From IMG/VR virus record IMGVR_UViG_3300044213_000107, positions 62,001 through 126,000 of that record: a DNA stretch of 64,000 bases; one strand, written 5' to 3'. Each line of letters opens with the position of its first letter. Positions within the stretch are counted from its first letter, which is position 1. This document shows positions 1-64,000 of the stretch, piece after piece. The translations under genes and the position numbers were made by a program. The notes beneath the pieces are model-generated. The model saw only the letters and a list, made by a program, of their open reading frames with translations, did not search any database and was not told the origin of the DNA.

Positions 1-2377
1 TACTTTCCAATCTAGTCTGCATATTCGGAAAACTATTTGGATAAAATGCATTGTAAGAATTAAGGCCATACAGGTACGGGTTATTCTTCATAAAGATTTC
101 TAATCCCGGTCCCATGTCGTTTATGCTTTGATCGTCTATAACATTAACATAAACAACTTCGTATTTTACATTAAAGTTAGCATCAACAGCTCGTGCTACA
201 TTTATATCTCCAAAGTTGATTCGTTTGTTATAATGATTTTTTTGTATAGCATCGATAAATGTTGCAGCAGTACTAGGATGCAATCCTGCTAAAAATAAAA
301 ACTTAATTTCTTTTGCAATACCAAACCAAGGATCATCTGGACGATATATTAACTCTCTAGGGAAAATATCATTGTCTGTAACAATATTTTGAAATTGTTG
401 ACGTTGGTCAGCAGTAGTTAGTGCTTTTAAATAAACATTTTCGTAAGGACCCAGATTGTAATTTTGTACTGTTAAGGTAAAATTATTTGTAGTAGATATT
501 GCACCATCTGCGGTAACCGCCTGCACGCCAAATCGATATGTGTTATCAAATGTAGTCGCACCACCATCTATTGTGGTACTTTGAGAATTGGAAACAACTG
601 TTACTGTATACTGATTGCCGTTGGTGTTGCTTATTACTAATTCTGTACCTTGAGCCACAAAAATACTTGGACTAACAACAATAATGTCATTGACTTGATC
701 AATAGCAATAATAGTACATCCAGATGCAACACCAGGGCCAGTGACCGACATGCCATTAGATAAATTTAAAACAGAACTTACTGTAATTTTTGCCGAAGTA
801 CTGTCTAAACTGAAGTATTCAAAACTAGCACGACCAACAAGTCTTCCCGAAGGTAATAGTTTTATGCCATTAGGTAATCTTGCGTAAGGTTCATCAATTA
901 ATGAATAAACTAAATTAGTTTCGCCATTACTGCGTACTGCACTCACTGATAATTCACTAACTGCACCATTTTGTATAGTTCCAATGTTGGCAGGAGAAGT
1001 CCATGTAACTATATCGTTGGCATTCTTGAAAACCGTGATTGAAAAATTCTTTGGCAAACTGCTATAATTTTTATTATATGTAATAGGTTGGTTAGGAGTT
1101 ATATGTACAGGACTGTTTACTTCGATTACTTCGTATTGACTGGTATTTAAAATGTCATTTTTATAAAATGCAATAGCATTAACTGGGGGAGTAATACCAG
1201 TTAGTAAATCGCCCACTGACAAATTACTAGGAATTCTAGAAACTAAAATGTTTGCATTTGAAGTAGTAATATTTGCGGTAATAAAACTATATTCTACAGT
1301 TTTGCTAGCAACTACACTAAAGTCATAAGATTTTTGTGTTTCAGTTTGACTTGGTAGTATCCCAGTTAACCAACCTGTGTTAGGATTGATGCTTACATTG
1401 GCAGGTAAACTCTGGAGTCCTTGGTCAAATTTATAAACTACACCATTTGTATCTGTATAGTCAAATGGTATTTGGTCAAACCCGTAGACATCCTGCACCA
1501 ATAATTCCCATGTTAGTGGATAACCTTCGATGTCATATCCTTGGAACTTATATGCAAAATTGCTATTCTGTACTAGATTTGGTATTGCGGCAGGATTACT
1601 TGTAATAATCGGTACATAAACATTGTCGGTATCAACTGGTATGTAGGTGTTATTGACATTTGTTAGATTATTATCAGCACTAAATCTTGCCTTGCTAATA
1701 ATCCATATTTTTACATCTTTGGTTGTGTAGTTGTTGCCATCAAATAACTGTACAGTAAAATTAAAATATTTGTCTACGCTCAATTGAACTGGGTCGTACT
1801 GTGTTATATCGCTAAGATTTGTGTCAAACCCATCACTGTTAATTGTGCTTGCTATTGGATCTGCATACCCAGATAATACCCCATCTGAACTAAGACTTAG
1901 CCCCGGCGGTAGTTCTCCTGCGGCCACAGACCAAACTAATACAGCGTTTGAGTTTGTCTGACTGCTGTTAAATTTATATTCAATATAAGTGCCGTCAAAA
2001 TATGCACCAACAAAGTCATTTGGCACAATTATTTCAACCGCGTTAATATTTGATACACTTAGTGTAAATGATCTGTCAGCAACTGCACCGTTGGTATCTG
2101 TAGCACGTATTGTAAACACATACTTAACTGTTGTTTCTGTACTACGATTAATAACAGGGACACCTTGTAGTGTACCAGCCGGTATTATTACTGTTCCTGT
2201 GCCGTTAACAACATCACGTTGTATTATTTCAATACCTGGTGGCAAGCTACCACTTAAAAATGAATATACTACTGGCGAACCACTGTTGCTGACCGCATAC
2301 AGTTGAAACCTATAAAATTGTGTTTCTGGTATAGTTCCTAAACTTCCAGAATTGGTATACCAGGTAATATAACTCAT
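1..2377 (-). CDS. Large virion structural protein, probably baseplate-associated, with Ig-like/cadherin-like repeats; 3' end runs off the window
   Basis: Absent from the ORF track because it is truncated. Starts at ATG 2377 (TAATG overlap with the tail-fibre stop) with MSYITWYTNSGSLGTIPETQFYRFQL; contains LPPGIEI and LPPGLSLSSDGV repeats. The same frame is open at the window start (YPNSFPNMQTRLES); the middle was not translated codon by codon. Confidence 0.7.
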   Translation of the reverse strand, partial: MSYITWYTNSGSLGTIPETQFYRFQLYAVSNSGSPVVYSFLSGSLPPGIEIIQRDVVNGTGTVIIPAGTLQGVPVINRSTETTVKYVFTIRATDTNGAVADRSFTLSVSNINAVEIIVPNDFVGAYFDGTYIEYKFNSSQTNSNAVLVWSVAAGELPPGLSLSSDGVLSGYADPIASTINSDGFDTNLSDITQYDPVQLSVDKYFNFTVQLFDGNNYTTKDVKIWIISKARFSADNNLTNVNNTYIPVDTDNVYVPIITSNPAAIPNLVQNSNFAYKFQGYDIEGYPLTWELLVQDVYGFDQIPFDYTDTNGVVYKFDQGLQSLPANVSINPNTGWLTGILPSQTETQKSYDFSVVASKTVEYSFITANITTSNANILVSRIPSNLSVGDLLTGITPPVNAIAFYKNDILNTSQYEVIEVNSPVHITPNQPITYNKNYSSLPKNFSITVFKNANDIVTWTSPANIGTIQNGAVSELSVSAVRSNGETNLVYSLIDEPYARLPNGIKLLPSGRLVGRASFEYFSLDSTSAKITVSSVLNLSNGMSVTGPGVASGCTIIAIDQVNDIIVVSPSIFVAQGTELVISNTNGNQYTVTVVSNSQSTTIDGGATTFDNTYRFGVQAVTADGAISTTNNFTLTVQNYNLGPYENVYLKALTTADQRQQFQNIVTDNDIFPRELIYRPDDPWFGIAKEIKFLFLAGLHPSTAATFIDAIQKNHYNKRINFGDINVARAVDANFNVKYEVVYVNVIDDQSINDMGPGLEIFMKNNPYLYGLNSYNAFYPNSFPNMQTRLES

Positions 2378-4482
2378 TATATAATTACAGCTTCTATTAA
2401 TTTTTCACCAAAGTCGTCACTGGCCTGTATGGCCTTGGCAAATACAGCCGCACCAACTGCAGTTCTTCCACCACTTTGTGCACATCCAGGATGTCTACTT
2501 GTTATAAGTAAATCACCTTTGGCTACAGGTCCCATTACACGAACAGGAACACGGCCTCGTAATGCAACTGCAACACTGGTTCCTTCGATCATACTATTCA
2601 TTAGATATGCAGGTTCCGTTGATACTGCTCCTGCGACCCTAGTGTCGCCTACGATATCAGTTACAGTGACTTCGGCATCGCCACCAAATATAAGAACAGT
2701 ACCCGGAGGATATTCTGCATCGCTGGTATACATTTCTGCTAAGTCGGCGTACTGTGCGTGTACTGCAGTTCCGTAGATGTTATTCCACCATGCTGTAGTA
2801 GAACCAAGATTAACACTTGTGTTAGAACTTGGAATGATTGTTCCAGTACCATTAGCCAAATAAGCTGCAACATTAACATTAGAGTATGTGTTTACATTTG
2901 CCTGTAGATTACCTAACCAGGTTGTATGAGTTGTTACATTAGATTGTAAATTGCCCAGCCAGGTTGTATGAGTTGCAATAACTGCATTAGCAGCAGTAAC
3001 GTTTGCATTAATAGTATTAATCGTTGGCGTAATATTTGCCAACATCTGTGCGTTACCATAATTACTAGTACCAAAATTTATGTTGGCCCATGTATAAAAT
3101 GAGCCTATGTTGGCATTAATTGTGTTTACATTAGACTGCAAAACTGCAATCGTTGCATTTGCTGCAGTGATATTATTCTGTAGTGTTGTTATCTGTCCAG
3201 CCTGTATTGTGTTAGCAGACAACCAAGAACTGTTGATACTACTTACAACAGAAACACCGTTTGCAAAATAATAGCCATCTGTTACAATGCCGGCACCTGC
3301 GGCAATGTTTCCAGCAACAGACAATGCACTAAGAGTACCCACACTTGTAATATATGGTTGCGTGGCCGTTGCCACCGTACCATTTAGATTAGTTGCCCAT
3401 ATGTTAACGTATGGTTGACCACTTTGCCCAATACTCCATGATCCAGCATTAGGAATAAGGTTATGAGTAGTGGTATCACCATTTATTGCTAAACTTAGTA
3501 ATGTTCCCAGCGTAGTAATATTAGGTTGCGCCGCAGTAGCAAGAGTTCCAGTAATAGATCCGTCTACAGTTATACTACTAAGAAAATGTGTAGAACCTGT
3601 GATATTTCCACCGCCGCCACCAATACCAGTTAATACACCAACGCCATTGATATAAACACCGTCGTTGCCTGAAAAATTCAAATTACCTTTAATATTTACA
3701 TTATTTGTTGTACTAACAATATATCCATTGCCGTCCAACATTAAATTACCATAAAATCCTGCACCCGTGTATACATTACCTGCAGCACCAATGCCGCCAC
3801 TGGCAACTAAAGATCCGGTAGTATAACTTGTACTTGGGGTAGTGTTGACTGCATGCACATCACCAATTTTTAATGTACCGTAGGTAGCAGGTTGTGTGTA
3901 GGTGTTACCAACAAAAACATTTCCACCAGAAACAGGATTTGTTAAAACTTGTCCATTTGCATAAAATTCCCAGGCCTGACTATCGTTTGCCCATCCAAAG
4001 AAAGCGTTTTTACTTGTACCTTTATAGTAATTAACAACAACTCCAATATCACTGTAATCATCACTGACTAACGGGGATCCGTCGCTGGTAACATGCAAAT
4101 AAATTTTACTGGCTTGAATACTTTGTGTGCTTAATGCCGTTCCTGTACCGCCTTGAAAAATATTTCCAGTAACGTATAAATCGCCGCCGACTGTGGTACG
4201 TCCATACACAGACATATACCCGTCAACTATGGCATTTCCTGTTACTGTAGCATTAGCAACAGTTAAACTAGAGCCAGTGAATGTTTGTGCAGTTACGCTG
4301 GTATTACAAGTAATACTCTGCGATGTAATACCAAGTTGGTTTACAATTGTGGGGAAAATACCCTGGTAAATGTAATTATTAAGTGTGGAAAAGTTAGAGT
4401 TTACGATGTCAAATGCTGATCGTATTGGATCACCTGTACCATCGTTAGGGTTATTTCCTATGTAAACGTTTGCGACTGCCAT
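2377..4482 (-). CDS. Tail fibre/spike protein with T4 gp9/gp10-like N-terminus and C-terminal autocleaving chaperone-like domain
   Basis: N-terminal PNDGTGDPIRSAF motif; G/N/T-rich beta-repeat body; C-terminal QYADLAEMY...GRVPVRV...GDLL motif. Confidence 0.8.
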   Translation of the reverse strand: MAVANVYIGNNPNDGTGDPIRSAFDIVNSNFSTLNNYIYQGIFPTIVNQLGITSQSITCNTSVTAQTFTGSSLTVANATVTGNAIVDGYMSVYGRTTVGGDLYVTGNIFQGGTGTALSTQSIQASKIYLHVTSDGSPLVSDDYSDIGVVVNYYKGTSKNAFFGWANDSQAWEFYANGQVLTNPVSGGNVFVGNTYTQPATYGTLKIGDVHAVNTTPSTSYTTGSLVASGGIGAAGNVYTGAGFYGNLMLDGNGYIVSTTNNVNIKGNLNFSGNDGVYINGVGVLTGIGGGGGNITGSTHFLSSITVDGSITGTLATAAQPNITTLGTLLSLAINGDTTTHNLIPNAGSWSIGQSGQPYVNIWATNLNGTVATATQPYITSVGTLSALSVAGNIAAGAGIVTDGYYFANGVSVVSSINSSWLSANTIQAGQITTLQNNITAANATIAVLQSNVNTINANIGSFYTWANINFGTSNYGNAQMLANITPTINTINANVTAANAVIATHTTWLGNLQSNVTTHTTWLGNLQANVNTYSNVNVAAYLANGTGTIIPSSNTSVNLGSTTAWWNNIYGTAVHAQYADLAEMYTSDAEYPPGTVLIFGGDAEVTVTDIVGDTRVAGAVSTEPAYLMNSMIEGTSVAVALRGRVPVRVMGPVAKGDLLITSRHPGCAQSGGRTAVGAAVFAKAIQASDDFGEKLIEAVII

Positions 4483-4525
4483 GTTCTATCCCAATATGCT
4501 TTATGTTATTTAGCAGTATTGAGAT

Positions 4526-4849
4526 TTAGATATTAGCGGCAAAAAGTCGTGCTGCAAGTTGATTTAGTGCATCACTGACGGTATAAACATTGCTGGTCCA
4601 ATGTGTATAGTCGGCCATAACAAATTGTGTTGCAGCGGTGATACTGGCTGCACCGTAGATGTCATTGACTGTTAAGGTTACATTTCCTGAGCGACCTGCA
4701 ACAGTTGTGACTCCAATGTTGGCGTTAATAGAAACATTTCCGTTGTAGATTTCTGTAAAATTATCATTTATTTTACCAAATGCAGTTCGCAACGGATCAC
4801 CAGTGTGATCACTGGGAAAAGTTCCTATATTAATGATTTCTTGCGCCAT
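4526..4849 (-). CDS. Small structural protein with gp9/gp10-like N-terminal motif
   Basis: PSDHTGDPLRTAFGKINDNF; likely start MAQEII at 4849, after TAAATA and an AAGGA RBS. Confidence 0.7.
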   Translation of the reverse strand: MAQEIINIGTFPSDHTGDPLRTAFGKINDNFTEIYNGNVSINANIGVTTVAGRSGNVTLTVNDIYGAASITAATQFVMADYTHWTSNVYTVSDALNQLAARLFAANI

Positions 4850-4892
4850 TTCAAGTCCTTGTATTTCGTATTTATACAAGAACTGCTAGGGA

Positions 4893-5231
4893 TTAGCCTG
4901 GACTAAAACTGCTGCCACATCCGCAGGTGGTTTGTGCATTAGGGTTATCAATGCTGAAACTAGCACCCATAATGTCTTCTTTATAGTTGATTTTTGCTCC
5001 AGTAAGATACTGACTGCTCATAGCATCCACTAATACTTCAACACCATCAAACTCTAGTGCAAAATCGTCTTCGTTGGCTGCATCGTCAAATGTAAATCCA
5101 TACTGCATGCCCGAGCATCCGCCGCCTTGCACAAATATACGTAGTTTAAGTGTGGGATTATTTTCTTCTTTGATTATTTCTTTTAATCGTATGGTTGCTG
5201 ATTCTGTTAGTTCTAGCATTGTATTCTCCAT
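4893..5231 (-). CDS. erpA: Iron-sulfur cluster insertion protein, A-type carrier (ErpA/IscA family)
   Basis: [11 protein letters not shown] and C-terminal TCGCGSSF motifs. Confidence 0.95.
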
Positions 5232-5243
5232 TAAGTAAGTAGT

Positions 5244-5789
5244 TTATTGGCCTGAATATATGCGACGGTTAACCATTTCCCAGTTAACAATTCGCCATTG
5301 TGCAGACAAGTATTTTTTCTTGTTTGCAGCATAATCCAGTATCCAAGCGTGTTCCCACCAATCAACTAGTAGTGCTATATCAGTTTTGATAGTATGATTG
5401 CGGATAGTTTTAATAGCGCCATCGCGTGCCAAGTAAATCCATCCAGCACCCTGAAACGCCATTGCTGTACTTTCAAATTCTCGTTTAAATGTAAGGAAAT
5501 TAGTATAGTGTTTGTTTATTAACGCTAGACTAGCACCAAATGGTGTGTTGGCGTTTTTTGGCGGTCTTAGTTGTTTAAACCAAATATTGTGCAGGTAAGC
5601 ACCGGCTCGATTAAAAGCTGCATCGCCTTCACCTTGATTAAAACGATCTACATAACCTTTGTAGAGTTTATCATAGTGATTTTCGATATTAGGTTTACTA
5701 AGTACAGGTGCAAAAGAACCACAACCGTATGCAAGTTCGTATCTTTCAAGTTGTTCTTTTTCTTCTAATAAATCAATTATTTCACGCAT
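5244..5789 (-). CDS. Fe/Mn superoxide dismutase family protein
   Basis: Metal-ligand motifs ENHY, LHNIWF and DWWEHAW are present. Confidence 0.85.
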   Translation of the reverse strand: MREIIDLLEEKEQLERYELAYGCGSFAPVLSKPNIENHYDKLYKGYVDRFNQGEGDAAFNRAGAYLHNIWFKQLRPPKNANTPFGASLALINKHYTNFLTFKREFESTAMAFQGAGWIYLARDGAIKTIRNHTIKTDIALLVDWWEHAWILDYAANKKKYLSAQWRIVNWEMVNRRIYSGQ

Positions 5790-5792
5790 ATA

Positions 5793-6011
5793 TTATTTAT
5801 TGCGATATATGATGCGTCCACGGTTTATATCGTAAGGGCTCATTTCTATTTCTACGCTATCGCCCAATAATATACGTATATTATTTTGTCTAAGTTTACC
5901 ACCTAGTGTGGCTAGTACTACATGCCCAGTTTCTAATTGAACTCTAAACATCGCACTGGGCAGTACTTCGTCTATAGTGCCAGACATTTTAATTAAATCT
6001 TGTTTCGCCAT
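5793..6011 (-). CDS. infA: Translation initiation factor IF-1
   Basis: [24 protein letters not shown]...[16 protein letters not shown]...SPYD...GRIIYR. Confidence 0.97.
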
Positions 6012-6174
6012 CGTTTACTTTCGTAAGGAACCACGTGCCATCACCTTTGTCTGTCCACTTCAACGTATCTCCTTCTTTCCATCCTTTTAAATCAAGTAAT
6101 TCTTGCGGTAGTGGTAAAATCAAATCATCACTGCCGTCATCTGCTTCTTCAATTGCAACCGTCCATTGTGTCAT
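5989..6174 (-). CDS. AbrB/MazE/SpoVT-like small DNA-binding protein
   Basis: [25 protein letters not shown] swapped-hairpin pattern. Confidence 0.6.
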
Positions 6175-6187
6175 ATAGTATTTACAC

Positions 6188-6580
6188 TTATCCGCGACGC
6201 ATACGGCTAATTTCTACTGCTTCTTCTTCGGCAAAAACAGGTACAGCATTGCTCTTGTGCATGGTAGCAATACCCAATACCTTAGTGCCAGTATAAACTT
6301 TATGAACTGGAGCAGTAGAATGTCCGGGTGTTGACACGCTAGGTAAATGATTGAGATTGCCACGACCTGCGGGTGCGGATAATTTATATGATAACGGCTC
6401 TGCGGTCATTGCTCGGCGTTGGCGACGTGCATCTGCTTCAGCACCTTGGCGTTTAAGAAGTTCTTGCCATTCGCGATCTAACTGCTCGTGACGACGTTTG
6501 TCTTCGGCTGATTTGAATTTAACTTTACCTCGGCGCTTGCCTGTTAAACTTAGTGCAGGGTGTGCTAGATGCATGGTCAT
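6188..6580 (-). CDS. Phage hypothetical protein
   Basis: C-terminal YTGTKVLGIATMHKSNAVPVF motif recalled from T4-like phages; has its own sigma70 promoter. Confidence 0.6.
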   Translation of the reverse strand: MTMHLAHPALSLTGKRRGKVKFKSAEDKRRHEQLDREWQELLKRQGAEADARRQRRAMTAEPLSYKLSAPAGRGNLNHLPSVSTPGHSTAPVHKVYTGTKVLGIATMHKSNAVPVFAEEEAVEISRMRRG

Positions 6581-6607
6581 AGAAGTATCTCCGCTTAATA
6601 TAATTGT

Positions 6608-6636
6608 ATTATAACATTAGACGCAGAAACCGTCAA
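6608..6636 (-). promoter_or_regulatory. sigma70-type promoter TTGACG-17-TATAAT
   Basis: Read directly on the minus strand upstream of 6580. Confidence 0.8.
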
Positions 6637-7010
6637 GACTGTTGTTGTTTTTTAGCAACATCTTCATTTAGTGGTTGAGGAACAAAATCTGGGCTAACCA
6701 GTGCATAGTTAGCAGTAATAAACACATGATCAACAAATCTTGATTTCAATACTGAGACAATTTCATCTGTGTTTTTGCCTTGTGCAATAAATTGATTGGT
6801 GTCTTTATCAAACCAATAGTAGATATCACCAATTTTTTCTTGGTTTACCATATGTATTCGACGGTTTACTTCTTCGGCTACTTTATTATAAAATTTACCG
6901 CGACGATCAAAATAATTGTCCACTAGTGCCAATAAAAAAGAAAGCACAAAATACCAAAGTACACATTGTAAGACAAAGTCGATAAATTCCATAGTTGTAT
7001 TTATGTCCAT
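6633..7010 (-). CDS. Hypothetical protein with N-terminal transmembrane helix
   Basis: Hydrophobic N-terminus; coupled to neighbouring genes. Confidence 0.6.
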   Translation of the reverse strand: MDINTTMEFIDFVLQCVLWYFVLSFLLALVDNYFDRRGKFYNKVAEEVNRRIHMVNQEKIGDIYYWFDKDTNQFIAQGKNTDEIVSVLKSRFVDHVFITANYALVSPDFVPQPLNEDVAKKQQQS

Positions 7011-7831
7011 AATGATTTACGTATTTTAATGAGACGCATTAGCATATCATTGTCTTCTTGCTCGGCGTTGTTTTCTAACTCGGAGATACAATCATATAAC
7101 TTGCGTTTACGATCTTTTTCTTTTTGTGTTAGATTAACACGATTTTCAAATTCCCAATCCGAACCATACTTTTCAGTTATTTCTTTGCTAAATTCTCTAT
7201 AACCAGATTCTATCCAGGCAAAATCTTCATCACGATCTCGCCGCACCTGTGTCCACCATGTGTATAACAACAATACTTCCCTTGCGTAATCGGCTTGGCC
7301 CGGATTCCTTTCTTGCGGATCTTTGTCGGCACTGTCTAGGTCAATTTGCCATTTTAATTGTGCTATACCCGCACCCGGAGATCTCCATAGACTCCAACGT
7401 AATAGGCCATAATGTCTCCACCACGGGACTCGATATCGTCGGGCATTTTCATCATTCCATATACAAAACATCCACGCACATTCTACTTCAACAAAGTTTG
7501 TTAATTCAGTAAATGCACCCCGGAGTATTTTTTCATCAAATTCATGATGGCGTCCGGGCTCAAGATTTGTGTGAACATAATGGCTACGATACACAAATCG
7601 CATACGTAAATAGTAGGCTAGATCATTTATAGGATCAACTATCCAATCTCTGGGTTTTTCCAACAAGTCTGGCAAGGTTTCTGTTAGCCAAAAAGCAACA
7701 GGTCGTGCGGATTTAAGATCCTGCTCCCATACTTCCCACTGTCCAAAAGGTAGTGCAGCTGGTTTGTTGATTCCAAGTAGTGATCTAAACCAAATGAAAA
7801 ATTTTGAATTGCTGTAGCATCTACTCATCAC
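7001..7831 (-). CDS. Hypothetical Trp-rich protein
   Basis: 276-aa ORF in a coupled operon. Confidence 0.65.
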   Translation of the reverse strand: MMSRCYSNSKFFIWFRSLLGINKPAALPFGQWEVWEQDLKSARPVAFWLTETLPDLLEKPRDWIVDPINDLAYYLRMRFVYRSHYVHTNLEPGRHHEFDEKILRGAFTELTNFVEVECAWMFCIWNDENARRYRVPWWRHYGLLRWSLWRSPGAGIAQLKWQIDLDSADKDPQERNPGQADYAREVLLLYTWWTQVRRDRDEDFAWIESGYREFSKEITEKYGSDWEFENRVNLTQKEKDRKRKLYDCISELENNAEQEDNDMLMRLIKIRKSLWT

Positions 7832-8102
7832 TGCCGGCCTCTTTTAAGATATCAAATACACTACCAATTTCAAACTCAACGGTGTTATCGTCGATTACTT
7901 GAATTTTTTTGTGTGTAAAAAAACTTCTCATATACATTTCTAAAAATTCCGCAACAGTCATTTCTGCAGTTTGAAAAAATTCAGAATTGAGTTTTTTATT
8001 TGTTGCAACCAAATAGTAGTAATTATCTCTGTGGTCCAAAGAAAATTCTATGGCCAAAGGCCGAAACTTTTGGTTTAATTGATCAACAAACTCAAAATCC
8101 AT
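7821..8102 (-). CDS. Hypothetical protein
   Basis: Overlaps both neighbours within the operon. Confidence 0.55.
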   Translation of the reverse strand: MDFEFVDQLNQKFRPLAIEFSLDHRDNYYYLVATNKKLNSEFFQTAEMTVAEFLEMYMRSFFTHKKIQVIDDNTVEFEIGSVFDILKEAGSDE

Positions 8103-9120
8103 TTTTTATTCCGTATTCATATAATTCAAAACTGGCCAGGTTCTTGGCCTTGCTTTCGCACATGATATCAAACTGATCCCAAAAACTCAATGCCCACTGA
8201 TTCACTGGGCGATTCCAATAAAAGTTACTGTGTGCTCGTAGTTTTGCCTTTTTATAGCCTTCTGTGAGCAATTGTGCATGATCGGGCATTGTATCCGCAC
8301 AGTGATCAACTAAGACATCTTCTCGACTAACACTATAATGCATAGTAGGGCGTACGCCACGCCAACTATCAACCACTCGCTTAACGCTATCGCTATTTGG
8401 ATCAATGTAAACCCCTTCACGTATCCAATGATGATGTACATCAAGCACAATAGGAACAATATCGCTAATGGATAAGCAATCGTCGAGTCCATGTGTCATC
8501 TCCTCGTTTTCGATGGTGATTGTATTGCGGGCTTCAGGCGACAGTTTTGGATATGCCAACCTAATGCCGTTGGGGCCTTGACGGCCTGCGATGTGTACAT
8601 TGATTTTGAAGTCTTGGAACCGTTGTCCAAAACCCATCCAACGGGCCATGTCAACATGATATTCAAACTCCTCTATACTTCTGCGGACAATATCTGGGTT
8701 GTCACTAGCCAAGACAGTAAACTGCCCAGGGTGCATACTACAGCGAACACTCCGCAAGCGAGCCAGATCGCCGATGGTCGCAAAGTGTTTTGCACAGTAT
8801 TCACGAACGTCAGGCCGACGCCAAAAATACTGATATTCAGCATGAGTATACATAGGGAGTACGTCACTACTAAGCCGTACCATACGAAGGGATTCATCTA
8901 AGTTACCTACTCTTTCTACAAGTTTACGAACAGATTCGATATTGCCAGTCATCAAGTCCCAGAGTTTTTGCTCAGCGACTTCTCGAGTTTGGCGATTAAG
9001 CCAAGCCACAGTTGTAGTACCAGTGTTAAATTCTTTGGCGGTATCTGTTTGACGAATACCGTTGATTTGACTGGGACCGTCAATCCATTTACAGCAAAAC
9101 CCCATACGTTTAATGGTCAT
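8092..9120 (-). CDS. uvsE: UV damage endonuclease UvsE/UVDE
   Basis: RLSSD, SMHPGQFTVL, TIENEE and VLDVHHHW motifs. Confidence 0.92.
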   Translation of the reverse strand: MTIKRMGFCCKWIDGPSQINGIRQTDTAKEFNTGTTTVAWLNRQTREVAEQKLWDLMTGNIESVRKLVERVGNLDESLRMVRLSSDVLPMYTHAEYQYFWRRPDVREYCAKHFATIGDLARLRSVRCSMHPGQFTVLASDNPDIVRRSIEEFEYHVDMARWMGFGQRFQDFKINVHIAGRQGPNGIRLAYPKLSPEARNTITIENEEMTHGLDDCLSISDIVPIVLDVHHHWIREGVYIDPNSDSVKRVVDSWRGVRPTMHYSVSREDVLVDHCADTMPDHAQLLTEGYKKAKLRAHSNFYWNRPVNQWALSFWDQFDIMCESKAKNLASFELYEYGIKNGF

Positions 9121-9157
9121 AGTGTTATTATACTACAAAAACTTGAATTTTTTACAC

Positions 9158-10330
9158 TTATGTAAAAAGCATCCCACATAAATTTTCCATAATATTACCA
9201 GAATTTTTTTGCTTAGAAACCATTTTTGATAATCCTGGTTTGTTTCTTTCGATCAATTTCATTGAAATACTACTATCAAGAATTTGTTTAATTAAAATAT
9301 CTGGCGGTAATCTCAATAATGTTTTAAAAATTTCGATATCTCTCAACGGAGTCCATGTTAGTGTATTCCCAAGATGCCAATGCTGAAAATCATTTATATT
9401 AATATTACACAATTCCAACATCATTCTTCTATTAGACCAATTTGGATTTATTTTTCGTGTTTCGAATATTTTATAGTTTTCTGGTTTGTTAAAATATGTA
9501 TGTTGCATATAAGATATATTTTTAGGATCATTTAATAAATCAACCATAGAAATTTTATAATGTTTAAGAAACAAATCTACAGTCAAAGGACTACGCATCA
9601 TAAATTCGTCCCCGGGTGTGCCCGAAGTTATAATACATGGAGTAGTCCAATGATGAATTTGTTTATAGCCCCAATTATTTTTTAAAATTTCATATGAGTT
9701 TAACATCCAAAATTTATCATATTCAAAATGGCTATAGTTGCATAATTCATAATTATCTGTAAATCTTTGAAGATAACTATAAACTAACATACTATCAACA
9801 CCGCCACTTAAAAACACTCGAATTGGTAATTTATTATGTTGTATAAAAGAACGTGTTCGATCAATTAAAATTTTTTCTATAATTTTTATAGCATCTTCTT
9901 CGCTTAGACTAGTTTCGTTAAACACTCCGATAATATTAAATGTAGATATGTATGTTTTTATATCAGAATCTATACTTATTAAATTATTGGCCCAGCACAC
10001 TTTATCGTATTTTTGCAAATTAGTAACTTCAACAAATTCATTTACATAAACAGGAAAACTTCTATATCTATCAGTTTTTAAATGTATTAACTTATTATAT
10101 GGATCATATACAATGGCGCAAAAATTACCTGTAAAACTAGGTCGATCTTGATTTATTATCATATCTAATACTTGATCTATATCATAAGAATCAAGATATC
10201 CTTTATAGATAACTATTTTGTTATCAATATTTTTTTTGTTCCATCCAGAGTCGACATTAATATATAAATTGCCAACATTGTATGATTGGATGAAATTATT
10301 TTTTGGGTCGTGTGAAATTGAAAAAAACAT
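9158..10330 (-). CDS. Asparagine synthase-like protein (N-type ATP pyrophosphatase), AT-rich
   Basis: FLSGGVDS PP-loop; N-terminal FTGNFCAIV...DRYRSFPV resembles an Ntn-like domain. Confidence 0.65.
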   Translation of the reverse strand: MFFSISHDPKNNFIQSYNVGNLYINVDSGWNKKNIDNKIVIYKGYLDSYDIDQVLDMIINQDRPSFTGNFCAIVYDPYNKLIHLKTDRYRSFPVYVNEFVEVTNLQKYDKVCWANNLISIDSDIKTYISTFNIIGVFNETSLSEEDAIKIIEKILIDRTRSFIQHNKLPIRVFLSGGVDSMLVYSYLQRFTDNYELCNYSHFEYDKFWMLNSYEILKNNWGYKQIHHWTTPCIITSGTPGDEFMMRSPLTVDLFLKHYKISMVDLLNDPKNISYMQHTYFNKPENYKIFETRKINPNWSNRRMMLELCNININDFQHWHLGNTLTWTPLRDIEIFKTLLRLPPDILIKQILDSSISMKLIERNKPGLSKMVSKQKNSGNIMENLCGMLFT

Positions 10331-11434
10331 TTAGGTAATATTTAAAACTTGTGCCAAATAAGGATCGTAGTCAAGGAGAGATTTTCTAATAGGACTAAAT
10401 TGTACAATGTATTCTCTTAACTTTTCTATAGATGATGGATCTTGATTTTTGCCAATAAGTTGATAATAGTGGTCAAACTTTGAGTTAGAATTTGCTATAT
10501 CAATTAAAGAACTATTTTGAGGCCATTGAATTAAAGACATAAAACTTGGATTATTTAATGTATAAATTTTTAAATTTAAATTTAAAGAATTACAATATGT
10601 ATCAAGTTTGTGCAAATCATTTATATTTAACACACTTAAGGTACAATGTACCTGTAGATAATCTACTGTAGATTTGTAAAATTTTATATTACGATCTATA
10701 TCGTTCCATACACTTCCGTATCGTAACCACTCCGATTTCCGCCCAACTGCATCTAGACTTATAAACACGCAAACATAATTCCATATATTTTTTTCAAATA
10801 ATGTAGAATTAATTTTAGTTCCGTTAGTATGAAATTCAATCCTTGTTCTTTTAGATAAATTTAATTTTACTAACATTGATAAAAAATCTAATACAGATGG
10901 ATTATAAATAGGTTCTCCGCCGATTAGTGTCAGTGTAACAATATCGTGATAATCATAACTTTTAAGTATATTCTTTTTAAGATCAGGCCAATTCTTATTG
11001 AATTCTTTATTCGGATCAGTAAATGACACTGGTAGTATACCGATTAATCGTTTATGTTGAGCAATAACAGAACTCGAAGATTCGCCGCAAGTCCAGCAGG
11101 CTAGATTGCATATATTTCCAAATTTTAAATTCCACCTACTAGGCCATAATCCAAAATTTTTGTTTATAATAACCTGATCGTCAACTGCAGTTCTAAAACT
11201 ACTACCACTAAAAGATTCTTGTATCTTACAGCTGGCACATTCGTTTAACCAAGTCTGATTGTATAAACTATTTTTAAATGCTAATAGTCGATCATCCGCC
11301 CACCATTCTTCAAATGATTGATCTTCTAAACTATTGATTGTTGGAGATGCACTACAACAATTTCTAAATTGTGTATTTAATCCTGAAAATGCTTCAACGA
11401 ATGGAACCACACAAAATGGTTTATTAAAACTCAT
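10331..11434 (-). CDS. Radical SAM protein with N-terminal SPASM/twitch-like Cys cluster
   Basis: CNLACWTC (CxxxCxxC), GGEP and TNGT motifs; N-terminal FCVVPF...NCC...CASC. Confidence 0.9.
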   Translation of the reverse strand: MSFNKPFCVVPFVEAFSGLNTQFRNCCSASPTINSLEDQSFEEWWADDRLLAFKNSLYNQTWLNECASCKIQESFSGSSFRTAVDDQVIINKNFGLWPSRWNLKFGNICNLACWTCGESSSSVIAQHKRLIGILPVSFTDPNKEFNKNWPDLKKNILKSYDYHDIVTLTLIGGEPIYNPSVLDFLSMLVKLNLSKRTRIEFHTNGTKINSTLFEKNIWNYVCVFISLDAVGRKSEWLRYGSVWNDIDRNIKFYKSTVDYLQVHCTLSVLNINDLHKLDTYCNSLNLNLKIYTLNNPSFMSLIQWPQNSSLIDIANSNSKFDHYYQLIGKNQDPSSIEKLREYIVQFSPIRKSLLDYDPYLAQVLNIT

Positions 11435-11481
11435 ACTATATACTTATATACATTTTTAAGCAAGTTCTCAAGAGTGTTCGT

Positions 11482-11667
11482 TCATTCTTCCACCCCAAGA
11501 TCAAAATCCTGCTGTACCATATCAACCATGCTACTATAACAAAAAGGACAAAATGCCACAGGCAACATTCCAAAGTATCCTAACACTCCGCCTTCGTCGT
11601 CGGTAAAATCAGTGCCGCAAACATTACACTGGTGTTCTTCGCCTTCGTGTGCAAAACCTTTGATCAT
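11482..11667 (-). CDS. Small zinc-finger-like protein
   Basis: CNVC...FCPFC. Confidence 0.55.
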   Translation of the reverse strand: MIKGFAHEGEEHQCNVCGTDFTDDEGGVLGYFGMLPVAFCPFCYSSMVDMVQQDFDLGVEE

Positions 11668-11873
11668 TTTTCAACTCCAAAATGTTCTTCAATCAAACTA
11701 GCACCATAGTAGTAAGGTTCTTGACCAGTTTCGGCACCTTTAATCTCTAAAACTTTAGCACATTCCCGAACAATCAACTCGGCGAGCTTGTTAGCACGAC
11801 CTGCAAGTTCAGGTGCCGCATACCCAGCTTCAAGCATTAACTGTTTTAATCGTTCGTTCATCACATACTCCAA
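11664..11873 (-). CDS. Phage hypothetical protein
   Basis: NERLKQL...AELIVREC...HFGVE pattern common in phage early genes. Confidence 0.55.
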   Translation of the reverse strand: MEYVMNERLKQLMLEAGYAAPELAGRANKLAELIVRECAKVLEIKGAETGQEPYYYGASLIEEHFGVEK

Positions 11874-12124
11874 TATGATTCAGAACTGGCTGAGCAAAAA
11901 TTAGGAGTATCATAGCGTTCTTGATACTCTAGGCCCGACATTAGATTGGTACGGGTTACATATGTTTTGTGAATCTCAAAACGATAGCCTTTGGCTACAG
12001 GATAATGTGTAGCGTAGTATTCACGTATAGCCGACTCCATTGCACTTGAGTGATCGGTACTACGTACAAATCTTTCTCCAGATTTTGATCTACGGTCTGT
12101 TTTATATAATTCTACTGTATACAT
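11861..12124 (-). CDS. Hypothetical early protein
   Basis: Has its own promoter and an AAGGAG RBS; ends TPNFCSASSESYWSM. Confidence 0.65.
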   Translation of the reverse strand: MYTVELYKTDRRSKSGERFVRSTDHSSAMESAIREYYATHYPVAKGYRFEIHKTYVTRTNLMSGLEYQERYDTPNFCSASSESYWSM

Positions 12125-12155
12125 TGTCTGCTCCTTTTTTGTTTACTATGTGTAT

Positions 12156-12184
12156 ATTATACAACCAAAATCTTTTGTTGTCAA
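12156..12184 (-). promoter_or_regulatory. Consensus sigma70 promoter TTGACA-17-TATAAT
   Basis: Exact consensus, followed by ATACACATAGTAAAC and an AAGGAG RBS. Confidence 0.9.
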
Positions 12185-12190
12185 CAACGG

Positions 12191-12775
12191 TTAATCTTCT
12201 TCATTTTCCTCGTCTTCATAGTTGGCAATTGATTCCGAAATACCCATGAGTTCATCAAGGTCTTCGGGGATTGTCTCACGAACTTCTGAGCTGGACATAT
12301 CTTCGAGATTATAGTAATCATCGTCACCGTCTTCGTATTTGCCACAGTAGTTCATGCCACCTTCGTAATAGTAAGCAGAAACTGTGTAGCCTTGTTCCTC
12401 AAGTGCTCGATAAACACCCAAAGGTGGTGCCCAGGCACTGTCAAAGCCAAATGTAATTGAGCAACCATCACGCTGGTCGTCGTAGTCTATGGCATCGTAG
12501 GGCTCGATGTCCCACTTAGTGCCCCACTCATTGGTGCAGAAGTCATACCAGTTCTTGTAGCCGTGCTCTGCTAAGTTCCGGTTCTCTGACTCTACCAAAG
12601 CCTTCTGCTCCGGAGTATCATCACCGCCGACAACTCCTGCTACAATCTGTAGGCTCTCAGGCACTGGAATAGCAAAATTACAGAACTTGCCTGCGTTGAT
12701 AGCCTCTACCAATTTATACATTGCCCTAGGACTAGGGCCTTGAATTTTTACTGTGTTATCGCACCAGTTTGGAAT
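12191..12775 (-). CDS. DUF1281/YubB-like ferredoxin-fold protein, apparently starting at ATT
   Basis: WYDFCTNEWGTKWD and FDSAWAPP motifs. The frame extends 18 codons above the tracked ATG to ATT-CCA-AAC-TGG-TGC (xPNWC), behind GAGGA. Confidence 0.7.
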   Translation of the reverse strand: MPNWCDNTVKIQGPSPRAMYKLVEAINAGKFCNFAIPVPESLQIVAGVVGGDDTPEQKALVESENRNLAEHGYKNWYDFCTNEWGTKWDIEPYDAIDYDDQRDGCSITFGFDSAWAPPLGVYRALEEQGYTVSAYYYEGGMNYCGKYEDGDDDYYNLEDMSSSEVRETIPEDLDELMGISESIANYEDEENEED

Positions 12776-12812
12776 TTTGGGTTCCTCGCTTTCTTTAAGG
12801 TTAAAAAATCAA

Positions 12813-13082
12813 TTAAGAAAATTCGTAAAAGGTTACAGTGGAATCAATGCTCATCAACTCTTGAGCACAACGAGTCAAACGATTATAGCGTTGACGAACC
12901 ATATTAGCGGGCAGTTCGCCATCACAGGTCAAATTCTCTGGACTGAGTTCACCGTCAATACTGTTAGCAATAGTTTGACGATCTTTGGCACTCTGCAGAC
13001 TCAGTGCGGGCTTCTTCCAAACGGCACGCCATGTGTTCATTTGTGCTACATAAGCCTCTAGTGTTTGTATATTTGTAAACAT
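12813..13082 (-). CDS. Hypothetical early protein
   Basis: LSPENLTCDGEL motif; own promoter and RBS. Confidence 0.65.
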   Translation of the reverse strand: MFTNIQTLEAYVAQMNTWRAVWKKPALSLQSAKDRQTIANSIDGELSPENLTCDGELPANMVRQRYNRLTRCAQELMSIDSTVTFYEFS

Positions 13083-13110
13083 GTTGCTCCTTTTTGTTTA
13101 ATATGTGTAT

Positions 13111-13139
13111 ATTATAACCGAAATTGTCTTTATGGACAA
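13111..13139 (-). promoter_or_regulatory. sigma70-type promoter TTGTCC-17-TATAAT
   Basis: Followed by ATACACATATTAAAC and an RBS. Confidence 0.75.
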
Positions 13140-13158
13140 CCAAAATTTGTAGTACTTT

Positions 13159-13386
13159 TTAAGTAAGTTCTACACGAAACATCTTCAAAGAACCGTTGTC
13201 TGCTGGAATTTGGACTTTATTTTCAAACTTAACACCAGTTTGCACAGGGATAAGCAAAGTGATCCAAGTGTTTAGGAATCCTGGCTTTGCAGTAGGGCCA
13301 ACTTTGATTGCATCAATGATCGCAGTGCGAGTACCTGCGGCGCTAGTGTAACGAATTTTGGTTCCGACTGTAAGTTCCATTTCCAA
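13159..13386 (-). CDS. Hypothetical SH3/KOW-like early protein
   Basis: LTVGTKIRY...G.R...I pattern. Confidence 0.55.
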   Translation of the reverse strand: MEMELTVGTKIRYTSAAGTRTAIIDAIKVGPTAKPGFLNTWITLLIPVQTGVKFENKVQIPADNGSLKMFRVELT

Positions 13387-13410
13387 CTCCGTTTTGTTTA
13401 ATATGTGTAT

Positions 13411-13439
13411 ATTATAACCGAAAACCTATAACCCGTCAA
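13411..13439 (-). promoter_or_regulatory. sigma70-type promoter TTGACG-17-TATAAT
   Basis: Same downstream module as at 13111. Confidence 0.85.
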
Positions 13440-13465
13440 ACTCTAGGATCGACGGTGTTGTATTT

Positions 13466-13777
13466 TTACAACACTAACTCTCGTGGGCTGTATGTAATAC
13501 GACCTTCGTAGTCCAACTGATCCTGCTCAAACTCTGTAAGGTAGTCGTCTACAACAACACGCCAGTCAATGATAGTTTCTTTGAAGAACTCGTTGTTTTG
13601 CTCAATTTGACTGCTGAAGGCCATTACAGCCTCAGTGGCTGATTCTGCGATGCTAGAACGAGCGTTAGACTTGAAGTTCTTAACCACATAATCCTCAGAG
13701 CCTTTGGCTTTCCAGTAGGTATTGTCTGCCGTACCGTAATTTTCGTACACTTGGGTGGTGATTAGTAGTTTAGCCAT
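13466..13777 (-). CDS. Phage hypothetical early protein
   Basis: TQVYENYG...YWKAKGSEDY; own promoter and AAGGAG. Confidence 0.65.
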   Translation of the reverse strand: MAKLLITTQVYENYGTADNTYWKAKGSEDYVVKNFKSNARSSIAESATEAVMAFSSQIEQNNEFFKETIIDWRVVVDDYLTEFEQDQLDYEGRITYSPRELVL

Positions 13778-13809
13778 TTTGTGCTCCTTTTTTGCTTTAC
13801 TATGTGTAT

Positions 13810-13838
13810 ATTATAGCATTTTGAACAATTTGGATCAA
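13810..13838 (-). promoter_or_regulatory. sigma70-type promoter TTGATC-17-TATAAT
   Basis: Followed by ATACACATAGTAAAG and an RBS. Confidence 0.8.
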
Positions 13839-13896
13839 GAAAAATAGCCAAAAAACAACACTTTTTCTGTTGTTTTTATGCAACAAAACCACAATT

Positions 13897-14193
13897 TTAG
13901 GACCAACGTAGCAAAAATGCCGTAATATCTTCAGGTCTTTTGAACTTCCACATATCAAAACTAACCCTAACCCCACACTCGTTTTTTTCCGACCACTGTT
14001 GTATTTCCACCATATCTTCTTCGCTAATTGCTACTTCAAACCCACGTGGTCCGGGGTTCCATGTTGCTTTAAGTTTAAAGCCTGGAAGTTGGTTCCATAG
14101 TATTTTTGGTTTTCTATTTTTCATACTCTTGATCCATTTTATAAAGTCTTGGTTCCAGTGTCTTATCACAGGATTGTATGTGCCGTGGTTCAT
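13897..14193 (-). CDS. LRWS-family small protein
   Basis: Ends WKFKRPEDITAFLLRWS. Confidence 0.75.
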   Translation of the reverse strand: MNHGTYNPVIRHWNQDFIKWIKSMKNRKPKILWNQLPGFKLKATWNPGPRGFEVAISEEDMVEIQQWSEKNECGVRVSFDMWKFKRPEDITAFLLRWS

Positions 14194-14453
14194 TGTCGTT
14201 GCCAGTGTTGTATAAATTGATCTAATTCCGCTCGAGTCCTAAAATAAAACTCATTATATCGTGTTCTACAATGACGCCGAAACTGGTACTCGCACCATCC
14301 AGCAATATCCTGATACACCTGCGGATCGTAGTTTTGGTGGAACAACTCGTCAGTTGTGGGATGTCTACGCCACAAGCCGGTATCTACCCTACAAAACCAA
14401 TACACTGGGTAAGGTGGGTGATCGATCTTTTCCTGACGAACAGTGAATCTCAT
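14190..14453 (-). CDS. LRWS-family small protein (diverged end)
   Basis: DIAGWCEYQF...FYFRTRAELDQFIQHW; ATG lies inside the previous gene's TCATGA. Confidence 0.65.
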   Translation of the reverse strand: MRFTVRQEKIDHPPYPVYWFCRVDTGLWRRHPTTDELFHQNYDPQVYQDIAGWCEYQFRRHCRTRYNEFYFRTRAELDQFIQHWQRQ

Positions 14454-14689
14454 GACCACTTCAACGATACAAATGCCGCATCTCGTTCATTCTTAAGTTT
14501 TACTCCGACAAAGAAGTGTTGACTGATGCCGTCTTCTGCTATAGGATATGACTTCCAATCTAGATAAGGTTCGCCTATGTTGACCCACAACCAATGAAAG
14601 AATTCTTCCTTCTCGGGACGGTGCCATGCTACACTGGTAGCAACTGCATAAGGCCAATTTATTTTTTCTGGGTCTTTAAGGTATTTCAT
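14450..14689 (-). CDS. LRWS-family small protein
   Basis: Ends VKLKNERDAAFVSLKWS. Confidence 0.7.
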   Translation of the reverse strand: MKYLKDPEKINWPYAVATSVAWHRPEKEEFFHWLWVNIGEPYLDWKSYPIAEDGISQHFFVGVKLKNERDAAFVSLKWS

Positions 14690-14940
14690 TGTGATTTTAA
14701 TGCTAACCAAGTTACAAAGTCATGATCCAAACAATCTCGGCGAATCCAAACACCATCTGCGTCGGTGAACCATTTGCGCAGGTGCAGTAGTTCGTATAAC
14801 CCTGTGCGACCCAACCGCTGTTCGCATAGTTGGCCCAGAGCATTGCCCCACACTCCAGGATTGGTAGGATCGTCGATCTTAACCTTAAAATGTTGGTGGG
14901 TTTGTTTGTATAGTTGCATATAATACTCGGTTAACTCCAC
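14686..14940 (-). CDS. Small protein, weak LRWS-family member
   Basis: Ends DFVTWLALKSQ; start codon uncertain. Confidence 0.55.
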   Translation of the reverse strand: MELTEYYMQLYKQTHQHFKVKIDDPTNPGVWGNALGQLCEQRLGRTGLYELLHLRKWFTDADGVWIRRDCLDHDFVTWLALKSQ

Positions 14941-15176
14941 TTTAATGTAAACAATACAGCATCTTCTTCGTGAGTAAAATGGAATCTGTAATATTTAGTA
15001 CGGTCTCCATCTGCACGAAAACCGTTCCATAAGCATTGCCAGCGGCCTCCACGATGATCAACAATGCTCCACCGCGGGCCAAATGTTGCCCGGCACCATT
15101 GCTCGGCCCGTCTACTCTTTTCTTTTGACACGTAAACAGTATACTCGAATAAAGGTGTACGCTTATAATTGCCCAT
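14931..15176 (-). CDS. LRWS-family small protein
   Basis: RAEQWCRATFG...FHFTHEEDAVLFTLKWS. Confidence 0.75.
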   Translation of the reverse strand: MGNYKRTPLFEYTVYVSKEKSRRAEQWCRATFGPRWSIVDHRGGRWQCLWNGFRADGDRTKYYRFHFTHEEDAVLFTLKWS

Positions 15177-15557
15177 TTAACGGTGTCTTAATAAATTTAA
15201 CAATGTTTGGTAAGCATGATATGCGTCAGCAACGACAGGATTAGCACTCACTATTCGTTCATCTTCTCTGAGTCGTGCTACAATTTCTCTTTCTTGGGCA
15301 TACGTAGTTTCCAGGTTTTCGTAATGCTTATACATACGAATCATATGATTAAATGTATCTACGGGAACGGTAACATTTACACATTCAACTTCTTCGATTT
15401 TAGTTGATTGGTAGAACGCCGCATCCGAAATTTCTCCCTGCCAGGGGTTATAATTTAGTTGGTATGATCGGGGGATTCGCCTATATCGCTGGCTAGTAGG
15501 ACGAACCTGCATTTCAAATTCATTTAAGAATCTTTGATCTTCTATGGGATTATTCAT
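15177..15557 (-). CDS. Hypothetical protein inside the array (not LRWS family)
   Basis: Coupled ORF lacking the C-terminal motif. Confidence 0.65.
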   Translation of the reverse strand: MNNPIEDQRFLNEFEMQVRPTSQRYRRIPRSYQLNYNPWQGEISDAAFYQSTKIEEVECVNVTVPVDTFNHMIRMYKHYENLETTYAQEREIVARLREDERIVSANPVVADAYHAYQTLLNLLRHR

Positions 15558-15566
15558 TGTTTTAAT

Positions 15567-15824
15567 TTAACTCCAACGTAACACAAACCACATAAACTTT
15601 TGTTCATCTGTGATTGTGTACTCTTTGATATTAAGACGGGATGCACCAGGTGCAAATTTTAACTGAACTCCGCAATCAGTGGTCAAATAATACAAGTACG
15701 CATCTTTGTGTTGATCTCCGGTGACAATGGGCGTTCCTGGTGGGCAAACAAACGGTTGCTTTTCCCATTCAGTCTCCCACTGTCGCTGGCACATTTGATA
15801 CATTTCTTTTAGACCAATCGTCAT
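15567..15824 (-). CDS. LRWS-family small protein
   Basis: Ends YTITDEQKFMWFVLRWS. Confidence 0.75.
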   Translation of the reverse strand: MTIGLKEMYQMCQRQWETEWEKQPFVCPPGTPIVTGDQHKDAYLYYLTTDCGVQLKFAPGASRLNIKEYTITDEQKFMWFVLRWS

Positions 15825-16021
15825 GAATACCTCAATACAAATAGTGTGTACAGTTTTTCATCGTGCCACTTGACATTCAACTTATGATTCTTATTCTTGC
15901 TTTTACCGATTGTGGCTTTATAAGGCTCAAGACCTTCTTCAATAATGCCTTCGGGATCATTGCTGTCAATGAAATTCTTAAAATACCCAGGGGTTATTCT
16001 ATAGTATTGTTTCTTTATCAT
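15821..16021 (-). CDS. LRWS-family small protein
   Basis: Ends VKWHDEKLYTLFVLRYS. Confidence 0.7.
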   Translation of the reverse strand: MIKKQYYRITPGYFKNFIDSNDPEGIIEEGLEPYKATIGKSKNKNHKLNVKWHDEKLYTLFVLRYS

Positions 16022-16398
16022 GACCACCTCAACGACATTATTGTAGCATATCTGGCGTATTTTTGTCTAACTCGTATAGTTAAACAATTGTCCGCCGCAT
16101 CGTTGCCGACAAATCCCCAATTCCAATCCCAACCCTGACGACCCACATTTTCTTCAAGCCACGGGCGGTAAAAATCGTTGGGGTCGGCACTTTCTAACTC
16201 TACACATACAGCACCTCCGAGATCGACCCATCTAGGATCCGTATGGTCTACTACTATTTTTCCTTTGGGCCAACGAACCTTGACAACAACTCCGGGCACA
16301 AAACTCCACCAGAGTTTTTCCCAAAACCTAAATCCCGTTGGGTAGTAATGTGTAAACTTACCCTTTATTCTAAATAGTTTTTTAATTTCCCACTTCAT
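16018..16398 (-). CDS. LRWS-family protein
   Basis: YRPWLEENVG...ATIMSLRWS. Confidence 0.75.
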   Translation of the reverse strand: MKWEIKKLFRIKGKFTHYYPTGFRFWEKLWWSFVPGVVVKVRWPKGKIVVDHTDPRWVDLGGAVCVELESADPNDFYRPWLEENVGRQGWDWNWGFVGNDAADNCLTIRVRQKYARYATIMSLRWS

Positions 16399-16646
16399 GA
16401 CCACCTCAACAAAAATAAAGTTTTGTATTTCTCATCCTCAAATACCAGCGACACTGCGGGATCATCCCAGTAAGCACGGTAAGGCTCTAATACTTTATTA
16501 ATGTATTCAATGGTGATATCACCAACCCTATCTCGCGGTATATAATCCTCACTGGCGATTATATCCAATAAAAAATTCTGCCAGGCAATGGGGCATTGAC
16601 TGAGATTGTCACCTAGTTTAAGAGTTACTAACATTTTTATGTCCAT
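16395..16646 (-). CDS. LRWS-family small protein
   Basis: Ends LVFEDEKYKTLFLLRWS. Confidence 0.75.
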   Translation of the reverse strand: MDIKMLVTLKLGDNLSQCPIAWQNFLLDIIASEDYIPRDRVGDITIEYINKVLEPYRAYWDDPAVSLVFEDEKYKTLFLLRWS

Positions 16647-16888
16647 TTTAATACAAACATGGTGTAGTCAGCATCATTATTGAATGTAACTCGGAATTTG
16701 TAACCATTATCTGTGTAAGTGTAAGACGCATTGATCTTAGCAAGTTCTTGCGTCATAAAACGTTCCACTATACCAGGTGGAGCATTTGGGGCATTAATGA
16801 ATTTACGCCACATATCCGCATACCAACGCTCAAAATAATTTCTGGGTTGGTAAGTGTTAATGTTTTGGTAATATTCTCTTACTATCAT
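16637..16888 (-). CDS. LRWS-family small protein
   Basis: Ends VTFNNDADYTMFVLKWT; start MIVREYY overlaps the upstream stop. Confidence 0.75.
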   Translation of the reverse strand: MIVREYYQNINTYQPRNYFERWYADMWRKFINAPNAPPGIVERFMTQELAKINASYTYTDNGYKFRVTFNNDADYTMFVLKWT

Positions 16889-17136
16889 GTCCACCTCAAT
16901 ACAAACATAGTATGATTTGCCTCGCTGTCCCACCGCAAATACCAACCACCAGTTTTAGTCTGGATCAATCGGCCACCCTGCGGTTTTAATTCGTAGTTGG
17001 CCACTGTAACGGGATTCCAGTCATTGGCCTGGGCTTTGTCTCTACAATGAGTCCAGAATCGCTGAAAATATGCAGAGTACCAACCCAGTCCAGGATTTAT
17101 AATTTCTACTCTAAACTTGCCGTCTGTGTTCTTCAT
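16885..17136 (-). CDS. LRWS-family small protein
   Basis: Ends LRWDSEANHTMFVLRWT. Confidence 0.75.
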   Translation of the reverse strand: MKNTDGKFRVEIINPGLGWYSAYFQRFWTHCRDKAQANDWNPVTVANYELKPQGGRLIQTKTGGWYLRWDSEANHTMFVLRWT

Positions 17137-17378
17137 GACCATTTCAACTTACAAAGCATGGCATCTTTTTCATACAAGAACCAAACACTGCGGAGAAATA
17201 CAGCATAAGTGTGAGCGTCATAAGTTTGCTTGCACCATTTGCTGATTTTATCGTGTAGAGAATTATCATGAAGAGGACTACTATAGTCCACGCCCTTGTG
17301 CCAGCCAAACTCTTCGGCCTCGTAAGGCATCATAGGGAAACGATGCCGCTGACCTTCTACAAACATATATGCTTCCAT
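17133..17378 (-). CDS. LRWS-family small protein
   Basis: KISKWCKQTY...VWFLYEKDAMLCKLKWS. Confidence 0.75.
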   Translation of the reverse strand: MEAYMFVEGQRHRFPMMPYEAEEFGWHKGVDYSSPLHDNSLHDKISKWCKQTYDAHTYAVFLRSVWFLYEKDAMLCKLKWS

Positions 17379-17527
17379 TATGCCCACCTCAATAAAAACA
17401 ATGTGTAATCTTGCTCGTCGTCGAAAATGATTGTTTCATACGTCCATCTCCAAGGGCCCTTGAGATTATCACAGCACCATAAGTAAATATCTTCGGTAGG
17501 AGCAAAACCATTGTATTGCCAACTCAT
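17378..17527 (-). CDS. LRWS-family minimal member (49 aa, not in the ORF track)
   Basis: Translated by hand: MSWQYNGFAPTEDIYLWCCDNLKGPWRWTYETIIFDDEQDYTLFLLRWA; GAGGT RBS. Confidence 0.75.
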   Translation of the reverse strand: MSWQYNGFAPTEDIYLWCCDNLKGPWRWTYETIIFDDEQDYTLFLLRWA

Positions 17528-17534
17528 GACAACC

Positions 17535-17783
17535 TCAAAAATCACCGCTCAAAAGATACATTGTCAAATCGGGACCCTCTACTCGAACACATTGGCTACT
17601 ATGCCGAATAGTGTCCCGACTATGAACTTGTCCCTTCCATTTGTAAGTCCATTCCACGCGGATTTGTTGCGGAGTAAATTTAACAACCTTGCCAAGTTTC
17701 ATGCCGCTGGCATAAGGTCCCGGAAAAACAACATAGTCCCCGACTGCTAACTCGCGATTTAGAAAATCTCTGAAAACTGTCAT
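17535..17783 (-). CDS. Hypothetical KOW/SH3-like protein
   Basis: DFLNRELAVGDYVVF...GKVVKFT. Confidence 0.6.
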   Translation of the reverse strand: MTVFRDFLNRELAVGDYVVFPGPYASGMKLGKVVKFTPQQIRVEWTYKWKGQVHSRDTIRHSSQCVRVEGPDLTMYLLSGDF

Positions 17784-17794
17784 TATAACACCTT

Positions 17795-18085
17795 TTATTT
17801 TGCGTTTTTAAACATGCTGAGCAAATAGCCTGCACGATTTAAGTCAAAATTCTCTTGACGATAATGCCAATTCTTTTTACGCTCTGCAATTTCAAGTGCG
17901 GCTACTAATTTATACTTTTCGTTAGATGTAGCGGTGCGAAGCATATTTGTCATTGTAATTATGTCTGCGGCATACTCTACCCATTTTAACGTGCTGTTTA
18001 TTTTGTCTCGTTTTATTATTGCACGTTCTGAGTTGGGGCTAAAATTTGAACTAGAATACTTGCGTGTAATTTGTGCAAAATTCAT
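17795..18085 (-). CDS. Hypothetical early protein
   Basis: Own promoter (18111-18139) and AAGGAG RBS. Confidence 0.65.
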   Translation of the reverse strand: MNFAQITRKYSSSNFSPNSERAIIKRDKINSTLKWVEYAADIITMTNMLRTATSNEKYKLVAALEIAERKKNWHYRQENFDLNRAGYLLSMFKNAK

Positions 18086-18110
18086 GCTTTTACTCCTTTT
18101 CTATATGTAT

Positions 18111-18139
18111 ATTATAACAGAAAAGTCGTTATTCAGCAA
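18111..18139 (-). promoter_or_regulatory. sigma70-type promoter TTGCTG-17-TATAAT
   Basis: Followed by ATACATATAG and an RBS. Confidence 0.7.
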
Positions 18140-18169
18140 GTCAAAAAAGTAGTACTAAAGTATTACTTT

Positions 18170-18397
18170 TTAACTCCAACGCAAAGCAAATAATGTCAGG
18201 GTAGCATCATTGGGAATTTCTACGGTCATACCCTTGACCGTACACAAATGATCACTACACCATTGGTCTAATTCTTCAAGATGTTCGGCCCAAAATGATA
18301 TATCAGTCAGTAGAATCAAGATGCAGTCGGCGTGATCAACAAACTCCGATCCAATGACAAACCTGTTGCGTTTCCAATGCGCAAATATATCAGTCAT
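18170..18397 (-). CDS. LRWS-family small protein
   Basis: ELDQWCSDH...PNDATLTLFALRWS. Confidence 0.75.
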   Translation of the reverse strand: MTDIFAHWKRNRFVIGSEFVDHADCILILLTDISFWAEHLEELDQWCSDHLCTVKGMTVEIPNDATLTLFALRWS

Positions 18398-18621
18398 AGA
18401 TATTTTAGCACAAAAAACGATTCTGCTTCGGCATTGTAAAAATCAAGATGCACTGTTTCGGTGGTTCCGGATTCTTCGGTATATGTTGTGTGTAATCTAG
18501 GAGTAAATCCCAACTCACGACGCATGACTTCGCGGATCAAGAACACACTAGGTTTCCACTGATATTCTTCTTGTAATTGGTTACGAATACGAGTCCAATC
18601 TTTAACGCTTAAAACTAACAT
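18394..18621 (-). CDS. LRWS-family small protein
   Basis: Ends LDFYNAEAESFFVLKYL. Confidence 0.7.
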   Translation of the reverse strand: MLVLSVKDWTRIRNQLQEEYQWKPSVFLIREVMRRELGFTPRLHTTYTEESGTTETVHLDFYNAEAESFFVLKYL

Positions 18622-18865
18622 GACCTTGCCACTTTAGTTGATGAAATGTATAATCTTGTTCTTCTAAGTCGCCATAAACTGTACACCGATAACCATATGT
18701 TGTCATGTCTGGAGATATTTGATAACTAGGCTGTCCAGTAGTATGAGCCATACACCACTTACCGTAGTCAGTCTGTTGCCAATCCCAAATCGGTGAGGCG
18801 CAGTAAATTTCCGGGTCTTCAACATCACCCATGTTGAACTGATAGAAAATAGTTCTTATCGCCAT
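18602..18865 (-). CDS. LRWS-family small protein (extended end)
   Basis: YGKWCMAH...LEEQDYTFHQLKWQ. Confidence 0.7.
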   Translation of the reverse strand: MAIRTIFYQFNMGDVEDPEIYCASPIWDWQQTDYGKWCMAHTTGQPSYQISPDMTTYGYRCTVYGDLEEQDYTFHQLKWQGHVSFKR

Positions 18866-19026
18866 TTTAATGCAAAGTAAGTGGCCTGCAGTGGATCTTG
18901 AAACTCAAAAGTCCAGTACCAGCTAGGGAATTGATTTTTCACTGAAAAAGCATTGTGTCCAAACTCAGATTGGCACCATAATATGGCATCGTGTACATTA
19001 TTATTAGCAAAAGTCACAGAGTTCAT
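18856..19026 (-). CDS. LRWS-family small protein, first gene of the operon
   Basis: DAILWCQSEFG...FEFQDPLQATYFALKWR; ATG 6 nt after TATAAT. Confidence 0.75.
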   Translation of the reverse strand: MNSVTFANNNVHDAILWCQSEFGHNAFSVKNQFPSWYWTFEFQDPLQATYFALKWR

Positions 19027-19032
19027 ATCTAT

Positions 19033-19061
19033 ATTATAACACAAAAGTGTTTAGTTGTCAA
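19033..19061 (-). promoter_or_regulatory. Consensus sigma70 promoter TTGACA-17-TATAAT driving the array
   Basis: Exact consensus. Confidence 0.88.
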
Positions 19062-19470
19062 AATCTTTAGCCAGTGTGTCCCAGACCTGTTGTTTTTCTT
19101 TGTATTCTTTAAGCAACATTTCATAGTGTTTTCTTGCGGCCTGTAACTCCTCCCAATCATGTTCAAGTTCTGGATTGCTGGCCAGTTTACTTGGTATGCG
19201 TAGTAATTCTTTGATTTCTTTTAAAGTTTCCGTTAAGCTTTCGCCGTTTATAACAATATCTGCATCTTTGCCAGTTAAGTCAAGTTTTCCGCTTTGACTG
19301 ATTAGTGCCGGTGTAGCAGAACCCCAGTTGGTGGAAGTAGAGTAATAAGGTGAATTAGGTGTAATGGCTAACCCTGCACCACCGCCAGTACCACTGCCAG
19401 TAATAACATAAGGAATGTTTGACAATGATATATTGCCCGATGTGCCAAATGTTACATTTGCGTAAGTCAT
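19051..19470 (-). CDS. Phage hypothetical protein with coiled-coil C-terminus
   Basis: G/T-rich N-terminus, then DADIVINGESL...NPELE..W..L. Confidence 0.65.
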   Translation of the reverse strand: MTYANVTFGTSGNISLSNIPYVITGSGTGGGAGLAITPNSPYYSTSTNWGSATPALISQSGKLDLTGKDADIVINGESLTETLKEIKELLRIPSKLASNPELEHDWEELQAARKHYEMLLKEYKEKQQVWDTLAKDFDN

Positions 19471-20306
19471 AGAACTATTTCGTATAATTTGGAGTCAAAC
19501 TCCTCAGCACGTTTTTCATAGCCTTTGTATCCACGTGGGTTACAGACAACGCGAGTTTGGCCAATCATATAATCAAAGGTGTCATGAGTGTGCCCGTGAG
19601 TCCACACTTGGATTTCTGGGTGATCCAAAATAAACTCGCTCAAATCACTACTGTATGCTCCGTTCATGAGAGTATCACTGGCATAACGTGGATGTGTGCT
19701 TAGTTTGCTGGGACTATGGTGTGTGACAACCACAACTGGCCGTGCACCGGCGTTGTTTGCTAATGCTTGACTAAAATACGCTAGGGTCTTTTCATGCTGA
19801 GCCACGGTATATTCCGGAGTCATTCGGTGATACATGTTTGTACTTTCGTTGAACATGGTAATCTGACGATAGTCATTCATAGCACTGGCCACGTGATACA
19901 TAGTCAACGCATCACGCCGATTCATGTCTGTCCACAATGTTGCCCCAAGGAATAACACACCATCAATTTCTAGACTTTCGTTTTCCAACAGGTGTACATT
20001 TTCGGGCAGTTGTTCCCGAATGTGATCGTAGGTTTTTTGAACTTGGAAACGATAGTGTTCGTGATTTCCCATAACTAAAATAGTTTTACGATATTTTTGA
20101 CTGCATTCTTCGAGTAAAAATCTGTAAAACCGATCGGGTCTTTGGTCAGCACGCTCGTGCTCCAACAATACCATGTCGGGGTTATACCAGTTTTTCTTGA
20201 TGCTTTTGGCTTCGCATAAATCGCCGGAGATGATCAAAACGTCACCACCTGGTAACGTTAGGTCAGCAAAGTCGATGTGTAGGTCTGAGATTACATTTAT
20301 ACGCAT
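19467..20306 (-). CDS. Calcineurin-like metallophosphoesterase
   Basis: SDLH, GDL, GNHEHY, THH and HGHTH motifs. Confidence 0.92.
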   Translation of the reverse strand: MRINVISDLHIDFADLTLPGGDVLIISGDLCEAKSIKKNWYNPDMVLLEHERADQRPDRFYRFLLEECSQKYRKTILVMGNHEHYRFQVQKTYDHIREQLPENVHLLENESLEIDGVLFLGATLWTDMNRRDALTMYHVASAMNDYRQITMFNESTNMYHRMTPEYTVAQHEKTLAYFSQALANNAGARPVVVVTHHSPSKLSTHPRYASDTLMNGAYSSDLSEFILDHPEIQVWTHGHTHDTFDYMIGQTRVVCNPRGYKGYEKRAEEFDSKLYEIVL

Positions 20307-20316
20307 AAGTTTATAT

Positions 20317-20340
20317 AAAAAAAGGCTCCGAAGAGCCTTT
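20317..20340. terminator. Intrinsic terminator hairpin
   Basis: AAAGGCTC-CGAA-GAGCCTTT flanked by an A/T tract. Confidence 0.8.
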
Positions 20341-20357
20341 GTATTTAACTCTTTGGA

Positions 20358-20630
20358 TTAGAGAGAAATTCCCATTGATTTGGCTTTGTATCCAAGTGCA
20401 ACGATTTCACGGCTTGGACGTCCAATTTCGTACTCTGTGGTCATAACGCCATTGCCTGCACGGCGTGTGTTAGCATAAACTGCATAACCCAATTGACGCA
20501 AACGAGTTGCTTCGGCTGCAAGATTGCCAACGCCAAAACGCTTTCTGGCTTCTGCTTTAGTTAGTTTTTGACCAGCTTGTAATGCAGAAAATACTTTACC
20601 AGTTTTTGTTTTTGGATTAACACGTTTCAT
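20358..20630 (-). CDS. Winged-helix-like DNA-binding protein
   Basis: KVFSALQAG...LTKAEA...NLAAEATRLRQLGY; own promoter TTGCTT-17-TATAAT at 20679-20707. Confidence 0.55.
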   Translation of the reverse strand: MKRVNPKTKTGKVFSALQAGQKLTKAEARKRFGVGNLAAEATRLRQLGYAVYANTRRAGNGVMTTEYEIGRPSREIVALGYKAKSMGISL

Positions 20631-20724
20631 TTTTGATTTCCTTTATAAAAATTTGCAGTATTCTTAACTGCTGAGTGTATTATAATCTATTTGTAACAGA
20701 AAAGCAACAACTAATTTAGCCATT

Positions 20725-21261
20725 TTAATCTTTTTCTGGCCATTCGCTCCAGTGCCAGCCCAACAGCTCAAAATCTGCCGACACTTCTTTGGTCACAACA
20801 CCTTCAGGTACAAAGCCTGTGAGTTTAGCCCACTCCTCGGGGTCGGTATCGTAGTCGGCTACTCCGCCCGATCCAGAACAGTACCAATCCATGTAATCAC
20901 CCTGGCCAAGCATGTCTGCCACAATGCCACCTGCACTACGCCAACTACAGGTCCACCATTGATCTTTAAGAATCGGCATTACATCAATTCGTTGCCAACG
21001 AATGTTACAGAGAGCCGCATAGATATTCTGGGCATAGGCTTCACTGGTACGTGCTTTGTGCAGGATCCAGTCTGCGGATCTTAGATCGTATTCAAGATTA
21101 TCATTTTGCCATTCTGGATCGTTTTCATGCAGTCTCGCAGCCGCCATTTTTAAAAATTCAACATAAGCCTCAGAAGGATTTTGATTTTGATCTTGACAGC
21201 GTTGTAGATATCGGTTGAGACCGTTTACATCCTTGTCTGGACTATGGCTTATATCGGTCAT
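20725..21261 (-). CDS. Phage hypothetical protein
   Basis: YAQNIYAALCN...SWRSAGGIVADM...YMDWYCSG. Confidence 0.65.
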   Translation of the reverse strand: MTDISHSPDKDVNGLNRYLQRCQDQNQNPSEAYVEFLKMAAARLHENDPEWQNDNLEYDLRSADWILHKARTSEAYAQNIYAALCNIRWQRIDVMPILKDQWWTCSWRSAGGIVADMLGQGDYMDWYCSGSGGVADYDTDPEEWAKLTGFVPEGVVTKEVSADFELLGWHWSEWPEKD

Positions 21262-21509
21262 TACACCAATTCCTCTAAGATTCCTAGGCCTTCTGCTAGG
21301 ATTATTAACGATCCCGCTACATAAAAGTTTCCATCAATTAAGAAAACTCCTGCTATAATTCGTAGCCCACTTTTAACGAGGCTCACGTAAAAATGGCCAC
21401 GACTTGTATCTTTTGGTTGTATATTTAACATAGGTTTATGATGTGGACATCGTCCTTGGTTATAGTTGCATTCCGGAGTGTACTCTTGGCGACAAACTTC
21501 ACATTTCAT
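21261..21509 (-). CDS. Zn-ribbon plus membrane hairpin protein
   Basis: CEVC...C...CPHH, then HFYVSLVKSGLRI...AEGLGILEELV. Confidence 0.6.
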   Translation of the reverse strand: MKCEVCRQEYTPECNYNQGRCPHHKPMLNIQPKDTSRGHFYVSLVKSGLRIIAGVFLIDGNFYVAGSLIILAEGLGILEELV

Positions 21510-21742
21510 GATCGCAGTACCTTTATAATTTTTTCTTGCTCTTGTTCTTTAAGCCATTCATCTTCGCCGGCATAGGTGCTCGCCTGCGCAAGCGTTTCAT
21601 CAACCAGCCATTTAAGTCGATACAGATCTTGTTTAATAGCCCAGGTGGTGAAACCATCGTTATAGCCACTGTTCATTTCGGCTCGCATCATCCAGATTTG
21701 ATGCCGCATGGCATTTAAGTCCCAATCTTTTTGAAAGCCCAT
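21506..21742 (-). CDS. Hypothetical protein
   Basis: Coupled ORF, YNDGFTTWAIKQDLY. Confidence 0.6.
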   Translation of the reverse strand: MGFQKDWDLNAMRHQIWMMRAEMNSGYNDGFTTWAIKQDLYRLKWLVDETLAQASTYAGEDEWLKEQEQEKIIKVLRS

Positions 21743-21972
21743 TATGAAGTTAAACCTTTCATAACTAAATCTTTGGCCCGAGCATCTAATTCTCGTTGTT
21801 CGGTTTCTTGTATCATAGGAGCAAACATATGCAACAGTTCTTTTGCTGCCTGCTCACCGTCTTCGGTAAAATGACTATAGCCTTTGATAGCACTAGTGTA
21901 AAAATACTGTTTATTTTTAATTAATTCTAATAAACTACCATACATAACATCTTTGATTGCTCGACTATCCAT
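21742..21972 (-). CDS. Hypothetical protein
   Basis: Likely start MDSRAIKD just after the ligase stop. Confidence 0.6.
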   Translation of the reverse strand: MDSRAIKDVMYGSLLELIKNKQYFYTSAIKGYSHFTEDGEQAAKELLHMFAPMIQETEQRELDARAKDLVMKGLTS

Positions 21973-21988
21973 AATATACTTTCTTATG

Positions 21989-23308
21989 TTAGAGTTTTTC
22001 TCCAGGAACGAAGCCACGGAAATGTAAGAACCTCGGAAAGCGAAGACTATAAGTGCCATCTTGATTTTGTGTAACGGCATCGGCACGGACTTCAACAACA
22101 TTACCCACCATTGCCGCACGACTGGCCCAGTAATTGTCGCGGTCGGCATCACTAAACCCACTGCCGACATTAACCCGAATAGTTCTACCATCGTCTTCTC
22201 CTTCGCAGATTATAGCACCTAGTCGTCCCGCATTGCGACCTGTCCCTTCTTCTACTGCCACCACACTTAAACTAACTTCAATAAATGGTTTGAGTTTAAG
22301 CCATGCTACACTACGCTTGCATTCATAAACTGCCTCGGGATCCTTGATCATAATGCCTTCGTAGCCGCCAGCAACTGCCTGCGTATTAATCATTTTAAAT
22401 CTTTCTTGACCTTTGGCAGTATCAAGATCGACTAGTTCTTGGCCCACAACCGCAACATTTGGCATGTGTTCACGCAATGGGTTATACCATGCTATTAATC
22501 CACGACTGCGTTCTAATTGTGTTCGTGTGCTGCGACCTTGTTGAAATTCCTTGAGTGTCAGTGCATCAAATACATGTAACACCGCATCATTGGCCGCAAC
22601 ATCTGTTTTACGATGCACCTGTTTCATTAGGTCTTGGAAACTTGAACTCATAACTTCGCCATCAAGCACCACAGGTTCTGCAGCAAATAATACCGCATGT
22701 TTGGCTATTTGTTTTTTGATATGCTCAAAGTTTACCAACTCTTTACCATTGCGACTATACTGATCAACTTGTCCATTGGGATATACAACGGTGATAACAC
22801 GCACACCATCAAGTTTAACTTCAATTAATTTTTCGCCTGTGATCTTACTTTCGTGATTTGCACTATCGTACGCAAGTTGGCAAGCAAAAACCGGAATCAC
22901 ATATTCGGTGTTAATTTTTTCTACAGCTTTGTTAATTGTTTTTTCGCTTACACCGCATCGTAGATCTTTAATTAAAATACGACGATACCAACCATTCCAT
23001 TGTAGTTGGGTGGCTCGAGACATCATCATGTTAACTGCGGTAATAGCCGCATTGCCAGTCAATTTTCGTTCTGCTAGTTGTTGAGCAGTTTTCCAAAATG
23101 ATTCTGCAGGTAATCCTGCAGTTTTGGTTTCTTTTGTTTTTTCTGGTACTTGTTTAATGCCGTAGGTGATCAAAGAATCTAATGCGGCACGGGCACCACG
23201 GAAAAATTCTGCGTTACCTGCGGCTGCTTCACGAGCAACTACAGATTCTTTAAATAAACGACTATTGTCAGACTCTAATTCTGAAACAACTTCCCAAGGG
23301 TTAAGCAT
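21989..23308 (-). CDS. lig: ATP-dependent DNA ligase
   Basis: Motif I KLDGVR; LDGE, EGIMIKD and WLKLKP motifs; C-terminal OB fold with SLRFPRF. Confidence 0.95.
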   Translation of the reverse strand: MLNPWEVVSELESDNSRLFKESVVAREAAAGNAEFFRGARAALDSLITYGIKQVPEKTKETKTAGLPAESFWKTAQQLAERKLTGNAAITAVNMMMSRATQLQWNGWYRRILIKDLRCGVSEKTINKAVEKINTEYVIPVFACQLAYDSANHESKITGEKLIEVKLDGVRVITVVYPNGQVDQYSRNGKELVNFEHIKKQIAKHAVLFAAEPVVLDGEVMSSSFQDLMKQVHRKTDVAANDAVLHVFDALTLKEFQQGRSTRTQLERSRGLIAWYNPLREHMPNVAVVGQELVDLDTAKGQERFKMINTQAVAGGYEGIMIKDPEAVYECKRSVAWLKLKPFIEVSLSVVAVEEGTGRNAGRLGAIICEGEDDGRTIRVNVGSGFSDADRDNYWASRAAMVGNVVEVRADAVTQNQDGTYSLRFPRFLHFRGFVPGEKL

Positions 23309-23335
23309 ATTGGCGCTCCTTAATATATTATACTA

Positions 23336-23524
23336 TTAATCAATTTGTATGTCAACTAAACGACCTTTATCAAAAATCCAATAGGTTTCAAGTTGGTTAT
23401 AACTAACCCAAACACAACGGTTTCCGGGACGTATAGTGGCAAATTTTACATTCAGTTTTCTTAGTTCATCTAAGACAACAAGTGCTTCAAACTCATTTAC
23501 CGCAGGATCGATTACTATACTCAT
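23336..23524 (-). CDS. Hypothetical protein
   Basis: Short ORF in the operon. Confidence 0.5.
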   Translation of the reverse strand: MSIVIDPAVNEFEALVVLDELRKLNVKFATIRPGNRCVWVSYNQLETYWIFDKGRLVDIQID

Positions 23525-23526
23525 GT

Positions 23527-23883
23527 TTATCCTTGAGATTTTTTAACTGCATGCTTACATGCGCCACGAAAACGAAATCCTGCACAACTGCAGGTCAATT
23601 GACCATCTTCTTCGGTTACTGTATAAGTGTCACCTTTGGAACCGGTGACGGTCCATGATTGACTGACCATTTTTAGCTCTTCTCGGGGAAAAAATCCCCA
23701 GGTGTTTGTAACCTCTTTAAATTTTCGTCCACGCACATCTAATTTCAACGGTGCTTTAAATTCAAATATATTTTTTTTACCTACTGGTAGATAAGCATAG
23801 GCCTTGCTCTTGCCGTCGTCCATGAAGTAGATGTGATTGGGAGTGGTGTCTTCCCATGCAGTGATTTCTTGAAACACTTTCAT
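23527..23883 (-). CDS. SWIM zinc-finger protein
   Basis: CSCAGFRFRGACKH. Confidence 0.8.
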   Translation of the reverse strand: MKVFQEITAWEDTTPNHIYFMDDGKSKAYAYLPVGKKNIFEFKAPLKLDVRGRKFKEVTNTWGFFPREELKMVSQSWTVTGSKGDTYTVTEEDGQLTCSCAGFRFRGACKHAVKKSQG

Positions 23884-24092
23884 TTAACAAAGATTCCTAC
23901 AATGTAGATGGCCAACAAAATACCGTTTACAATTATCAAGTTGGTTTCACGAATTCTAACAGCCCAGATTAAGTATAACACAGCACCAAGGTTAAGTAAA
24001 TAGATGTTTACAGGATCTATACGAAAACTGGTGCAGACTGCACCAAAAACAACACAGGCACAGCCCAACCATTTTAACGCAAAATTCAACAT
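23880..24092 (-). CDS. Small membrane protein
   Basis: Three hydrophobic segments; promoter TTGCCC-18-TATAAT at 24122-24151. Confidence 0.6.
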   Translation of the reverse strand: MLNFALKWLGCACVVFGAVCTSFRIDPVNIYLLNLGAVLYLIWAVRIRETNLIIVNGILLAIYIVGIFVK

Positions 24093-24167
24093 TTCTAACC
24101 TTTTTTCCTTACTATGTGTATATTATAACACATTTTGGGTATTTTGGGCAAAGTTTGGGTGTTGCGT

Positions 24168-24749
24168 TTATGCAACAAACTTTTTTGAAAATTTTTGTTT
24201 TGATAACCAATCACTATATATTTTTACGCCATCATCTGACAAATTATAGTTTAAATTTATTAAATCTGTCAATATATCACCGTTGAGTATATTTTCTAAT
24301 TTAATTATGTGTTGAGTATGAGTTTCAATCATACTAGAATACTCAATTAGTTTTTGTGTGTACTCTTTAATATTGTTTGCTCCGCATTGTTTTTGCATTT
24401 CTTCCCAAACATGAGCACGATGGCATTTTTTAAAGCGTTCAGCTGCCCAGATTGCATAGTCAAAATCTTTAACTATTATTGATAAAAAGTCATGCTTTTG
24501 TGCTATATGATAGGTCGCGTCATGACTTGATATACTTTTATATTTTCCAGTAACTGAGTCAATATATAGTTGTTTTTTGCTGTCCGAATCAAATAAATGT
24601 GGTTTTTTCAATCTCGTACGTTCAGGGTTATGTATTATTGTACCAAAATTTGCAGATATTGCACAGTCCGTTGGGTCTATGATTGCAGATATTAAATCCC
24701 CACAAGTTCCGCCGGTATAACAAACAATAGTTAAATTATCAATGTCCAA
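24168..24749 (-). CDS. AT-rich hypothetical protein (sulfotransferase/P-loop-like N-terminus)
   Basis: IVCYTGGTCGDLI motif; low GC. Confidence 0.55.
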   Translation of the reverse strand: MDIDNLTIVCYTGGTCGDLISAIIDPTDCAISANFGTIIHNPERTRLKKPHLFDSDSKKQLYIDSVTGKYKSISSHDATYHIAQKHDFLSIIVKDFDYAIWAAERFKKCHRAHVWEEMQKQCGANNIKEYTQKLIEYSSMIETHTQHIIKLENILNGDILTDLINLNYNLSDDGVKIYSDWLSKQKFSKKFVA

Positions 24750-24777
24750 GGATCTCCTTTATATACAAACCAAAATT

Positions 24778-24912
24778 TTAAATTACTACATAATCTTCTT
24801 TACCGCAACCGCACTCTGGACAAGTAAAATCTTCGGACAATTCATCCCATGCTCCTTCAGCAGCTTCATCGTGTTCGTGTCCGCAGACTACGCATACATG
24901 TGTTTCACTCAT
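24778..24912 (-). CDS. Rubredoxin (44 aa, not in the ORF track)
   Basis: MSETHVCVVCGHEHDEAAEGAWDELSEDFTCPECGCGKEDYVVI; two CxxCG knuckles; ATGA overlap with rubrerythrin. Confidence 0.9.
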   Translation of the reverse strand: MSETHVCVVCGHEHDEAAEGAWDELSEDFTCPECGCGKEDYVVI

Positions 24913-25361
24913 TTCAATTCTCCTAGTTTAGTTTGATATGCTGCCGCATGACGCTTCTCTACTTTTGCTAGAGCCGCAAAACGCTTTTCTGCTTTGGCCA
25001 AAACTTCGGCAAACTGTTCGGCGTGTTCTTTAGATTCGTCAATTTGTTCCTGTGCTACTTGTGCCGCTTCTAAAGCACCTTCTGCAACTGCTTTTGCATG
25101 AAACTCTGGGTACATAGTAGTAAACTCGTATGTTTCACCTTCGATTGCTTTTTCAAGACATTCTTTGGTTGTTGGTTTGCCAATCAGCAATTCCAAATGA
25201 CCCCAAGCATGTAGCAGTTCTTGGTCTGCTGTATGCCAAAAGTGTTTAGCAATATCTTCATATCCTTCTTCACGAGCAATCTTAGCAAAGTAACGATACT
25301 TTATATGTGCTTGTGATTCTCCGGCCAATGCGGCTTCTAAATTTTTAATAGTAATTGACAT
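24909..25361 (-). CDS. rbr: Rubrerythrin family ferritin-like protein
   Basis: NLEAALAGESQAHIKYRYFAKIAREEG...ELLHA...GETYEFTTMYPEF...EHA; promoter TTGACA-18-TATAAT at 25393-25422. Confidence 0.92.
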   Translation of the reverse strand: MSITIKNLEAALAGESQAHIKYRYFAKIAREEGYEDIAKHFWHTADQELLHAWGHLELLIGKPTTKECLEKAIEGETYEFTTMYPEFHAKAVAEGALEAAQVAQEQIDESKEHAEQFAEVLAKAEKRFAALAKVEKRHAAAYQTKLGELK

Positions 25362-25476
25362 AAGTCCTCCTTTGATTAGTATTAATACTAATATTATATA
25401 TGACAAAAATACCTATTGTCAACTTGGTTTCAATAGTTTTTTACTGAATATTTTTTTATGGGCCTAATAGAAGAAA

Positions 25477-26595
25477 TCAATTATCGCCCATTAATTCGTA
25501 TAGTTCTGGCAAGTACTCTCGCCAATCCATACCGTGATAATTTCGTGTATGTTCCATGTATCTGTAAAATTTTTTTCTACATTGTAGATCAAATGCACTA
25601 TTATCTATATATGCTTTTAAAAAATGTAAATCATTGTCATTTAAATAGCTAGATATTTTATCTTTTTCTTGTTCTGTTAAAATTGAATATGTTAAATATG
25701 GTGGATAACTCACAAAACCTATTTCATTAGTTAAAGAGATGCCAAGATTTTTCATATATTCGATATATTCTACTACACCAAATAAATTTAATATACTGTG
25801 TGTTGGATGAGATGCTAGATTAAATCCTTGAGATTTAAAATCAATTAAATTTAGATTGAATTTATTCCAGTCAGCACCTGTTCGTATAAATTCAAATTTT
25901 TTCTCAATTGCTTCAAAACTAACAACTAAATTAATTTTATTAAATTTTTTTAATATCGGAATATCTTTATAACTTACTGTTCCGTTTGTGTTAATATTTA
26001 AACAAGTATCGGGCCCTGCTGAATCTAATACCTTTTCTAAAAAAATACTTAACTTATTCATATTATACAACGGCTCTCCACCTATTATATTAACAAATTT
26101 TAAATTTTTAAAATCATCATCAGTGTAATCATAAACTGCAGATGGCCAAACATCTAAATTTTCAATTGACACACTAATGTCGTAATTATAAATTGTATTC
26201 GGTAATTTTAAAGCTTCGGGTATCCAACTACTGCTAGATGACGGGCGGCAATATCTACATTGGATATTACAATATCTTCCTGTATCAACAGTTAATTGCA
26301 TAAAATCTTGTACATTTGATTCTGTAGAATATAAATCTATGTAATTGGCTAAACTTAATCGTTTGCTGAAATTTTTCCCAGGGTGTAGAATTTCAGCATT
26401 ACGACATGTAGTACAATATTTTTCTGGCCATTCACCTTGGTCAAACGACTGTTTTATTTCATTGTAAACAGGACTTTGCAGCATTTTAGTGCGACTTGTT
26501 ATATTGGGTATGGGTTGAAAGCAGCACGGACCTTGGAATTGAGCATCGTATGCGTGTTCGAAATACCAGCAACGTATAGGTTCTTTTTGATTCAT
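25477..26595 (-). CDS. Radical SAM protein with N-terminal twitch/SPASM-like cluster, AT-rich
   Basis: CNIQCRYC, GGEPL and TNGT motifs; N-terminal C...PCC...CTTC. Confidence 0.9.
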   Translation of the reverse strand: MNQKEPIRCWYFEHAYDAQFQGPCCFQPIPNITSRTKMLQSPVYNEIKQSFDQGEWPEKYCTTCRNAEILHPGKNFSKRLSLANYIDLYSTESNVQDFMQLTVDTGRYCNIQCRYCRPSSSSSWIPEALKLPNTIYNYDISVSIENLDVWPSAVYDYTDDDFKNLKFVNIIGGEPLYNMNKLSIFLEKVLDSAGPDTCLNINTNGTVSYKDIPILKKFNKINLVVSFEAIEKKFEFIRTGADWNKFNLNLIDFKSQGFNLASHPTHSILNLFGVVEYIEYMKNLGISLTNEIGFVSYPPYLTYSILTEQEKDKISSYLNDNDLHFLKAYIDNSAFDLQCRKKFYRYMEHTRNYHGMDWREYLPELYELMGDN

Positions 26596-26613
26596 ACAAA
26601 TATTTAGTATATA

Positions 26614-26636
26614 AGAAACCCGCCGAAGCGGGTTCT
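26614..26636 (-). terminator. Intrinsic terminator after the tmRNA
   Basis: AACCCGC-TTCG-GCGGGTT followed by TCTT on the minus strand. Confidence 0.85.
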
Positions 26637-26958
26637 GGTTGTTTCTGTTACGAGGTATTTCCTACCCTAAGCAGTGTTTAGGCTGCTAAGGCAAATAGTG
26701 AGTCATTTGCATTTACTTGTTTTGCTTCTTTTACGGAGATCGCCTACCGAGCGCCATTATTCCTACTCCTGACCCTGTCGAACCTATTTCCGGCCCATCA
26801 AAAACATACTATCCTACACTCACTTACGATCGGCGTAACCAGCGGTAGTTAAAAACCTGCTCATGCGTTCCTATAGTATGCTTTTGGTGGACCGGGCGGG
26901 GAACCGCCCCCCGCGTCCAGAATCCATTTCCTAATAACAGTTTACGCTGTTCTTTGTA
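26637..26958 (-). ncRNA. ssrA: Circularly permuted (two-piece) tmRNA; tag (A)ANDSLFALAA
   Basis: The acceptor piece ends CCGGTCC-A-CCA (26885) and is followed by an 88-nt intervening hairpin. The coding piece starts GGGCCGG (26796), giving a 7-bp stem with G3:U70. Tag ORF GCA AAT GAC TCA CTA TTT GCC TTA GCA GCC TAA at 26710-26678. Outer boundaries are approximate. Confidence 0.92.
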
Positions 26959-27004
26959 GTATATATTTATTTCTAATAGGAGTCAAGTCTATAGGCAATA
27001 AATG

Positions 27005-27592
27005 TTAAATAGCTCGATTAATTCTTTCAATAATAATATCTACTGTTTTGTTTGACAATACAACTTCATAGTGATTTAATGGCATTTCAATCGTTTCAAA
27101 ATCGGTTCTACTACGTTGACTTTTTAATGTGACTACTCCATCATTTTCTTCGTGTATCCATGGACTTTGTCCTTTTGTAGTCACAACCTGTGTCCAATTT
27201 TTAGGTGCTGAAATATATCGCGCTTCACGCATCGGAGTACTCATTGTGCCTATATCTCGCATCAATCTATTAAACGGTAAAAAATATTGAGCAAAATCTG
27301 CTTGTGCACTACCACCATAAGGAGTACTAAGACTTATGCCACCGCAGGTTATGTCTTTATAGTAATCTGCTAGATACAGTGAATATATGCCACCCAAACT
27401 ATGACTTATGAAATACAATCGTTCAGTGTCTTCTAAACTTTTTTTCATTGTCGCAAGATTATTATGAAATCCATCGCCACTGCTGTATTCTAGCATAATA
27501 TCAGGAAACTCAAAATGATCTCTAATATACTGCCTGATGTGTGTGAAGCTTTCTGCAGTCGCACTGGCTCCATGAATATACACAATATGCAT
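27005..27592 (-). CDS. Alpha/beta hydrolase
   Basis: YIHG, nucleophile elbow SHSLGG, NDGVV and C-terminal His (NHYEV). Confidence 0.88.
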   Translation of the reverse strand: MHIVYIHGASATAESFTHIRQYIRDHFEFPDIMLEYSSGDGFHNNLATMKKSLEDTERLYFISHSLGGIYSLYLADYYKDITCGGISLSTPYGGSAQADFAQYFLPFNRLMRDIGTMSTPMREARYISAPKNWTQVVTTKGQSPWIHEENDGVVTLKSQRSRTDFETIEMPLNHYEVVLSNKTVDIIIERINRAI

Positions 27593-27593
27593 T

Positions 27594-28034
27594 TTAATTA
27601 TAACCGAGAACTACATTATCAGGCCAAGGTGCAGGGTCTGGTATTGCACATGGACCTTCTGCTGGCTCAGTTCCATAATCTGCCGGCAGAACAATTTCAA
27701 GATACTCCATATCTGGACTATAATCAAAAAGATAGTGTACTATCCCGGGTCGTTGATGTACACAGTCTCCGGCTTCTACCAAATGTATTTTATCTTCATA
27801 CATGAATTTAGCCCAACCTTTGAGCATGTATACAATCTGGAATTCTGCTATGTGTATGTGCCAGCCGGTGCCTCCTGAACTTTCTGGAGGTAAATTAGCT
27901 CGTGTAACATGAGCTAATACAGCTCCGTTGGTAGCATCTTTTACACCTAGGTCTTTGTAGACAAAAAAATCTCTCAAACCACCACCAACAAATGGTAGTT
28001 GATTTCCTTTTACATGACTAAATTTTGTTTGCAT
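27594..28034 (-). CDS. Cupin domain protein
   Basis: GWHIH...FQIVYMLKGW...GDCVHQRPGIVH. Confidence 0.9.
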   Translation of the reverse strand: MQTKFSHVKGNQLPFVGGGLRDFFVYKDLGVKDATNGAVLAHVTRANLPPESSGGTGWHIHIAEFQIVYMLKGWAKFMYEDKIHLVEAGDCVHQRPGIVHYLFDYSPDMEYLEIVLPADYGTEPAEGPCAIPDPAPWPDNVVLGYN

Positions 28035-28037
28035 GGT

Positions 28038-28928
28038 TTATCCTTTGTTTATGGCCTGCCATTTTTCAGCGATATGATCAACAAAGTCTTTTATGGTATT
28101 AAGGCCATGTTGTCGCATGTAGGTAATAATCTTAACTGCAGTTTCGCGTTCTTGACCAGCATCGGGTTTACGAGCATTTGACATGTCGTTGTTTAATGAT
28201 TCTATAGCCGATTGTCGATCATAGGTATAATTTAAATTATAACGCATTTGATCGGCTTCTCGGCTTAAACGCTCAGGATCGTTCAGCACCATTAACTCAA
28301 CCCAGGACTGCATGTATCCGCGTTTTCTTTTTGGTCTGTGCCATGCTTTGTCCCGAGCGCCAGTTAGCGTACCAACATCGCCAGGATGTCTAGTATCCAT
28401 GTTTTGCCAAGCGGCTTTGTTAGTGTAAAAATAAGTTTTAATTCCTTGGGTCTTTGCTGAAATCAACAATTCTCGGGTCATAGCATTAACGTGATTATCT
28501 ATTAGAGACTTTTTTGTGTCCGGCACTAATAATACATGCACAGACTTTACACCACCAATTGGTATAGCGGGTTCACTGCTAAAAACACGGTCTTCGGCTT
28601 CGTGACTTCTGTGATGTGATTGTGCAGGATCTCTGTTGCCCCAATAGTCCAAAGGTTGACTACGATATCTTTGATTAAACCAGGTGCCATCGAGTTCAAA
28701 TAACACTCCTTGAGTCCTGCCGGCATTTTCATGATAGCCACCTCTGCGTGTTCGTGTAGTACTTAAAAAGTAAGGTTTACCTTGTGGCATGTATTGTTGC
28801 TCAACACTGCCTAACGCACTACTTAATTCAAACTGTCCTGATTGTAGAATCTTTAATGCCGTGGGAATATTGGTATAATGAAATACAATAGGACTTAGAC
28901 TTTCTAATAGAAATTCCGTGGCTCGCAT
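28038..28928 (-). CDS. Putative virion-internal protein with ADP-ribosyltransferase-like motifs
   Basis: MRATEFLLES leader; FHYT, LSTTR and EAEDR motifs (inference). Confidence 0.45.
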   Translation of the reverse strand: MRATEFLLESLSPIVFHYTNIPTALKILQSGQFELSSALGSVEQQYMPQGKPYFLSTTRTRRGGYHENAGRTQGVLFELDGTWFNQRYRSQPLDYWGNRDPAQSHHRSHEAEDRVFSSEPAIPIGGVKSVHVLLVPDTKKSLIDNHVNAMTRELLISAKTQGIKTYFYTNKAAWQNMDTRHPGDVGTLTGARDKAWHRPKRKRGYMQSWVELMVLNDPERLSREADQMRYNLNYTYDRQSAIESLNNDMSNARKPDAGQERETAVKIITYMRQHGLNTIKDFVDHIAEKWQAINKG

Positions 28929-30562
28929 TATTTTTTACGACCTGCTTTCATGTTAGCACACCAATGATACATTCGGCCACGTTCGCCACCTGCACGTTTG
29001 GCTCGGGCTCGCAAATCTGTAACAGAACCTTGACAACTGGCGCCAGCACGAGCTACACGACCTGGACGACTTTTTCCTTTGCGTTTACCATCAGCAAAGT
29101 TTTCCGCCACAGCTTGCTTTAGAAACTGTTCACCAGAGCCAGTCACATACCAGCGGTCATCGTCATTTACAATATAACCAGCATCTGCTAAACTATCCAA
29201 GGTACGGTCAAACATTTCAGTTCTAGACTCATCTTCTACATAGTCCATGCCCAACATTGCTGCAGTATAGATACCTTTTAGTATAAGTCTTTGTCCTAAT
29301 CCTTGACCTCTAAACTCAGGATCAAGCTCAGTAATAGTCCTTCCGGTATCGGCATCATATTGAAATACGCCTGCTGATTTACCATTCACTAACATTTCAA
29401 CAGAAAATTTATTTTTACCTTTTTGTTGTTGATATGTAATGTTGTTAGAGCCTTCCGCCACACCTCGACCTAAATCACCCAATCCAAAATCTGTTGGTGG
29501 CACATACTTACCATCGTGTTGTTTAATATGGTCTGCTAAGTCTGCTAAATCTCTAAACCCACGATCTTGTAATTCTTGATCCACATCAACTAATTCTTTA
29601 CCACCCCACTTGTATAGATCGAGTTCCATACGACCTATATCCTGATGCTTTTTTAAACCACTGATAACATATCCTACAATACTATCAAAGTTTACATCTT
29701 GACGGTCTTGATCCAAGTCGCTCACGACGCCTTCCGCCACACCTTGCTTAACAAACTGAACATTTAATTTAGCATTTTTCCACAATGGATTTTTAGGATC
29801 CATTCGTTGTTGTAGCAACCATATAGCGGATACTCTATGTGCTCCATCTTCAAACTTACTATTCAGTACCAATATAGGAGGTAACTTTGATAAACTTTCT
29901 GGATGATCCTTTAAGTAAGCGGCATACTCTATAACCTTTTTAGTGACGCCCCAGCTGTAATCTTTAGCGTCCCAATCATCTACCACATTGTTATAATAAG
30001 GTAATCCTGGTACTGAATCTATAAGTTGTTTTGCAGTCATCTGCCTGGTTTGTATTTTAGCGTCAGAGCCAAACTGTTTTGGTGCACCTGAACTTGGACC
30101 AGGTTGTGGAATATCTTCCGCCACATCTTGATTACGATACAAATCAAACTCTACTTGATCGCCTTGATCATGTGCTCTTACACCATATCCCAAATTGGTT
30201 GCGTAACGGTCAACTAATTTCTTATAAAGTTTAGCACGACTCTCGGGATTTTGCCCGGGTTCAACTTCTTTTGTGGCTGAAAAATTTATGTTATACGGTT
30301 GTTCTTTTTTTACAAACTGTTGAATAGCAAACAACACCGTGGCAAACACTCGTTGTGCATCACCAGCACCAGTGACATCTATACTGTGATCTCTGGTAAA
30401 ACTTACAAGTACTTCGTAAGGGGTTGAATATTCAAATGATATACTCAATGGTGAACCATCTGGCAAGCGAGCAAACGCATCATTGTCCCCGTGATCACCT
30501 CGGCTCCACGTTAATGGGTAAGGTTGGTCAAAAGATTCTAAAATAATTTCTTTAATACGCAT
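28928..30562 (-). CDS. Modular putative virion polyprotein (ParB/Srx-like and GNAT-like modules) with VAE linkers
   Basis: MRIKEIILES leader; four VAE linkers; LPPILV...EDGAHR; PEFRGQGLG; basic C-terminal module NFADGKRKGKSRPG...HWCANMK. Confidence 0.65.
   Translation of the reverse strand: MRIKEIILESFDQPYPLTWSRGDHGDNDAFARLPDGSPLSISFEYSTPYEVLVSFTRDHSIDVTGAGDAQRVFATVLFAIQQFVKKEQPYNINFSATKEVEPGQNPESRAKLYKKLVDRYATNLGYGVRAHDQGDQVEFDLYRNQDVAEDIPQPGPSSGAPKQFGSDAKIQTRQMTAKQLIDSVPGLPYYNNVVDDWDAKDYSWGVTKKVIEYAAYLKDHPESLSKLPPILVLNSKFEDGAHRVSAIWLLQQRMDPKNPLWKNAKLNVQFVKQGVAEGVVSDLDQDRQDVNFDSIVGYVISGLKKHQDIGRMELDLYKWGGKELVDVDQELQDRGFRDLADLADHIKQHDGKYVPPTDFGLGDLGRGVAEGSNNITYQQQKGKNKFSVEMLVNGKSAGVFQYDADTGRTITELDPEFRGQGLGQRLILKGIYTAAMLGMDYVEDESRTEMFDRTLDSLADAGYIVNDDDRWYVTGSGEQFLKQAVAENFADGKRKGKSRPGRVARAGASCQGSVTDLRARAKRAGGERGRMYHWCANMKAGRKK
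29102..30127 (-). repeat. Four copies of GTGGCGGAA (V-A-E) at module junctions
   Basis: TTCCGCCAC on the plus strand begins at 29102, 29453, 29732 and 30116. Confidence 0.9.
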
Positions 30563-30605
30563 CTAAATATTTATCGGACTTTTGGCTAAAAAGAAGTAAA
30601 GTAAA

Positions 30606-31319
30606 TTAGCGATTGCGACGGGGTTTAGCCAGACCTAATATTTCGAGTATTCTTATGTACATCCAGCCAATATCAAACTCCCACCATTTACGACTAAATT
30701 TTGGATTTGATCCATCGCCATGATGCGAATTATGGAGCTCTTCGCCGCCAATCCATATACCGATAGGAATCAAATTTCTCGATGTGTCGTTTGTATCATA
30801 ATTTCTATAACCCCACCAGTGTGCCAGTCCGTTAATAACACCCGCTGCCCAAAAGGGTATCCAAATCATTTGTATTCCCCATACTACGAATCCCGCGGAA
30901 CCAAAAAACAACAAGTCCATGACCAGCATCAAAAGAATTCCATAAAGATTATATGGAGTATATAAATGTCGTTCGATCCAGTCGTTAGGAGTACCAATGC
31001 CTAACTTTAATACTTCTGGATCTCGTTTAGCCTTTACATAATAAAATGCACCGCCAAATAATATATGCCAAATTCCATAGATTTTAGGACTATGTGGATC
31101 TGCCGGTGTATCGCTGGCCTGATGATGTCGGCGATGTACTGCTACCCATTCCCGTGTGGTCATACCAGTTGTAAGCCACAGCCAAAATCTCATCACATGT
31201 GATATTACTGGATGAAATGTAACTGCACGATGTGCTTGGCTACGATGTAGGTATAGAGTTACACACATGATTGTGATGTGTGTCATTATTAGTGTGGCTA
31301 TGATTTCTTGTACCGGCAT
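30606..31319 (-). CDS. desA: Membrane fatty acid (acyl-CoA/lipid) desaturase
   Basis: His boxes HRSQAH, HRRHH and HNSHH. Confidence 0.93.
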   Translation of the reverse strand: MPVQEIIATLIMTHITIMCVTLYLHRSQAHRAVTFHPVISHVMRFWLWLTTGMTTREWVAVHRRHHQASDTPADPHSPKIYGIWHILFGGAFYYVKAKRDPEVLKLGIGTPNDWIERHLYTPYNLYGILLMLVMDLLFFGSAGFVVWGIQMIWIPFWAAGVINGLAHWWGYRNYDTNDTSRNLIPIGIWIGGEELHNSHHGDGSNPKFSRKWWEFDIGWMYIRILEILGLAKPRRNR

Positions 31320-31343
31320 CTAATATTTAGCGGTAACTGCGGT

Positions 31344-31439
31344 TTATTTTCTGTGGTTTTGGTACCAGTCCCATGCCCAACACACTGCTAAAATTACAAC
31401 AAAGCCTAATACAATTGGGGTTACGTCATCGTTTAACAT
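31344..31439 (-). CDS. 31-aa single-pass membrane peptide
   Basis: MLNDDVTPIVLGFVVILAVCWAWDWYQNHRK with an AAGGAG RBS. Confidence 0.55.
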   Translation of the reverse strand: MLNDDVTPIVLGFVVILAVCWAWDWYQNHRK

Positions 31440-31450
31440 ATCAACTCCTT

Positions 31451-31762
31451 TTAATCATCTATAAATTTTATTACACAAGTTTGTTCAGTTTCTTGCAAAA
31501 ATTGTTGAAAATATGATTCCCATACTGGATCATTTGGCGGTCTAAACCCTTCGGGAATAGTATTGCTCCATACATAATCACGACGCGAACTTGTTTGATC
31601 TATAACCATATATCCTTGATCAATCATTGATTGCCGTATACCTTTTTTGCGGCGATTGGCTGCATGCCAATCTTCTTGAGTCGCAGAGTCTTTGGTTGCT
31701 ATCCAATCTTCGATGTTGATTCGAGCGCCATCTGCACGTTCTATTACATGTTGTTCTCTCAT
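31451..31762 (-). CDS. Hypothetical protein
   Basis: Follows a TAAATA late-type motif. Confidence 0.6.
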   Translation of the reverse strand: MREQHVIERADGARINIEDWIATKDSATQEDWHAANRRKKGIRQSMIDQGYMVIDQTSSRRDYVWSNTIPEGFRPPNDPVWESYFQQFLQETEQTCVIKFIDD

Positions 31763-31781
31763 AGAAATATTTAGCCGTAGA

Positions 31782-31802
31782 AAAAGGGCCGAAGCCCTTT
31801 TC
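31782..31802. terminator. Intrinsic terminator
   Basis: AAAAGGGC-CGAA-GCCCTTTT. Confidence 0.85.
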
Positions 31803-31822
31803 GCACACTTGCAAAAAACCGT

Positions 31823-32155
31823 TTATGCTGCGTCTTTGCTTTCTGCACGCTCCTTGAGAGCGGTAAGGCTAGGTTTAGCTTTGGCAGTTGCCTTAACTGT
31901 GGCTACTGCGTTATATTTTGCATCTGCAGCATCAATAGCCTCGCGATACTCTGTGTTGTTATACAACTCAGTTGTTTTAAGATGTGCAACCAATGCAGCC
32001 TTGGTCATTGCAGACGGCAACTCAATTAAGTTGATATCTGTATCAGTTTTAGCAAGAATTTTGACACGGGTCATGTCGTTGGCAAAACGAACTTTGTACT
32101 GGCCTTTAGTTTTACTAACGCCACCAACGGAAAAAAGTTTATTGTCTGTAGACAT
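31823..32155 (-). CDS. Hypothetical protein with K/A-rich tail, possibly nucleic-acid binding
   Basis: GVSKTKGQYKVRFANDMTRVKIL...KATAKAKPS; AGGAG RBS. Confidence 0.65.
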   Translation of the reverse strand: MSTDNKLFSVGGVSKTKGQYKVRFANDMTRVKILAKTDTDINLIELPSAMTKAALVAHLKTTELYNNTEYREAIDAADAKYNAVATVKATAKAKPSLTALKERAESKDAA

Positions 32156-32278
32156 TGAAATACTCCTAGAAGTTAAATTGAAAAAACATATGTATACTAT
32201 TCATTTAGTATACCATAATTATATTGCCTTTTGATAGTGGCGTCAACCACATTTTGGCGGCAATAATACCAAAATTCT

Positions 32279-32404
32279 TCATTCTGCGGCTGCTTGAGCA
32301 GCGTGTTGTACTTGCGCAACACCTTTTTCGGCGATGTTAACAACGCCATGAACACCAATGGTGGCAATAGCAATACCCACAATGATACCTATGACGAAAT
32401 TCAT
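32279..32404 (-). CDS. 41-aa membrane peptide
   Basis: MNFVIGIIVGIAIATIGVHGVVNIAEKGVAQVQHAAQAAAE; ATGA overlap. Confidence 0.55.
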   Translation of the reverse strand: MNFVIGIIVGIAIATIGVHGVVNIAEKGVAQVQHAAQAAAE

Positions 32405-32568
32405 TTGTGCTTCTCCTGTGATTGTTCTGGATACAAAGGAACTTCGGATTTTGGTTCAATCCATTTACCTGCGGCACTAATATCTTTTCCTGCGCCTTGT
32501 AAGGTGCCCGAAACGGTATTACATGCCACGAGATTTAATAACAATAAAATACCAAATAATGCTTTCAT
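32401..32568 (-). CDS. Entericidin A/B-like small lipoprotein (55 aa, not in the ORF track)
   Basis: MKALFGILLLLNLVA-CNTVSGTLQGAGKDI: lipobox plus CNT..G.GKDI. Confidence 0.65.
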   Translation of the reverse strand: MKALFGILLLLNLVACNTVSGTLQGAGKDISAAGKWIEPKSEVPLYPEQSQEKHK

Positions 32569-32801
32569 ACATCTGCTCCTGGGTTGAAAAATCTAAACAT
32601 GTCTTCCATTTCCGCATCTGTGATTTCATCATCTAAAGGACGATCATGTTGTGCCTCAATGGCTTCGGCTTCGTCATAGGCCATCTCAAAGTTTCGAGCC
32701 TTGAGCGGAATACGTTCTAAATTAATATAGTGATTGCCTTCCAAGGTAACACGAACCTGCATGGAAAAGTTATCACCATCTTTTATGATAGAATACTCCA
32801 T
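32565..32801 (-). CDS. Hypothetical acidic protein
   Basis: AAGGAG RBS; coupled to the next gene. Confidence 0.55.
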   Translation of the reverse strand: MEYSIIKDGDNFSMQVRVTLEGNHYINLERIPLKARNFEMAYDEAEAIEAQHDRPLDDEITDAEMEDMFRFFNPGADV

Positions 32802-32965
32802 GATATTACTCCTTCTCTGTTGTCTAACTCAACTGCACAAAATTCTTGCATAATCTCATCTCTAACACTTTTGCTCGGTGATTCTACAAGAGACTGATAC
32901 AACTGCTCAAGTTCTGAGGTTGTTAAACTTGAGATTTCAGCGTGTATTTCTTTAAGTTTACCCAT
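32783..32965 (-). CDS. Hypothetical early protein
   Basis: Promoter TTGACG-17-TATAAT at 32997-33025. Confidence 0.55.
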   Translation of the reverse strand: MGKLKEIHAEISSLTTSELEQLYQSLVESPSKSVRDEIMQEFCAVELDNREGVISWSILS

Positions 32966-33021
32966 TTTTAACTCTGTTTTGCGTTAACATGTGTTTATTA
33001 TACTAGATTTTGAATAACCCG

Positions 33022-33183
33022 TCAATCCAAAGGGTTGTTTTTTGTGTGTTTTTTGTGGCGTCGATACAACTTTTTGCTATTTTCCACACGGTTTTTGAAC
33101 GGCAGATTTGCGTCAAAAAGTGCACGATGTGCACGAATTTTCTGTGGTATTTTTACAACAACGGTGATTTTGGTGCGTTTCAT
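33022..33183 (-). CDS. Small basic protein, distantly ArfA-like
   Basis: Start MKRTKI after TTGACA-17-TATAAT (33193-33221); LFDANLPFKNRVENSKKLYRRHKKH. Confidence 0.45.
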   Translation of the reverse strand: MKRTKITVVVKIPQKIRAHRALFDANLPFKNRVENSKKLYRRHKKHTKNNPLD

Positions 33184-33232
33184 AATAGTTGTATTATAAC
33201 ACCAAACGAATTCCCTGTCAAGAGCCAGGGTT

Positions 33233-35449
33233 TTATGCCATAACTGGTACAACTTCTGCTAGACCCGAATACTGAGTTCTCCGCATCCATTCTGCGGCAA
33301 CTCTGTTAGCATCGTGCTGACTATTGCCTATTCCACCAAATCTATATAACTCTTGGCCATTACCATTAAGTATCTTCCACGAACCAGTAAATGCACCTGA
33401 TGCTTGTTGTTGTCGAACATCTTGTGTTGATCCAGGTACACTCAACTCTCGACCAGTTTCAGAATCGCGAATACCAAACTGTGCACCGCTCAAATTGTTT
33501 GCTTGATAGCGTCTTAGTTGATCTAATGCCGCAGCATCATTTGATGAAAGGATCGATGCTACTCCTGGATTATTCTCCGACCTACGGAATATCTCATACC
33601 TTCTGGGAGCGGTTGCAGGAAGCTCTGGGAATAGATCAATGGTACCAGGGTCTGCATGTTGTCCTACGGCCTGCGGCTCACCTGCCGTGGCACGCCAAGG
33701 TGCTGGTGCAGTATCTCCGTTTTTGATATCGCCTGGTTGTCCACGGTGCTTTGTGGGATCGTGGCTGACCAATACTTGGAAATCAGGCCGGTATTCTCTG
33801 ACATATTGATCTTGTACTATTCCTGCATCTTTGCCATTGGCGGCATTAAAACGATATAGAACTTCAACATCGTATGGCTGATTAACATCACCAATTCGGC
33901 GATGTTGTCTAAACAAAATCCATTCACCTTCGGGATTACTACGACGACCGCCCACTACAATGCCTTCGCCGGGCTTGCGTAACTGGCGTTCCAGTTGTGC
34001 TTGTTTGATAAAACTACGCAATGCAGCCTTGGGCATTTCGCCGGCTACATATCGTGCAAAATACAGTATAGTATCTTTATTTTCTCCTTTGGGTGCTAGG
34101 AGTTTATACAGTTTCTTTAGATATTCTTCACGATGTAGTTCAGGTTTGACTGCAGCATCCAGGGCCACAACAAATCGCAACATGGTGTTTTCAATTTGAT
34201 CAAAGTTAACGTCCAACCAATCGCCACCAGCACTACGAAACTCAATGTAATTGCTTTTAACATTGATACTGGTGTATTTGTCCGTGGATGGAGCATGTAT
34301 GGCCCGGCTGGCAAATTCATCTAAGTGATTACGCATTTTGTCTAACAAACCTTGAGCTTCGTCGGGGTTTCCTTGCACACGGTTCTTTACTTTTTCTATG
34401 GCAGATTTACAATAATGATTGCTAGTACGACCGAACTTTTCTAGCACATATTGGTCGCCTAGCAATACTGCAAGTTTAACATAATCCAATTTGTAGCGTT
34501 CAAAGTCTGGAACACTGACATTGATGTGTAGACCGGTACTGTCGTTGGTGTAGCATCCATAACTTTTTGCCCAGGCTTTGACCTTTTTAAGTTGGTCAAT
34601 CATTTCATCAACTGGCATTGGGGGACTAACAAACTCCAGGCCCGATTCTGAAGATTCATCATCGGGACTTAGACTGCCATCAGGTTCAACCACATAGTGC
34701 CCGGGTTCGCGACGTCCACCGTGATAATTACGGCTGGCATTCACCGGCATGCCTATTGCTTTGCTAAAACTATTGGCTACTGCATCAATGTCTGCTTCGG
34801 CGTCATCATCGTTGTAACTGTTGGCCCAATAAGGCCACATCAAACCAAAATGGTTTTCAATGTCGGTCATGTAAGGATAGTTTTGCTGAAGCCAATTGCC
34901 CGAATCGTCAAAGAGATCTTGTTGTTGTTCTTCACGAAATTCATCATAAGCGTCATGTTTGGTACTGTCATTGTCTTCCCAGAGATGATTGGCATAGTCT
35001 AAGATATCGTTTTTACCTGGTGTGTAATCTTCGTCGTCGGCCTTGCCTAACCAGTCTTTGATTTGAGTTTCATCAATATTGTTGGCTACCCATTCCACAA
35101 AATAGTCAAACCCATCACGGTCCCACCGATTGTCGATTTGTTCATCGCAGTCTTCATAAAATTTTTGTTCCAATTCTTCTATCGCCCGCTGAACAGTTCG
35201 GGTACTATTGTAATCACCGTCATTGAAAAATTCGTATATGTCACTAAAACTGCGAGTTCTTGTGTCTTGGTCGTAGTCGGGTTCCTGTTCATTATCACCG
35301 TTGCTGCTTTTGTCAACTGGAACAATCATTTCAAACTCCATGCCAGCCCGGGCATCGATTTTCTTTGCCTGACTACGAAGGCTGGTGGGGCTCATGGCAA
35401 TTTCTGATAACTGCTGTTCTGATAATGGTTTAATGTCTGTGTAACGCAT
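33233..35449 (-). CDS. Putative amidoligase (COOH-NH2 ligase type 2) domain protein, probably virion-packaged
   Basis: GMEFEM, GLEFVSPP, STGLHINVS and IEFR motifs; acidic insert; MRYTDIKPLSE leader. Confidence 0.75.
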   Translation of the reverse strand: MRYTDIKPLSEQQLSEIAMSPTSLRSQAKKIDARAGMEFEMIVPVDKSSNGDNEQEPDYDQDTRTRSFSDIYEFFNDGDYNSTRTVQRAIEELEQKFYEDCDEQIDNRWDRDGFDYFVEWVANNIDETQIKDWLGKADDEDYTPGKNDILDYANHLWEDNDSTKHDAYDEFREEQQQDLFDDSGNWLQQNYPYMTDIENHFGLMWPYWANSYNDDDAEADIDAVANSFSKAIGMPVNASRNYHGGRREPGHYVVEPDGSLSPDDESSESGLEFVSPPMPVDEMIDQLKKVKAWAKSYGCYTNDSTGLHINVSVPDFERYKLDYVKLAVLLGDQYVLEKFGRTSNHYCKSAIEKVKNRVQGNPDEAQGLLDKMRNHLDEFASRAIHAPSTDKYTSINVKSNYIEFRSAGGDWLDVNFDQIENTMLRFVVALDAAVKPELHREEYLKKLYKLLAPKGENKDTILYFARYVAGEMPKAALRSFIKQAQLERQLRKPGEGIVVGGRRSNPEGEWILFRQHRRIGDVNQPYDVEVLYRFNAANGKDAGIVQDQYVREYRPDFQVLVSHDPTKHRGQPGDIKNGDTAPAPWRATAGEPQAVGQHADPGTIDLFPELPATAPRRYEIFRRSENNPGVASILSSNDAAALDQLRRYQANNLSGAQFGIRDSETGRELSVPGSTQDVRQQQASGAFTGSWKILNGNGQELYRFGGIGNSQHDANRVAAEWMRRTQYSGLAEVVPVMA

Positions 35450-35484
35450 TTACAATATTCTGATAATATTGTATTTAGCGTCAG

Positions 35485-36048
35485 TTATTGATAAAGGCTA
35501 GCGAAGATTTCTTCTTGGCTTTGCAGGATTAAACGATACAAATTACGGTTTTTATGAGCAATTTCTTGTCCTAAACTTACCAATGTGGGTGGTGGCAGTT
35601 TGATGCGACTTTCAACTTCCTGCCCGTCAGTGAAGTTTTTGACCGCAAGTCCGTGCTTTTCAGCCAAGTGACGTATGGGACGATTCCAGGTCAAACAGTG
35701 CATGTAGAGATTTGAGTAGCCGCGATTGCGTGCCCAAACAATGGCTTCTTGCATAAGTTGATCAGCAATGCCTTGGTTACGGTGCTCATGTGCAACAATA
35801 ACCCCAAATTCAATATCAGTTTCGTTAACTACTGCAATGTGTACGGTGCCTACCCATAAACCCCTACTTTCAGCAACTAAAAAATAGTTATTGTCGGGGT
35901 GGTTGACAAAACTTTCAGTTAGATGTTCTAGATAAAAATCAGTAACAGGCACACCAAAAAACAATCTTAGTGTTTCTTCGTCTTGCCCTTTGAGCCAATC
36001 GGCATACCAACCGTACTCTTTTTCGCTTAAAAATCTTGTGGTTATCAT
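35485..36048 (-). CDS. GNAT family N-acetyltransferase
   Basis: EFGVIVAHEHRNQGIADQLM...N..IRHLAEKHG. Confidence 0.88.
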   Translation of the reverse strand: MITTRFLSEKEYGWYADWLKGQDEETLRLFFGVPVTDFYLEHLTESFVNHPDNNYFLVAESRGLWVGTVHIAVVNETDIEFGVIVAHEHRNQGIADQLMQEAIVWARNRGYSNLYMHCLTWNRPIRHLAEKHGLAVKNFTDGQEVESRIKLPPPTLVSLGQEIAHKNRNLYRLILQSQEEIFASLYQ

Positions 36049-36056
36049 ACGAATAT

Positions 36057-36344
36057 TTATTGTGGTTTTACTACTAATTGATTGTCGCTGGCAAAATTTA
36101 ACACAAAGTTTAGTGCCAGTGGTTCTACTTCACCTAACTCATCGTCTAAGACTACACTACGAACACCATCTATGACCATAGGCATAAGATATTTAGAATA
36201 AGTTAATGCATGTTGTCTAACATCATGTTGCGACGTAAATGTAGCAGATTTGTAGTGTGCAAAAACTGAACATAAACGATCTGCCCAGTCGCTGGGACGA
36301 AACACCATACCAGACTGTGTTCGTCCGTAAATTATGTACTTCAT
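36057..36344 (-). CDS. DUF3579-like protein
   Basis: G.T..G.VFRPSDWADRL...FVLNFASDNQL. Confidence 0.75.
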   Translation of the reverse strand: MKYIIYGRTQSGMVFRPSDWADRLCSVFAHYKSATFTSQHDVRQHALTYSKYLMPMVIDGVRSVVLDDELGEVEPLALNFVLNFASDNQLVVKPQ

Positions 36345-36454
36345 TATCTTGTGATAAACAAATAGATTATGGTTAATATTATGCCAGCAAAAGCCAGTAG
36401 TTGACCTTTTGCATTTGCGGTATTGACAGCAGATCGCATAAAATCAGTGTCCAT
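36344..36454 (-). CDS. 36-aa membrane peptide
   Basis: MDTDFMRSAVNTANAKGQLLAFAGIILTIIYLFITR; TAATG coupling to the next gene. Confidence 0.5.
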   Translation of the reverse strand: MDTDFMRSAVNTANAKGQLLAFAGIILTIIYLFITR

Positions 36455-36533
36455 GATTTCTTAATCTTGCTTCTGCGGCTGCACCACGTATTTCTTTAAT
36501 GGCGTTCCATAGGTTAATAAAAAATTGTTTCAT
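36444..36533 (-). CDS. 29-aa amphipathic peptide
   Basis: MKQFFINLWNAIKEIRGAAAEARLRNHGH. Confidence 0.45.
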   Translation of the reverse strand: MKQFFINLWNAIKEIRGAAAEARLRNHGH

Positions 36534-36534
36534 A

Positions 36535-36690
36535 TTATAGTTCTCTCGCGGCTTGGCGTCTATTGTATTGGTTTAACCAAAAATCTACTTCTGCGGCATT
36601 TGTTGGACGTTTGCTGATAATAAATTGCTCTAATGCACTGGCTTGGTTTATTTTAAAAAACTCGGTAAGTTTTTTTACAAGTTTTGTCAT
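36535..36690 (-). CDS. 51-aa helical protein (possibly DUF3563-like)
   Basis: MTKLVKKLTEFFKINQASALEQFIISKRPTNAAEVDFWLNQYNRRQAAREL; AGGAG RBS. Confidence 0.55.
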   Translation of the reverse strand: MTKLVKKLTEFFKINQASALEQFIISKRPTNAAEVDFWLNQYNRRQAAREL

Positions 36691-36759
36691 TGTGTGACTC
36701 CTATTATATAAGTGTTTGTACTAAGATATTTATCTCAGTGTTTCTACTAATATATAATA

Positions 36760-36778
36760 TTATATTGCGTTGCCGCAA
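36760..36778 (-). promoter_or_regulatory. Operator-like motif TTGCGGCAACGCAATATAA inside a TTGACT-16-TATAAT promoter
   Basis: Matches 42759-42777 at 16 of 19 positions. Confidence 0.55.
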
Positions 36779-36787
36779 AAAGTCAAA

Positions 36788-37396
36788 CTATTTGGCAATT
36801 ACTGATTCAGTATAATCGTAGTTGGCCATAAACCCCCAGGACTGTTGCAGTCTTCGTGGGCTTGCATCTGCATTCGGGATGATACGATGTACACGAGCTC
36901 CGTTGTTTGTATGGAATCGTGCCACTGGATCTTGACGATTTTCCAAGTATCCGCGGATTTGCTCGGGATCTGTTGGTGCAACTGTAAAATCTGTGCTTAA
37001 CGCAGGAATTGGACTCATAGTCACAAAATTACGTATAGCCGGCATGTTTTCTCGTATCCATGCGCTGGACATACGAATAATTTTTGCTCCGGGATTTGCG
37101 ATTATAGTAGTTGCATCAGTTTTAAACACACTATAAAAGATAGCGTATCTTGGCTCGGTATTGATGTTGCTGCCAGCATTTAGAATTTCATCAATAACAT
37201 CGGGTAGTGTGTTGGTATAAGCTACACACAAAACTGCTGCCGGGATCGAATTCTCAACAAGCATGAATATTTCGCGATCTTCGCTCATTCTGCGACTTAA
37301 CGGACGTTCATCAGTAATACTATGCACAGGATCTTGGTGCATGTATTCTAGCCAGTTGTTATTAAAATCATCAGAATGTAGTCGTTGAAGTGTCAT
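36788..37396 (-). CDS. Malonyl-CoA decarboxylase catalytic-domain-like protein
   Basis: IFYSV, FVTMSPIP and DPVARFHTNNGARVHRI...ADAS...QSWGFMANYDY motifs. Confidence 0.8.
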   Translation of the reverse strand: MTLQRLHSDDFNNNWLEYMHQDPVHSITDERPLSRRMSEDREIFMLVENSIPAAVLCVAYTNTLPDVIDEILNAGSNINTEPRYAIFYSVFKTDATTIIANPGAKIIRMSSAWIRENMPAIRNFVTMSPIPALSTDFTVAPTDPEQIRGYLENRQDPVARFHTNNGARVHRIIPNADASPRRLQQSWGFMANYDYTESVIAK

Positions 37397-37442
37397 AATC
37401 GTGCCTTATTTTTAGATATTTATAAAAATTTACAAATACCAT

Positions 37443-37468
37443 AAAAAAACGCCCTTGCGGGCGTTTTA
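37443..37468. terminator. Intrinsic terminator
   Basis: AAAACGCCC-TTGC-GGGCGTTTT. Confidence 0.85.
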
Positions 37469-37486
37469 GTGAGAACGATTAACTTA

Positions 37487-38308
37487 TTAATCGTCCGATG
37501 CATTAGCGCCGCACTTGGCACGTTTAGCATTGGTCAATGCACCAAAGTCAACTTTCCATTCTTGTCCTGGAGCAAGTTCTTTAACACCGGCCGGTAGTTG
37601 ATAACCAACACCTGCTTGTTGTTCAATTTGTGCAATTGGCATACGGAACTTGGTCAAATCATTGCCTAAGTTAGGATATGGAGCTGTGTGTGGGAACATC
37701 CATCCTGCGGCTTCTTTGGTTTGATTGTTAACTACAATTTTGTAGAAAGCGTGCGGAACAACTACACCTTTGCCGATTTGTTTATCTTGTGCATTATAAA
37801 CACCACCCGCTACGATCCAGTAACTCTGATTGCGTTGAACTGCCCATCCGCGCACTGAAGTCTCTAGTAGTTTCCAAATGCCACGATTCAACGAGCCTGC
37901 TTGTGGACTCATGTTGGTCATCAAGAATGATTCATATTCAACTTGTGGATCCCATGACAAATCTCCGTCTGGAGCCATGTGTCCTTTGTCGTAACCAGTT
38001 GCGGCATAATCTTGTGGCGTAGCGCCGTTAGGAACAAACTGATTTGCAGCAAAAGCATTTGTACGAGCAACACAGCCTAATGCGTTTTGTGGTAATAGTT
38101 CGTACATAACAAAACGTGGAAGCTTTGCTGGTGCATCATATCCTACCAAGTATGCTTGTTGGCATAATGGCTGAATCTGACCTTGAACTTGTGGGAATCC
38201 ATAAGGTGCATGTGCTTGACATTGTGCTACAGGGAATGGAGCACGTTGTGTCCATGCAAAAGAAAAAACTGGGATTAGCGCGAACGCTAGAAATAATAAA
38301 CGTTTCAT
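37487..38308 (-). CDS. Secreted DNA/RNA non-specific endonuclease (NucA/Serratia type)
   Basis: Signal peptide; YDKGHMAP; NMSPQ...LNRGIW..LE. Confidence 0.92.
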   Translation of the reverse strand: MKRLLFLAFALIPVFSFAWTQRAPFPVAQCQAHAPYGFPQVQGQIQPLCQQAYLVGYDAPAKLPRFVMYELLPQNALGCVARTNAFAANQFVPNGATPQDYAATGYDKGHMAPDGDLSWDPQVEYESFLMTNMSPQAGSLNRGIWKLLETSVRGWAVQRNQSYWIVAGGVYNAQDKQIGKGVVVPHAFYKIVVNNQTKEAAGWMFPHTAPYPNLGNDLTKFRMPIAQIEQQAGVGYQLPAGVKELAPGQEWKVDFGALTNAKRAKCGANASDD

Positions 38309-38371
38309 TGAAACTCCTTGTTAACGTAAGAGTATTTATGAACTGTTTATGTGGATTACAAAATCTTTACA

Positions 38372-39283
38372 TTACTGGTAAGGAACATATGCAGGAATGG
38401 TTTCTAGGCCAAGTTGGCGTGCACGAGTAATCCTATGATTGCCATCTAATGCCCAACCATTGCCATCTACTACCACTGGCTTTTTGGCAATATCTTCGGG
38501 AGTAATTCGATTTATGTGTTCCCAGTCTAGACTAATATATCTACGATGTGGGTCATCTTGATGGTAGTATTCTGGAGTATTAATATCCGACAATGGTAGT
38601 TCTACAAATTGCCAAAATGGATGTTCTAGCACCGGATCATCTAAATGAAACTCATTGTGAATACCTTTAACAAACTTTAATAGTCGGCGTCCACTAACCA
38701 CATGTGGAAATTTACGATGTTCTATTTCCACGGTATGATCAATCATGTGTGGATGGATACGCCCTACCAGTGCAAGATCTAATTCTTTTAATACACGATC
38801 ACATTCGGCGTCTTTGTATAATATACCAATTCCGCCCCAGCTACGCCATAGTGCAATATTAGTAGGGTAATCGTCTATTAGTATGTTAGGTGTGCTGTCT
38901 GGACGTTTAGCATATTGATATTTTTCGTGTGTAAACAATATTTCTTCAGGCGGCATGTTTTTAAAATAATGATTTAACCATTGAGTTTTTTCATCACTGC
39001 TGCCTTCTACATCACTCATCAGCGGACTGCTTAAAATATTGTATTCGCCGGCACGTTGTAGTATGCCTTTGATTAAATGTGTGGCGTTTGGTAATAATGG
39101 TAAATTACGAAAGAAGCCCGACTTTTTTGCATGTTGACTTATTCCACCACCTTTGTGTACATCACGAAACTTTTTAACATGATGCTGGCGTGCAACTTCC
39201 CCAAAAAAGTCCGCTAACACGCCATCCATGTCTACATAGATAAGTGAATCTGTTTTGGTACTAGATACTTCAAAAGCTTTCAT
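38372..39283 (-). CDS. HAD-family 5'(3')-nucleotidase-like domain fused to a ParB/Srx-like domain
   Basis: YVDMDGVLADF and LIDD motifs; C-terminal PVVV...LDGNHR. Confidence 0.8.
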   Translation of the reverse strand: MKAFEVSSTKTDSLIYVDMDGVLADFFGEVARQHHVKKFRDVHKGGGISQHAKKSGFFRNLPLLPNATHLIKGILQRAGEYNILSSPLMSDVEGSSDEKTQWLNHYFKNMPPEEILFTHEKYQYAKRPDSTPNILIDDYPTNIALWRSWGGIGILYKDAECDRVLKELDLALVGRIHPHMIDHTVEIEHRKFPHVVSGRRLLKFVKGIHNEFHLDDPVLEHPFWQFVELPLSDINTPEYYHQDDPHRRYISLDWEHINRITPEDIAKKPVVVDGNGWALDGNHRITRARQLGLETIPAYVPYQ

Positions 39284-39301
39284 ATAGTAGATATTTATCT
39301 A

Positions 39302-39892
39302 CTATCTTCGCTCCACAATACGATCCGCAAGTCCATACGCAACTGCTTGCTCTGCACTCATAAAGAAATCACGTTCCATATCTGCAGAAATTTCATCAAA
39401 TGTTTTTCCTGCACTATTGTGGCTAACATAAATCTGTGTAAGATTCTTCTTTAAAGCTAAGATTTCCTCAACTTGGATCAGCATATCTGTGGCTTGTCCA
39501 CGTGCGCCGCCCGATGGCTGATGAATCATGTGACGAGCATTTGGCAAGATCAATCGTTTCCCGGCAGCACCGGCGTTTGCAAGTAAGCTTCCCATACTGC
39601 AGGCCTGGCCCATAACAATGGTAGATACATCAGGCTTAATGAACTGCATAGTATCATAGATTGCCATGCCAGCAGTGACAACTCCACCGGGTGAGTTGAT
39701 GTAAAAGAGGATGTCTGCATCTGGATCTTCGCTTTCTAAAAAAAGTAATTGACTAACAACAAGACTAGCAGAATGTTCGTTAACATCTGTGTCTAGCATT
39801 ACAATGCGGTCTTTGAGTAAACGACTATAGATGTCGTAAGCTCGTTCACCGTTTGAAGTTTTTTCTAGTACGGTTGGTACAAAATTTGGCAT
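39302..39892 (-). CDS. clpP: ATP-dependent Clp protease proteolytic subunit
   Basis: [33 protein letters not shown] and ERDFFM. Confidence 0.97.
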
Positions 39893-39931
39893 AGGTTACC
39901 TGTTAAGTTGTAACACTATTTTAACAGACAA

Positions 39932-40417
39932 TCAGCACTTTGTAAAGTCTTGATGGCGAAACCAACGTCGTTGTCCGTGGCTTGTTTTAAGATGTAGCCC
40001 ATAATATTCAAATTCTTCTCGCCAGGCAAAAAAACTAGGTCCGTGCCCTCCCGAATACTCATGTATGTGCCCGCCCTGTGCCCAACGATGAATGTCCCAT
40101 TGCCACTGATGCACCATTTCATGAGCGAGTGTGTTTAAACACCATTGAGCGCAAAACCATTTATCGCTCATCCGTATTATGGTATGCGACCCAGACTCTT
40201 GTTCTTGATCTTCCCAACTGCAGTTTGCCCAGCATTTATGAATTATGCCTAATTTAATTTCGGGCTTTTGTAATTGATTTTTAAATAAATGACGATTAAT
40301 TATATTATATGCGTAGTTAATATCAGCGTCAGAAGGGCGGAATAATTTGCGTCTTTGATAGGTTTTTGGTGGCAGTGGTGCCAGCATAATTGAACGTATT
40401 GGATTGGGTCTAGCCAT
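39932..40417 (-). CDS. SprT-like zinc metalloprotease
   Basis: TLAHEMVHQ...HGPSF. Confidence 0.85.
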   Translation of the reverse strand: MARPNPIRSIMLAPLPPKTYQRRKLFRPSDADINYAYNIINRHLFKNQLQKPEIKLGIIHKCWANCSWEDQEQESGSHTIIRMSDKWFCAQWCLNTLAHEMVHQWQWDIHRWAQGGHIHEYSGGHGPSFFAWREEFEYYGLHLKTSHGQRRWFRHQDFTKC

Positions 40418-40478
40418 ATTAAAGCCTCCAAGGTATTTAGTACCAAGGAGGCTTTAATTTTATTACAAGTTTTTTACA

Positions 40479-41222
40479 TTAGCGAACGGTAACCTGTCCA
40501 ATAACTGCCCCGGGTTTTTGGAGTGCTTCGTCCCGTTTTTGTTTGTAATCCGCATTGTCTACATCAAGTAGATTAATTGTGGTTACTGTTGATTGAGCAG
40601 GAGCAGAACTAACTGGCACCGGATCTTTATTTTTATCAATAAACAAGTCCAACTCTTTTAACTGTTCAGTATGGTTGCCTACCGCTTTTTCCTGCATTTT
40701 GTCAGCCTGTTTAGTACGACTTAGTACATTGGCTTCACCTAGTGGTAAAGATACTAAAACAAACGCCTGGAACCTACTACCATCACGCACAAAATGTGTT
40801 CGTTCTACTGTGGCACCTGTAATATCTACATCTGGGCAGAAGTTACGAATAGCAGTTGTGGTTACATTAGTACTAGAATTTTCAGTGTCTGTTCTAGTAA
40901 TATCGGTTTTACCTCTAACTCGGCCACCTGCAGATTGACAAATACTAAAAAACGCTTCGGCTCTGGCATTGGCTAATGCGGCACTGGGACTACCACTTTT
41001 ACCATCACCTACAGCAAAAATCTTGTTAGGTTGGCTAGGTAAGTTGCCAAACCATTCTGGTACTGCAGATTCTGTGCGCACCGCGCTGATCTCTTGACGT
41101 TGTTGGATTGTGGGCATAGCCTGCGGTGCAGTCATCTGCGTTGCCACAGGAGCAGGCGGGGTAGCAGTACTACAAGCAGACACAATACCAGCCAATGCGG
41201 CTACAAATAAAAGTTTTCTCAT
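40479..41222 (-). CDS. Lipoprotein (LPP20-like)
   Basis: Lipobox VSA-C; VPEWF...AVGDG...A...ARAE; promoter TTGACA-17-TATACT at 41258-41286. Confidence 0.7.
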   Translation of the reverse strand: MRKLLFVAALAGIVSACSTATPPAPVATQMTAPQAMPTIQQRQEISAVRTESAVPEWFGNLPSQPNKIFAVGDGKSGSPSAALANARAEAFFSICQSAGGRVRGKTDITRTDTENSSTNVTTTAIRNFCPDVDITGATVERTHFVRDGSRFQAFVLVSLPLGEANVLSRTKQADKMQEKAVGNHTEQLKELDLFIDKNKDPVPVSSAPAQSTVTTINLLDVDNADYKQKRDEALQKPGAVIGQVTVR

Positions 41223-41272
41223 ATCAACACCTTTCGGTAGTAGTTAAACATAAAACAAGTATAACAAACTTT

Positions 41273-41728
41273 TTACCGTTTGTCAACCAAAGCTTCCCAT
41301 CTATTCACAATAGGACGGAGATCCTGGCGAGTATAACAAAGCGCACCTTGACTTTCACCTGCCGGAAACTGTTCCCTGACGTATGTACAATTTTGTGGTT
41401 TTGGTACATCGGCGGGGCAATTTTGCTCAATCATTCGTATCCAATATAACGCATAAGCACTTTGTTTGTCATCAAATACTACACGTTGGTCCTGGAAAGT
41501 ATGGTCAAAATAAGAATTTGCAACTCCAGCAACCGTTGTCATCTGTATAGAATTTGTAATACGGTCACGCTGGCTGGGAATTTGACTGCGTAAAAATGCC
41601 AATTGATTGTATCTGTTTGAACAATCCACATGAAAGTTATTTAAGTCGGCGACTGGCATTGTTACTGGCGTAGTACAACCAACCATGGTACCTAACACAC
41701 AAATGGCTAGAACAGTTTTCATTGGCAA
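41273..41728 (-). CDS. Lipoprotein
   Basis: Lipobox MVG-C; Cys-rich. Confidence 0.6.
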   Translation of the reverse strand: MPMKTVLAICVLGTMVGCTTPVTMPVADLNNFHVDCSNRYNQLAFLRSQIPSQRDRITNSIQMTTVAGVANSYFDHTFQDQRVVFDDKQSAYALYWIRMIEQNCPADVPKPQNCTYVREQFPAGESQGALCYTRQDLRPIVNRWEALVDKR

Positions 41729-41955
41729 TAATACCCTAATCTTTGAATTTGCAATGCAATTGTTTGATCGTAAACTGACCGGTTGCTATTACCGTCGGTA
41801 TCAAATCTCAACATCTTTTGCAGATAACGAATTTGACCATCACGGTTGGCACAATCAGGAACTAAAACAGTTACCTGTTCATAGTCGGGCCTATGCTGAG
41901 ATGCACAGCCAACCATGAACATGAAACTTACTAACAAACAATTACGAGCTAACAC
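41719..41955 (-). CDS. Small lipoprotein, paralogous to the neighbour's N-terminal part
   Basis: MVG-C; PDCANRDGQIRYL resembles VDCSNRYNQLAFL. Confidence 0.6.
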   Translation of the reverse strand: MLARNCLLVSFMFMVGCASQHRPDYEQVTVLVPDCANRDGQIRYLQKMLRFDTDGNSNRSVYDQTIALQIQRLGYYCQ

Positions 41956-42109
41956 GATTTTGTTTATGGAATGTGATAGTGTTTTTAAAAACTGTTTCTG
42001 CAGTTTTTTGATCTACCCCGGCGTTGCGTTGGATGTATCTAATAGCATCACGACTATTAAATTGCAATTGAAAAACTGCTTCATTTGCGGCACGTGCAAC
42101 ATCAATCAT
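41942..42109 (-). CDS. 55-aa hypothetical protein (not in the ORF track)
   Basis: MIDVARAANEAVFQLQFNSRDAIRYIQRNAG...; AGGAG RBS. Confidence 0.55.
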   Translation of the reverse strand: MIDVARAANEAVFQLQFNSRDAIRYIQRNAGVDQKTAETVFKNTITFHKQNRVSS

Positions 42110-42374
42110 TTTTAACTCCTAAAGTTGATTTTTTGGATTTTGTGCTAGGCACTCGTTTTTTACCAGTAGCGGTAAATTCTTGACTAACATAGTATGTTAG
42201 CATTTTTTGATTTATATGGGTTACTAAGTCTGTGTTTAGACTTTCGGCCATAAATCTAACTGGACAATTACCCCAAGTACCTTTTGTTAGGAACTCAAAA
42301 TAATATTTTCTGTGCACGGGATTCTTTTCATCAAATGCAAGAGCAGGTCTTGCACGAAGATATAATATTGACAT
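42102..42374 (-). CDS. Phage hypothetical protein
   Basis: FDEKNPVHRKYY..FL....WGNCPVRF; promoter TTGACA-17-TATAAT at 42408-42436. Confidence 0.65.
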   Translation of the reverse strand: MSILYLRARPALAFDEKNPVHRKYYFEFLTKGTWGNCPVRFMAESLNTDLVTHINQKMLTYYVSQEFTATGKKRVPSTKSKKSTLGVKND

Positions 42375-42472
42375 AATTTAAGCCATTATTAGTTAAACAC
42401 AAAGTCTATTATACGCAAAAGAAAAAACCCTGTCAAATGCAGGGTTTTTTGGTGTTGTTTTTTAGCAACAGC

Positions 42473-42724
42473 TTATTTTTTAGCAAAAGTATCAAAAATC
42501 TTTGTGTAATCAAATTTTGAAACTTTTTGTACGGTTTTTGTAGTTTCGTCGGCCAAAACTGTAGCGGTATCAGCAGTGGCTTTAAATGCTTTTTTTGTAT
42601 ATTCAGTTTGTGCATCTACAAACGAATTCATTGCCTTGGCAATAGCTTCATTGGTTACAAATGTGCTAACCCACATTTTCTTACCACTTTGAACGCTGTC
42701 AATAACTGTATCAAATCCAAACAT
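42473..42724 (-). CDS. All-helical amphipathic protein, possibly phasin-like
   Basis: Start MFGFD with an AAGGAG RBS; upstream TGC-N3-GCA box. Confidence 0.45.
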   Translation of the reverse strand: MFGFDTVIDSVQSGKKMWVSTFVTNEAIAKAMNSFVDAQTEYTKKAFKATADTATVLADETTKTVQKVSKFDYTKIFDTFAKK

Positions 42725-42758
42725 AATGTTCTCCTTAAAAATTATATTATACAATTAT

Positions 42759-42777
42759 TTATATTGCGATGCAACAA
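42759..42777 (-). promoter_or_regulatory. Operator-like motif TTGTTGCATCGCAATATAA overlapping TTGCAT-17-TATAAT and TATAAATA
   Basis: Read directly; matches the 36760 motif. Confidence 0.55.
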
Positions 42778-42849
42778 AAATCTAGGATTTTTTTAGTGAA
42801 TGGTCACTAAAAGTGTAAATACAATTATCCATAAAACAAGGAGTTCAAA

Positions 42850-43122
42850 ATGGAATTAATTATTGGTCTAATCGTTGTGGTTGTTATTTTGGCATTATTG
42901 CTTACCCAAAGAAAATTGTCAACAACAGAAACAAACACTAACGAACACAAAGAAGAAATATCTTCAGACAACGGTATCAAATTTGTTGCCCCAGAGCCTG
43001 CACCTGAGCCGGTTGCAGTAAAAGAAGAAGCACCAGCTAAAGCACCGCGTACCAAAAAACCAGCTGCGCCAAAAGCCGCAAAAGCACCACGTAAACCAGC
43101 TAAACCTAAAAAATCAGCCTAA
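42850..43122 (+). CDS. Membrane-anchored protein with K/A/P-rich histone-like tail
   Basis: N-terminal TM; KAPRTKKPAAPKAAKAPRKPAKPKK; AGGAG RBS. Confidence 0.7.
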   Translation: MELIIGLIVVVVILALLLTQRKLSTTETNTNEHKEEISSDNGIKFVAPEPAPEPVAVKEEAPAKAPRTKKPAAPKAAKAPRKPAKPKKSA

Positions 43123-44237
43123 TGTTTGATTTAGAAAATGTCAGGGTCTATCACGACTCTGACACTTCTCGTTATCATTTTGATCAACTTCCTAATCTAC
43201 GTTTTAATGATTTAAATTATTATACATTTAGATTAGATGATTTTATAAATTCCACCGGCACTAAAGTTGCCGGTTTTCATGTTCCCTTTCCTGCAGAAAC
43301 AACATGGTTAAATCGTTTACAACAAGTATATGATCAATGCATTGCCATTTATATTTTTTGTAGTGAGCTACACGACTCTACCGTTTCGCAATTAAAGACA
43401 TTAAATTTACCAAAAATAAATTTATTTGTCTGCGGTACATTTAATTTTTCATTTCAATCAGCAAAAGTTTATCATTGGTTAGATTGGTTTTATACCAGCA
43501 GTTATTTTTATACCAAAACTAATCCTGGGTTTTTAGATGATAAAATTTTTCCTTACGCCAAAAAACCTAAATCATTTGATGTACTATTAGGTAATCAACG
43601 AGAACACAGAGATCTAGTGTTTAACTATATAAATGAAAATGCGTTAACAGACAGAGTCATAATGACTTATGTTTACTATGCAAATAAATCACTATTGAAT
43701 AATTCTAACTTTATTTTAGAAACAACAGGTGTTGAGTTTGATACCAATCGCAATTATAATCACAGCATCGAATCTATAAAATACTATGGGCGATACATGA
43801 CTCTAAGTCAATTGATTCCGTTACAAGTTTATAATCAAACTGCATATTCTATTGTTGCAGAAACAAACTTCAATAACACATACAATTTCTACACTGAAAA
43901 AATTGTCAAGCCAATCCTAGCTCGTAGACTGTTTATTGCAATAGCCGGGAAAAATTATTTAAAAAATCTACGTACAATTGGGTTTAAAACTTTTGATTGT
44001 GTAATAGATGAATCTTACGACGAAATAGAAGACAACAACATACGATGGCAAGCTGCAATGTCCCAAGTAAAATTTTTAACCCGGCAACCGCAAGAAATGG
44101 TATTAGAAAAAATAAAAGACATAGTCGAATATAACTATGCCTTATTACGTGACGGTGATTTTTATCGAGAATTCAGCGATCAGTTAGAACAATCGTTAAT
44201 CAATAATACCAAAATTTGCCCAACTTGGCCCACCTAA
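43122..44237 (+). CDS. AT-rich hypothetical protein, possibly glycosyltransferase-related; paralog of 48614
   Basis: SIVAET...FYTEKIVKPI...F...G..NYLKNL...GFKTF...DESYD. Confidence 0.6.
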   Translation: MFDLENVRVYHDSDTSRYHFDQLPNLRFNDLNYYTFRLDDFINSTGTKVAGFHVPFPAETTWLNRLQQVYDQCIAIYIFCSELHDSTVSQLKTLNLPKINLFVCGTFNFSFQSAKVYHWLDWFYTSSYFYTKTNPGFLDDKIFPYAKKPKSFDVLLGNQREHRDLVFNYINENALTDRVIMTYVYYANKSLLNNSNFILETTGVEFDTNRNYNHSIESIKYYGRYMTLSQLIPLQVYNQTAYSIVAETNFNNTYNFYTEKIVKPILARRLFIAIAGKNYLKNLRTIGFKTFDCVIDESYDEIEDNNIRWQAAMSQVKFLTRQPQEMVLEKIKDIVEYNYALLRDGDFYREFSDQLEQSLINNTKICPTWPT

Positions 44238-45266
44238 ACAAATCCAACCCAATGGTCCTCCTAGACTAGGATTCGCATTAAATACCACTGTTCCTTTGGT
44301 ACTGGAATAATTAGGTACTGTGTCGCTGCTGGAAAAAGACATTGTGCCAAGATTTAATTGTTTAACGTCAGTGGAACCATCTGTGTTCAATATAATATTG
44401 TCTTTGCTATTACTGCCTAATATTAATGTCTGAGCACGCGGAGTTTGTATAACTGCAATATTCTTTTTATTTTTACCTAGAGTTAATTCAACTTCTTCAT
44501 CCCAGATAGATAACGCTGCACTAGGCTCTAAGGTATTAATTCCAACACGTTTATTTCCAACGTAGAAACTATCGTAAATTAGTGCTTCACCTTGAACTTG
44601 TAGTTCTCTGAGGTACCCAACTTTTTGAAGATTGCTTTCTGTGATTTTAATTCCTAAACTATTCCCACTAACAAATACTTCATTATCAAGCGTGATACGA
44701 TTAAGATCGATACCTGTTTCTTGTATTTGTTTAAAAATAATATCACTATAACTAGAAAACAAGTCTTGATCTAAATTATTTCTAACATTTGTTTCTACAC
44801 CTGCAACTATGCTTTGCAAAAATTCGCCTTCGGCAATTTCGCCGTTGACTACGAAATTGCCATCGATAATCATCGATCCTTTAACTGTAAGGTCTTGTGT
44901 GGTTAGATTGTTTTCTACCACCGTGTCATCATCTAGAATAGTAACAATACATTTAGTAGCACGATCATCTATACCGGTACTACCAAAGTTTGTAATTATG
45001 CCACCAGTTACTTGATCGCCCGATATTTGTAATTCTTGATTGCGAATAGCTGTACCGGCAATACTATTTTCCGGAAACTCAAATTCTTGTAGTTTTTCAG
45101 CAAGTATTGATCTTACAGCTTCTTTGTATGTGGCATTAAAATCAATCCTACCTAGATGAGCTGCAATGTCAGCAGCAAGTTGGCGGTCAGCTTGTTGTTT
45201 AACTTCTAGGGCAACTTCTTCAACTAACTTTTTAACTAATATATCTAAGGTCTGTTTGTCTTTCAT
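44196..45266 (-). CDS. Hypothetical protein, probably structural
   Basis: ESNLQKVGYL and RVGINT..P repeats typical of fibre proteins. Confidence 0.55.
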   Translation of the reverse strand: MKDKQTLDILVKKLVEEVALEVKQQADRQLAADIAAHLGRIDFNATYKEAVRSILAEKLQEFEFPENSIAGTAIRNQELQISGDQVTGGIITNFGSTGIDDRATKCIVTILDDDTVVENNLTTQDLTVKGSMIIDGNFVVNGEIAEGEFLQSIVAGVETNVRNNLDQDLFSSYSDIIFKQIQETGIDLNRITLDNEVFVSGNSLGIKITESNLQKVGYLRELQVQGEALIYDSFYVGNKRVGINTLEPSAALSIWDEEVELTLGKNKKNIAVIQTPRAQTLILGSNSKDNIILNTDGSTDVKQLNLGTMSFSSSDTVPNYSSTKGTVVFNANPSLGGPLGWICLGGPSWANFGIID

Positions 45267-45267
45267 C

Positions 45268-46002
45268 TTAATCGAATCGTATGCTAATTACATGTTCGTA
45301 ATTCTTCTTGATTAAACTCTTGTACATTAAATTTTTATGTACAGTAAATCCAAATGCCCCGGCTGCAGATGTAAAATTTGCTAACTGTTTAAAAAACATA
45401 CTGCGGCGATCAAATGGACCAACTGTGGTTAAATCTGTACCTGATATACCATATACCATAGTTGTCCAACTGTTGCGATCTATAGTGCTGTATTCATGGG
45501 CTTCTAGATAAATGGTTTTTTCTGCGTCGGATCTAATAACACTTGGATAACTAAACTCGCGCTCTTTGTAATCTTGGTTTTTATAATCCTTACAAGTAGT
45601 TATCACTAAATCTGTGGCCAGGCTGCAAATTTCAGTAACGCTATCACGTTGGTTTTGATCTGTTTTTGCAAAAGTAAAATATTCATCAAATGCTACCACA
45701 GTGTTAAAAGATTTTCTATGATCGGCTAAATCGCCAAACTCGATTCTAGTAAACTTTATATCACGACTGGTAATATAATCGGCTACTTCATCACTGATAA
45801 GAGTAACTGATATATTTTTTGCATAGCCAGAAAGTATGGCCGGATTAAAGCCTACATATAATGTATTACCTAACGAAGTATTATGGTAAGCACTAACTTC
45901 CTCTAATATCTGAACTTTTTTATCTATTAATTCTGATTTTTTTGTTTGTTTTGCATATGCGGAAAACAAACAATCATTATAATCTAAAAACGACGCCATC
46001 AC
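45268..46002 (-). CDS. Hypothetical protein (possible methyltransferase-like fold)
   Basis: 244-aa ORF in the cluster; the fold is a weak inference. Confidence 0.5.
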   Translation of the reverse strand: MMASFLDYNDCLFSAYAKQTKKSELIDKKVQILEEVSAYHNTSLGNTLYVGFNPAILSGYAKNISVTLISDEVADYITSRDIKFTRIEFGDLADHRKSFNTVVAFDEYFTFAKTDQNQRDSVTEICSLATDLVITTCKDYKNQDYKEREFSYPSVIRSDAEKTIYLEAHEYSTIDRNSWTTMVYGISGTDLTTVGPFDRRSMFFKQLANFTSAAGAFGFTVHKNLMYKSLIKKNYEHVISIRFD

Positions 46003-46032
46003 TACCCTTTTATTATTATTTAGATATTTAGT

Positions 46033-46962
46033 TTATTTGCGTACCAAATCTAATGTCACACAATGGAATCCGCCACCTAAGGTGCGACTATGACGTAATT
46101 CGTGTGGGACTGCAGTGATTTTGTGTTGTTCTAAAGTTTTTATTAGTTTTGTTTGACAGCGATCAACTATAACGGTATCGGGATCGATACTTAGCATATT
46201 CATAGCAATCCATTTGCTAGCATAGGGATACTGGTAAAATTCTTGCGCCACAATACCATCATCGTGCACCCAAATTTTTTCCCAGTCTGCAAAGACATCA
46301 GGGCAATTTTCTTCGGTAACACGACTAGCATTTAGCATTACTAGGCCTTCACGGAGTGCAACTATAGTACTGTCGATATGTACCCCACTATAAAAGTTAC
46401 AGACTTCGATGCTGGTGTCGGCAGGCAAGTTTTTAGATAACCAACGCCATGCTGCTAGGTTACCACTGGGGCTTTCTAAGTATAACAGTTTGTTGGGACC
46501 TAATCTTAGTATATTTGCGGCATCTAATACTAGTCCTTGATCCCGGGGCATTGTATATACTTTTCGTGCACTGTCAACCACAAAGTCCAGTGATTCTAAT
46601 TCCATATCCCGGCAAGGATACATCATAGCAGGATCAATAATATCTTCACCAAATACAATTAGTCTATCTCTGGGGCAGTAGTTATACATACCGTCTAAGT
46701 CTTGATAGTTTAATTGATGTGGTCTATAAACTGTTGCGCCTGCGTCTCTAAGTATGTTAACCAGTCCTTCGAGGTCTTCGTTTGTTTCGTCAATGACCCA
46801 TTGTGGCACAGGCCCACTAGGTACCGGAGTTTCTCGCCAGGTTGTTTTTTCACTTTCTAGTGCAAACACAGGATCAGTAGTTGGCCAGTTTGCATATGTA
46901 GCAGATCCTACTACTATTTCTCTTATCTTGTCCCATTCATTAAAGCTACTTATCATACCCAT
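46033..46962 (-). CDS. Amidinotransferase (glycine/inosamine-phosphate amidinotransferase family)
   Basis: SFNEWD, YNYCPRD, DAAN, HIDST and GGGFHCVTLD catalytic motifs. Confidence 0.92.
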   Translation of the reverse strand: MGMISSFNEWDKIREIVVGSATYANWPTTDPVFALESEKTTWRETPVPSGPVPQWVIDETNEDLEGLVNILRDAGATVYRPHQLNYQDLDGMYNYCPRDRLIVFGEDIIDPAMMYPCRDMELESLDFVVDSARKVYTMPRDQGLVLDAANILRLGPNKLLYLESPSGNLAAWRWLSKNLPADTSIEVCNFYSGVHIDSTIVALREGLVMLNASRVTEENCPDVFADWEKIWVHDDGIVAQEFYQYPYASKWIAMNMLSIDPDTVIVDRCQTKLIKTLEQHKITAVPHELRHSRTLGGGFHCVTLDLVRK

Positions 46963-47471
46963 CCTGTAATCTGTAATGTATATCTATCTTCTATGCCAAT
47001 ATTAGCTGCTGCATGTGGTAAGTCATATGCCCATTCAACAATATCACCTGCCGACCAATTAACTATGCCTTCGCCATTGACTTCACTGTAATGTCCCGGT
47101 TGCCAGTCTTCTAAAAAAACTACAGCACGACGAATGCGATGTTCCTGTCCCTGCAAGTTAAATATTTTAACATACTTAACATATAAATCAGAATGAGTTG
47201 GTAATATTGTACCAGTCTTCATTCGATAGTAACTGGTACCAATATCTTTCCAACTATATTTTGTAAACAAGTCAACAAATCTATAGTTCCACACAGGTTG
47301 TGTGCTACGCATATCGCACATTTCTCCTGTAAACTGTCCAGTATAGCCTTGCTCCCTCCATCGATTAACACTCGCTTGGTCATTAAAAGATTCTCGATTG
47401 TAGTCTAATGTTTTAAAATCATCGGTCCAGAATGGTGTTATTTTAAATTTACTGTAAGCGGGTGTTGCCAT
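46953..47471 (-). CDS. Cupin/2OG-Fe(II) oxygenase-like protein
   Basis: LPTHSD (HxD) ... HAAAN ... RYTLQITG; likely start MATPAY. Confidence 0.65.
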   Translation of the reverse strand: MATPAYSKFKITPFWTDDFKTLDYNRESFNDQASVNRWREQGYTGQFTGEMCDMRSTQPVWNYRFVDLFTKYSWKDIGTSYYRMKTGTILPTHSDLYVKYVKIFNLQGQEHRIRRAVVFLEDWQPGHYSEVNGEGIVNWSAGDIVEWAYDLPHAAANIGIEDRYTLQITGWV

Positions 47472-48690
47472 AATGAATAACCTTAACTCCTTGAATGTTA
47501 GATGAATATGTGCGCCACGGATCAACAATAACGCTGCCTTCTGAGATTTCGCAGTACATACCTTGTTGTTCGACAACTCCAGCATAGCCATAAGTGATTT
47601 GTTTATTATGAGCTAACAAAACAACACCCTTTACTGGCTTGTCTGGCGCCGGATCGCCTGTTAATGGATCAATGTATGTAGGTTTGTAACCAAATTCTTG
47701 ACAATAATATCCAACTAATAAACTATAACTACCTTCTGTGTATGCTACATCGGGTTTGTATGCTTTACCGTGAATATAAATCGGTAGGTCGTATAACTTT
47801 GCTTGTTCTACCAATGACTGTGCCATTAATCGTGCTTGTTTTTCTCTGGCATGCATGATAGCATCAAACAAATCATAACCTAAATCAAGTTCTTGGGCGA
47901 GATATCTTAATGCAATATTATCGCGCGGATGACACGGACCTGCATCTCCAAGTCCTGCAGTCATATACTTAGGCCCCATGATCCGCATATTAGATTTAGC
48001 AAGTGCTGCAGTCACAACATCAACATTAATGTTTCCTTGTCGAATAGCAACGTCTTGAATCATGTTAGCTAGACCAATTTTGGCACTAATGAATGTATTA
48101 TAAAATACCTTGATACATTCAGCTTCGTCCCAGGTTCCAACTTCGTAGCGCGGATCATTTTCCATTATAGTTTGATAAAATTCAATTAGTTCCTGTGCAT
48201 CACCGGTTACGGATCCATCTTCGGTTCCAATAATAACCATTTCGGGATTGACCATATCCCACTCTACTGTGCCCATGGCAATCAAATATGGGTTATATAC
48301 AAATCGTGCGTTGGTGATATGATTTCGCAATTGTTTTCTTGTAGTACCAGGCAACACAGTTGAAATCAAAACAATCAATTGATCTGCAACAGCATATTGA
48401 TTAATATCTTGCAAAACTTGATTAACTAATGTATAATCGAAGTCTTTATTAGGTAAATGTGTAATTGGCTGTTCGCCACCATAAACAGGGTCGTGTGGTG
48501 TTTGGACTGCAATAAAGACTATGTCTTTGCCAACTACTGCTTCTTTTAAGGTATTAGCTATTTTGATTTTGTTGCTGGTGCGTGGATAAATATCATACCC
48601 AGTAACATCGTGTTTGCTAGCCATAACTTCGGCGCAGGCCAAACCTAATTTTCCAATTCCTATAAACCCTACGTTTTTTCTATTACTCAT
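47449..48690 (-). CDS. UDP-glucose/GDP-mannose dehydrogenase family protein
   Basis: GIGKLG, AVQTP, ISTV.PGT, KVFYNTF, GPCHPRD and YKP motifs. Confidence 0.92.
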   Translation of the reverse strand: MSNRKNVGFIGIGKLGLACAEVMASKHDVTGYDIYPRTSNKIKIANTLKEAVVGKDIVFIAVQTPHDPVYGGEQPITHLPNKDFDYTLVNQVLQDINQYAVADQLIVLISTVLPGTTRKQLRNHITNARFVYNPYLIAMGTVEWDMVNPEMVIIGTEDGSVTGDAQELIEFYQTIMENDPRYEVGTWDEAECIKVFYNTFISAKIGLANMIQDVAIRQGNINVDVVTAALAKSNMRIMGPKYMTAGLGDAGPCHPRDNIALRYLAQELDLGYDLFDAIMHAREKQARLMAQSLVEQAKLYDLPIYIHGKAYKPDVAYTEGSYSLLVGYYCQEFGYKPTYIDPLTGDPAPDKPVKGVVLLAHNKQITYGYAGVVEQQGMYCEISEGSVIVDPWRTYSSNIQGVKVIHYGNTRLQ

Positions 48691-49816
48691 GAATGTCCTT
48701 GTTAATTGGTATCGTATAATATATCAAAATTTTTTACAAAATTTAGATTGTCTGTCTATATATCCTGCTGAGTTTGATAAAGAGTTTCCTTACTATAAAT
48801 TTAATGGTCTTCCGGAATATTCTAAAACCATGACCAAATATAGAGCTTTGTTTTTTGATCAAGAGCCGATATATATAAACCTGATGACAAAAATGCTAGA
48901 TAATTTTAAATTTCATATAAAGCATAAATCATTATTATTTTTTAGCACAGAAATTAGTAAAGATAAAGACATTGTCGTTGAAAAATATAAAATGAACGAC
49001 GTGTATTATTTTTATCATGCAATTGCTGCGCAAGAAATGTATCTAGATGGATTTTACTTGAATCAAGATTTCAATTTAAATTTTGATAAAGTATTTATAT
49101 CATACAATAATTTAATTAATAATAATAGAGTCTATAGATCAGATTTTGTTGCTAGATTGTATGAAAAGAATCTAATTAACGAAGGATATTTAAGTTATAA
49201 CACCAATGGCAACAATTCTATTTTAGAAGATATTGGTTTTCCGTTATTGCCTACTTCAAGTAAAGAAATTATACTTAAAAATATAGACGACCTAAATAAA
49301 AAACTCATAATTGACCACGAAGTTGTTACAGGTGCTATGAGCAGTTCATCGGGATTAGAAAACAATCTACGTGCATTTGTTCATGTAGTAACAGAAACTA
49401 TTTTTTATGAACAAAAATTACATCTAACAGAAAAGATCTTTAAACCAATAGTTAGTAAGCAACCTTTTCTGCTATTAGCTGCACCGGGTAATCTAGAATA
49501 TCTAAAAGGGTACGGATTTAAAACATTCAGTGATTTTTGGGACGAAGGGTACGATAAAATCATCAATCCTGCAAAAAGGATCGAAGCGGTTGTTGCAATA
49601 CTTGAATCTCTTGCAGGTAAATCGCACTGCGAGTTAGTGGCAATGAAATCAGCGATGAGAGATATACTAGAACACAATCATTATCATTTTTATCATACAC
49701 TGAGGCCTATGGTAGTAACAGAACTTACTGACAATATGGCCAAAGGGTTAGCGTCTGCAGAAATACCATATAACACTAACGATTTACAACACCTTAATCA
49801 AATTCTTTGCTACTAA
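48614..49816 (+). CDS. AT-rich hypothetical protein; paralog of 43122
   Basis: HVVTET...HLTEKIFKPI...PF...NLEYLK.YGFKTF...WDEGYD; start uncertain. Confidence 0.6.
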   Translation: MLAITSAQAKPNFPIPINPTFFLLLMNVLVNWYRIIYQNFLQNLDCLSIYPAEFDKEFPYYKFNGLPEYSKTMTKYRALFFDQEPIYINLMTKMLDNFKFHIKHKSLLFFSTEISKDKDIVVEKYKMNDVYYFYHAIAAQEMYLDGFYLNQDFNLNFDKVFISYNNLINNNRVYRSDFVARLYEKNLINEGYLSYNTNGNNSILEDIGFPLLPTSSKEIILKNIDDLNKKLIIDHEVVTGAMSSSSGLENNLRAFVHVVTETIFYEQKLHLTEKIFKPIVSKQPFLLLAAPGNLEYLKGYGFKTFSDFWDEGYDKIINPAKRIEAVVAILESLAGKSHCELVAMKSAMRDILEHNHYHFYHTLRPMVVTELTDNMAKGLASAEIPYNTNDLQHLNQILCY

Positions 49817-49823
49817 ATACTAG

Positions 49824-50744
49824 ATGAAAATTAGTGATGTATTGAATGATGATATTTCTCGCCGTGGTTTTTTGCGTGGACTAGCAGGAGCTGCCGCAGT
49901 AGGTGCAACCGGGGCTCATGCTACTGCAAAATCTATTGTGTATCAAGTAGTAGAACCCGGTGACACTGTTTATTCAATTGCACAGCAAAATGGCATGCGG
50001 CCCGAAGATTTATTTCGGTTAAACAATCTAAACAAGAACTCTAAATTGATTCCCGGACAAAAAATACGTGTGCCGGATACATCAAAAATGATTCCTGATC
50101 CTGCGGTACAAATTCCCACTGATGAATTAGGAAACTTTATTTCTAGCATTGATCAACACAAAGTTGATCAAATAATGCATAGATATGTTACAGCCAAAGA
50201 AAAAGAATCGATCATCCCACCTCCCGCAGACTCACACAAAAAATCAACTGCTAAATCTCACGAATACAAGCCAGTGACAAACAGTCCGTTTGAGTTGGTG
50301 TTGCGCAATGTTGCCATGCGTGCAGGAATTATTAAATCAGAATTGGCTGCATTTATGGGGCAATGTGCACACGAATCAGCAAAATTTACCACAGTAAAAG
50401 AACTAGACAGTGGCAGTAAATATGAAGGTCGTCGTGACATAGGAAACATTTATCCCGGGGATGGACAAAAATACAAAGGTCGTGGATTTATACAAATTAC
50501 CGGCAGATATAATTATACAGAAGCGTCCAAGGATCTGGGAATAGATCTAGTCAATCATCCCGAGCTAGCCGAAAGACCTGATGTAGCAGCTCGTGTGAGT
50601 ATTTGGTTCTGGCAAAAATTTGTTCAACCAAAGATTAAAAATTGGGCCGATAATCGTGCAGTTACTCGTGTAATCAATCCAGGATTACGTGGTGAAAAAA
50701 ATCGAGAAAAATATACTCAAAGTTTTAAAACAGCCGGGCTATAA
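49824..50744 (+). CDS. LysM plus glycoside hydrolase family 19 peptidoglycan hydrolase with a twin-arginine motif
   Basis: SRRGFL; VEPGDTVYSIA LysM; AAFMGQCAHES...YKGRGFIQITGRYNY. Confidence 0.9.
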   Translation: MKISDVLNDDISRRGFLRGLAGAAAVGATGAHATAKSIVYQVVEPGDTVYSIAQQNGMRPEDLFRLNNLNKNSKLIPGQKIRVPDTSKMIPDPAVQIPTDELGNFISSIDQHKVDQIMHRYVTAKEKESIIPPPADSHKKSTAKSHEYKPVTNSPFELVLRNVAMRAGIIKSELAAFMGQCAHESAKFTTVKELDSGSKYEGRRDIGNIYPGDGQKYKGRGFIQITGRYNYTEASKDLGIDLVNHPELAERPDVAARVSIWFWQKFVQPKIKNWADNRAVTRVINPGLRGEKNREKYTQSFKTAGL

Positions 50745-51121
50745 TTAAACAAAGTTTTTAAAACTTTACCTGCCGGTTCAAAATTTTCTTCCATGATATG
50801 TTCAGCAAGTCCATATGCTGTTGTGCCCATATCTTTATAATAAGTTTCGCTAGGCCATTTATTTCGACGCAATGGATAACTATGAATTAGTAAACATTCG
50901 TCGCCGACTGATAATAAATTTTCTTTTCTATTAGAATTAACCGCTAGCAATAGTTGCATAGCAACGGCTTCATTGCCAATATTGATCCGTTCAAAGTTTC
51001 GTGCCATTAGATGCACAACATAAGCCTCAACGTCGTGATCTAAAATAATATTGCTACGACTTTCACTTTCAATAACTAAATCGTAACAACTCTTTACATA
51101 TTCAAACCAGTGTTTGCTCAT
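50717..51121 (-). CDS. Hypothetical protein
   Basis: VEAYVVHL...LLSVGDECL; TAAATA motif upstream. Confidence 0.6.
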   Translation of the reverse strand: MSKHWFEYVKSCYDLVIESESRSNIILDHDVEAYVVHLMARNFERINIGNEAVAMQLLLAVNSNRKENLLSVGDECLLIHSYPLRRNKWPSETYYKDMGTTAYGLAEHIMEENFEPAGKVLKTLFNYSPAVLKL

Positions 51122-51132
51122 GTAAATATTTA

Positions 51133-51342
51133 TTATGCGTACGAATCTAAAGAGTTATGATAACTCATTGGCAAATGATTTGCAACGTGTGCAAGCATAC
51201 CGTTGTCTGCGTACACTTTTACTGTATGTGAACGATTTTTAGCAGCATATTTCAATGCTAAATCTAAGCTGGCAAAAAAATATTCTTCTGTTGTTAATAC
51301 TCCGCCTAACCAACTATGTGTAACTACCTTATGTTTACTCAT
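51133..51342 (-). CDS. Hypothetical protein
   Basis: Coupled to the upstream glycosyltransferase-like gene. Confidence 0.55.
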   Translation of the reverse strand: MSKHKVVTHSWLGGVLTTEEYFFASLDLALKYAAKNRSHTVKVYADNGMLAHVANHLPMSYHNSLDSYA

Positions 51343-51343
51343 T

Positions 51344-52402
51344 TTATTCCCCTGAAAAATATTTATGCCATACTTTTTTTGTTTTATTTGTATAAGAGTT
51401 TAATGAGTTTCGATTCGTCCAAACATTAAGTCTAGGCCAATTATATGTTGTATGTAATTTTTTAGTGATATCATTACTATCAACTGGGTCAGCAGAAAAT
51501 GTTTCAACACTCCATGGTATTTCGTTACTACCAACAATGGGAACTCCTTGGCTCAACAGATCTGCGGTTACAATATTAAATGTTTCACTAAAACTTACCT
51601 GTAGTCCAATATCCATTTCAGCACACAATTCTAAAAACTGTTCTCTTGGTCGCCATTGATGATTTATTAATTCGTGACCTGTTGTGTATAACTGTTCAAA
51701 CATTCCGCGAAGATTATGTAATACCGGGCCTCCTTGCATTTCTATACGCCCAGTGTTAATGTGAAAACGTAATTTCTTGCCAATTTGTTCAGCAAAATTT
51801 ATGGCCGCATGTGCCTGTAACAGATGATTTTTCAATGGACGTACTGCGCCAAAACATCCAATATCAATAGTGTCTTTATTTTTATCTATTCTTTTTGCAG
51901 ATTGATATTCTTGTGGATAAAAGTTCGGCAAGTAAATTACTCGTTGTTCTGTAGTCAATAAGTCCCACCGATTTTTTATTTGCAAATAACTGCGAGTTTC
52001 TTCTAACATACGAGGTGCATTAACACCAATAATGATATTTTCAAAATTACTGTATTCACCAATCCAATTCATGGCCATGCCTTCGCCGGCCATAAACGGC
52101 ATTTCGCTGTGTAATCGAATGATCCATTTTACCGTTGGGTGTAATTTTTGTAGAATTAAAAACTTTTCTGGTACTACCCATAATGCTTCAATAATAACAT
52201 GAGTTGGTTGATGTTTTGTTACCAATCTATCTATGCAGTTATTATCAATGGCAACTTCAAGAACTGAGTCTATACCTATGTCTCGTAACATTTGATCAAC
52301 GAAACTTGCACTATTATAAAGTCCTGTGCTTAATCCAACATGACTGTGTAATACTGCATGATAATCTTCTCGACGTTTTAATATAAACAATACCTTTGAC
52401 AT
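51344..52402 (-). CDS. Glycosyltransferase-like protein (GT-B)
   Basis: IGCFGAVRPLKN...SFSETFNIVTAD...GVPIV. Confidence 0.75.
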   Translation of the reverse strand: MSKVLFILKRREDYHAVLHSHVGLSTGLYNSASFVDQMLRDIGIDSVLEVAIDNNCIDRLVTKHQPTHVIIEALWVVPEKFLILQKLHPTVKWIIRLHSEMPFMAGEGMAMNWIGEYSNFENIIIGVNAPRMLEETRSYLQIKNRWDLLTTEQRVIYLPNFYPQEYQSAKRIDKNKDTIDIGCFGAVRPLKNHLLQAHAAINFAEQIGKKLRFHINTGRIEMQGGPVLHNLRGMFEQLYTTGHELINHQWRPREQFLELCAEMDIGLQVSFSETFNIVTADLLSQGVPIVGSNEIPWSVETFSADPVDSNDITKKLHTTYNWPRLNVWTNRNSLNSYTNKTKKVWHKYFSGE

Positions 52403-52468
52403 AACTATCCTAATTCAATATGTATTTAAGAGAATATCTGTTACAAATTTATTAATTTATGTAAAGAT

Positions 52469-53194
52469 TTATTGCATATTAGCAATGATAAATTCTGCTT
52501 CGGGAATTCTAGTATGACCGTTTTGACTACCGAGTACCACAACCCGGCGAATACCACGGTCAGTTTTTACAGTTAGTATAATACAACCACCAGCGGCATG
52601 TGTGGTTCCGGTTTTGCTTACAATAAATTCGTAGGTTTTTCCAATTAATGGATTTGTATTTTTGAATATTAAATATTTTTTTCGAAGCTGTATTTCTACT
52701 TTTGTTTGTTTTGCCGCACTAACTATTAACGGATATTGTTCTGCTTGATTTAATAACTTCAGTAAGTCGTTTGCTGTACTTGTATTTTCTGCGTTTAACC
52801 CAGATGCGTCGGCATAGGTAGTATTGTTCATGCCAAATTCACGAGCATACATATTCATGTCTGCAACACACCCTGCATAACTTCGTGTATAGTTTTTACA
52901 TAACATATCAGCGGCATGATTGTCACTGTGCACAAGAGTTAGGTAAATTAACTCCTGCCGTGTTAAACGTAGTTGTCGATTGTATTGAAATGTTTGATCT
53001 AGTGGTTGATTTGCTCGTAATACTGCAATAACTGTCATTACCTTTGTAACACTAGCAATTGACAATACTTCATCTCTGTTTTTACCATCCAATATTACGT
53101 TGTCTTGATCAGCAATCAGCCAAGACTTGGCAGTTAGATCTTTGGCCGACACTGCGCAACTTAGAAAAAATAACAAATATATTAGGTACCGCAT
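52469..53194 (-). CDS. D-alanyl-D-alanine carboxypeptidase/endopeptidase (peptidase S11)
   Basis: SVTK (SxxK), SDN (SxN) and KTG motifs; signal peptide; promoter TTGATA-17-TATAAT at 53201-53229. Confidence 0.92.
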   Translation of the reverse strand: MRYLIYLLFFLSCAVSAKDLTAKSWLIADQDNVILDGKNRDEVLSIASVTKVMTVIAVLRANQPLDQTFQYNRQLRLTRQELIYLTLVHSDNHAADMLCKNYTRSYAGCVADMNMYAREFGMNNTTYADASGLNAENTSTANDLLKLLNQAEQYPLIVSAAKQTKVEIQLRKKYLIFKNTNPLIGKTYEFIVSKTGTTHAAGGCIILTVKTDRGIRRVVVLGSQNGHTRIPEAEFIIANMQ

Positions 53195-53211
53195 GTGCGT
53201 ATTATAACAGA

Positions 53212-54222
53212 TTACTTTGTACTTATCAAGTTATTTTCAAAGATTTCCCAGGCTCTTTGCCAAGTCCAACGTTGACTGCCTGCATGTACCTGTGTTCGGT
53301 CCATTTCTAGACATTTCTCAACTGCCACAGACAAACTCTCACAATCTGGATCTACCATGAATCCGGTTACGCCTTGGTCAACCACATCTGCTGGACCTTG
53401 GCATCGGTAGGCTGCCACCGGAGTACCGCAGGCCATGGCTTCAATCATCACAATACCAAATGTCTCCCATCGACTGGGAAATACAAATACTTCGGCATTG
53501 GCATAGTACTCAGCCAACTCTATGCCGGTTTTGAATCCAGTGAAATGCACTTCAGGATATCGTTTTTTGTAGGTTTCCAACATGGGCCCGTCGCCTACCA
53601 TGATTTTGAGATATCCTGGATAGTCCAACTGAAAAAAATCTTCCAGATTCTTTTCCTTGCTTACTCTGCTAACACACAACAGATATTTTCCTGGAAGATT
53701 TTTTCTAAGCTCAGGATCAAATATAGTTCGATCAACACCGCGAGTCCAGGGTATGATTTCACCATCAAAGCCGTGTGCACGCAGTTCTTTGACCATGCTG
53801 TCTGTGGTGGTCAAGACCTTGCCCGAGTGCTTGTGGAACCAGCGCACAAAACGCCAGGTGATCCATTCAGGAACGCCCAAGATCTTTTTCAACCCTTCAG
53901 GAAACTTAGTATGATAAGCGGTATTGTGCCTAACACCAACCAGTGATAGATATGCTCGAGCCCACAGACCCAAAGGACCTTCTGTTTGGATGTGTATATA
54001 ATCCGGAGCAATCTCCTCGATCTTCTCCCCAATATTGCTAGGCCAGGCCAATTTGACTTCGTTGTAGCCAGGGCAATCAATATAGCTGAAGCACCCGGGG
54101 TGCAGATTATGAACAATATAACCATCCCGTAACGCAAGCGCCTCAATATTTTTGTAAGTAGTAACGACACCATTTATTTGGTCAGGAAGATTATCCCCGA
54201 TCATTAGTATTTTCTTTGACAA
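53212..54222 (-). CDS. Glycosyltransferase family 4
   Basis: DNLPDQINGV, TEGP.G, VSRVSKEKN and ETFGIVMIEAMACGTPV; TTG start inside the endonuclease gene. Confidence 0.92.
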   Translation of the reverse strand: MSKKILMIGDNLPDQINGVVTTYKNIEALALRDGYIVHNLHPGCFSYIDCPGYNEVKLAWPSNIGEKIEEIAPDYIHIQTEGPLGLWARAYLSLVGVRHNTAYHTKFPEGLKKILGVPEWITWRFVRWFHKHSGKVLTTTDSMVKELRAHGFDGEIIPWTRGVDRTIFDPELRKNLPGKYLLCVSRVSKEKNLEDFFQLDYPGYLKIMVGDGPMLETYKKRYPEVHFTGFKTGIELAEYYANAEVFVFPSRWETFGIVMIEAMACGTPVAAYRCQGPADVVDQGVTGFMVDPDCESLSVAVEKCLEMDRTQVHAGSQRWTWQRAWEIFENNLISTK

Positions 54223-54832
54223 CTTTCCATCCTTTATGAATCATGACATCTCCTTTAACTAAATGCCGAACTGCTTTTGGTCTCAAATTATATTTTGTAG
54301 CAAATTCTAATTTAGATCCAGAGAATCTATTACCGTCTTTATGTTCAAACACATGAGAGGTTGGGTCATAATTGGGATTATTCATTCCGCTTTGATTTGG
54401 TCGATTATTTCTAAACTCTGAGTCTTGCCATAATTTCAATGAATTTTCTCTTTGTTTCTGTTTGTATTTCAATGAACTATATGTTGTTTTTCTTGCTTCT
54501 CGAATCTTATCCTTATATCCCGGTTGTAACCATAATTCCTTCATCCATTCCGTTGTATTACCATTACCTTCTTCGGGTTTAAGATTAGCCCACTCTCTTG
54601 AATTTACAATATTCCATAAATCACTATAATGTTTACCCCAATAAATCATTTCATCTCTACTTACACATTCTTTAATAACTTCAGTTGTTACATCATATCC
54701 GTGAACTTTGAGATGTTTTTTCCAATATTTGCCAGACCCAGGGTACTTGTTATAATCTTGTCTTGTAGTCTGACAGAGATATTTTAATCCTGTTTTATTG
54801 TGTGTTTTAACCAGCAGATAAATTGTTTTCAT
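54191..54832 (-). mobile_element. Free-standing GIY-YIG-like (Seg-type) homing endonuclease
   Basis: IYLLVKTHNKTGLKYLCQT...YPGSG..W; C-terminal NUMOD-like NNPNY...F..KY.L; own TAAATA promoter. Confidence 0.8.
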
Positions 54833-54858
54833 ATCTTTATTTATGCTAGACCGGACTC

Positions 54859-54915
54859 TCAGTGGCTAATACATGGCTCCGGCAGATTATCTGTGATGAT
54901 TAGAATTGTTTTCAT
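54859..54915 (-). pseudogene. Orphaned original 5' end of the GT4 gene (MKTILIITDNLPE)
   Basis: Matches the GT4 N-terminus MSKKILMIGDNLPD on the other side of the endonuclease. Confidence 0.7.
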
Positions 54916-54987
54916 TGATTGTTTCTTTCAGTGTCAATAGTAGAGTTAGTCCCACCCATAGTACGTACATGATAACTATAAAGTATT

Positions 54988-55875
54988 TCATTCGTTCATC
55001 CTAAATCTTATGTATTCTGTTAATTTGTCAGCTACATCAATTTCGCAATATTTTTCAAATCCACCAAAACCTGGATTACTATTTGCTTCACAAACAACAA
55101 AACCATTTTCTCCAAATAGTAAATCAACTCCAGCAATGTTTAATCCTAGTACTCGTGCAGTTTCAATGGCCAGGTACTCAATTTCTGGTGTGACTTCAAA
55201 ATTAGCACCTGTACCACCTCCGGTAATATTTGCACGAAAATCACCTTCAGGAGCTGTACGCTTCATGGCACCCAATACCCGCCCGCCAATTACAAACACA
55301 CGCAGATCTTCTCCTGGCCTAGCACTCATATACTCCTGTACAATCATTGTTTTTTTAGCGCCAAGCGTATCAATAAATTCCATTAATTTTTTATAATCTC
55401 TTTTACGTTCGCATAGATATACGCCTTCGCCGTAGCTGCCGGTGACCAATTTTACCACACAAGGAAATCCTATGTGTTGTTCAACTAGGCCGTCATCAAT
55501 AGGATAGCGTACCATCATGGTCTTGGGAATCGGTATGTTACTTGCGGCCAACCGTTGTCCTGTTCTTAATTTGTCACGAACTATATTAATGCTTACACTC
55601 GGATTAACGCACGGAACGCCCATTTGCTCAAATTGTCTAATAATTGCTAACTGAAATGGTAAAATACCAGCACCCAATCTTACTAAAACTAGATTTGGTG
55701 TTGGTAAGTCTTGCCCTTTGTATTTTACAGATTCTTGAAGATTTTTGCTGACTACAATGTCAAAGTCGTCAGGATGTGCAACTGTTGTGGTTATTCCTTT
55801 GCTGGAAAAACTATCTACTAGCCTGCTGGTTTCGTATTCATTACGTTCTTGTTTTGATATTATCAATACTGTCAT
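54988..55875 (-). CDS. rimK: RimK family ATP-grasp alpha-L-glutamate ligase
   Basis: RDKL, IPKT, PCVVK..GSYGEGV, VQEY, DLRVFVIG, FRAN, AGVD and EANSNPG motifs. Confidence 0.9.
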   Translation of the reverse strand: MTVLIISKQERNEYETSRLVDSFSSKGITTTVAHPDDFDIVVSKNLQESVKYKGQDLPTPNLVLVRLGAGILPFQLAIIRQFEQMGVPCVNPSVSINIVRDKLRTGQRLAASNIPIPKTMMVRYPIDDGLVEQHIGFPCVVKLVTGSYGEGVYLCERKRDYKKLMEFIDTLGAKKTMIVQEYMSARPGEDLRVFVIGGRVLGAMKRTAPEGDFRANITGGGTGANFEVTPEIEYLAIETARVLGLNIAGVDLLFGENGFVVCEANSNPGFGGFEKYCEIDVADKLTEYIRFRMNE

Positions 55876-56620
55876 TTGATTGTGTCCATGTTACTATTTC
55901 CCAGGTGCCGTTATGATGTTCAACCAAAGCAGTACACGACTCGACCCAGTCACCATCGTTCATATAAGTTATATCATCTATGTATTTAATCTCAGCATGA
56001 TGTATGTGTCCGCAGATAACACCGTCATATCCACGCTTTTTACAATAATTTGCAATTGTAACTTCAAATTTAAACATAAAGTCTATGGCTTTTTTGACTC
56101 TGTGTTTAAGGTATTTGCTAAGGCTCCAGTAACCGAACCCCAAACGATGGCGGATCCAATTAAATCTGCTATTGACACCAAGAATGAAATCATATGCTTT
56201 ATCTCCAAGAAAACTCAACCACGGTGCCAATCTTGTAATACCATCAAACATATCTCCGTGCACCACAAGATAATGTCGGCGATCCACCCCAATGTGTTCT
56301 GTTTGATTGCATATCTCTACACTGCCAAACGTGGCGGCATAAGGCATCATTGGTCGTAAAAATTCATCGTGATTACCAGCTATGTAAACAACTCGTGTAC
56401 CACGTTTGGCATGACCCAATATACGGCGAATCACATTAGTATGGCTTTGCTTCCATCGAAGTTTGTTTTGTTGTATCTTCCAAGCATCAATTATATCTCC
56501 TACTAGATATAAAGTTTCGCAAGTATTGTGTTTAAGAAAATTGTTTAATTGCTCGGCCTTACAATCTTTTGTGCCAAGATGTACATCACTGACAAAGATA
56601 CTACGATAGGTTTTTTGCAT
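55841..56620 (-). CDS. UDP-2,3-diacylglucosamine diphosphatase-like (LpxH-like) metallophosphoesterase
   Basis: SDVHLG, GDIID, GNHD, HGD, GHIHH and NDGDWVES motifs. Confidence 0.88.
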   Translation of the reverse strand: MQKTYRSIFVSDVHLGTKDCKAEQLNNFLKHNTCETLYLVGDIIDAWKIQQNKLRWKQSHTNVIRRILGHAKRGTRVVYIAGNHDEFLRPMMPYAATFGSVEICNQTEHIGVDRRHYLVVHGDMFDGITRLAPWLSFLGDKAYDFILGVNSRFNWIRHRLGFGYWSLSKYLKHRVKKAIDFMFKFEVTIANYCKKRGYDGVICGHIHHAEIKYIDDITYMNDGDWVESCTALVEHHNGTWEIVTWTQSNDSIDNIKTRT

Positions 56621-56668
56621 ACTAGTATTTACGCAAAAACTTTTGGAGAAATATTACAAGTATATTAC

Positions 56669-56896
56669 CTATCGTTTGGTAGGATGAAAACTGTTGACTT
56701 CTCGCTGACCGTCTCGAACTTTTTTGGTGCAACTTATTCGTAAATCTAAATTGGTAATACGATCGCAATCACCGACATTTAAGGTCGCTATTGCCATACA
56801 TTGTATTTTTTCATTGCCGCGTAATCTTGCACAATCATTAATATCAATTGCGTGAGAAAATACAGGAATTAGTAAAATTACGAGCATGTAATACAT
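56669..56896 (-). CDS. Small secreted Cys-rich protein
   Basis: Signal peptide; four Cys residues. Confidence 0.6.
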   Translation of the reverse strand: MYYMLVILLIPVFSHAIDINDCARLRGNEKIQCMAIATLNVGDCDRITNLDLRISCTKKVRDGQREVNSFHPTKR

Positions 56897-56916
56897 AATG
56901 TATTTACTTGAGACGT

Positions 56917-56941
56917 AAAAAAAGGCTCCGCAGAGCCTTTT
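56917..56941. terminator. Intrinsic terminator
   Basis: AAAAGGCTC-CGCA-GAGCCTTTT. Confidence 0.85.
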
Positions 56942-56955
56942 AAAATAGTAATTGA

Positions 56956-57879
56956 TTATGCTGGGATAAAATCAATACCAGTTCCGGCCAATACACCAGT
57001 TGTTGCTGGAGCGACGCCAACTAAACCAACAGTTTGTTGGAATGCGGTAATGTGTGCGGCTGCGGCTAACATAGCACCTTCAGTTGTAGCACCTGTTGCT
57101 AGTTGTGTAACATAAGGTAATGCTTGTGCTGGAGTTGGTGCAGTACCAACTACATTAGTATAAACATAGTTTACAAAACTTGCGTAATCACTTCCACCTG
57201 CGGCAGCGGCAAATACACTAGAACTTGCAATTGCTTGTGCTACTTGTGCGCTTGTTGAACCACTGTCTTCCATCTTGATGCCAAGACCTTCGTATGTAGT
57301 GTTAACCGTACCACCAAGACCTGCTTTAAGCAATGCATACACATCACCTGCGTGACCAGTAATGTCAAATGCAGTTGACTTGTCTGTGTAGTTAACACGT
57401 TGGTAGTTGTTTAAATTAAAACTTACCAATGTATCTAATGCACTTGTAACCTTAAGAATGTTATCTGCAGTATCATTTACTAAAGTATAGTCAGCACTTT
57501 TATCATTGAAAGTATATGTGTTTACTGCTGCAGTAGCGTCTGGAGTTACATTAACGATTGTTTGAACGATGCCGTTACCAACTGCACCTGTTCCAGCGGT
57601 GCCAAATCCTTTAATAGATCCACCTGTTCCAACGGCAGTTACAATTACTACATCGTTGTTTGCTGGTGCGGCTCCACCTAGGCTGGTTCCTGCAAGCGTG
57701 ATAGTGTCACCCAAGGCATAACCTGTGCCAAGATTTGCAGCTTCGATTGTGGTTGTATAAGCACCGTTTGTTTTTGTTACATCAAACTTAGCACCTGTGC
57801 CTGAACCTGATGTTGTGCCAGTTACGGCCGTGAAAGTTGAATTAATTGGGACTACCCCGATTGTTACTGTTGTTGTCAT
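56956..57879 (-). CDS. T/A/G-rich protein with C-terminal DUF4214/S-layer-like domain
   Basis: GTGYALGDTITL repeat; FVNYVYTNVVG..P......Y...L..G. Confidence 0.6.
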   Translation of the reverse strand: MTTTVTIGVVPINSTFTAVTGTTSGSGTGAKFDVTKTNGAYTTTIEAANLGTGYALGDTITLAGTSLGGAAPANNDVVIVTAVGTGGSIKGFGTAGTGAVGNGIVQTIVNVTPDATAAVNTYTFNDKSADYTLVNDTADNILKVTSALDTLVSFNLNNYQRVNYTDKSTAFDITGHAGDVYALLKAGLGGTVNTTYEGLGIKMEDSGSTSAQVAQAIASSSVFAAAAGGSDYASFVNYVYTNVVGTAPTPAQALPYVTQLATGATTEGAMLAAAAHITAFQQTVGLVGVAPATTGVLAGTGIDFIPA

Positions 57880-57957
57880 TTTTTTCCTTTGTTGAATACA
57901 ATAATCTAATAGTATATAGTATTTATACTGATATGAGCAAGTGATTTTTATACCGTT

Positions 57958-58212
57958 TTATTTGTCTAATCTGCGAAAGGTATCTTCGCAGACATAATCT
58001 GTACCTTTGGTTATAATGACATTATGATTACAACGGTATTCGCAGAGTCTATTACCGTGGTCGTCGATCCTTACGGATGTGATGTGGCAAGACTCTACTT
58101 CGGCTATAATTCCCGGAGGATTGATTGTGATATTAACCGATTTGGGTATTAGCGGGGCAACTGTGGTTGCGGTTACCGTTGCTACTAATATTAGTTTACT
58201 CGGCGTTTTCAT
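57958..58212 (-). CDS. Small secreted Cys-containing protein
   Basis: Likely start MKTPSKL after TAAATA; hydrophobic N-terminus. Confidence 0.55.
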   Translation of the reverse strand: MKTPSKLILVATVTATTVAPLIPKSVNITINPPGIIAEVESCHITSVRIDDHGNRLCEYRCNHNVIITKGTDYVCEDTFRRLDK

Positions 58213-58263
58213 AAATGTATTTACAGCACGAATCACACAATGTTATCTGCTAATAAATCGCCA

Positions 58264-58288
58264 TAAAAAAGAGCCTTTCGGCTCTTTA
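58264..58288. terminator. Intrinsic terminator
   Basis: AAAGAGCC-TTTC-GGCTCTTT. Confidence 0.8.
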
Positions 58289-58342
58289 GTTCTGGTTACG
58301 AGTTCCAGTATCCACTCTATCGGTGTGGTCGGTTTTTATCTA

Positions 58343-58888
58343 TTAGAAACTAACAGCAATACCTAGTCCATATGCATTTTCAGTAATTGTTTGATAACTC
58401 TTACTTGCATTTAGATTAATGGCAAGACCTTTAGTAACCGGAATTGAATATGTACCCCAAGCAACTGATTGCTTTGGATTAGCATCATTCCAATTTACAC
58501 GAGTCTTAACACCAACGATAGCAAAACCAGGACCTGCTGGCATACCTGCGTTAACACCAACTACACCATAATCATACTTAGATGCTGGCTTACCTGATGG
58601 GCCGTTGTCATATCCATATCCAACATATGGCGTGAACATGCCAATTTTTTTACCAACTGTGGTTTCTAGGCTAGAAAATGTACCAGCACCATTATGATAA
58701 ATGCCTGTACGTCCTTGCAAACCTAGTTGAAGACCTGCTAGTTCTTTACCAGCACGAATATATTCGGCGGTAGAGATTGCTTTAGTTGTTGTGTCCTTGA
58801 CGTGGTCAACATCATACTCAACAAAGTTAGCAGCCATTGAAACCATTGCGGTCAAAGACATTAGTGTTGCAATTGCAATTTTTTTCAT
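58343..58888 (-). CDS. Outer-membrane beta-barrel protein
   Basis: Sec signal; alternating beta strands; C-terminal YGLGIAVSF resembling a BAM signal. Confidence 0.75.
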   Translation of the reverse strand: MKKIAIATLMSLTAMVSMAANFVEYDVDHVKDTTTKAISTAEYIRAGKELAGLQLGLQGRTGIYHNGAGTFSSLETTVGKKIGMFTPYVGYGYDNGPSGKPASKYDYGVVGVNAGMPAGPGFAIVGVKTRVNWNDANPKQSVAWGTYSIPVTKGLAINLNASKSYQTITENAYGLGIAVSF

Positions 58889-58962
58889 TTTTGTATTTCC
58901 TTTATTAAATGATTGCTTAGATCATATTATATATTTATGTAAAAGCAAGGTCAAGAATTATA

Positions 58963-59265
58963 TTATATGTTTTTGCCCAATTTGATTAAATGTGCCTCAT
59001 CACCAACTCCAACTACGCAAGCAACACTATCATTATACTCTATCATAGTCCAACTGTGAGTCGTTGGATTTGTAGTTAAAATGTATTTTGAATTATCACC
59101 TGCGCCACGCCAAAATGGTTGTTCTTGAAATTCGCTGGATACGTATTCGATAACCGTTTTCAAACTACTACAAACAACTGGTTTTTCTGCTTTATAAACT
59201 TGGGCGTTGGCTACAAGACTGGTTAAGGCTAATAGGAACGCTACCGAGATTTTCCACATAGCCAC
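58963..59265 (-). CDS. Secreted hypothetical protein
   Basis: Signal peptide; KPVVCS...WTMIE...ACVVGVG. Confidence 0.6.
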   Translation of the reverse strand: MAMWKISVAFLLALTSLVANAQVYKAEKPVVCSSLKTVIEYVSSEFQEQPFWRGAGDNSKYILTTNPTTHSWTMIEYNDSVACVVGVGDEAHLIKLGKNI

Positions 59266-59280
59266 TCCTTAAAATAGTAT

Positions 59281-59454
59281 TTAGTGCCCAGGCCAGGAGA
59301 ACCAACTATATTTTTGTAATTGACGTATTACTTCGTCTTCGTTTTCTCTAAATTCTTTTGCAGCCAGCTCAACAAATACTACCCAACTATTAGCATAATC
59401 ATCACAGCCTTGTTGCCATTGTTGGTACATATCACGGACTACGTATTCATTCAT
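59281..59454 (-). CDS. 57-aa hypothetical protein (not in the ORF track)
   Basis: MNEYVVRDMYQQWQQG...KYSWFSWPGH; ATGA coupling. Confidence 0.5.
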   Translation of the reverse strand: MNEYVVRDMYQQWQQGCDDYANSWVVFVELAAKEFRENEDEVIRQLQKYSWFSWPGH

Positions 59455-59603
59455 TGAGTGGGTGTTTGTTTAGATTGTGCGGGTTCAGTGGGTTTGGTAG
59501 CAGCTTTGGTTTCTTTGAGTAGGCGTGTGGCAGCAGGACTAGAACGATGTACAACAGGTGCAGGTGTGTGTTTCGGGGCGGGATTGCGTTTGAACCAACT
59601 CAT
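59451..59603 (-). CDS. 50-aa Pro/Lys-rich protein (not in the ORF track)
   Basis: MSWFKRNPAPKHTPAPVVH...; TAAATA motif upstream. Confidence 0.5.
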   Translation of the reverse strand: MSWFKRNPAPKHTPAPVVHRSSPAATRLLKETKAATKPTEPAQSKQTPTQ

Positions 59604-59658
59604 GTTTTCTCTCTATATAAAATATTTACAGAGAAAACAATAAATTTATATGCCCAGT

Positions 59659-59964
59659 TTAACCTCGTTCACATACCACGGTATAAAAACTATCTAGTTC
59701 TCCACCAAATTTTCCCATTAGATGTTCAGCAATATCCCTGCACAATTTGTAATTTTCTTGTGCTGCCGAAGCCAAAAACTCGTCATGAAACCGGCGCCAG
59801 TAATCGAGCATTTCTATTTCTTTTGTGGGTATCCTTGCAGTCTCAACTACACAATAGGGTTCTAAGGATTGTCCATTTTCTGCAACTATTGTTTCTAGTT
59901 TAAAAATAGTAAATTGCCCATCTAACTCAGATGGCAACATAGACTTATCAAATATAATATTCAT
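59659..59964 (-). CDS. Hypothetical protein
   Basis: Likely start MNIIFDK; ends GKFGGELDSFY. Confidence 0.6.
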   Translation of the reverse strand: MNIIFDKSMLPSELDGQFTIFKLETIVAENGQSLEPYCVVETARIPTKEIEMLDYWRRFHDEFLASAAQENYKLCRDIAEHLMGKFGGELDSFYTVVCERG

Positions 59965-60497
59965 TGTTTTTGTATTCCTAATTTGCGATAAACCTGTTGA
60001 ACTGCAATGGCTTGGCTTACACAATCTTCTAAAGCGTTATGCAGTCCTGCTTTGCCTTTGACCCTAGGATCACCGTGCACACCAAACAAGGTGCGACTAT
60101 CACGTATTTGCCAAAACTGCCAGGGTGTGGGCCAGCCATATTGACGATATAGGTTTTCTAAGATGGCAATATCAAACACCGGACCTTGTGCCCAAATATT
60201 ATTTACACCAACTAAAAATCTGTTCAATTGACGATACATTTCCTCTACAGGAACGCGACCTTCGGTGCCCAGTGCTTCTTCGCGAACGTCATCGGCTTGG
60301 TCCATCCACCAACGAACAGTATCATCTTGTACTTCACGACCACGAGCAATCTGCTCATCCACATCCGGTCTAATGTATAAACCAGGTCCAGGGTCAGTTA
60401 AAGTAAAAGGATTAAATTTAACTGCGCCCAGTGTAAGTATAACACACTCTGGGCGAGTTCCTAAGGTTTCTAAATCAAGCATACAATCTTGTGTCAT
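59961..60497 (-). CDS. DEDDh 3'-5' exoribonuclease (RNase T/Rv2179c-like)
   Basis: MLDLETLG, WAQGPVFD, RDSRTL and HNALEDC motifs; promoter TTGACA-17-TATAAT at 60504-60532. Confidence 0.9.
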   Translation of the reverse strand: MTQDCMLDLETLGTRPECVILTLGAVKFNPFTLTDPGPGLYIRPDVDEQIARGREVQDDTVRWWMDQADDVREEALGTEGRVPVEEMYRQLNRFLVGVNNIWAQGPVFDIAILENLYRQYGWPTPWQFWQIRDSRTLFGVHGDPRVKGKAGLHNALEDCVSQAIAVQQVYRKLGIQKQ

Positions 60498-60517
60498 GCT
60501 TGTATTATACTGGGTTT

Positions 60518-60994
60518 TTATTTAGTTGTCAAGACTTTCATAGTCTCAGCTGCAGCCACTCGCTTACGCAAACTGGTTGAACTAAAACTATGATCTCGAC
60601 CATTGAATACAATATCAATATTTCGTTTCCAACAGGCTTCATCGCCTGAGAATTGTTTACCTTCGTACTCAACACCCAAAATTCTAACATCAACAGGAAG
60701 GATCAGCAACAAGTCTATCAAATCCTGTTCGGTTGAATATACCACAACTTCGTCCACATAACGGCAAGCCGACAATTGGATTTGTCGCTCAACAATACTT
60801 TGGATTGGTTTGTTTTTGGTATCGGGACGATCGATTGTTGGATCTGTTTGCAATCCGGCAATCAAGTAATCGCAGTGATTTTTAGCGTCCGACAACATAG
60901 CTACATGCCCAGCATGCAGCATATCAAAAGTGCTAAAAGTTATGCCAATTTTTTTACCATCAGCTTTAAGTTTTTTTACATGATTAAATATCAT
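60518..60994 (-). CDS. Cytidylyltransferase (TagD-like, HIGH family)
   Basis: STFDMLHAGHV...ER...YVDEVV...SSTSLR. Confidence 0.9.
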   Translation of the reverse strand: MIFNHVKKLKADGKKIGITFSTFDMLHAGHVAMLSDAKNHCDYLIAGLQTDPTIDRPDTKNKPIQSIVERQIQLSACRYVDEVVVYSTEQDLIDLLLILPVDVRILGVEYEGKQFSGDEACWKRNIDIVFNGRDHSFSSTSLRKRVAAAETMKVLTTK

Positions 60995-61830
60995 AATACT
61001 TCCTATTATCTTTTAATGTATTTTTTGCATAGTATGCAATGTATGCTTGTTCAAATGAATTGGTTGGTATAGTTGTATAGTCTTCATCTGATTCAATTTT
61101 TTTTATAATTTCTTTTACTTTAGACCAAGAATGGTATGCTTTATTTTTACTCATAAATTGATTCCAAAATTCCATCAAACCAACCGTGTCTATGTCTGTA
61201 TCAACATCTAAAAACTTTTTAATTTTTATTAACTCATCTATTAATGATTGAAAATTAAAAAAATTATTCATTTTTACATGTATACATTCCATGCTTGAAT
61301 CCATCCACTCATTAATAAATTTACAATGCGGCGATGCATTTATGAACCAATAGAGCTGAGTTGCCACTTCAAATGTAGTATAATTTTTTTTTATCTCCAC
61401 AATTTTGAATAAAACTATCTACAAATGATTTGCTAATTTTTATAAATTTTTCTTGAGTGTTTATCTCTAAAGTGTCTAAATCTATATTATTATCATTGAC
61501 AGTATACCATGTATTGTATTCTAACAAGTATTCCGTGTCTACGTCTATTCGTATTAAACCATAGATTGGGAAATCGACAATATTATCCGACTTATAAATT
61601 TTTTTATACTCGTCACTAACAAAATGCGAAGCAGATTTATGATATGCAACAGTGTTCTTTGAACGTTGATAATCTAAATTATTGAAAGCATTATGACTAG
61701 AACCAACTTCTGTTAGTGGATTGAATGCTTTAGCACTTGGTAACTCCAACAAAAATCGATTTATCAGGTAATCTAAAAAAATGCCATGAGATCCAGGATA
61801 GTAATCAATTTGAAGTTGAGAAAACCTCAT
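60984..61830 (-). pseudogene. AT-rich gene apparently split by a +1 frameshift in an A9 tract (ORFs 61369-61830 and 60984-61400)
   Basis: GAT AAA AAA AAA TTA: removing one A fuses the two ORFs. The second ORF has no obvious RBS. Confidence 0.55.
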
Positions 61831-62144
61831 TAACTATCCTGTTCCAATTTAATTTGTAAAGGGAACCCGTTATTTCGAGCAAGTAGCGTTGCTTCGACAC
61901 CTTTTTGCTCAGCTAACTCAAAAGGCAAAGTAATAACCACTGCAGAACCTTCTTCGTGTATTTTCATAGTTAACTCAACTGCAGTTTCTTCGGTGTGATC
62001 AAAAATAGTTTTAAGAGATTCAACTACAAATTCCATGGTTGTTTGGTTATCATTTAGATAAATGACATTAAACAATTTTGGAGGTGCAAGATCTAATTTT
62101 GGTTCAATACAAGTACGAGTCAAAGTTTCTGTGTTAGTTGTCAT
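61830..62144 (-). CDS. clpS: Clp protease adaptor ClpS
   Basis: FNVIYLNDNQTTMEFVV...IHEEG.A...AEQK...PL. Confidence 0.95.
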   Translation of the reverse strand: MTTNTETLTRTCIEPKLDLAPPKLFNVIYLNDNQTTMEFVVESLKTIFDHTEETAVELTMKIHEEGSAVVITLPFELAEQKGVEATLLARNNGFPLQIKLEQDS

Positions 62145-62162
62145 AATTTGTCTTTAAGTTAG

Positions 62163-62184
62163 AAAGGGGAGTTGCCTCCCCTTA
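62163..62184. terminator. Intrinsic terminator after hsp20
   Basis: AAGGGGAG-TTGC-CTCCCCTT. Confidence 0.8.
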
Positions 62185-62201
62185 TTATACTGCAACCTAG
62201 A

Positions 62202-62642
62202 TTATTTTGCAAATGTTATTGCAATTTTTTTAGGTTTGTCTTCTTCTGGAACTACTTGTTCAAGAGCAATAGCCAAAATACCATTTTTAACTGTTGCACC
62301 ACGAACTTCAATGTGTTCGGCTAAAGGGAATGTGCGCACAAAATTGCGAGCCGAAATACCTTTGTGTAGATATTCTACATCATCGCGTTTTGCTTGCTCA
62401 CCTTTAACTGTAAGCACATTTTCTTTGAGTTCTACGTCAATTTCACTTTCGTTAAAACCAGCGACTGCAACTTCGATTACATAATGTGTGTCATCAATTT
62501 TGACTACATTATGTGGTGGATAATTGCCGTCTGTTTTGCTGTTTGCAAAAGTGCGATTTAACTGCTCAAACAAGTTGTCAAAGCCAATGGCATGACGGTG
62601 TAAAGAGGGTAAATCAATCGTGTGAAGTGTAAAATTTGTCAT
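62202..62642 (-). CDS. Small heat-shock protein Hsp20 (IbpA/B-like)
   Basis: IGFD, YPPHNV, AVAGF, YLHKGISARNF and NGIL motifs; start MTNFT. Confidence 0.93.
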   Translation of the reverse strand: MTNFTLHTIDLPSLHRHAIGFDNLFEQLNRTFANSKTDGNYPPHNVVKIDDTHYVIEVAVAGFNESEIDVELKENVLTVKGEQAKRDDVEYLHKGISARNFVRTFPLAEHIEVRGATVKNGILAIALEQVVPEEDKPKKIAITFAK

Positions 62643-62733
62643 TTTTGTTTCTCCTTTATAAGCAAGTTTTATGACTAAGTTGTGTAGCCCACTATTGGCA
62701 CTACACATTTATTTATTATACACAGAAAAAATC

Positions 62734-62973
62734 TTAATACAATCTTTTTGGTAAACTATCTGCTTCGATTTTCTTTTGCCAGCGACGCTTGGCTTGACTA
62801 CGTGCTTTTTTACGAGCAGTAGTGGGTTTTTCGTAAAATTCTTTTTCACGAAGTTCTTGTATTAATCCAGTTTCTTGGATTTTCTTTTTAAATTTGCGCA
62901 GGGCTTTTTCTACGTTATCGTAGCTAACGTAAACTGTTAGACCTCGTTTGCGACTTCTATTATCGTATGTCAT
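62734..62973 (-). CDS. rpsU: 30S ribosomal protein bS21
   Basis: NVEKALRKFKK...ELREKEFYEKPT..RK. Confidence 0.93.
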   Translation of the reverse strand: MTYDNRSRKRGLTVYVSYDNVEKALRKFKKKIQETGLIQELREKEFYEKPTTARKKARSQAKRRWQKKIEADSLPKRLY

Positions 62974-62974
62974 A

Positions 62975-64000
62975 TTATGTGTAAATTGGTTCAGTTTTAT
63001 ATTTAACTGTTTCAGCAGTTATTTGTATTTTTTTATAGCCGGCTTGTTTAATTTCGGATATTTTATACAAAAATGGTTGTAAAGTTCTCTCTATGATGCT
63101 TTTTAATGCTCTAGCACCTATTTTCATGCTTGCAGCTTCTTCCGCAATGGTTTTTACAGCTTCTGGTGTAAATTCTAATGCAACCGAGTCTGCTTCAAAA
63201 TAAAACTGCATTTGTTTAATTAAATTGTTTTTTGGTTTAATCAGTATACTAACAAAATCATCTAGAGTTAATTTATTTACAGAAACCAAAACAGGAAATC
63301 TACCTACAAATTCAGGAATCATTCCATACTGTATAAAATCTTCCCAGTCAGCGGTGTCAGAAGTTTTTATGTTATTAGTAGTTGATCTAAACCCTATGCC
63401 GGTTCCGCGGCATCGTTGTTCTATAATTCGATCTAGATCACTAAATGCTCCACTGGCTATAAACAGTATGTTTGTTGTATCTATATCAATTTGGTCCAAG
63501 CTAGGATGTTTTTTGTTATTGCCAATTGGTACTCTGCATACTGTACCTTCAACTAGTTTTAATAGTGCCTGTTGTACACCCTCACCACTAACATCTCGAG
63601 TAATACTAGGCCCTTCGCTTTTACGGCCAATTTTATCTATTTCATCTAAAAATACAATTCCGCGTTGGCATGCTTCTACATCGTAATCTGCTTCAGCAAA
63701 TAAACGAGCAATCATGGTATCTACATCATCGCCAACATACCCCGACTCGGTTAATGTTGTTGCATCGGCAATAACAAACGGTACATTCAAGTATCGTGCA
63801 ATAGTTCGTGCTAATAATGTTTTCCCTGATCCAGTTGAACCAAATAACAATATATTACTTTTTTCTAATTCTACACGACTGTTAAAAAATACACGTTTAT
63901 AATGATTTGTGACCCCGACACTCAATGCTATTTTTGCAGCATCTTGGCCAATTACGTATAAATCTAAAAACTGTTTTATCTTAACAGGATCTAATGCTCG
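62975..64000 (-). CDS. clpX: ATP-dependent Clp protease ATPase ClpX (5' end outside the window)
   Basis: YVIGQD, KSNILLFGSTGSGKT, DATTLTESGYVG, DEIDKI, RDVSGEGVQQALLK and GARAL; frame open to 64000. Confidence 0.95.
   Translation of the reverse strand, partial: RALDPVKIKQFLDLYVIGQDAAKIALSVGVTNHYKRVFFNSRVELEKSNILLFGSTGSGKTLLARTIARYLNVPFVIADATTLTESGYVGDDVDTMIARLFAEADYDVEACQRGIVFLDEIDKIGRKSEGPSITRDVSGEGVQQALLKLVEGTVCRVPIGNNKKHPSLDQIDIDTTNILFIASGAFSDLDRIIEQRCRGTGIGFRSTTNNIKTSDTADWEDFIQYGMIPEFVGRFPVLVSVNKLTLDDFVSILIKPKNNLIKQMQFYFEADSVALEFTPEAVKTIAEEAASMKIGARALKSIIERTLQPFLYKISEIKQAGYKKIQITAETVKYKTEPIYT

What the first reader, a model, noticed from the sequence alone, without database searches (positions are those of the whole stretch)
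36788..37396. Phage-encoded stand-alone malonyl-CoA decarboxylase catalytic domain
The motifs FYS, TMSPIP, DPVARFH.NNGA and QS.G.M.NY.Y match the MCD catalytic domain, but the protein is only 202 aa and lacks the N-terminal helical domain. MCD converts malonyl-CoA to acetyl-CoA. With the desaturase, GNAT and LpxH-like genes, this points to rerouting of host acyl-CoA and lipid flux. I do not recall it as a common phage auxiliary gene.
Basis: partly seen in the sequence, partly recalled or inferred. Interest (0 to 1): 0.6.

Follow-up and report, generated by a model that had tools for sequence, protein, structure and literature searches.

The report
Minimal malonyl-CoA decarboxylase in jumbo phage
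A freshwater jumbo phage carries a stripped-down 202-residue version of malonyl-CoA decarboxylase that keeps every catalytic residue, so it could drain the host's only building block for fatty-acid synthesis, but this activity has not been tested.

Summary
ORF 36788-37396 (minus strand, 202 aa) matches Pfam MCD (PF05292, 99.9 bits). It lacks the N-terminal helical domain and most of the beta5-beta6 helical insert.

Every residue that defines classical MCDs is invariant in the family, including the Ser128/His162 dyad, Phe87, Tyr193/195, Arg160 and Asp177. A confident model (pLDDT 95.7) aligns best to solved MCD catalytic domains (Z 18-22). Decarboxylating GNAT-like domains come next (Z 17-18), and acetyltransferases are well behind (Z 13.5 or less).

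The window is part of a 260.7-kb virus record from freshwater. The ~200-aa form is a well-supported clade on a long branch, seen only on phage-like contigs. It is under strong purifying selection and is intact in independent samples.

It is an accessory gene. Two complete related genomes lack it. A terminator precedes it and a promoter-like site follows it.

The proposed lipid module is only partly supported. The desaturase is real but near-core and independent of MCD. The GNAT is not co-inherited. The LpxH-like ORF scores far below its family cut-off.

Most likely it is an autonomous malonyl-CoA decarboxylase that shuts down host fatty-acid synthesis. I found no literature report or catalogued phage homologue. 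I rate it a new variant of a known kind.

The parts
36788..37396 (-). Gene for the 202-aa minimal malonyl-CoA decarboxylase-like protein. [quoted passage not shown]
   Evidence: ORF. PF05292 at 99.9 bits. PDB MCDs at E ~1e-13. AF2 model pLDDT 95.7. VIA-align Z 18-22 to MCDs.
37013..37015 (-). Codon of Ser128, in the TMSPIP motif. It is the equivalent of the catalytic Ser329 of human MCD and Ser312 of RpMCD.
   Evidence: Alignment to 4ksa/4ksf/4ks9. Role taken from PMC3701320. Invariant in 42 family members and in 64 classical MCDs. Sequence read.
36911..36913 (-). Codon of His162, in the DPVARFH motif. It is the equivalent of the catalytic His423 of human MCD and His389 of RpMCD. Arg160, two residues earlier, matches the Arg that contacts the CoA 3'-phosphate.
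37136..37138 (-). Codon of Phe87, in the FYS motif on strand beta4. It is the equivalent of human Phe288, proposed to form the non-polar pocket for the leaving CO2.
36812..36820 (-). Codons of Tyr193-Asp194-Tyr195, in the NYDY motif. One of the tyrosines is the equivalent of human Tyr456, which holds the catalytic His. By ungapped spacing from His162 it is Tyr195.
   Evidence: Both Tyr residues are invariant.
37446..37467 (-). Intrinsic-terminator-like hairpin (9-bp stem with 5 GC pairs, followed by a T-run). It lies between the upstream Endonuclease_NS gene and the MCD start, and a ~40-bp AT-rich stretch follows before the ATG.
   Evidence: sequence read. This is a consensus match only; function is inferred.
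36759..36786 (-). Sigma-70-like promoter (TTGACT, 16-nt spacer, TATAAT; 11 of 12 matches). It begins two bases after the MCD stop codon and faces the next small ORF (36535-36690).
   Evidence: This is a consensus match only. The total number of promoter-like sites in the region does not exceed the shuffle expectation (19 found, 16.1 expected).
39302..39892 (-). Context only: ClpP protease gene, the most constant neighbour of MCD in related phages (upstream in 15 of 20 MCD-anchored loci).
35485..36048 (-). Context only: GNAT N-acetyltransferase gene. It is not consistently linked to MCD.
   Evidence: Pfam. Co-occurrence counts.
30606..31319 (-). Context only: DesA-family fatty-acid desaturase gene with three His boxes. 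It is near-core in this phage group and independent of MCD.

Best explanation
The gene encodes an autonomous, cofactor-independent malonyl-CoA decarboxylase reduced to its bare GNAT-fold catalytic domain.

Inferred chemistry, by homology with human and bacterial MCD: malonyl-CoA binds along strand beta4. Arg160 and the beta4-alpha loop/helix (Gly103, Leu/Ile106) hold the CoA phosphates. The Ser128/His162 dyad, with His162 positioned by Tyr195, polarises the thioester carbonyl and stabilises the enolate. CO2 leaves over Phe87, and Ser128 protonates the carbanion to give acetyl-CoA.

The N-terminal helical domain serves oligomerisation in classical MCDs and contributes little or nothing to the active site. 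The helical insert that masks the GNAT sheet edge is also not part of the active site. Both have been shed.

Inferred physiology: the gene is expressed from its own cassette in a variable island of a freshwater jumbo phage whose host is probably a betaproteobacterium such as Polynucleobacter. The enzyme drains malonyl-CoA, the only extender unit for type II fatty-acid synthesis. That would stop new phospholipid and lipid A synthesis and return acetyl-CoA, and spare NADPH, for phage replication.

What is shown: the family, the fold, the residue conservation, phage restriction as far as sampled, accessory status, and purifying selection. What is inferred: the substrate, the activity and the benefit to the phage.
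For: - Profile and sequence: PF05292 at 99.9 bits. Bacterial MCD structures at E ~1e-13 and human MCD at ~1e-8.
- Residues: 23 positions that are near-invariant in 64 classical MCDs are also conserved in 20 short-form representatives. These include Ser128, His162, Phe87 and Tyr193/195. The same residues, plus Asp177, are invariant in the 42-sequence family alignment; Arg160 is Arg or Lys.
- Published mutagenesis (PMC3701320): S329A lowers kcat 110-fold and H423N 7-fold. The active site lies within one monomer's catalytic domain. MCDs keep Asp where CurA has the Arg tied to S-transfer, and the query has Asp177 there.
- Fold: model pLDDT 95.7, pTM 0.90. MCDs score Z 18.4-22.1 with 188-200 of 202 residues aligned. 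Decarboxylating GNAT-like domains of SxtA, CurA and GphF score Z 17.1-18.3. Acetyltransferases score Z 13.5 or less.
- Selection: dN/dS is about 0.05-0.24 with synonymous sites saturated. The gene is intact, with no indels, in contigs from independent freshwater samples.
- Autonomy: MCD is present in 5 of 41 fully flanked related loci. It is absent from two complete related genomes of 343-344 kb. A terminator lies upstream and a promoter-like site downstream.
- The N-terminal domain is dispensable in nature: an independent bacterial clade of 212-308-aa MCDs sits among acyl-CoA metabolism genes.
Against: - No enzyme assay and no expression data exist. No RNA run holds the sequence.
- No MCD has been crystallised with substrate, so the binding mode itself is modelled on CurA.
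- Motif A is only partly kept.
- Losing the N-terminal domain and about 45 residues of the insert could alter substrate choice or stability.
- Combined with host acetyl-CoA carboxylase, a free MCD would create an ATP-wasting futile cycle, which is an odd thing for a phage to impose (inference).
- Candidate hosts often already have a classical MCD: 48 of 201 genomes in the family sampled. The phage enzyme must therefore differ in regulation or dosage to matter.
- The gene is dispensable for close relatives.
Confidence: 0.6

Rival explanations
1. The chemistry is the same but the substrate differs. The open, insert-less domain may decarboxylate a carrier-bound or alternative carboxyacyl thioester, such as malonyl-ACP or methylmalonyl-CoA. 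It would then work like the ~200-aa GNAT-like loading domains of polyketide synthases, for example by making acetyl-ACP primers or removing a different metabolite.
For: The protein is the same size as the CurA, GphF and SxtA decarboxylase domains and is nearly as close to them structurally (Z 17-18) as to MCDs. The helical insert that covers the sheet edge in MCDs is cut from 60-104 residues to 32-34 between the catalytic Ser and His. That could open the site to a protein partner.
Against: The sequence signature is that of MCD, not of the PKS domains (11-15% identity to the latter, 26-30% to MCDs). Every MCD-specific conserved residue is retained. No acyl-carrier protein (PF00550) is encoded in the 260-kb record, although the host ACP could serve.
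Confidence: 0.2
2. It is one step of a phage pathway shared with the neighbouring GNAT acetyltransferase and the large amidoligase. It would generate acetyl-CoA locally, or process a malonylated intermediate, for a peptide or small-molecule modification.
For: GNAT, Amidoligase_2 and MCD are neighbours in the window and in several related contigs. L003 also carries a GGACT/AIG2-like gene nearby.
Against: Gene order is shuffled between relatives. GNAT lies within 10 kb in only 9 of 20 MCD-anchored loci and the amidoligase in 11 of 20. MCD and GNAT co-occur in 0 of 41 ClpP-anchored loci. In L016-L018 and L020, MCD abuts ClpP with neither partner nearby. All these contigs belong to one phage lineage, so shared order is weak evidence of shared function.
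Confidence: 0.08
3. It has reverted to, or evolved into, an acyl-transferase that uses malonyl- or acetyl-CoA to modify a host or phage target, rather than a decarboxylase.
For: It has the GNAT fold and a CoA-binding groove. Many phages encode GNAT acetyltransferases.
Against: The position of the GNAT general-acid Tyr is occupied by His162, as in all MCDs. The general-base Glu of GNATs is not part of the MCD signature. Asp177 stands where CurA needs Arg for S-transfer. Acetyltransferases rank far below decarboxylases in the structural comparison.
Confidence: 0.04
4. It is a decaying fragment of a captured bacterial MCD with no function.
For: It is about half the length of classical MCDs, and relatives can do without it.
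Against: There are at least 137 clusters of 187-216 aa, all of the same architecture. The clade is monophyletic with support 97. dN/dS is well below 1. Catalytic residues are invariant. The gene is intact in independent samples. It is only 24% identical to the candidate host's MCD.
Confidence: 0.02

Closest known systems
Classical malonyl-CoA decarboxylase (EC 4.1.1.9): human MLYCD and bacterial MatA-type enzymes; structures 4f0x, 2ygw, 4ksa, 4ksf, 4ks9
   Same: The catalytic GNAT-fold domain is the same, at 26-30% identity over 188-200 aligned residues with Z 18-22. The Ser/His dyad, Phe, Tyr, Asp and the whole conserved signature are identical.
   Different: There is no N-terminal helical (oligomerisation) domain. 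The beta5-beta6 helical insert is cut to 32-34 residues between Ser and His, against 60-104 in classical forms. The protein is 202 aa rather than 400-560 aa. It is encoded by a phage rather than in a malonate-utilisation-like cluster; the candidate host's copy lies in a GntR-MCD-TctC cluster.
GNAT-like decarboxylase loading domains of polyketide and saxitoxin synthases (CurA GNAT_L 2ree/2ref, GphF 6mfc, SxtA 7uci)
   Same: They are about the same size (~200 aa) and are compact GNAT decarboxylases with a His plus Ser/Thr dyad. They score Z 17-18 with 181-182 aligned residues.
   Different: Identity is only 11-15%. Those domains are embedded in megasynthases next to ACP domains, whereas this protein is free-standing and the record encodes no ACP. 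Asp177 stands in place of the CurA Arg404 linked to S-transfer.
Independently reduced bacterial MCDs (P0162 at 212 aa, P0216 at 250 aa, P0147, P0155 and others)
   Same: They have a truncated or absent N-terminal domain and a shortened insert of 39-58 residues, with the full catalytic signature. They show that stand-alone MCD domains persist in nature.
   Different: They form a separate clade (support 96) nested among classical MCDs, not sister to the phage clade. They sit in cellular acyl-CoA metabolism neighbourhoods with acyl-CoA dehydrogenases and enoyl-CoA hydratase.
Phage GNAT N-acetyltransferases (for example PHROG 1249, and the window's own GNAT at 35485-36048)
   Same: They share the GNAT superfamily fold and a CoA thioester ligand.
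   Different: The catalytic residues differ: His replaces the general-acid Tyr. Structural similarity is weak (BFVD best E 2e-5, TMq 0.53 or less). The MCD protein matches no PHROG family.

Membership tests
Malonyl-CoA decarboxylase (Pfam MCD, EC 4.1.1.9) | C-terminal catalytic domain profile PF05292 above the gathering score | tested here: met
   99.9 bits against a cut-off of 23.2, E 2.3e-28. Also found by the genome-level search.
Malonyl-CoA decarboxylase (Pfam MCD, EC 4.1.1.9) | Catalytic Ser/His dyad (human S329/H423) | tested here: met
   S128 and H162 align to the dyad. Both are invariant in 42 family members and in 64 classical MCDs. Their roles come from PMC3701320.
Malonyl-CoA decarboxylase (Pfam MCD, EC 4.1.1.9) | Supporting residues: the Phe over which CO2 leaves (F288), the Tyr holding the His (Y456), and the Asp at the CurA-Arg404 position | tested here: met
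   F87, Y193/Y195 and D177 are invariant.
Malonyl-CoA decarboxylase (Pfam MCD, EC 4.1.1.9) | GNAT-like catalytic fold superimposable on solved MCDs | tested here: met
   Z 18.4-22.1, rmsd 2.7-2.9 A, 188-200 of 202 residues aligned. Foldseek E ~1e-13.
Malonyl-CoA decarboxylase (Pfam MCD, EC 4.1.1.9) | N-terminal helical domain (PF17408, MCD_N) that mediates oligomerisation | tested here: not met
   There is no PF17408 hit. The conserved DPVH motif starts at residue 22, against ~170-300 in classical forms. A classical MCD used as a control shows MCD_N.
Malonyl-CoA decarboxylase (Pfam MCD, EC 4.1.1.9) | Large helical insert between strands beta5 and beta6 | tested here: not met
   Profile positions ~147-210 are unmatched. 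Ser-to-His spacing is 34 residues, against 60-104 in classical forms.
Malonyl-CoA decarboxylase (Pfam MCD, EC 4.1.1.9) | Conversion of malonyl-CoA to acetyl-CoA and CO2 | not testable with these tools
   This needs an enzyme assay.
PKS-type GNAT-like decarboxylase loading domain (CurA GNAT_L and relatives) | Embedded in a synthase module with an adjacent acyl-carrier domain | tested here: not met
   The ORF is free-standing at 202 aa. No PF00550 match exists in the 260-kb record.
PKS-type GNAT-like decarboxylase loading domain (CurA GNAT_L and relatives) | Compact GNAT fold with a His-Thr/Ser dyad | tested here: met
   Z 17.1-18.3 to 7uci, 2ree and 6mfc. The dyad is present. Identity is only 11-15%, so the protein works like this family but is not a member of it.
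Canonical GNAT N-acetyltransferase | Tyr general acid and Glu general base, with motif A (Q/R)xxGx(G/A) | tested here: not met
   His162 occupies the Tyr position, as in MCD and CurA. Only the G103..L/I106 part of the relaxed MCD motif A is kept. Pfam acetyltransferase families do not hit.

The most novel reading that the evidence does not exclude
The ~200-aa MCD is a phage-specific host-takeover enzyme. By collapsing the malonyl-CoA pool it would switch off bacterial fatty-acid, phospholipid and lipid A synthesis within minutes of infection. That would be a new class of auxiliary metabolic gene, acting at the single committed precursor of lipid synthesis. It would also be the smallest natural MCD, showing that the oligomerisation domain and helical insert are dispensable for catalysis.
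Probability: 0.35. Interest if true: 0.7.

Novelty: new variant of a known kind. Interest (0 to 1): 0.55.

Why it matters
Malonyl-CoA is the sole extender unit for bacterial fatty-acid synthesis. An enzyme that destroys it would be a one-gene switch for host membrane and lipid A production. Phage genes known to touch lipids mostly modify existing acyl chains, as desaturases do. A phage MCD acting at the committed precursor appears in none of the papers, phage genomes or viral structure libraries searched here.

If it is active, three things follow:
- It adds a new node to the map of viral metabolic reprogramming in freshwater bacterioplankton.
- It gives enzymologists a natural minimal MCD of 202 aa, with no oligomerisation domain, for structural work with bound substrate. 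That has not been achieved for any MCD, according to PMC3701320.
- It offers a compact tool for lowering malonyl-CoA in engineered cells.

If it is inactive or acts on another thioester, it still marks an independent case of domain minimisation in a medically studied enzyme family.

Tried and rejected
- Deposited phage genomes (INPHARED): tblastn with the protein and megablast with 15 kb of context gave no match. No cultured relative carries the gene.
- Nearest cultured phages: only weak (33%) amidoligase matches, to Ralstonia phage RsoM2USA and Agrobacterium phage Atu_ph07.
- PHROGs: no family for the MCD protein.
- NCBIfam: no meaningful model, only TraF-like at E 0.14.
- Homodimer prediction (complex prediction, two copies): it returned 'no answer' with score 0.00. 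This is evidence neither for nor against self-association.
- Expression: no RNA run holds the region, so transcription could not be assessed.
- Context look-ups for P0132 and P0155 returned contigs of 1-2 kb that were too short to be informative.
- Sister group: the apparent sister of the phage clade, P0148, has support of only 80 and is a eukaryotic gene beside Spo11. I do not infer a donor lineage.
- Active-site geometry: model coordinates are not exposed to the Python box, so inter-residue distances could not be measured.
- GNAT/amidoligase/MCD operon: considered and rejected on co-occurrence counts.
- LpxH: considered and rejected as a partner on score (51.5 bits against 134) and distance.
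- Recent capture from the host: rejected, at 24% identity to the classical MCD of the Polynucleobacter MAG.
- Literature: searches for MCD with jumbo phage, with phage, and with auxiliary metabolic gene found nothing relevant.
Full report
**Observation**

The ORF at 36788..37396 on the minus strand is real: 202 aa with an ATG start.
- FYS at residues 87-89
- TMSPIP at 126-131
- DPVARFHTNNGA at 156-167
- QSWGFMANYDY at 185-195

Pfam's MCD C-terminal-domain model PF05292 matches at E 2.3e-28, 99.9 bits against a cut-off of 23.2. The match comes in two stretches that cover profile positions about 21-146 and 211-252 of 253. A phmmer search of PDB sequences returns only malonyl-CoA decarboxylases with significant scores. 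Agrobacterium vitis 4ksf, Cupriavidus 4ks9 and Rhodopseudomonas 4ksa score E ~1e-13, and human 4f0x and 2ygw score E ~1e-8. The query aligns from about residue 170-195 of those chains onward.

The protein is therefore a complete catalytic domain that lacks two parts of the classical enzyme. The first is the ~170-200-residue N-terminal helical domain. There is no PF17408 hit, whereas a classical MCD scanned the same way shows it. The second is about 45-60 residues of the helical insert between strands beta5 and beta6.

The window is bases 62001-126000 of a 260,723-bp IMG/VR virus record that CheckV estimates as 74% complete. This is a jumbo phage.

**Is the active site intact?**

The MCD structure paper (PMC3701320) defines the catalytic machinery:
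- A Ser/His dyad (human S329/H423, RpMCD S312/H389). S329A loses 110-fold in kcat and H423N loses 7-fold.
- A strictly conserved Phe (F288) over which the carboxylate and CO2 lie.
- A Tyr (Y456) that holds the His.
- An Arg two residues before the His that can contact the CoA 3'-phosphate.
- An Asp conserved in MCDs at the position where CurA has the Arg linked to S-acetyl transfer.

The paper also states that the active site lies in a groove of a single monomer's catalytic domain. The other subunits and the N-terminal domain contribute little or nothing to it.

In the query these positions are S128, H162, F87, Y193/Y195, R160 and D177. In a 42-sequence alignment of the ~200-aa family, S128, H162, F87, Y88, Y193, Y195, D177 and 39 further columns are invariant. 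I aligned 149 representatives from an exhaustive profile search to the family HMM. The 23 positions that are near-invariant in 64 classical MCDs are the same residues in 20 short-form representatives. The only systematic architectural differences are these:
- N-terminal length: the DPVH motif sits at residue ~19-29 in the short form, against ~170-300 in classical forms.
- Ser-to-His spacing: 32-34 residues in the short form, 39-59 in intermediate forms, and 60-104 in classical forms.

**Fold**

An AlphaFold2 model built on the family alignment is very confident (pLDDT 95.7, pTM 0.90). Foldseek against the PDB ranks the five MCD entries first (E ~1e-13, TMq 0.71-0.79). The decarboxylating GNAT-like domains of CurA, GphF and SxtA follow, and N-acetyltransferases come only after those.

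Re-alignment with VIA-align gives the same ranking:

| Group | Z | Other detail |
|---|---|---|
| MCDs | 18.4-22.1 | 188-200 of 202 residues aligned, rmsd 2.7-2.9 A, 26-30% identity |
| SxtA / CurA / GphF decarboxylase domains | 17.1-18.3 | 11-15% identity |
| Best acetyltransferase | 13.5 | |

So the protein is an MCD by sequence. By size and compactness it resembles the ~200-aa PKS loading decarboxylases.

**Distribution and origin**

The word-indexed search found at least 137 clusters (at 90% identity) of 187-216-aa proteins. All carry PF05292, at 45-99% identity to the query, and nearly all come from metagenomes.

The exhaustive HMM search of 1.84 billion representatives gave 2,173 hits at E 1e-3 or better, but only 20 at E 1e-30 or better. 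Short-form representatives score 123-317 bits and classical 400-560-aa MCDs score 117 bits or less.

I built a maximum-likelihood tree of 110 catalytic cores (185 columns, LG+G4). The short form is one clade of 21 representatives with SH-aLRT support 97, on a stem of 0.4 substitutions per site. Its nominal sister has weak support (80) and is a eukaryotic gene, so no donor can be named.

Every informative context for the short clade is phage-like:
- Contigs of up to 225 kb with the same neighbours as the window.
- 13 IMG/VR contigs.
- A 5.3-kb contig of small unknown ORFs for the deep member P0134.

A pattern scan of one genome for each of 185,579 prokaryotic species found a single hit. It is a 3.3-kb contig binned into a Polynucleobacter MAG, and it carries the phage gene order ClpP-MCD-EndoNS-amidoligase. 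That MAG also has a classical 428-aa MCD (MCD_N plus MCD) in a GntR-MCD-TctC cluster. That protein is only 24% identical to the phage protein.

In 201 sampled genomes of that bacterial family, 48 carry MCD. Every cellular copy is the long form, with frames of 427-606 aa covering the full profile.

A second clade of reduced MCDs (212-308 aa, support 96) arose independently. It lies in bacterial acyl-CoA metabolism neighbourhoods. This shows that nature tolerates loss of the N-terminal domain.

**Selection and population data**

The region recurs in freshwater metagenomes from about 10 further studies besides the probable source sample (11 studies in all). None is an RNA library.

Contigs from two independent runs span the whole gene with 14-15 substitutions and no indels. 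Contigs from two further runs cover most of it without gaps. The two variants listed inside the gene, at 36935 and 37055, both fall on third codon positions.

Nei-Gojobori estimates between homologues give dN of 0.17-0.46 with synonymous sites at or near saturation. Where dN/dS can be computed it is about 0.05-0.24. The gene is under strong purifying selection.

**Genomic setting: core module or accessory cassette?**

In the window the gene order on the minus strand is ClpP, NT5C/ParB-like, Endonuclease_NS, MCD, a 51-aa ORF, DUF3579, GNAT, and a 738-aa Amidoligase_2 protein.

In 20 MCD-anchored loci from relatives, the neighbours within 10 kb were as follows:

| Neighbour | Loci with it (of 20) |
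|---|---|
| ClpP (upstream) | 15 |
| Amidoligase | 11 |
| GNAT | 9 |
| Endonuclease_NS | 9 |

The gene order is shuffled between loci. In L016-L018 and L020, MCD directly abuts ClpP with no GNAT or amidoligase within 10 kb.

I then anchored on ClpP instead (80 viral loci at 74-91% ClpP identity). MCD is present in only 5 of 41 loci with at least 8 kb on both sides. MCD and the GNAT never co-occur there: 5 loci have MCD only and 7 have GNAT only.

Whole-record searches settle the question. Two complete relatives have no MCD at all. One is 344 kb with terminal repeats and 100% complete, and the other is 343 kb and 99% complete. A 400-kb relative has only a 19-bit fragment.

In the window, a terminator-like hairpin (37467-37446) separates MCD from the upstream gene. 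An 11/12 sigma-70-like promoter (36786-36759) starts two bases after its stop codon. Together these features describe a self-contained accessory cassette in a variable island, not a fixed operon member.

- Desaturase: it is real. ORF 30606-31319 has three His boxes. It matches NCBIfam's DesA-family desaturase model at E 1.7e-118, 396.2 bits, just under the equivalog cut-off of 400. The protein-atlas search agrees. However, it is present at 58-70% identity in all three complete genomes that lack a bona fide MCD, and also in MCD-bearing records. It is near-core for the group and does not track MCD.
- LpxH-like ORF (55841-56620): it reaches 51.5 bits against an LpxH cut-off of 134 and lies about 18 kb away. 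The other Metallophos ORF (19467-20306) has no LpxH signal.
- The record encodes no acyl-carrier protein.

A general interest of this phage group in host lipids is plausible. A dedicated MCD-desaturase-GNAT-LpxH pathway is not supported.

**Mechanism proposed**

This is inferred from homology. The protein binds malonyl-CoA along beta4. Ser128 and His162, with His162 held by Tyr195, polarise the thioester and stabilise the enolate. CO2 leaves over Phe87, and protonation yields acetyl-CoA. No cofactor is needed.

Without the helical domain, the enzyme would not form the classical MCD oligomers. Its exposed GNAT sheet edge might allow a canonical GNAT dimer, but the one prediction job gave no verdict.

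Physiologically, draining malonyl-CoA would halt type II fatty-acid synthesis, and with it phospholipid and lipid A production. That would free acetyl-CoA and NADPH for phage replication.

The weak points of this reading are:
- There is no assay or expression data.
- A futile cycle with host acetyl-CoA carboxylase is possible.
- Many candidate hosts already own a classical MCD.
- Sister phages can do without the gene.

I put about 0.75 on decarboxylase chemistry on a malonyl thioester. I put about 0.4 on fatty-acid shutdown as the selected benefit, and 0.6 on the combined statement as worded.

**Rivals**

| Rival | Confidence |
|---|---|
| Same chemistry on malonyl-ACP or another carboxyacyl thioester | 0.2 |
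| A step in a GNAT/amidoligase modification pathway | 0.08 |
| An acyl-transferase | 0.04 |
| A dead fragment | 0.02 |

Each is discussed with its evidence in the structured fields.

**Novelty**

JGI's automatic annotation already labels some homologues 'malonyl-CoA decarboxylase', so the family assignment is not new. I found no precedent for the following points:
- The ~200-aa form is a distinct clade, phage-restricted as far as sampled, with a fully conserved active site.
- It is absent from 50,697 deposited phage genomes, from PHROGs and from BFVD.
- No paper in the searchable library links MCD to phages.

I rate it a new variant of a known kind, of moderate interest until activity is shown.

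Only genetic code 11 was used.

Noticed in passing
window 30606-31319 (-): This is a DesA-family fatty-acid desaturase of 237 aa with three His boxes. It covers only positions 9-241 of the 385-position NCBIfam model and scores 396.2 bits against a cut-off of 400. It is conserved at 58-70% identity in all complete relatives examined, so it is a near-core lipid-modifying gene of this jumbo-phage group.
   Followed up: partly
G007:C1:14385-18318 (record of L016): A related 228-kb phage record carries five tandem desaturase-like paralogues (26-29% identity to the window's desaturase, frames of 259-294 aa). The 400-kb relative G003 has two extra distant copies.
   Followed up: no
window 33233-35449 (-): This 738-aa protein has an Amidoligase_2 (PF12224) core at residues ~224-480. 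Homologues of 840-868 aa occur in relatives. The only cultured-phage matches are jumbo phages Ralstonia RsoM2USA and Agrobacterium Atu_ph07, at 33% identity over the core. A GGACT/AIG2-like gene lies nearby in L003. This suggests a peptide or amino-acid ligation system.
   Followed up: partly
window 38372-39283 (-): This 303-aa protein fuses an NT5C-type 5'(3')-deoxyribonucleotidase domain (residues ~14-163) to a C-terminal ParB-like segment (PHROG 620 hit at residues 267-300).
   Followed up: no
window 36057-36344 (-): A DUF3579 (PF12112) protein at 101.7 bits is encoded by the phage, with no PHROG family. It is also present next to the GNAT in the 80%-identical relative L107.
   Followed up: no
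window 39302-39892 (-) and 62975-63925 (-); L007 4306-4878 and 6545-7135: The phage encodes ClpP and, about 23 kb away, a ClpX/ClpB-like AAA+ protein (AAA_2 plus ClpB_D2-small). Relative L007 has two ClpP genes flanking a radical-SAM gene. ClpP at 74-91% identity is shared by at least 599 IMG/VR stretches.
   Followed up: partly
window 5244-5789, 8092-9120, 10331-11434, 25477-26595, 54988-55875, 52469-53194, 47449-48690, 49824-50744: The window is rich in auxiliary genes. They include Fe/Mn superoxide dismutase, UvdE UV-endonuclease, two radical-SAM proteins, a RimK-like ATP-grasp ligase, a D-Ala-D-Ala carboxypeptidase (S11), UDP-glucose dehydrogenase, and a GH19 plus LysM protein with a TAT-like signal.
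   Followed up: no
window 36754-36787 joined to 39322-39359 (read laying joints): Contigs from three freshwater runs join the sequence just downstream of the MCD stop to the start of ClpP. That skips about 2.57 kb holding MCD, Endonuclease_NS and NT5C. The sides are short (22-62 letters) and the likeness threshold was 85%. These may be relatives with a different island content rather than true deletions.
   Followed up: no
L022 / G001:C165 (Polynucleobacter MAG, 3.3-kb contig): The only 'cellular' genome hit for the short MCD is a small contig with phage gene order. It is probably a phage fragment mis-binned into the MAG. It gives a tentative host clue, Polynucleobacter, which fits the betaproteobacterial DUF3579.
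   Followed up: partly
P0162, P0216, P0147, P0155, P0139 (loci L111, L112): An independent bacterial clade of reduced MCDs (212-308 aa, short insert) lies next to acyl-CoA dehydrogenase, enoyl-CoA hydratase and ArgJ genes. This uncharacterised cellular 'mini-MCD' group is worth its own look.
   Followed up: partly
window 55841-56620 (-) and 19467-20306 (-): These are two calcineurin-like phosphoesterases. The first has a sub-threshold resemblance to LpxH (51.5 bits against a cut-off of 134). The second resembles generic phosphoesterases only.
   Followed up: partly

What the first reader, a model, noticed from the sequence alone, without database searches (positions are those of the whole stretch)
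54170..54920. Homing endonuclease inserted into a glycosyltransferase 5' end and rebuilt it from its own 3' end
Seen: upstream of the GIY-YIG-like gene lies a stub MKTILIITDNLPE-PCISH-stop. Downstream, the endonuclease's last codons encode TTG-SKKILMIGDNLPDQINGV in another frame, with an AAGGA RBS, restoring the GT4 N-terminus. GATAATCT(G/T)CC(G/T)GA is duplicated at both borders. The insert carries its own TAAATA promoter, and no group I intron core is apparent. Inference: an intron-less invasion was neutralised by overprinting a replacement N-terminus.
Basis: partly seen in the sequence, partly recalled or inferred. Interest (0 to 1): 0.65.

Follow-up and report, generated by a model that had tools for sequence, protein, structure and literature searches.

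The report
Homing endonuclease cassette replacing a gene start
In a T4-like freshwater phage, a selfish homing-endonuclease gene sits inside the first codons of a sugar-transferase gene and carries its own spare copy of those codons, leaving the original 13-codon start behind as a fossil; this mirrors a trick known from fungal mitochondria and is instructive rather than revolutionary.

Summary
On the minus strand, a 13-codon stub of the GT4 gene (54915..54877) lies in its ancestral context. It is followed by a 213-aa endonuclease ORF (54832..54191) and a complete GT4 gene (54222..53212). The endonuclease has no Pfam hit, but its model matches the I-TevI GIY-YIG domain (Z 10.5) and an I-HmuI-like DNA-binding tail.

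Seventy-seven endonuclease-free relatives have one uninterrupted GT4 with the stub's N-terminus. Thirteen distinct loci carry orthologues of this endonuclease, always at this site and always with a rebuilt GT4 5' end.

The rebuilt end is not a new invention. It is a diverged GT4-derived copy that travels with the cassette. Only the Shine-Dalgarno motif and the TTG start lie in native endonuclease codons.

The window holds two nested stubs: an intact outer one and a decayed inner one shared with the relatives. An unrelated GIY-YIG endonuclease in another phage broke the same gene at codon 12-13.

No intron or intein is present. Independent metagenome runs confirm the arrangement.

The best explanation is one-sided homing with an illegitimate left junction. 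This is a 5'-end, phage version of the endonuclease-borne C-terminal replacements known from fungal mitochondria, so a new variant of a known kind.

The parts
54887..54991 (-). Small membrane-protein ORF (34 aa). This is the ancestral upstream neighbour of GT4. Its last codons overlap the stub and it stops at the TAA in GAT-AAT.
   Evidence: 62-65% identical ORFs directly precede and overlap the uninterrupted GT4 in L008, L026 and L027.
54859..54915 (-). Outer stub: 13 native GT4 codons (54915..54877, MKTILIITDNLPE), then 5 out-of-context codons and a TGA (54861..54859).
   Evidence: 13/13 residues and 33/39 nt identical to the start of L017; 26/39 nt identical to the rebuilt copy.
54858..54874 (-). 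Inner, decayed stub: ATG plus a few bases (54874..54867), then a 9-nt remnant ending in GAG (54866..54858). It is homologous to the short stubs at the left end of the cassette in the other loci.
   Evidence: 11 of the 12 other loci show ATG(or GTG)...TA followed by the GCCACAGAG-type remnant or a variant of it. L175 keeps a long stub of about 12 codons in its place.
54833..54857 (-). Conserved cassette linker with a late-promoter-like box, CATAAATA (54845..54838), 5 nt before the endonuclease ATG.
   Evidence: the linker is conserved in all 13 distinct loci, with an exact TATAAATA or GATAAATA in 10 of them. One search shows the genome-wide association of this motif with gene starts.
54191..54832 (-). 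Free-standing GIY-YIG homing endonuclease gene (213 aa). Residues 2-90 form the nuclease domain; residues 145-209 form the DNA-binding domain. The last ~7 codons are read from GT4-derived sequence.
   Evidence: pLDDT 89.7. (I-TevI 1mk0, Z 10.5, rmsd 2.5 over 87 residues; I-HmuI 1u3e, Z 6.9). (family, NUMOD3 in homologues). (dN/dS 0.10-0.18). (tail length).
54230..54234 (-). AAGGA Shine-Dalgarno-like motif for the rebuilt GT4, encoded by the conserved K-G-W codons of the endonuclease, 7 nt before the TTG.
   Evidence: AAAGGNTGG in all 13 distinct loci. (AGGA upstream of 26% of genes against 3% at random).
54181..54222 (-). Cassette-borne replacement 5' end of GT4 (codons 1-14: TTG start, an ATG at codon 7 at 54204..54202). 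It overlaps the endonuclease ORF by 32 nt.
   Evidence: a start codon at the codon-1 position in all 13 distinct loci (TTG in 11, GTG in L088, ATG in L174). Closest to the rebuilt ends of L084 and L088.
53212..54222 (-). Complete GT4 glycosyltransferase gene (336 aa).
   Evidence: Glycos_transf_1 1.7e-28, Glyco_transf_4 4e-12. (304 relatives, 70-78% identity among the 80 kept). (dN/dS 0.07-0.16).

Best explanation
The element is a free-standing GIY-YIG homing endonuclease cassette of a T4-like phage. Its home is the 5' coding end of a GT4 glycosyltransferase gene.

The cassette has three parts: a short linker with a late-promoter-like box, the endonuclease gene, and its own diverged copy of GT4 codons 1 to about 13. 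The Shine-Dalgarno motif and the TTG start of that copy lie in the endonuclease's last native codons. The endonuclease ORF then runs on into the copy and stops at the TAA within GAT-AAT.

Proposed mechanism (inferred):
1. The enzyme cuts endonuclease-free GT4 alleles at or next to codon 13, just before the conserved Q-I-N-G-V codons.
2. The break is repaired from an endonuclease-bearing genome, with homology available on the GT4 side.
3. Genes upstream of GT4 differ between lineages, so the other side often lacks homology and is sealed by illegitimate, one-sided repair.
4. That keeps the recipient's own codons 1-13 as a stub in front of the incoming cassette.

The window records this twice. 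A decayed inner stub came in with the cassette, and an intact outer stub comes from the genome that had the small-ORF/RimK context. GT4 is then translated from the TTG, so the host gene survives.
For: Shown:
- GIY-YIG fold plus a homing-endonuclease DNA-binding tail. The ORF is intact and under purifying selection.
- 77 endonuclease-free relatives have one uninterrupted GT4 whose N-terminus equals the stub.
- Orthologues of the endonuclease (55-74% identity) always lie directly upstream of GT4, in 13 distinct loci. They sit behind at least four different upstream genes.
- All 13 loci share the linker, a stub remnant and a rebuilt 5' end with a start codon at the codon-1 position.
- Endonuclease and GT4 similarities disagree. 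In L085, GT4 is 49-53% identical to the others while its endonuclease is 63-70% identical. The window's GT4 is nearest L020, but its endonuclease is nearest L083.
- The stub matches endonuclease-free alleles best, and the rebuilt end matches endonuclease-bearing alleles best.
- L175 keeps a long stub of about 12 codons. The window's outer stub ends at the GAG of codon 13. An unrelated GIY-YIG endonuclease in L080/L081 (Pfam LEM-3_GIY-YIG, 3.4e-7) left a 12-codon stub and also rebuilt the start, with a GTG 7 nt after AAGGGAG.
- Independent runs hold the junctions.
- The genome uses Shine-Dalgarno sites.

Established knowledge: one-sided homing with illegitimate junctions at microhomology, and host-gene expression signals embedded in seg/mob genes, are documented for T4 (PMC2988022).
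Against: - No cleavage data exist, so the cut site is inferred only from where the stubs end.
- No close donor or recipient is available. The nearest GT4 is 77% identical at DNA level, so no co-conversion tract could be traced and the direction of the exchange is undetermined.
- L176 shares the window's small-ORF context but has only a short stub. The outer stub could therefore be old and preserved by its overlap with the small ORF, rather than recent.
- The inner stub is only 17 nt.
- Use of the TTG start rests on conservation, not on protein data. 9 of the 13 distinct loci also have an ATG at codon 7, which gene callers prefer.
- The promoter-like box is only 5 nt from the endonuclease ATG.
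Confidence: 0.72

Rival explanations
1. There was a single ancient invasion and only vertical descent afterwards. The window-type structure (long stub plus extra bases) is ancestral, every shorter stub is a deletion derivative, and the endonuclease is now a resident or domesticated gene rather than a mobile one.
For: - Removing 41 nt from the window's structure reproduces the L176 junction exactly.
- L175 shows that long stubs can persist.
- The window's GT4 and L020's GT4 are sisters and both carry the endonuclease.
- The endonuclease is under purifying selection.
Against: - Endonuclease-bearing GT4 alleles are scattered among 77 endonuclease-free ones.
- Endonuclease and GT4 divergences are discordant.
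- The cassette lies behind at least four different upstream genes.
- The window's inner remnant has the same ATG...TA plus GAG-ending layout as the short stubs elsewhere. The window therefore holds two stubs, which one invasion does not produce.
Confidence: 0.17
2. The insert is a group I intron or an intein, so the stub is exon or extein 1 and is joined to the rest of GT4 after splicing.
For: HEGs in T4-like phages often live in introns. The stub ends exactly where the downstream copy could continue in frame (codon 13 to codon 14).
Against: - No Rfam family matches 52500..56500, even at E up to 1.
- Only 44 nt of the insert lie outside the endonuclease ORF, which is too little for an intron core.
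- The flanks show no stable RNA fold (z between -1.1 and +1.1).
- The endonuclease is in a different frame from the stub, with stops between them, so it is not an intein.
- A complete, conserved second copy of codons 1-13 with its own start and ribosome-binding site would be pointless in an intron.
Confidence: 0.03
3. The arrangement is an assembly chimera between two strains, one with and one without the endonuclease.
For: The record is a metagenome assembly, and related strains co-occur. A loose end in run X5 at 54180 continues into an uninterrupted-type 5' end.
Against: - Contigs from runs of two other studies span both junctions with no mismatch: X2 covers 54070..54913 and X3 covers 54482..55120.
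- Analogous stub-plus-rebuilt structures occur in independent assemblies (L175, L080/L081).
Confidence: 0.02

Closest known systems
Mobile endonuclease ORFs (mORFs) of fungal mitochondria that carry a foreign gene terminus: Allomyces macrogynus atp6; Glomus atp6, atp9, cox2 and nad3 (PMC3630166)
   Same: An endonuclease ORF (LAGLIDADG or GIY-YIG) is inserted inside a coding region without an intron. The cassette brings a diverged copy of the gene's terminal codons, which replaces the native ones. The native terminus persists beside it as a remnant that is closer to relatives than the imported copy is.
   Different: There the 3' (C-terminal) end is replaced, often in frame with the endonuclease, in mitochondria. 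Here the 5' end is replaced in a T4-like phage. The cassette must therefore also supply a ribosome-binding site and a start codon, and these lie inside the endonuclease's own last codons. The window also shows nested stubs, and a second unrelated endonuclease uses the same codon.
Free-standing Seg/Mob homing endonucleases of T4-like phages; intronless homing and one-sided illegitimate repair (PMC2988022)
   Same: This is a GIY-YIG enzyme with a modular DNA-binding tail in a T4-like genome (Gp23). Its distribution among relatives is patchy. Expression signals for the downstream host gene are embedded in the endonuclease ORF, as with segG and gene 32. A late-promoter-like box lies in front of the gene.
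   Different: T4 seg and mob genes lie between genes, or split a gene into two functional halves (mobE/nrdA, mobA/gene 39-60). Here the insertion lies within the first 13 codons, the fragment is discarded, and the whole gene is restored by a duplicated 5' end. The nuclease domain belongs to a subfamily that Pfam does not recognise.
Integrating elements that rebuild their target, such as prophages or islands in tRNA or protein-gene 3' ends (from general knowledge, not tested here)
   Same: The element carries a copy of the disrupted gene end, so the target gene stays intact after insertion.
   Different: Those elements use site-specific recombinases and near-identical attachment repeats at the 3' end. 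Here the driver is a double-strand-break endonuclease, the repeat is only 67% identical, and the 5' end is rebuilt.

Membership tests
GIY-YIG homing endonucleases (I-TevI / Seg type) | GIY-YIG alpha/beta nuclease fold in the N-terminal ~90 residues | tested here: met
   AlphaFold model with pLDDT 89.7. Residues 2-90 align to I-TevI 1mk0 with Z 10.5, rmsd 2.5 A over 87 residues. The next matches are PD-T4-3 (Z 6.3-6.5) and UvrC GIY-YIG domains (Z 4.6-4.9).
GIY-YIG homing endonucleases (I-TevI / Seg type) | Conserved motif residues (two Tyr motifs, Arg, His, Glu, Asn) | tested here: inconclusive
   Alignments A2 and A3 show Y5 (TIY), Y18 (KYL-C/G), R24, H40, E61 and N83 invariant or conserved in at least 90% of sequences. 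Their equivalence to I-TevI Y6, Y17, R27, H40, E75 and N90 is inferred from order and spacing, not from a residue-level superposition.
GIY-YIG homing endonucleases (I-TevI / Seg type) | Match to a curated GIY-YIG sequence model | tested here: not met
   No Pfam hit, even at E up to 10. No sequence hit in the PDB. Only 3 of 50 homologues touch SegE_GIY-YIG weakly (best E 0.0012). This is a divergent subfamily recognised by structure only.
GIY-YIG homing endonucleases (I-TevI / Seg type) | Separate C-terminal DNA-binding module (NUMOD / helix-turn-helix) | tested here: met
   Residues 145-209 align to the I-HmuI DNA-binding part (1u3e) with Z 6.9, and to the I-TevI DNA-binding domain (1i3j) with Z 3.6. 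Homologues that share the nuclease domain carry NUMOD3.
GIY-YIG homing endonucleases (I-TevI / Seg type) | Site-specific cleavage of the endonuclease-free allele, and homing | not testable with these tools
   Only indirect support is available: fixed genomic site, patchy distribution and discordant phylogenies.
Group I intron-encoded endonuclease | Intron ribozyme core flanking the ORF | tested here: not met
   No Rfam match in 52500..56500. Only 44 nt are non-coding. No significant fold.
Intein | In-frame insertion in the host protein with splicing blocks | tested here: not met
   The stub, the endonuclease and GT4 are in different frames and are separated by stop codons.
Endonuclease cassettes that replace a gene terminus (Allomyces atp6 type) | The cassette carries a diverged copy of the terminal codons, and the native terminus is left as a remnant that is closer to relatives | tested here: met
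   The stub best matches endonuclease-free L017 (33/39 nt). The rebuilt end best matches endonuclease-bearing L084 and L088 (33/39 and 32/39 nt). Stub and rebuilt end are 26/39 identical to each other.
Endonuclease cassettes that replace a gene terminus (Allomyces atp6 type) | 3' (C-terminal) replacement in a mitochondrial gene | tested here: not met
   Here the 5' end of a phage gene is replaced.

The most novel reading that the evidence does not exclude
The conserved GT4 codons 12-14 may be a homing hotspot, used by at least two unrelated GIY-YIG endonuclease lineages. Each lineage would have evolved into a portable '5'-end replacement cassette': the ribosome-binding site and a non-ATG start lie inside the endonuclease's last codons, followed by a cleavage-immune copy of the target's first codons. 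Because the upstream genes differ between phages, homing would usually be one-sided. The nested stubs would then be an in-situ record of the cut position, so HEG target sites could be read directly from metagenomes.
Probability: 0.4. Interest if true: 0.65.

Novelty: new variant of a known kind. Interest (0 to 1): 0.52.

Why it matters
- It shows how a double-strand-break endonuclease gene can live inside an open reading frame without an intron or intein and without killing the gene: it carries the gene's start with it. I know of no described 5'-end case in phages. The literature searches here were limited and turned up only the 3'-end mitochondrial analogue.
- The nested stubs, and the second unrelated endonuclease at the same codon, give a testable prediction of the cleavage site.
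- They also look like a natural example of the one-sided, illegitimate homing that has been seen only in T4 laboratory crosses.
- For annotation, such loci yield mis-called starts (gene callers chose the codon-7 ATG or a fused stub-endonuclease ORF). They also reveal a GIY-YIG subfamily that Pfam does not see.

Tried and rejected
- Sequence-based naming of the endonuclease failed. Pfam, PHROGs and PDB sequence searches gave nothing useful. Only the fold search worked.
- Single-protein locus searches for the endonuclease found nothing in viral contigs or metagenome contigs. An alignment query was needed.
- A sliding-window comparison of the window's GT4 with endonuclease-bearing and endonuclease-free alleles showed no co-conversion tract. 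All relatives are about 75-80% identical.
- A screen of 32 paralogous endonuclease loci for stub-like repeats of the downstream gene's start found none above shuffled controls. The method cannot see 5-6 codon stubs.
- RNA folding of both junctions was not significant. This includes a possible hairpin between the promoter-like box and the I-Y-L codons (best z -1.1, in L020).
- No RNA run holds the locus, so splicing, transcript starts and expression could not be examined.
- No joint that skips the endonuclease was seen in four DNA runs. These are contigs, so absence proves nothing.
- HEG1 and HEG2 show no detectable sequence relationship (hhalign probability 0.8%).
- A careful maximum-likelihood tree did not finish, so the quick tree was used.
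- One script call was lost and was repeated.
Full report
**Setting.** The window is part of a 260.7-kb IMG/VR virus record, about 74% complete. The record encodes a T4-type major capsid protein (Pfam Gp23, E 2e-99), a DNA ligase, a tail fibre protein and radical-SAM proteins. GC content is 38.5%, and 204 of 228 crude ORFs lie on the minus strand. Shine-Dalgarno motifs are used: AGGA occurs upstream of 26% of starts against 3% at random positions. The genome is therefore a large T4-like phage from fresh water.

**The observation.** On the minus strand the gene order is as follows:
- LpxH-like phosphoesterase (56620..55841)
- RimK-type ATP-grasp protein (55875..54988)
- a 34-aa membrane ORF (54991..54887)
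- a GT4 stub (ATG at 54915; 13 codons to 54877; five stray codons; TGA at 54861..54859)
- 26 further non-coding bases
- a 213-aa ORF (54832..54191)
- a complete 336-aa GT4 gene that begins with TTG at 54222, inside the last 32 nt of the 213-aa ORF and 7 nt after AAGGA

The two 15-nt border repeats belong to a 39-nt duplication that is 26/39 identical.

The arrangement is not an assembly artefact. Contigs from runs of two other studies cover 54070..54913 and 54482..55120 without a mismatch.

**What the 213-aa ORF is.** Pfam, PHROGs and PDB sequence searches give nothing. The word search finds 358 homologues.
- About 15 full-length ones are 55-74% identical.
- Many others share only the N-terminal ~90 residues, at 60-69% identity, in front of different C-terminal parts. 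Some of these carry NUMOD3.

The AlphaFold model built with 50 homologues is confident (pLDDT 89.7). Its matches are:
- residues 2-90 on the I-TevI catalytic domain (Z 10.5, rmsd 2.5 A, 87 residues)
- other GIY-YIG nucleases next
- residues 145-209 on the DNA-binding part of I-HmuI (Z 6.9) and of I-TevI (Z 3.6)

The family consensus has the TIY...KYLG spacing of GIY-YIG and conserved R24, H40, E61 and N83. The ORF is under purifying selection (dN/dS 0.10-0.18, with dS saturated). It is a modular GIY-YIG homing endonuclease of a subfamily that curated sequence models miss.

**Relatives without the endonuclease.** Of the 80 related GT4 loci kept from viral contigs, 77 have no endonuclease. All 77 have a single uninterrupted gene whose N-terminus reads M-(T/S)-K-(T/K)-I-L-I-(I/V)-T-D-N-L-P-(D/E)-Q-I-N-G-V. 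The stub equals this: 13/13 residues and 33/39 nt match L017. It also sits behind the same small ORF that precedes the intact gene in L008, L026 and L027.

In these relatives the upstream gene overlaps the first ten GT4 codons in another frame and stops at the TAA inside GAT-AAT. This holds for the LpxH-like gene and for the small ORF. The 32-nt overlap and the stop of the endonuclease ORF in the window are therefore properties of GT4 5' sequence, not an invention of the endonuclease.

**Relatives with the endonuclease.** Orthologues always lie directly upstream of GT4. The 13 distinct loci are the window, L020, L083, L085, L088, L093, L172-L176, L177/178 and L179/180. They sit behind at least four different upstream genes.

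All share:
- a conserved linker ending in a (T/G)ATAAATA-like box 5-6 nt before the endonuclease ATG
- a remnant of the GT4 start to the left of the linker
- a rebuilt GT4 5' end to the right, with AAAGGNTGG (the K-G-W codons) 7 nt before a start codon at the codon-1 position: TTG in 11 loci, GTG in L088, ATG in L174

An ATG at codon 7 occurs in 9 of the 13 and in none of the 77 endonuclease-free alleles. It is missing in L172, L175, L176 and L177/178, whereas the codon-1 start is universal. The first beta-strand (K-I-L-I-I) would also be lost from codon 7. I therefore favour the TTG; this is an inference.

Paralogues at other sites end 3-7 residues after K-G-W, whereas the GT4-linked orthologues end 11-17 residues after it. 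So codons 1-3 of the rebuilt gene and its ribosome-binding site lie in native endonuclease codons. From about codon 4 the sequence is GT4-derived, and the endonuclease tail is what reads through it.

The window's rebuilt end is closest to those of other endonuclease-bearing loci (33/39 nt to L084, 32/39 to L088). The stub is closest to endonuclease-free alleles. This is the same native-versus-imported pattern as in the Allomyces and Glomus mitochondrial cases.

**Mobility.** Endonuclease-bearing GT4 alleles are scattered over the GT4 tree (quick tree). Pairwise identities are discordant:
- The L085 GT4 is 49-53% identical to the others, but its endonuclease is 63-70% identical.
- The window's GT4 is nearest L020 (80%), but its endonuclease is nearer L083 (73%) than L020 (68%).

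GT4 remains under purifying selection in endonuclease-bearing lineages (dN/dS about 0.16).

**Stubs as a record.** In most loci the left remnant is short: ATG, a few codons, then ...TA followed by a 9-nt block ending in GAG. L175 is the most divergent orthologue. It keeps about 12 GT4 codons running straight into the linker, so the short forms look like internal deletions of an originally 12-13-codon stub.

The window has both. An intact outer stub ends at the GAG of codon 13. Two bases follow, then a decayed inner stub of the common type (54874..54858), then the linker. The gene was therefore broken at the same place at least twice.

A third, independent case exists. In L080/L081 an unrelated 287-aa GIY-YIG endonuclease lies between a 12-codon stub and a rebuilt GT4.
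- Pfam assigns it to LEM-3_GIY-YIG at 3.4e-7, and it has no detectable similarity to the first family.
- It has its own GATAAATA box 21 nt upstream and AAAGGA 7 nt upstream of its ATG.
- The only start for its rebuilt GT4 is a GTG inside the endonuclease ORF, 7 nt after AAGGGAG.

Right after the common break point lie the invariant Q-I-N-G-V codons. A functionally constrained stretch like this is the kind of target homing endonucleases typically use (established knowledge).

**Mechanism proposed.** The enzyme cuts naive GT4 alleles near codon 13. Repair copies the cassette from an endonuclease-bearing co-infecting genome, using homology downstream in GT4. Because the upstream neighbours differ between lineages, the left side is often sealed without homology. 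That preserves the recipient's codons 1-13.

One-sided homing with illegitimate junctions is documented in T4, and so are host-gene expression signals embedded in seg and mob genes (PMC2988022). The steps that are shown and those that are inferred are listed under Best explanation. The direction and age of the window's second event cannot be fixed. L176 shares the small-ORF context but has only a short stub, and one 41-nt deletion would turn the window's structure into L176's.

**Promoter claim.** On the gene strand, (T/G)ATAAATA lies 16-40 nt before an ORF start in 16 of 35 cases, against about 3% for random positions. GATAAATA occurs 21 times on the gene strand and once on the other. This fits a T4-type late promoter.

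The cassette box is conserved, and it is an exact TATAAATA in L083 and L085. It lies only 5-6 nt from the endonuclease ATG, whereas exact TATAAATA boxes in this genome lie 19-40 nt from their starts. Its role is therefore open. In L083 and L085 the stub ATG is in frame with the endonuclease, which gives 229-233-aa fused ORFs.

**Rivals.**
- An intron is excluded as far as sequence allows: no Rfam hit, 44 nt of non-coding DNA and no stable fold.
- An intein is excluded by the reading frames and stops.
- A chimeric assembly is excluded by independent runs.
- A single ancient invasion followed only by deletions remains possible, but it fits the two stubs and the discordant trees poorly.

**Verdict.** This is a new 5'-end, phage variant of endonuclease-borne gene-terminus replacement. 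The evidence comes from comparing loci rather than from experiments, and interest is moderate.

Noticed in passing
L080:1194-2141 (also L081): An unrelated GIY-YIG endonuclease (287 aa, Pfam LEM-3_GIY-YIG) lies between a 12-codon GT4 stub (ORF 1194..1253) and a rebuilt GT4. The only start for that GT4 is a GTG at 2089, inside the endonuclease ORF, 7 nt after AAGGGAG. The endonuclease has its own GATAAATA box (1249..1256) and an AAAGGA motif.
   Followed up: partly
L002:473-1021 (-) = G000:C1:473-1021, outside the window: A second member of the same endonuclease family lies in this genome (182 aa, 45% identical over the nuclease domain). It is free-standing, with GATAAATA 16 nt and AGGAG a few nt before its ATG. 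It does not overlap its neighbours.
   Followed up: partly
whole genome G000; e.g. window minus-strand boxes listed: (T/G)ATAAATA is strand-specific (GATAAATA 21 against 1) and sits 16-40 nt upstream of many ORF starts, like T4 late promoters. The genome also encodes a T4 Gp23-type capsid protein.
   Followed up: partly
window 54191-56620 and loci L003-L082: The junction in front of GT4 is hypervariable among relatives. The upstream gene can be LpxH-like, RimK, a 34-aa membrane ORF, a ~60-aa ORF ending K-F-K-S-F-K-V-E-G, a ~50-aa ORF ending in a K-H-K-H-T motif, a desaturase-like ORF or a 250-280-aa ORF. The LpxH-like, membrane-ORF and K-F-K-S-F-K-V-E-G neighbours overlap the first GT4 codons in another frame.
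   Followed up: partly
window 55841-55880 (-): The first codons of RimK (MTVLIIS) and the overlapping LpxH tail resemble the GT4 start and the LpxH tail of relatives where LpxH abuts GT4 (about 14/21 nt by eye). This could be chance between two beta-strand starts, or a trace of the RimK module having entered at the GT4 start.
   Followed up: no
window 54139-54180, run X5: A contig of a co-occurring relative leaves the window at 54180 and continues into an uninterrupted-type 5' end (I-L-I-I-T-D-N-L-P-D). Possible target alleles therefore coexist with the endonuclease-bearing phage in the same lake samples.
   Followed up: no
L083:3001-3702, L085:3001-3690: In these loci the GT4 stub ATG is in frame with the endonuclease, which gives 233- and 229-aa ORFs. 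The endonuclease could there be translated from the original GT4 initiation signals. Gene callers also placed the GT4 start at the codon-7 ATG.
   Followed up: partly
L020:2800-2840; window 54810-54850 (-): The promoter-like box is complementary to the I-Y-L codons of the endonuclease, giving a possible hairpin with the ATG in the loop. This recalls the translational control of T4 endonucleases. It is not significant against shuffles (best z -1.1).
   Followed up: partly
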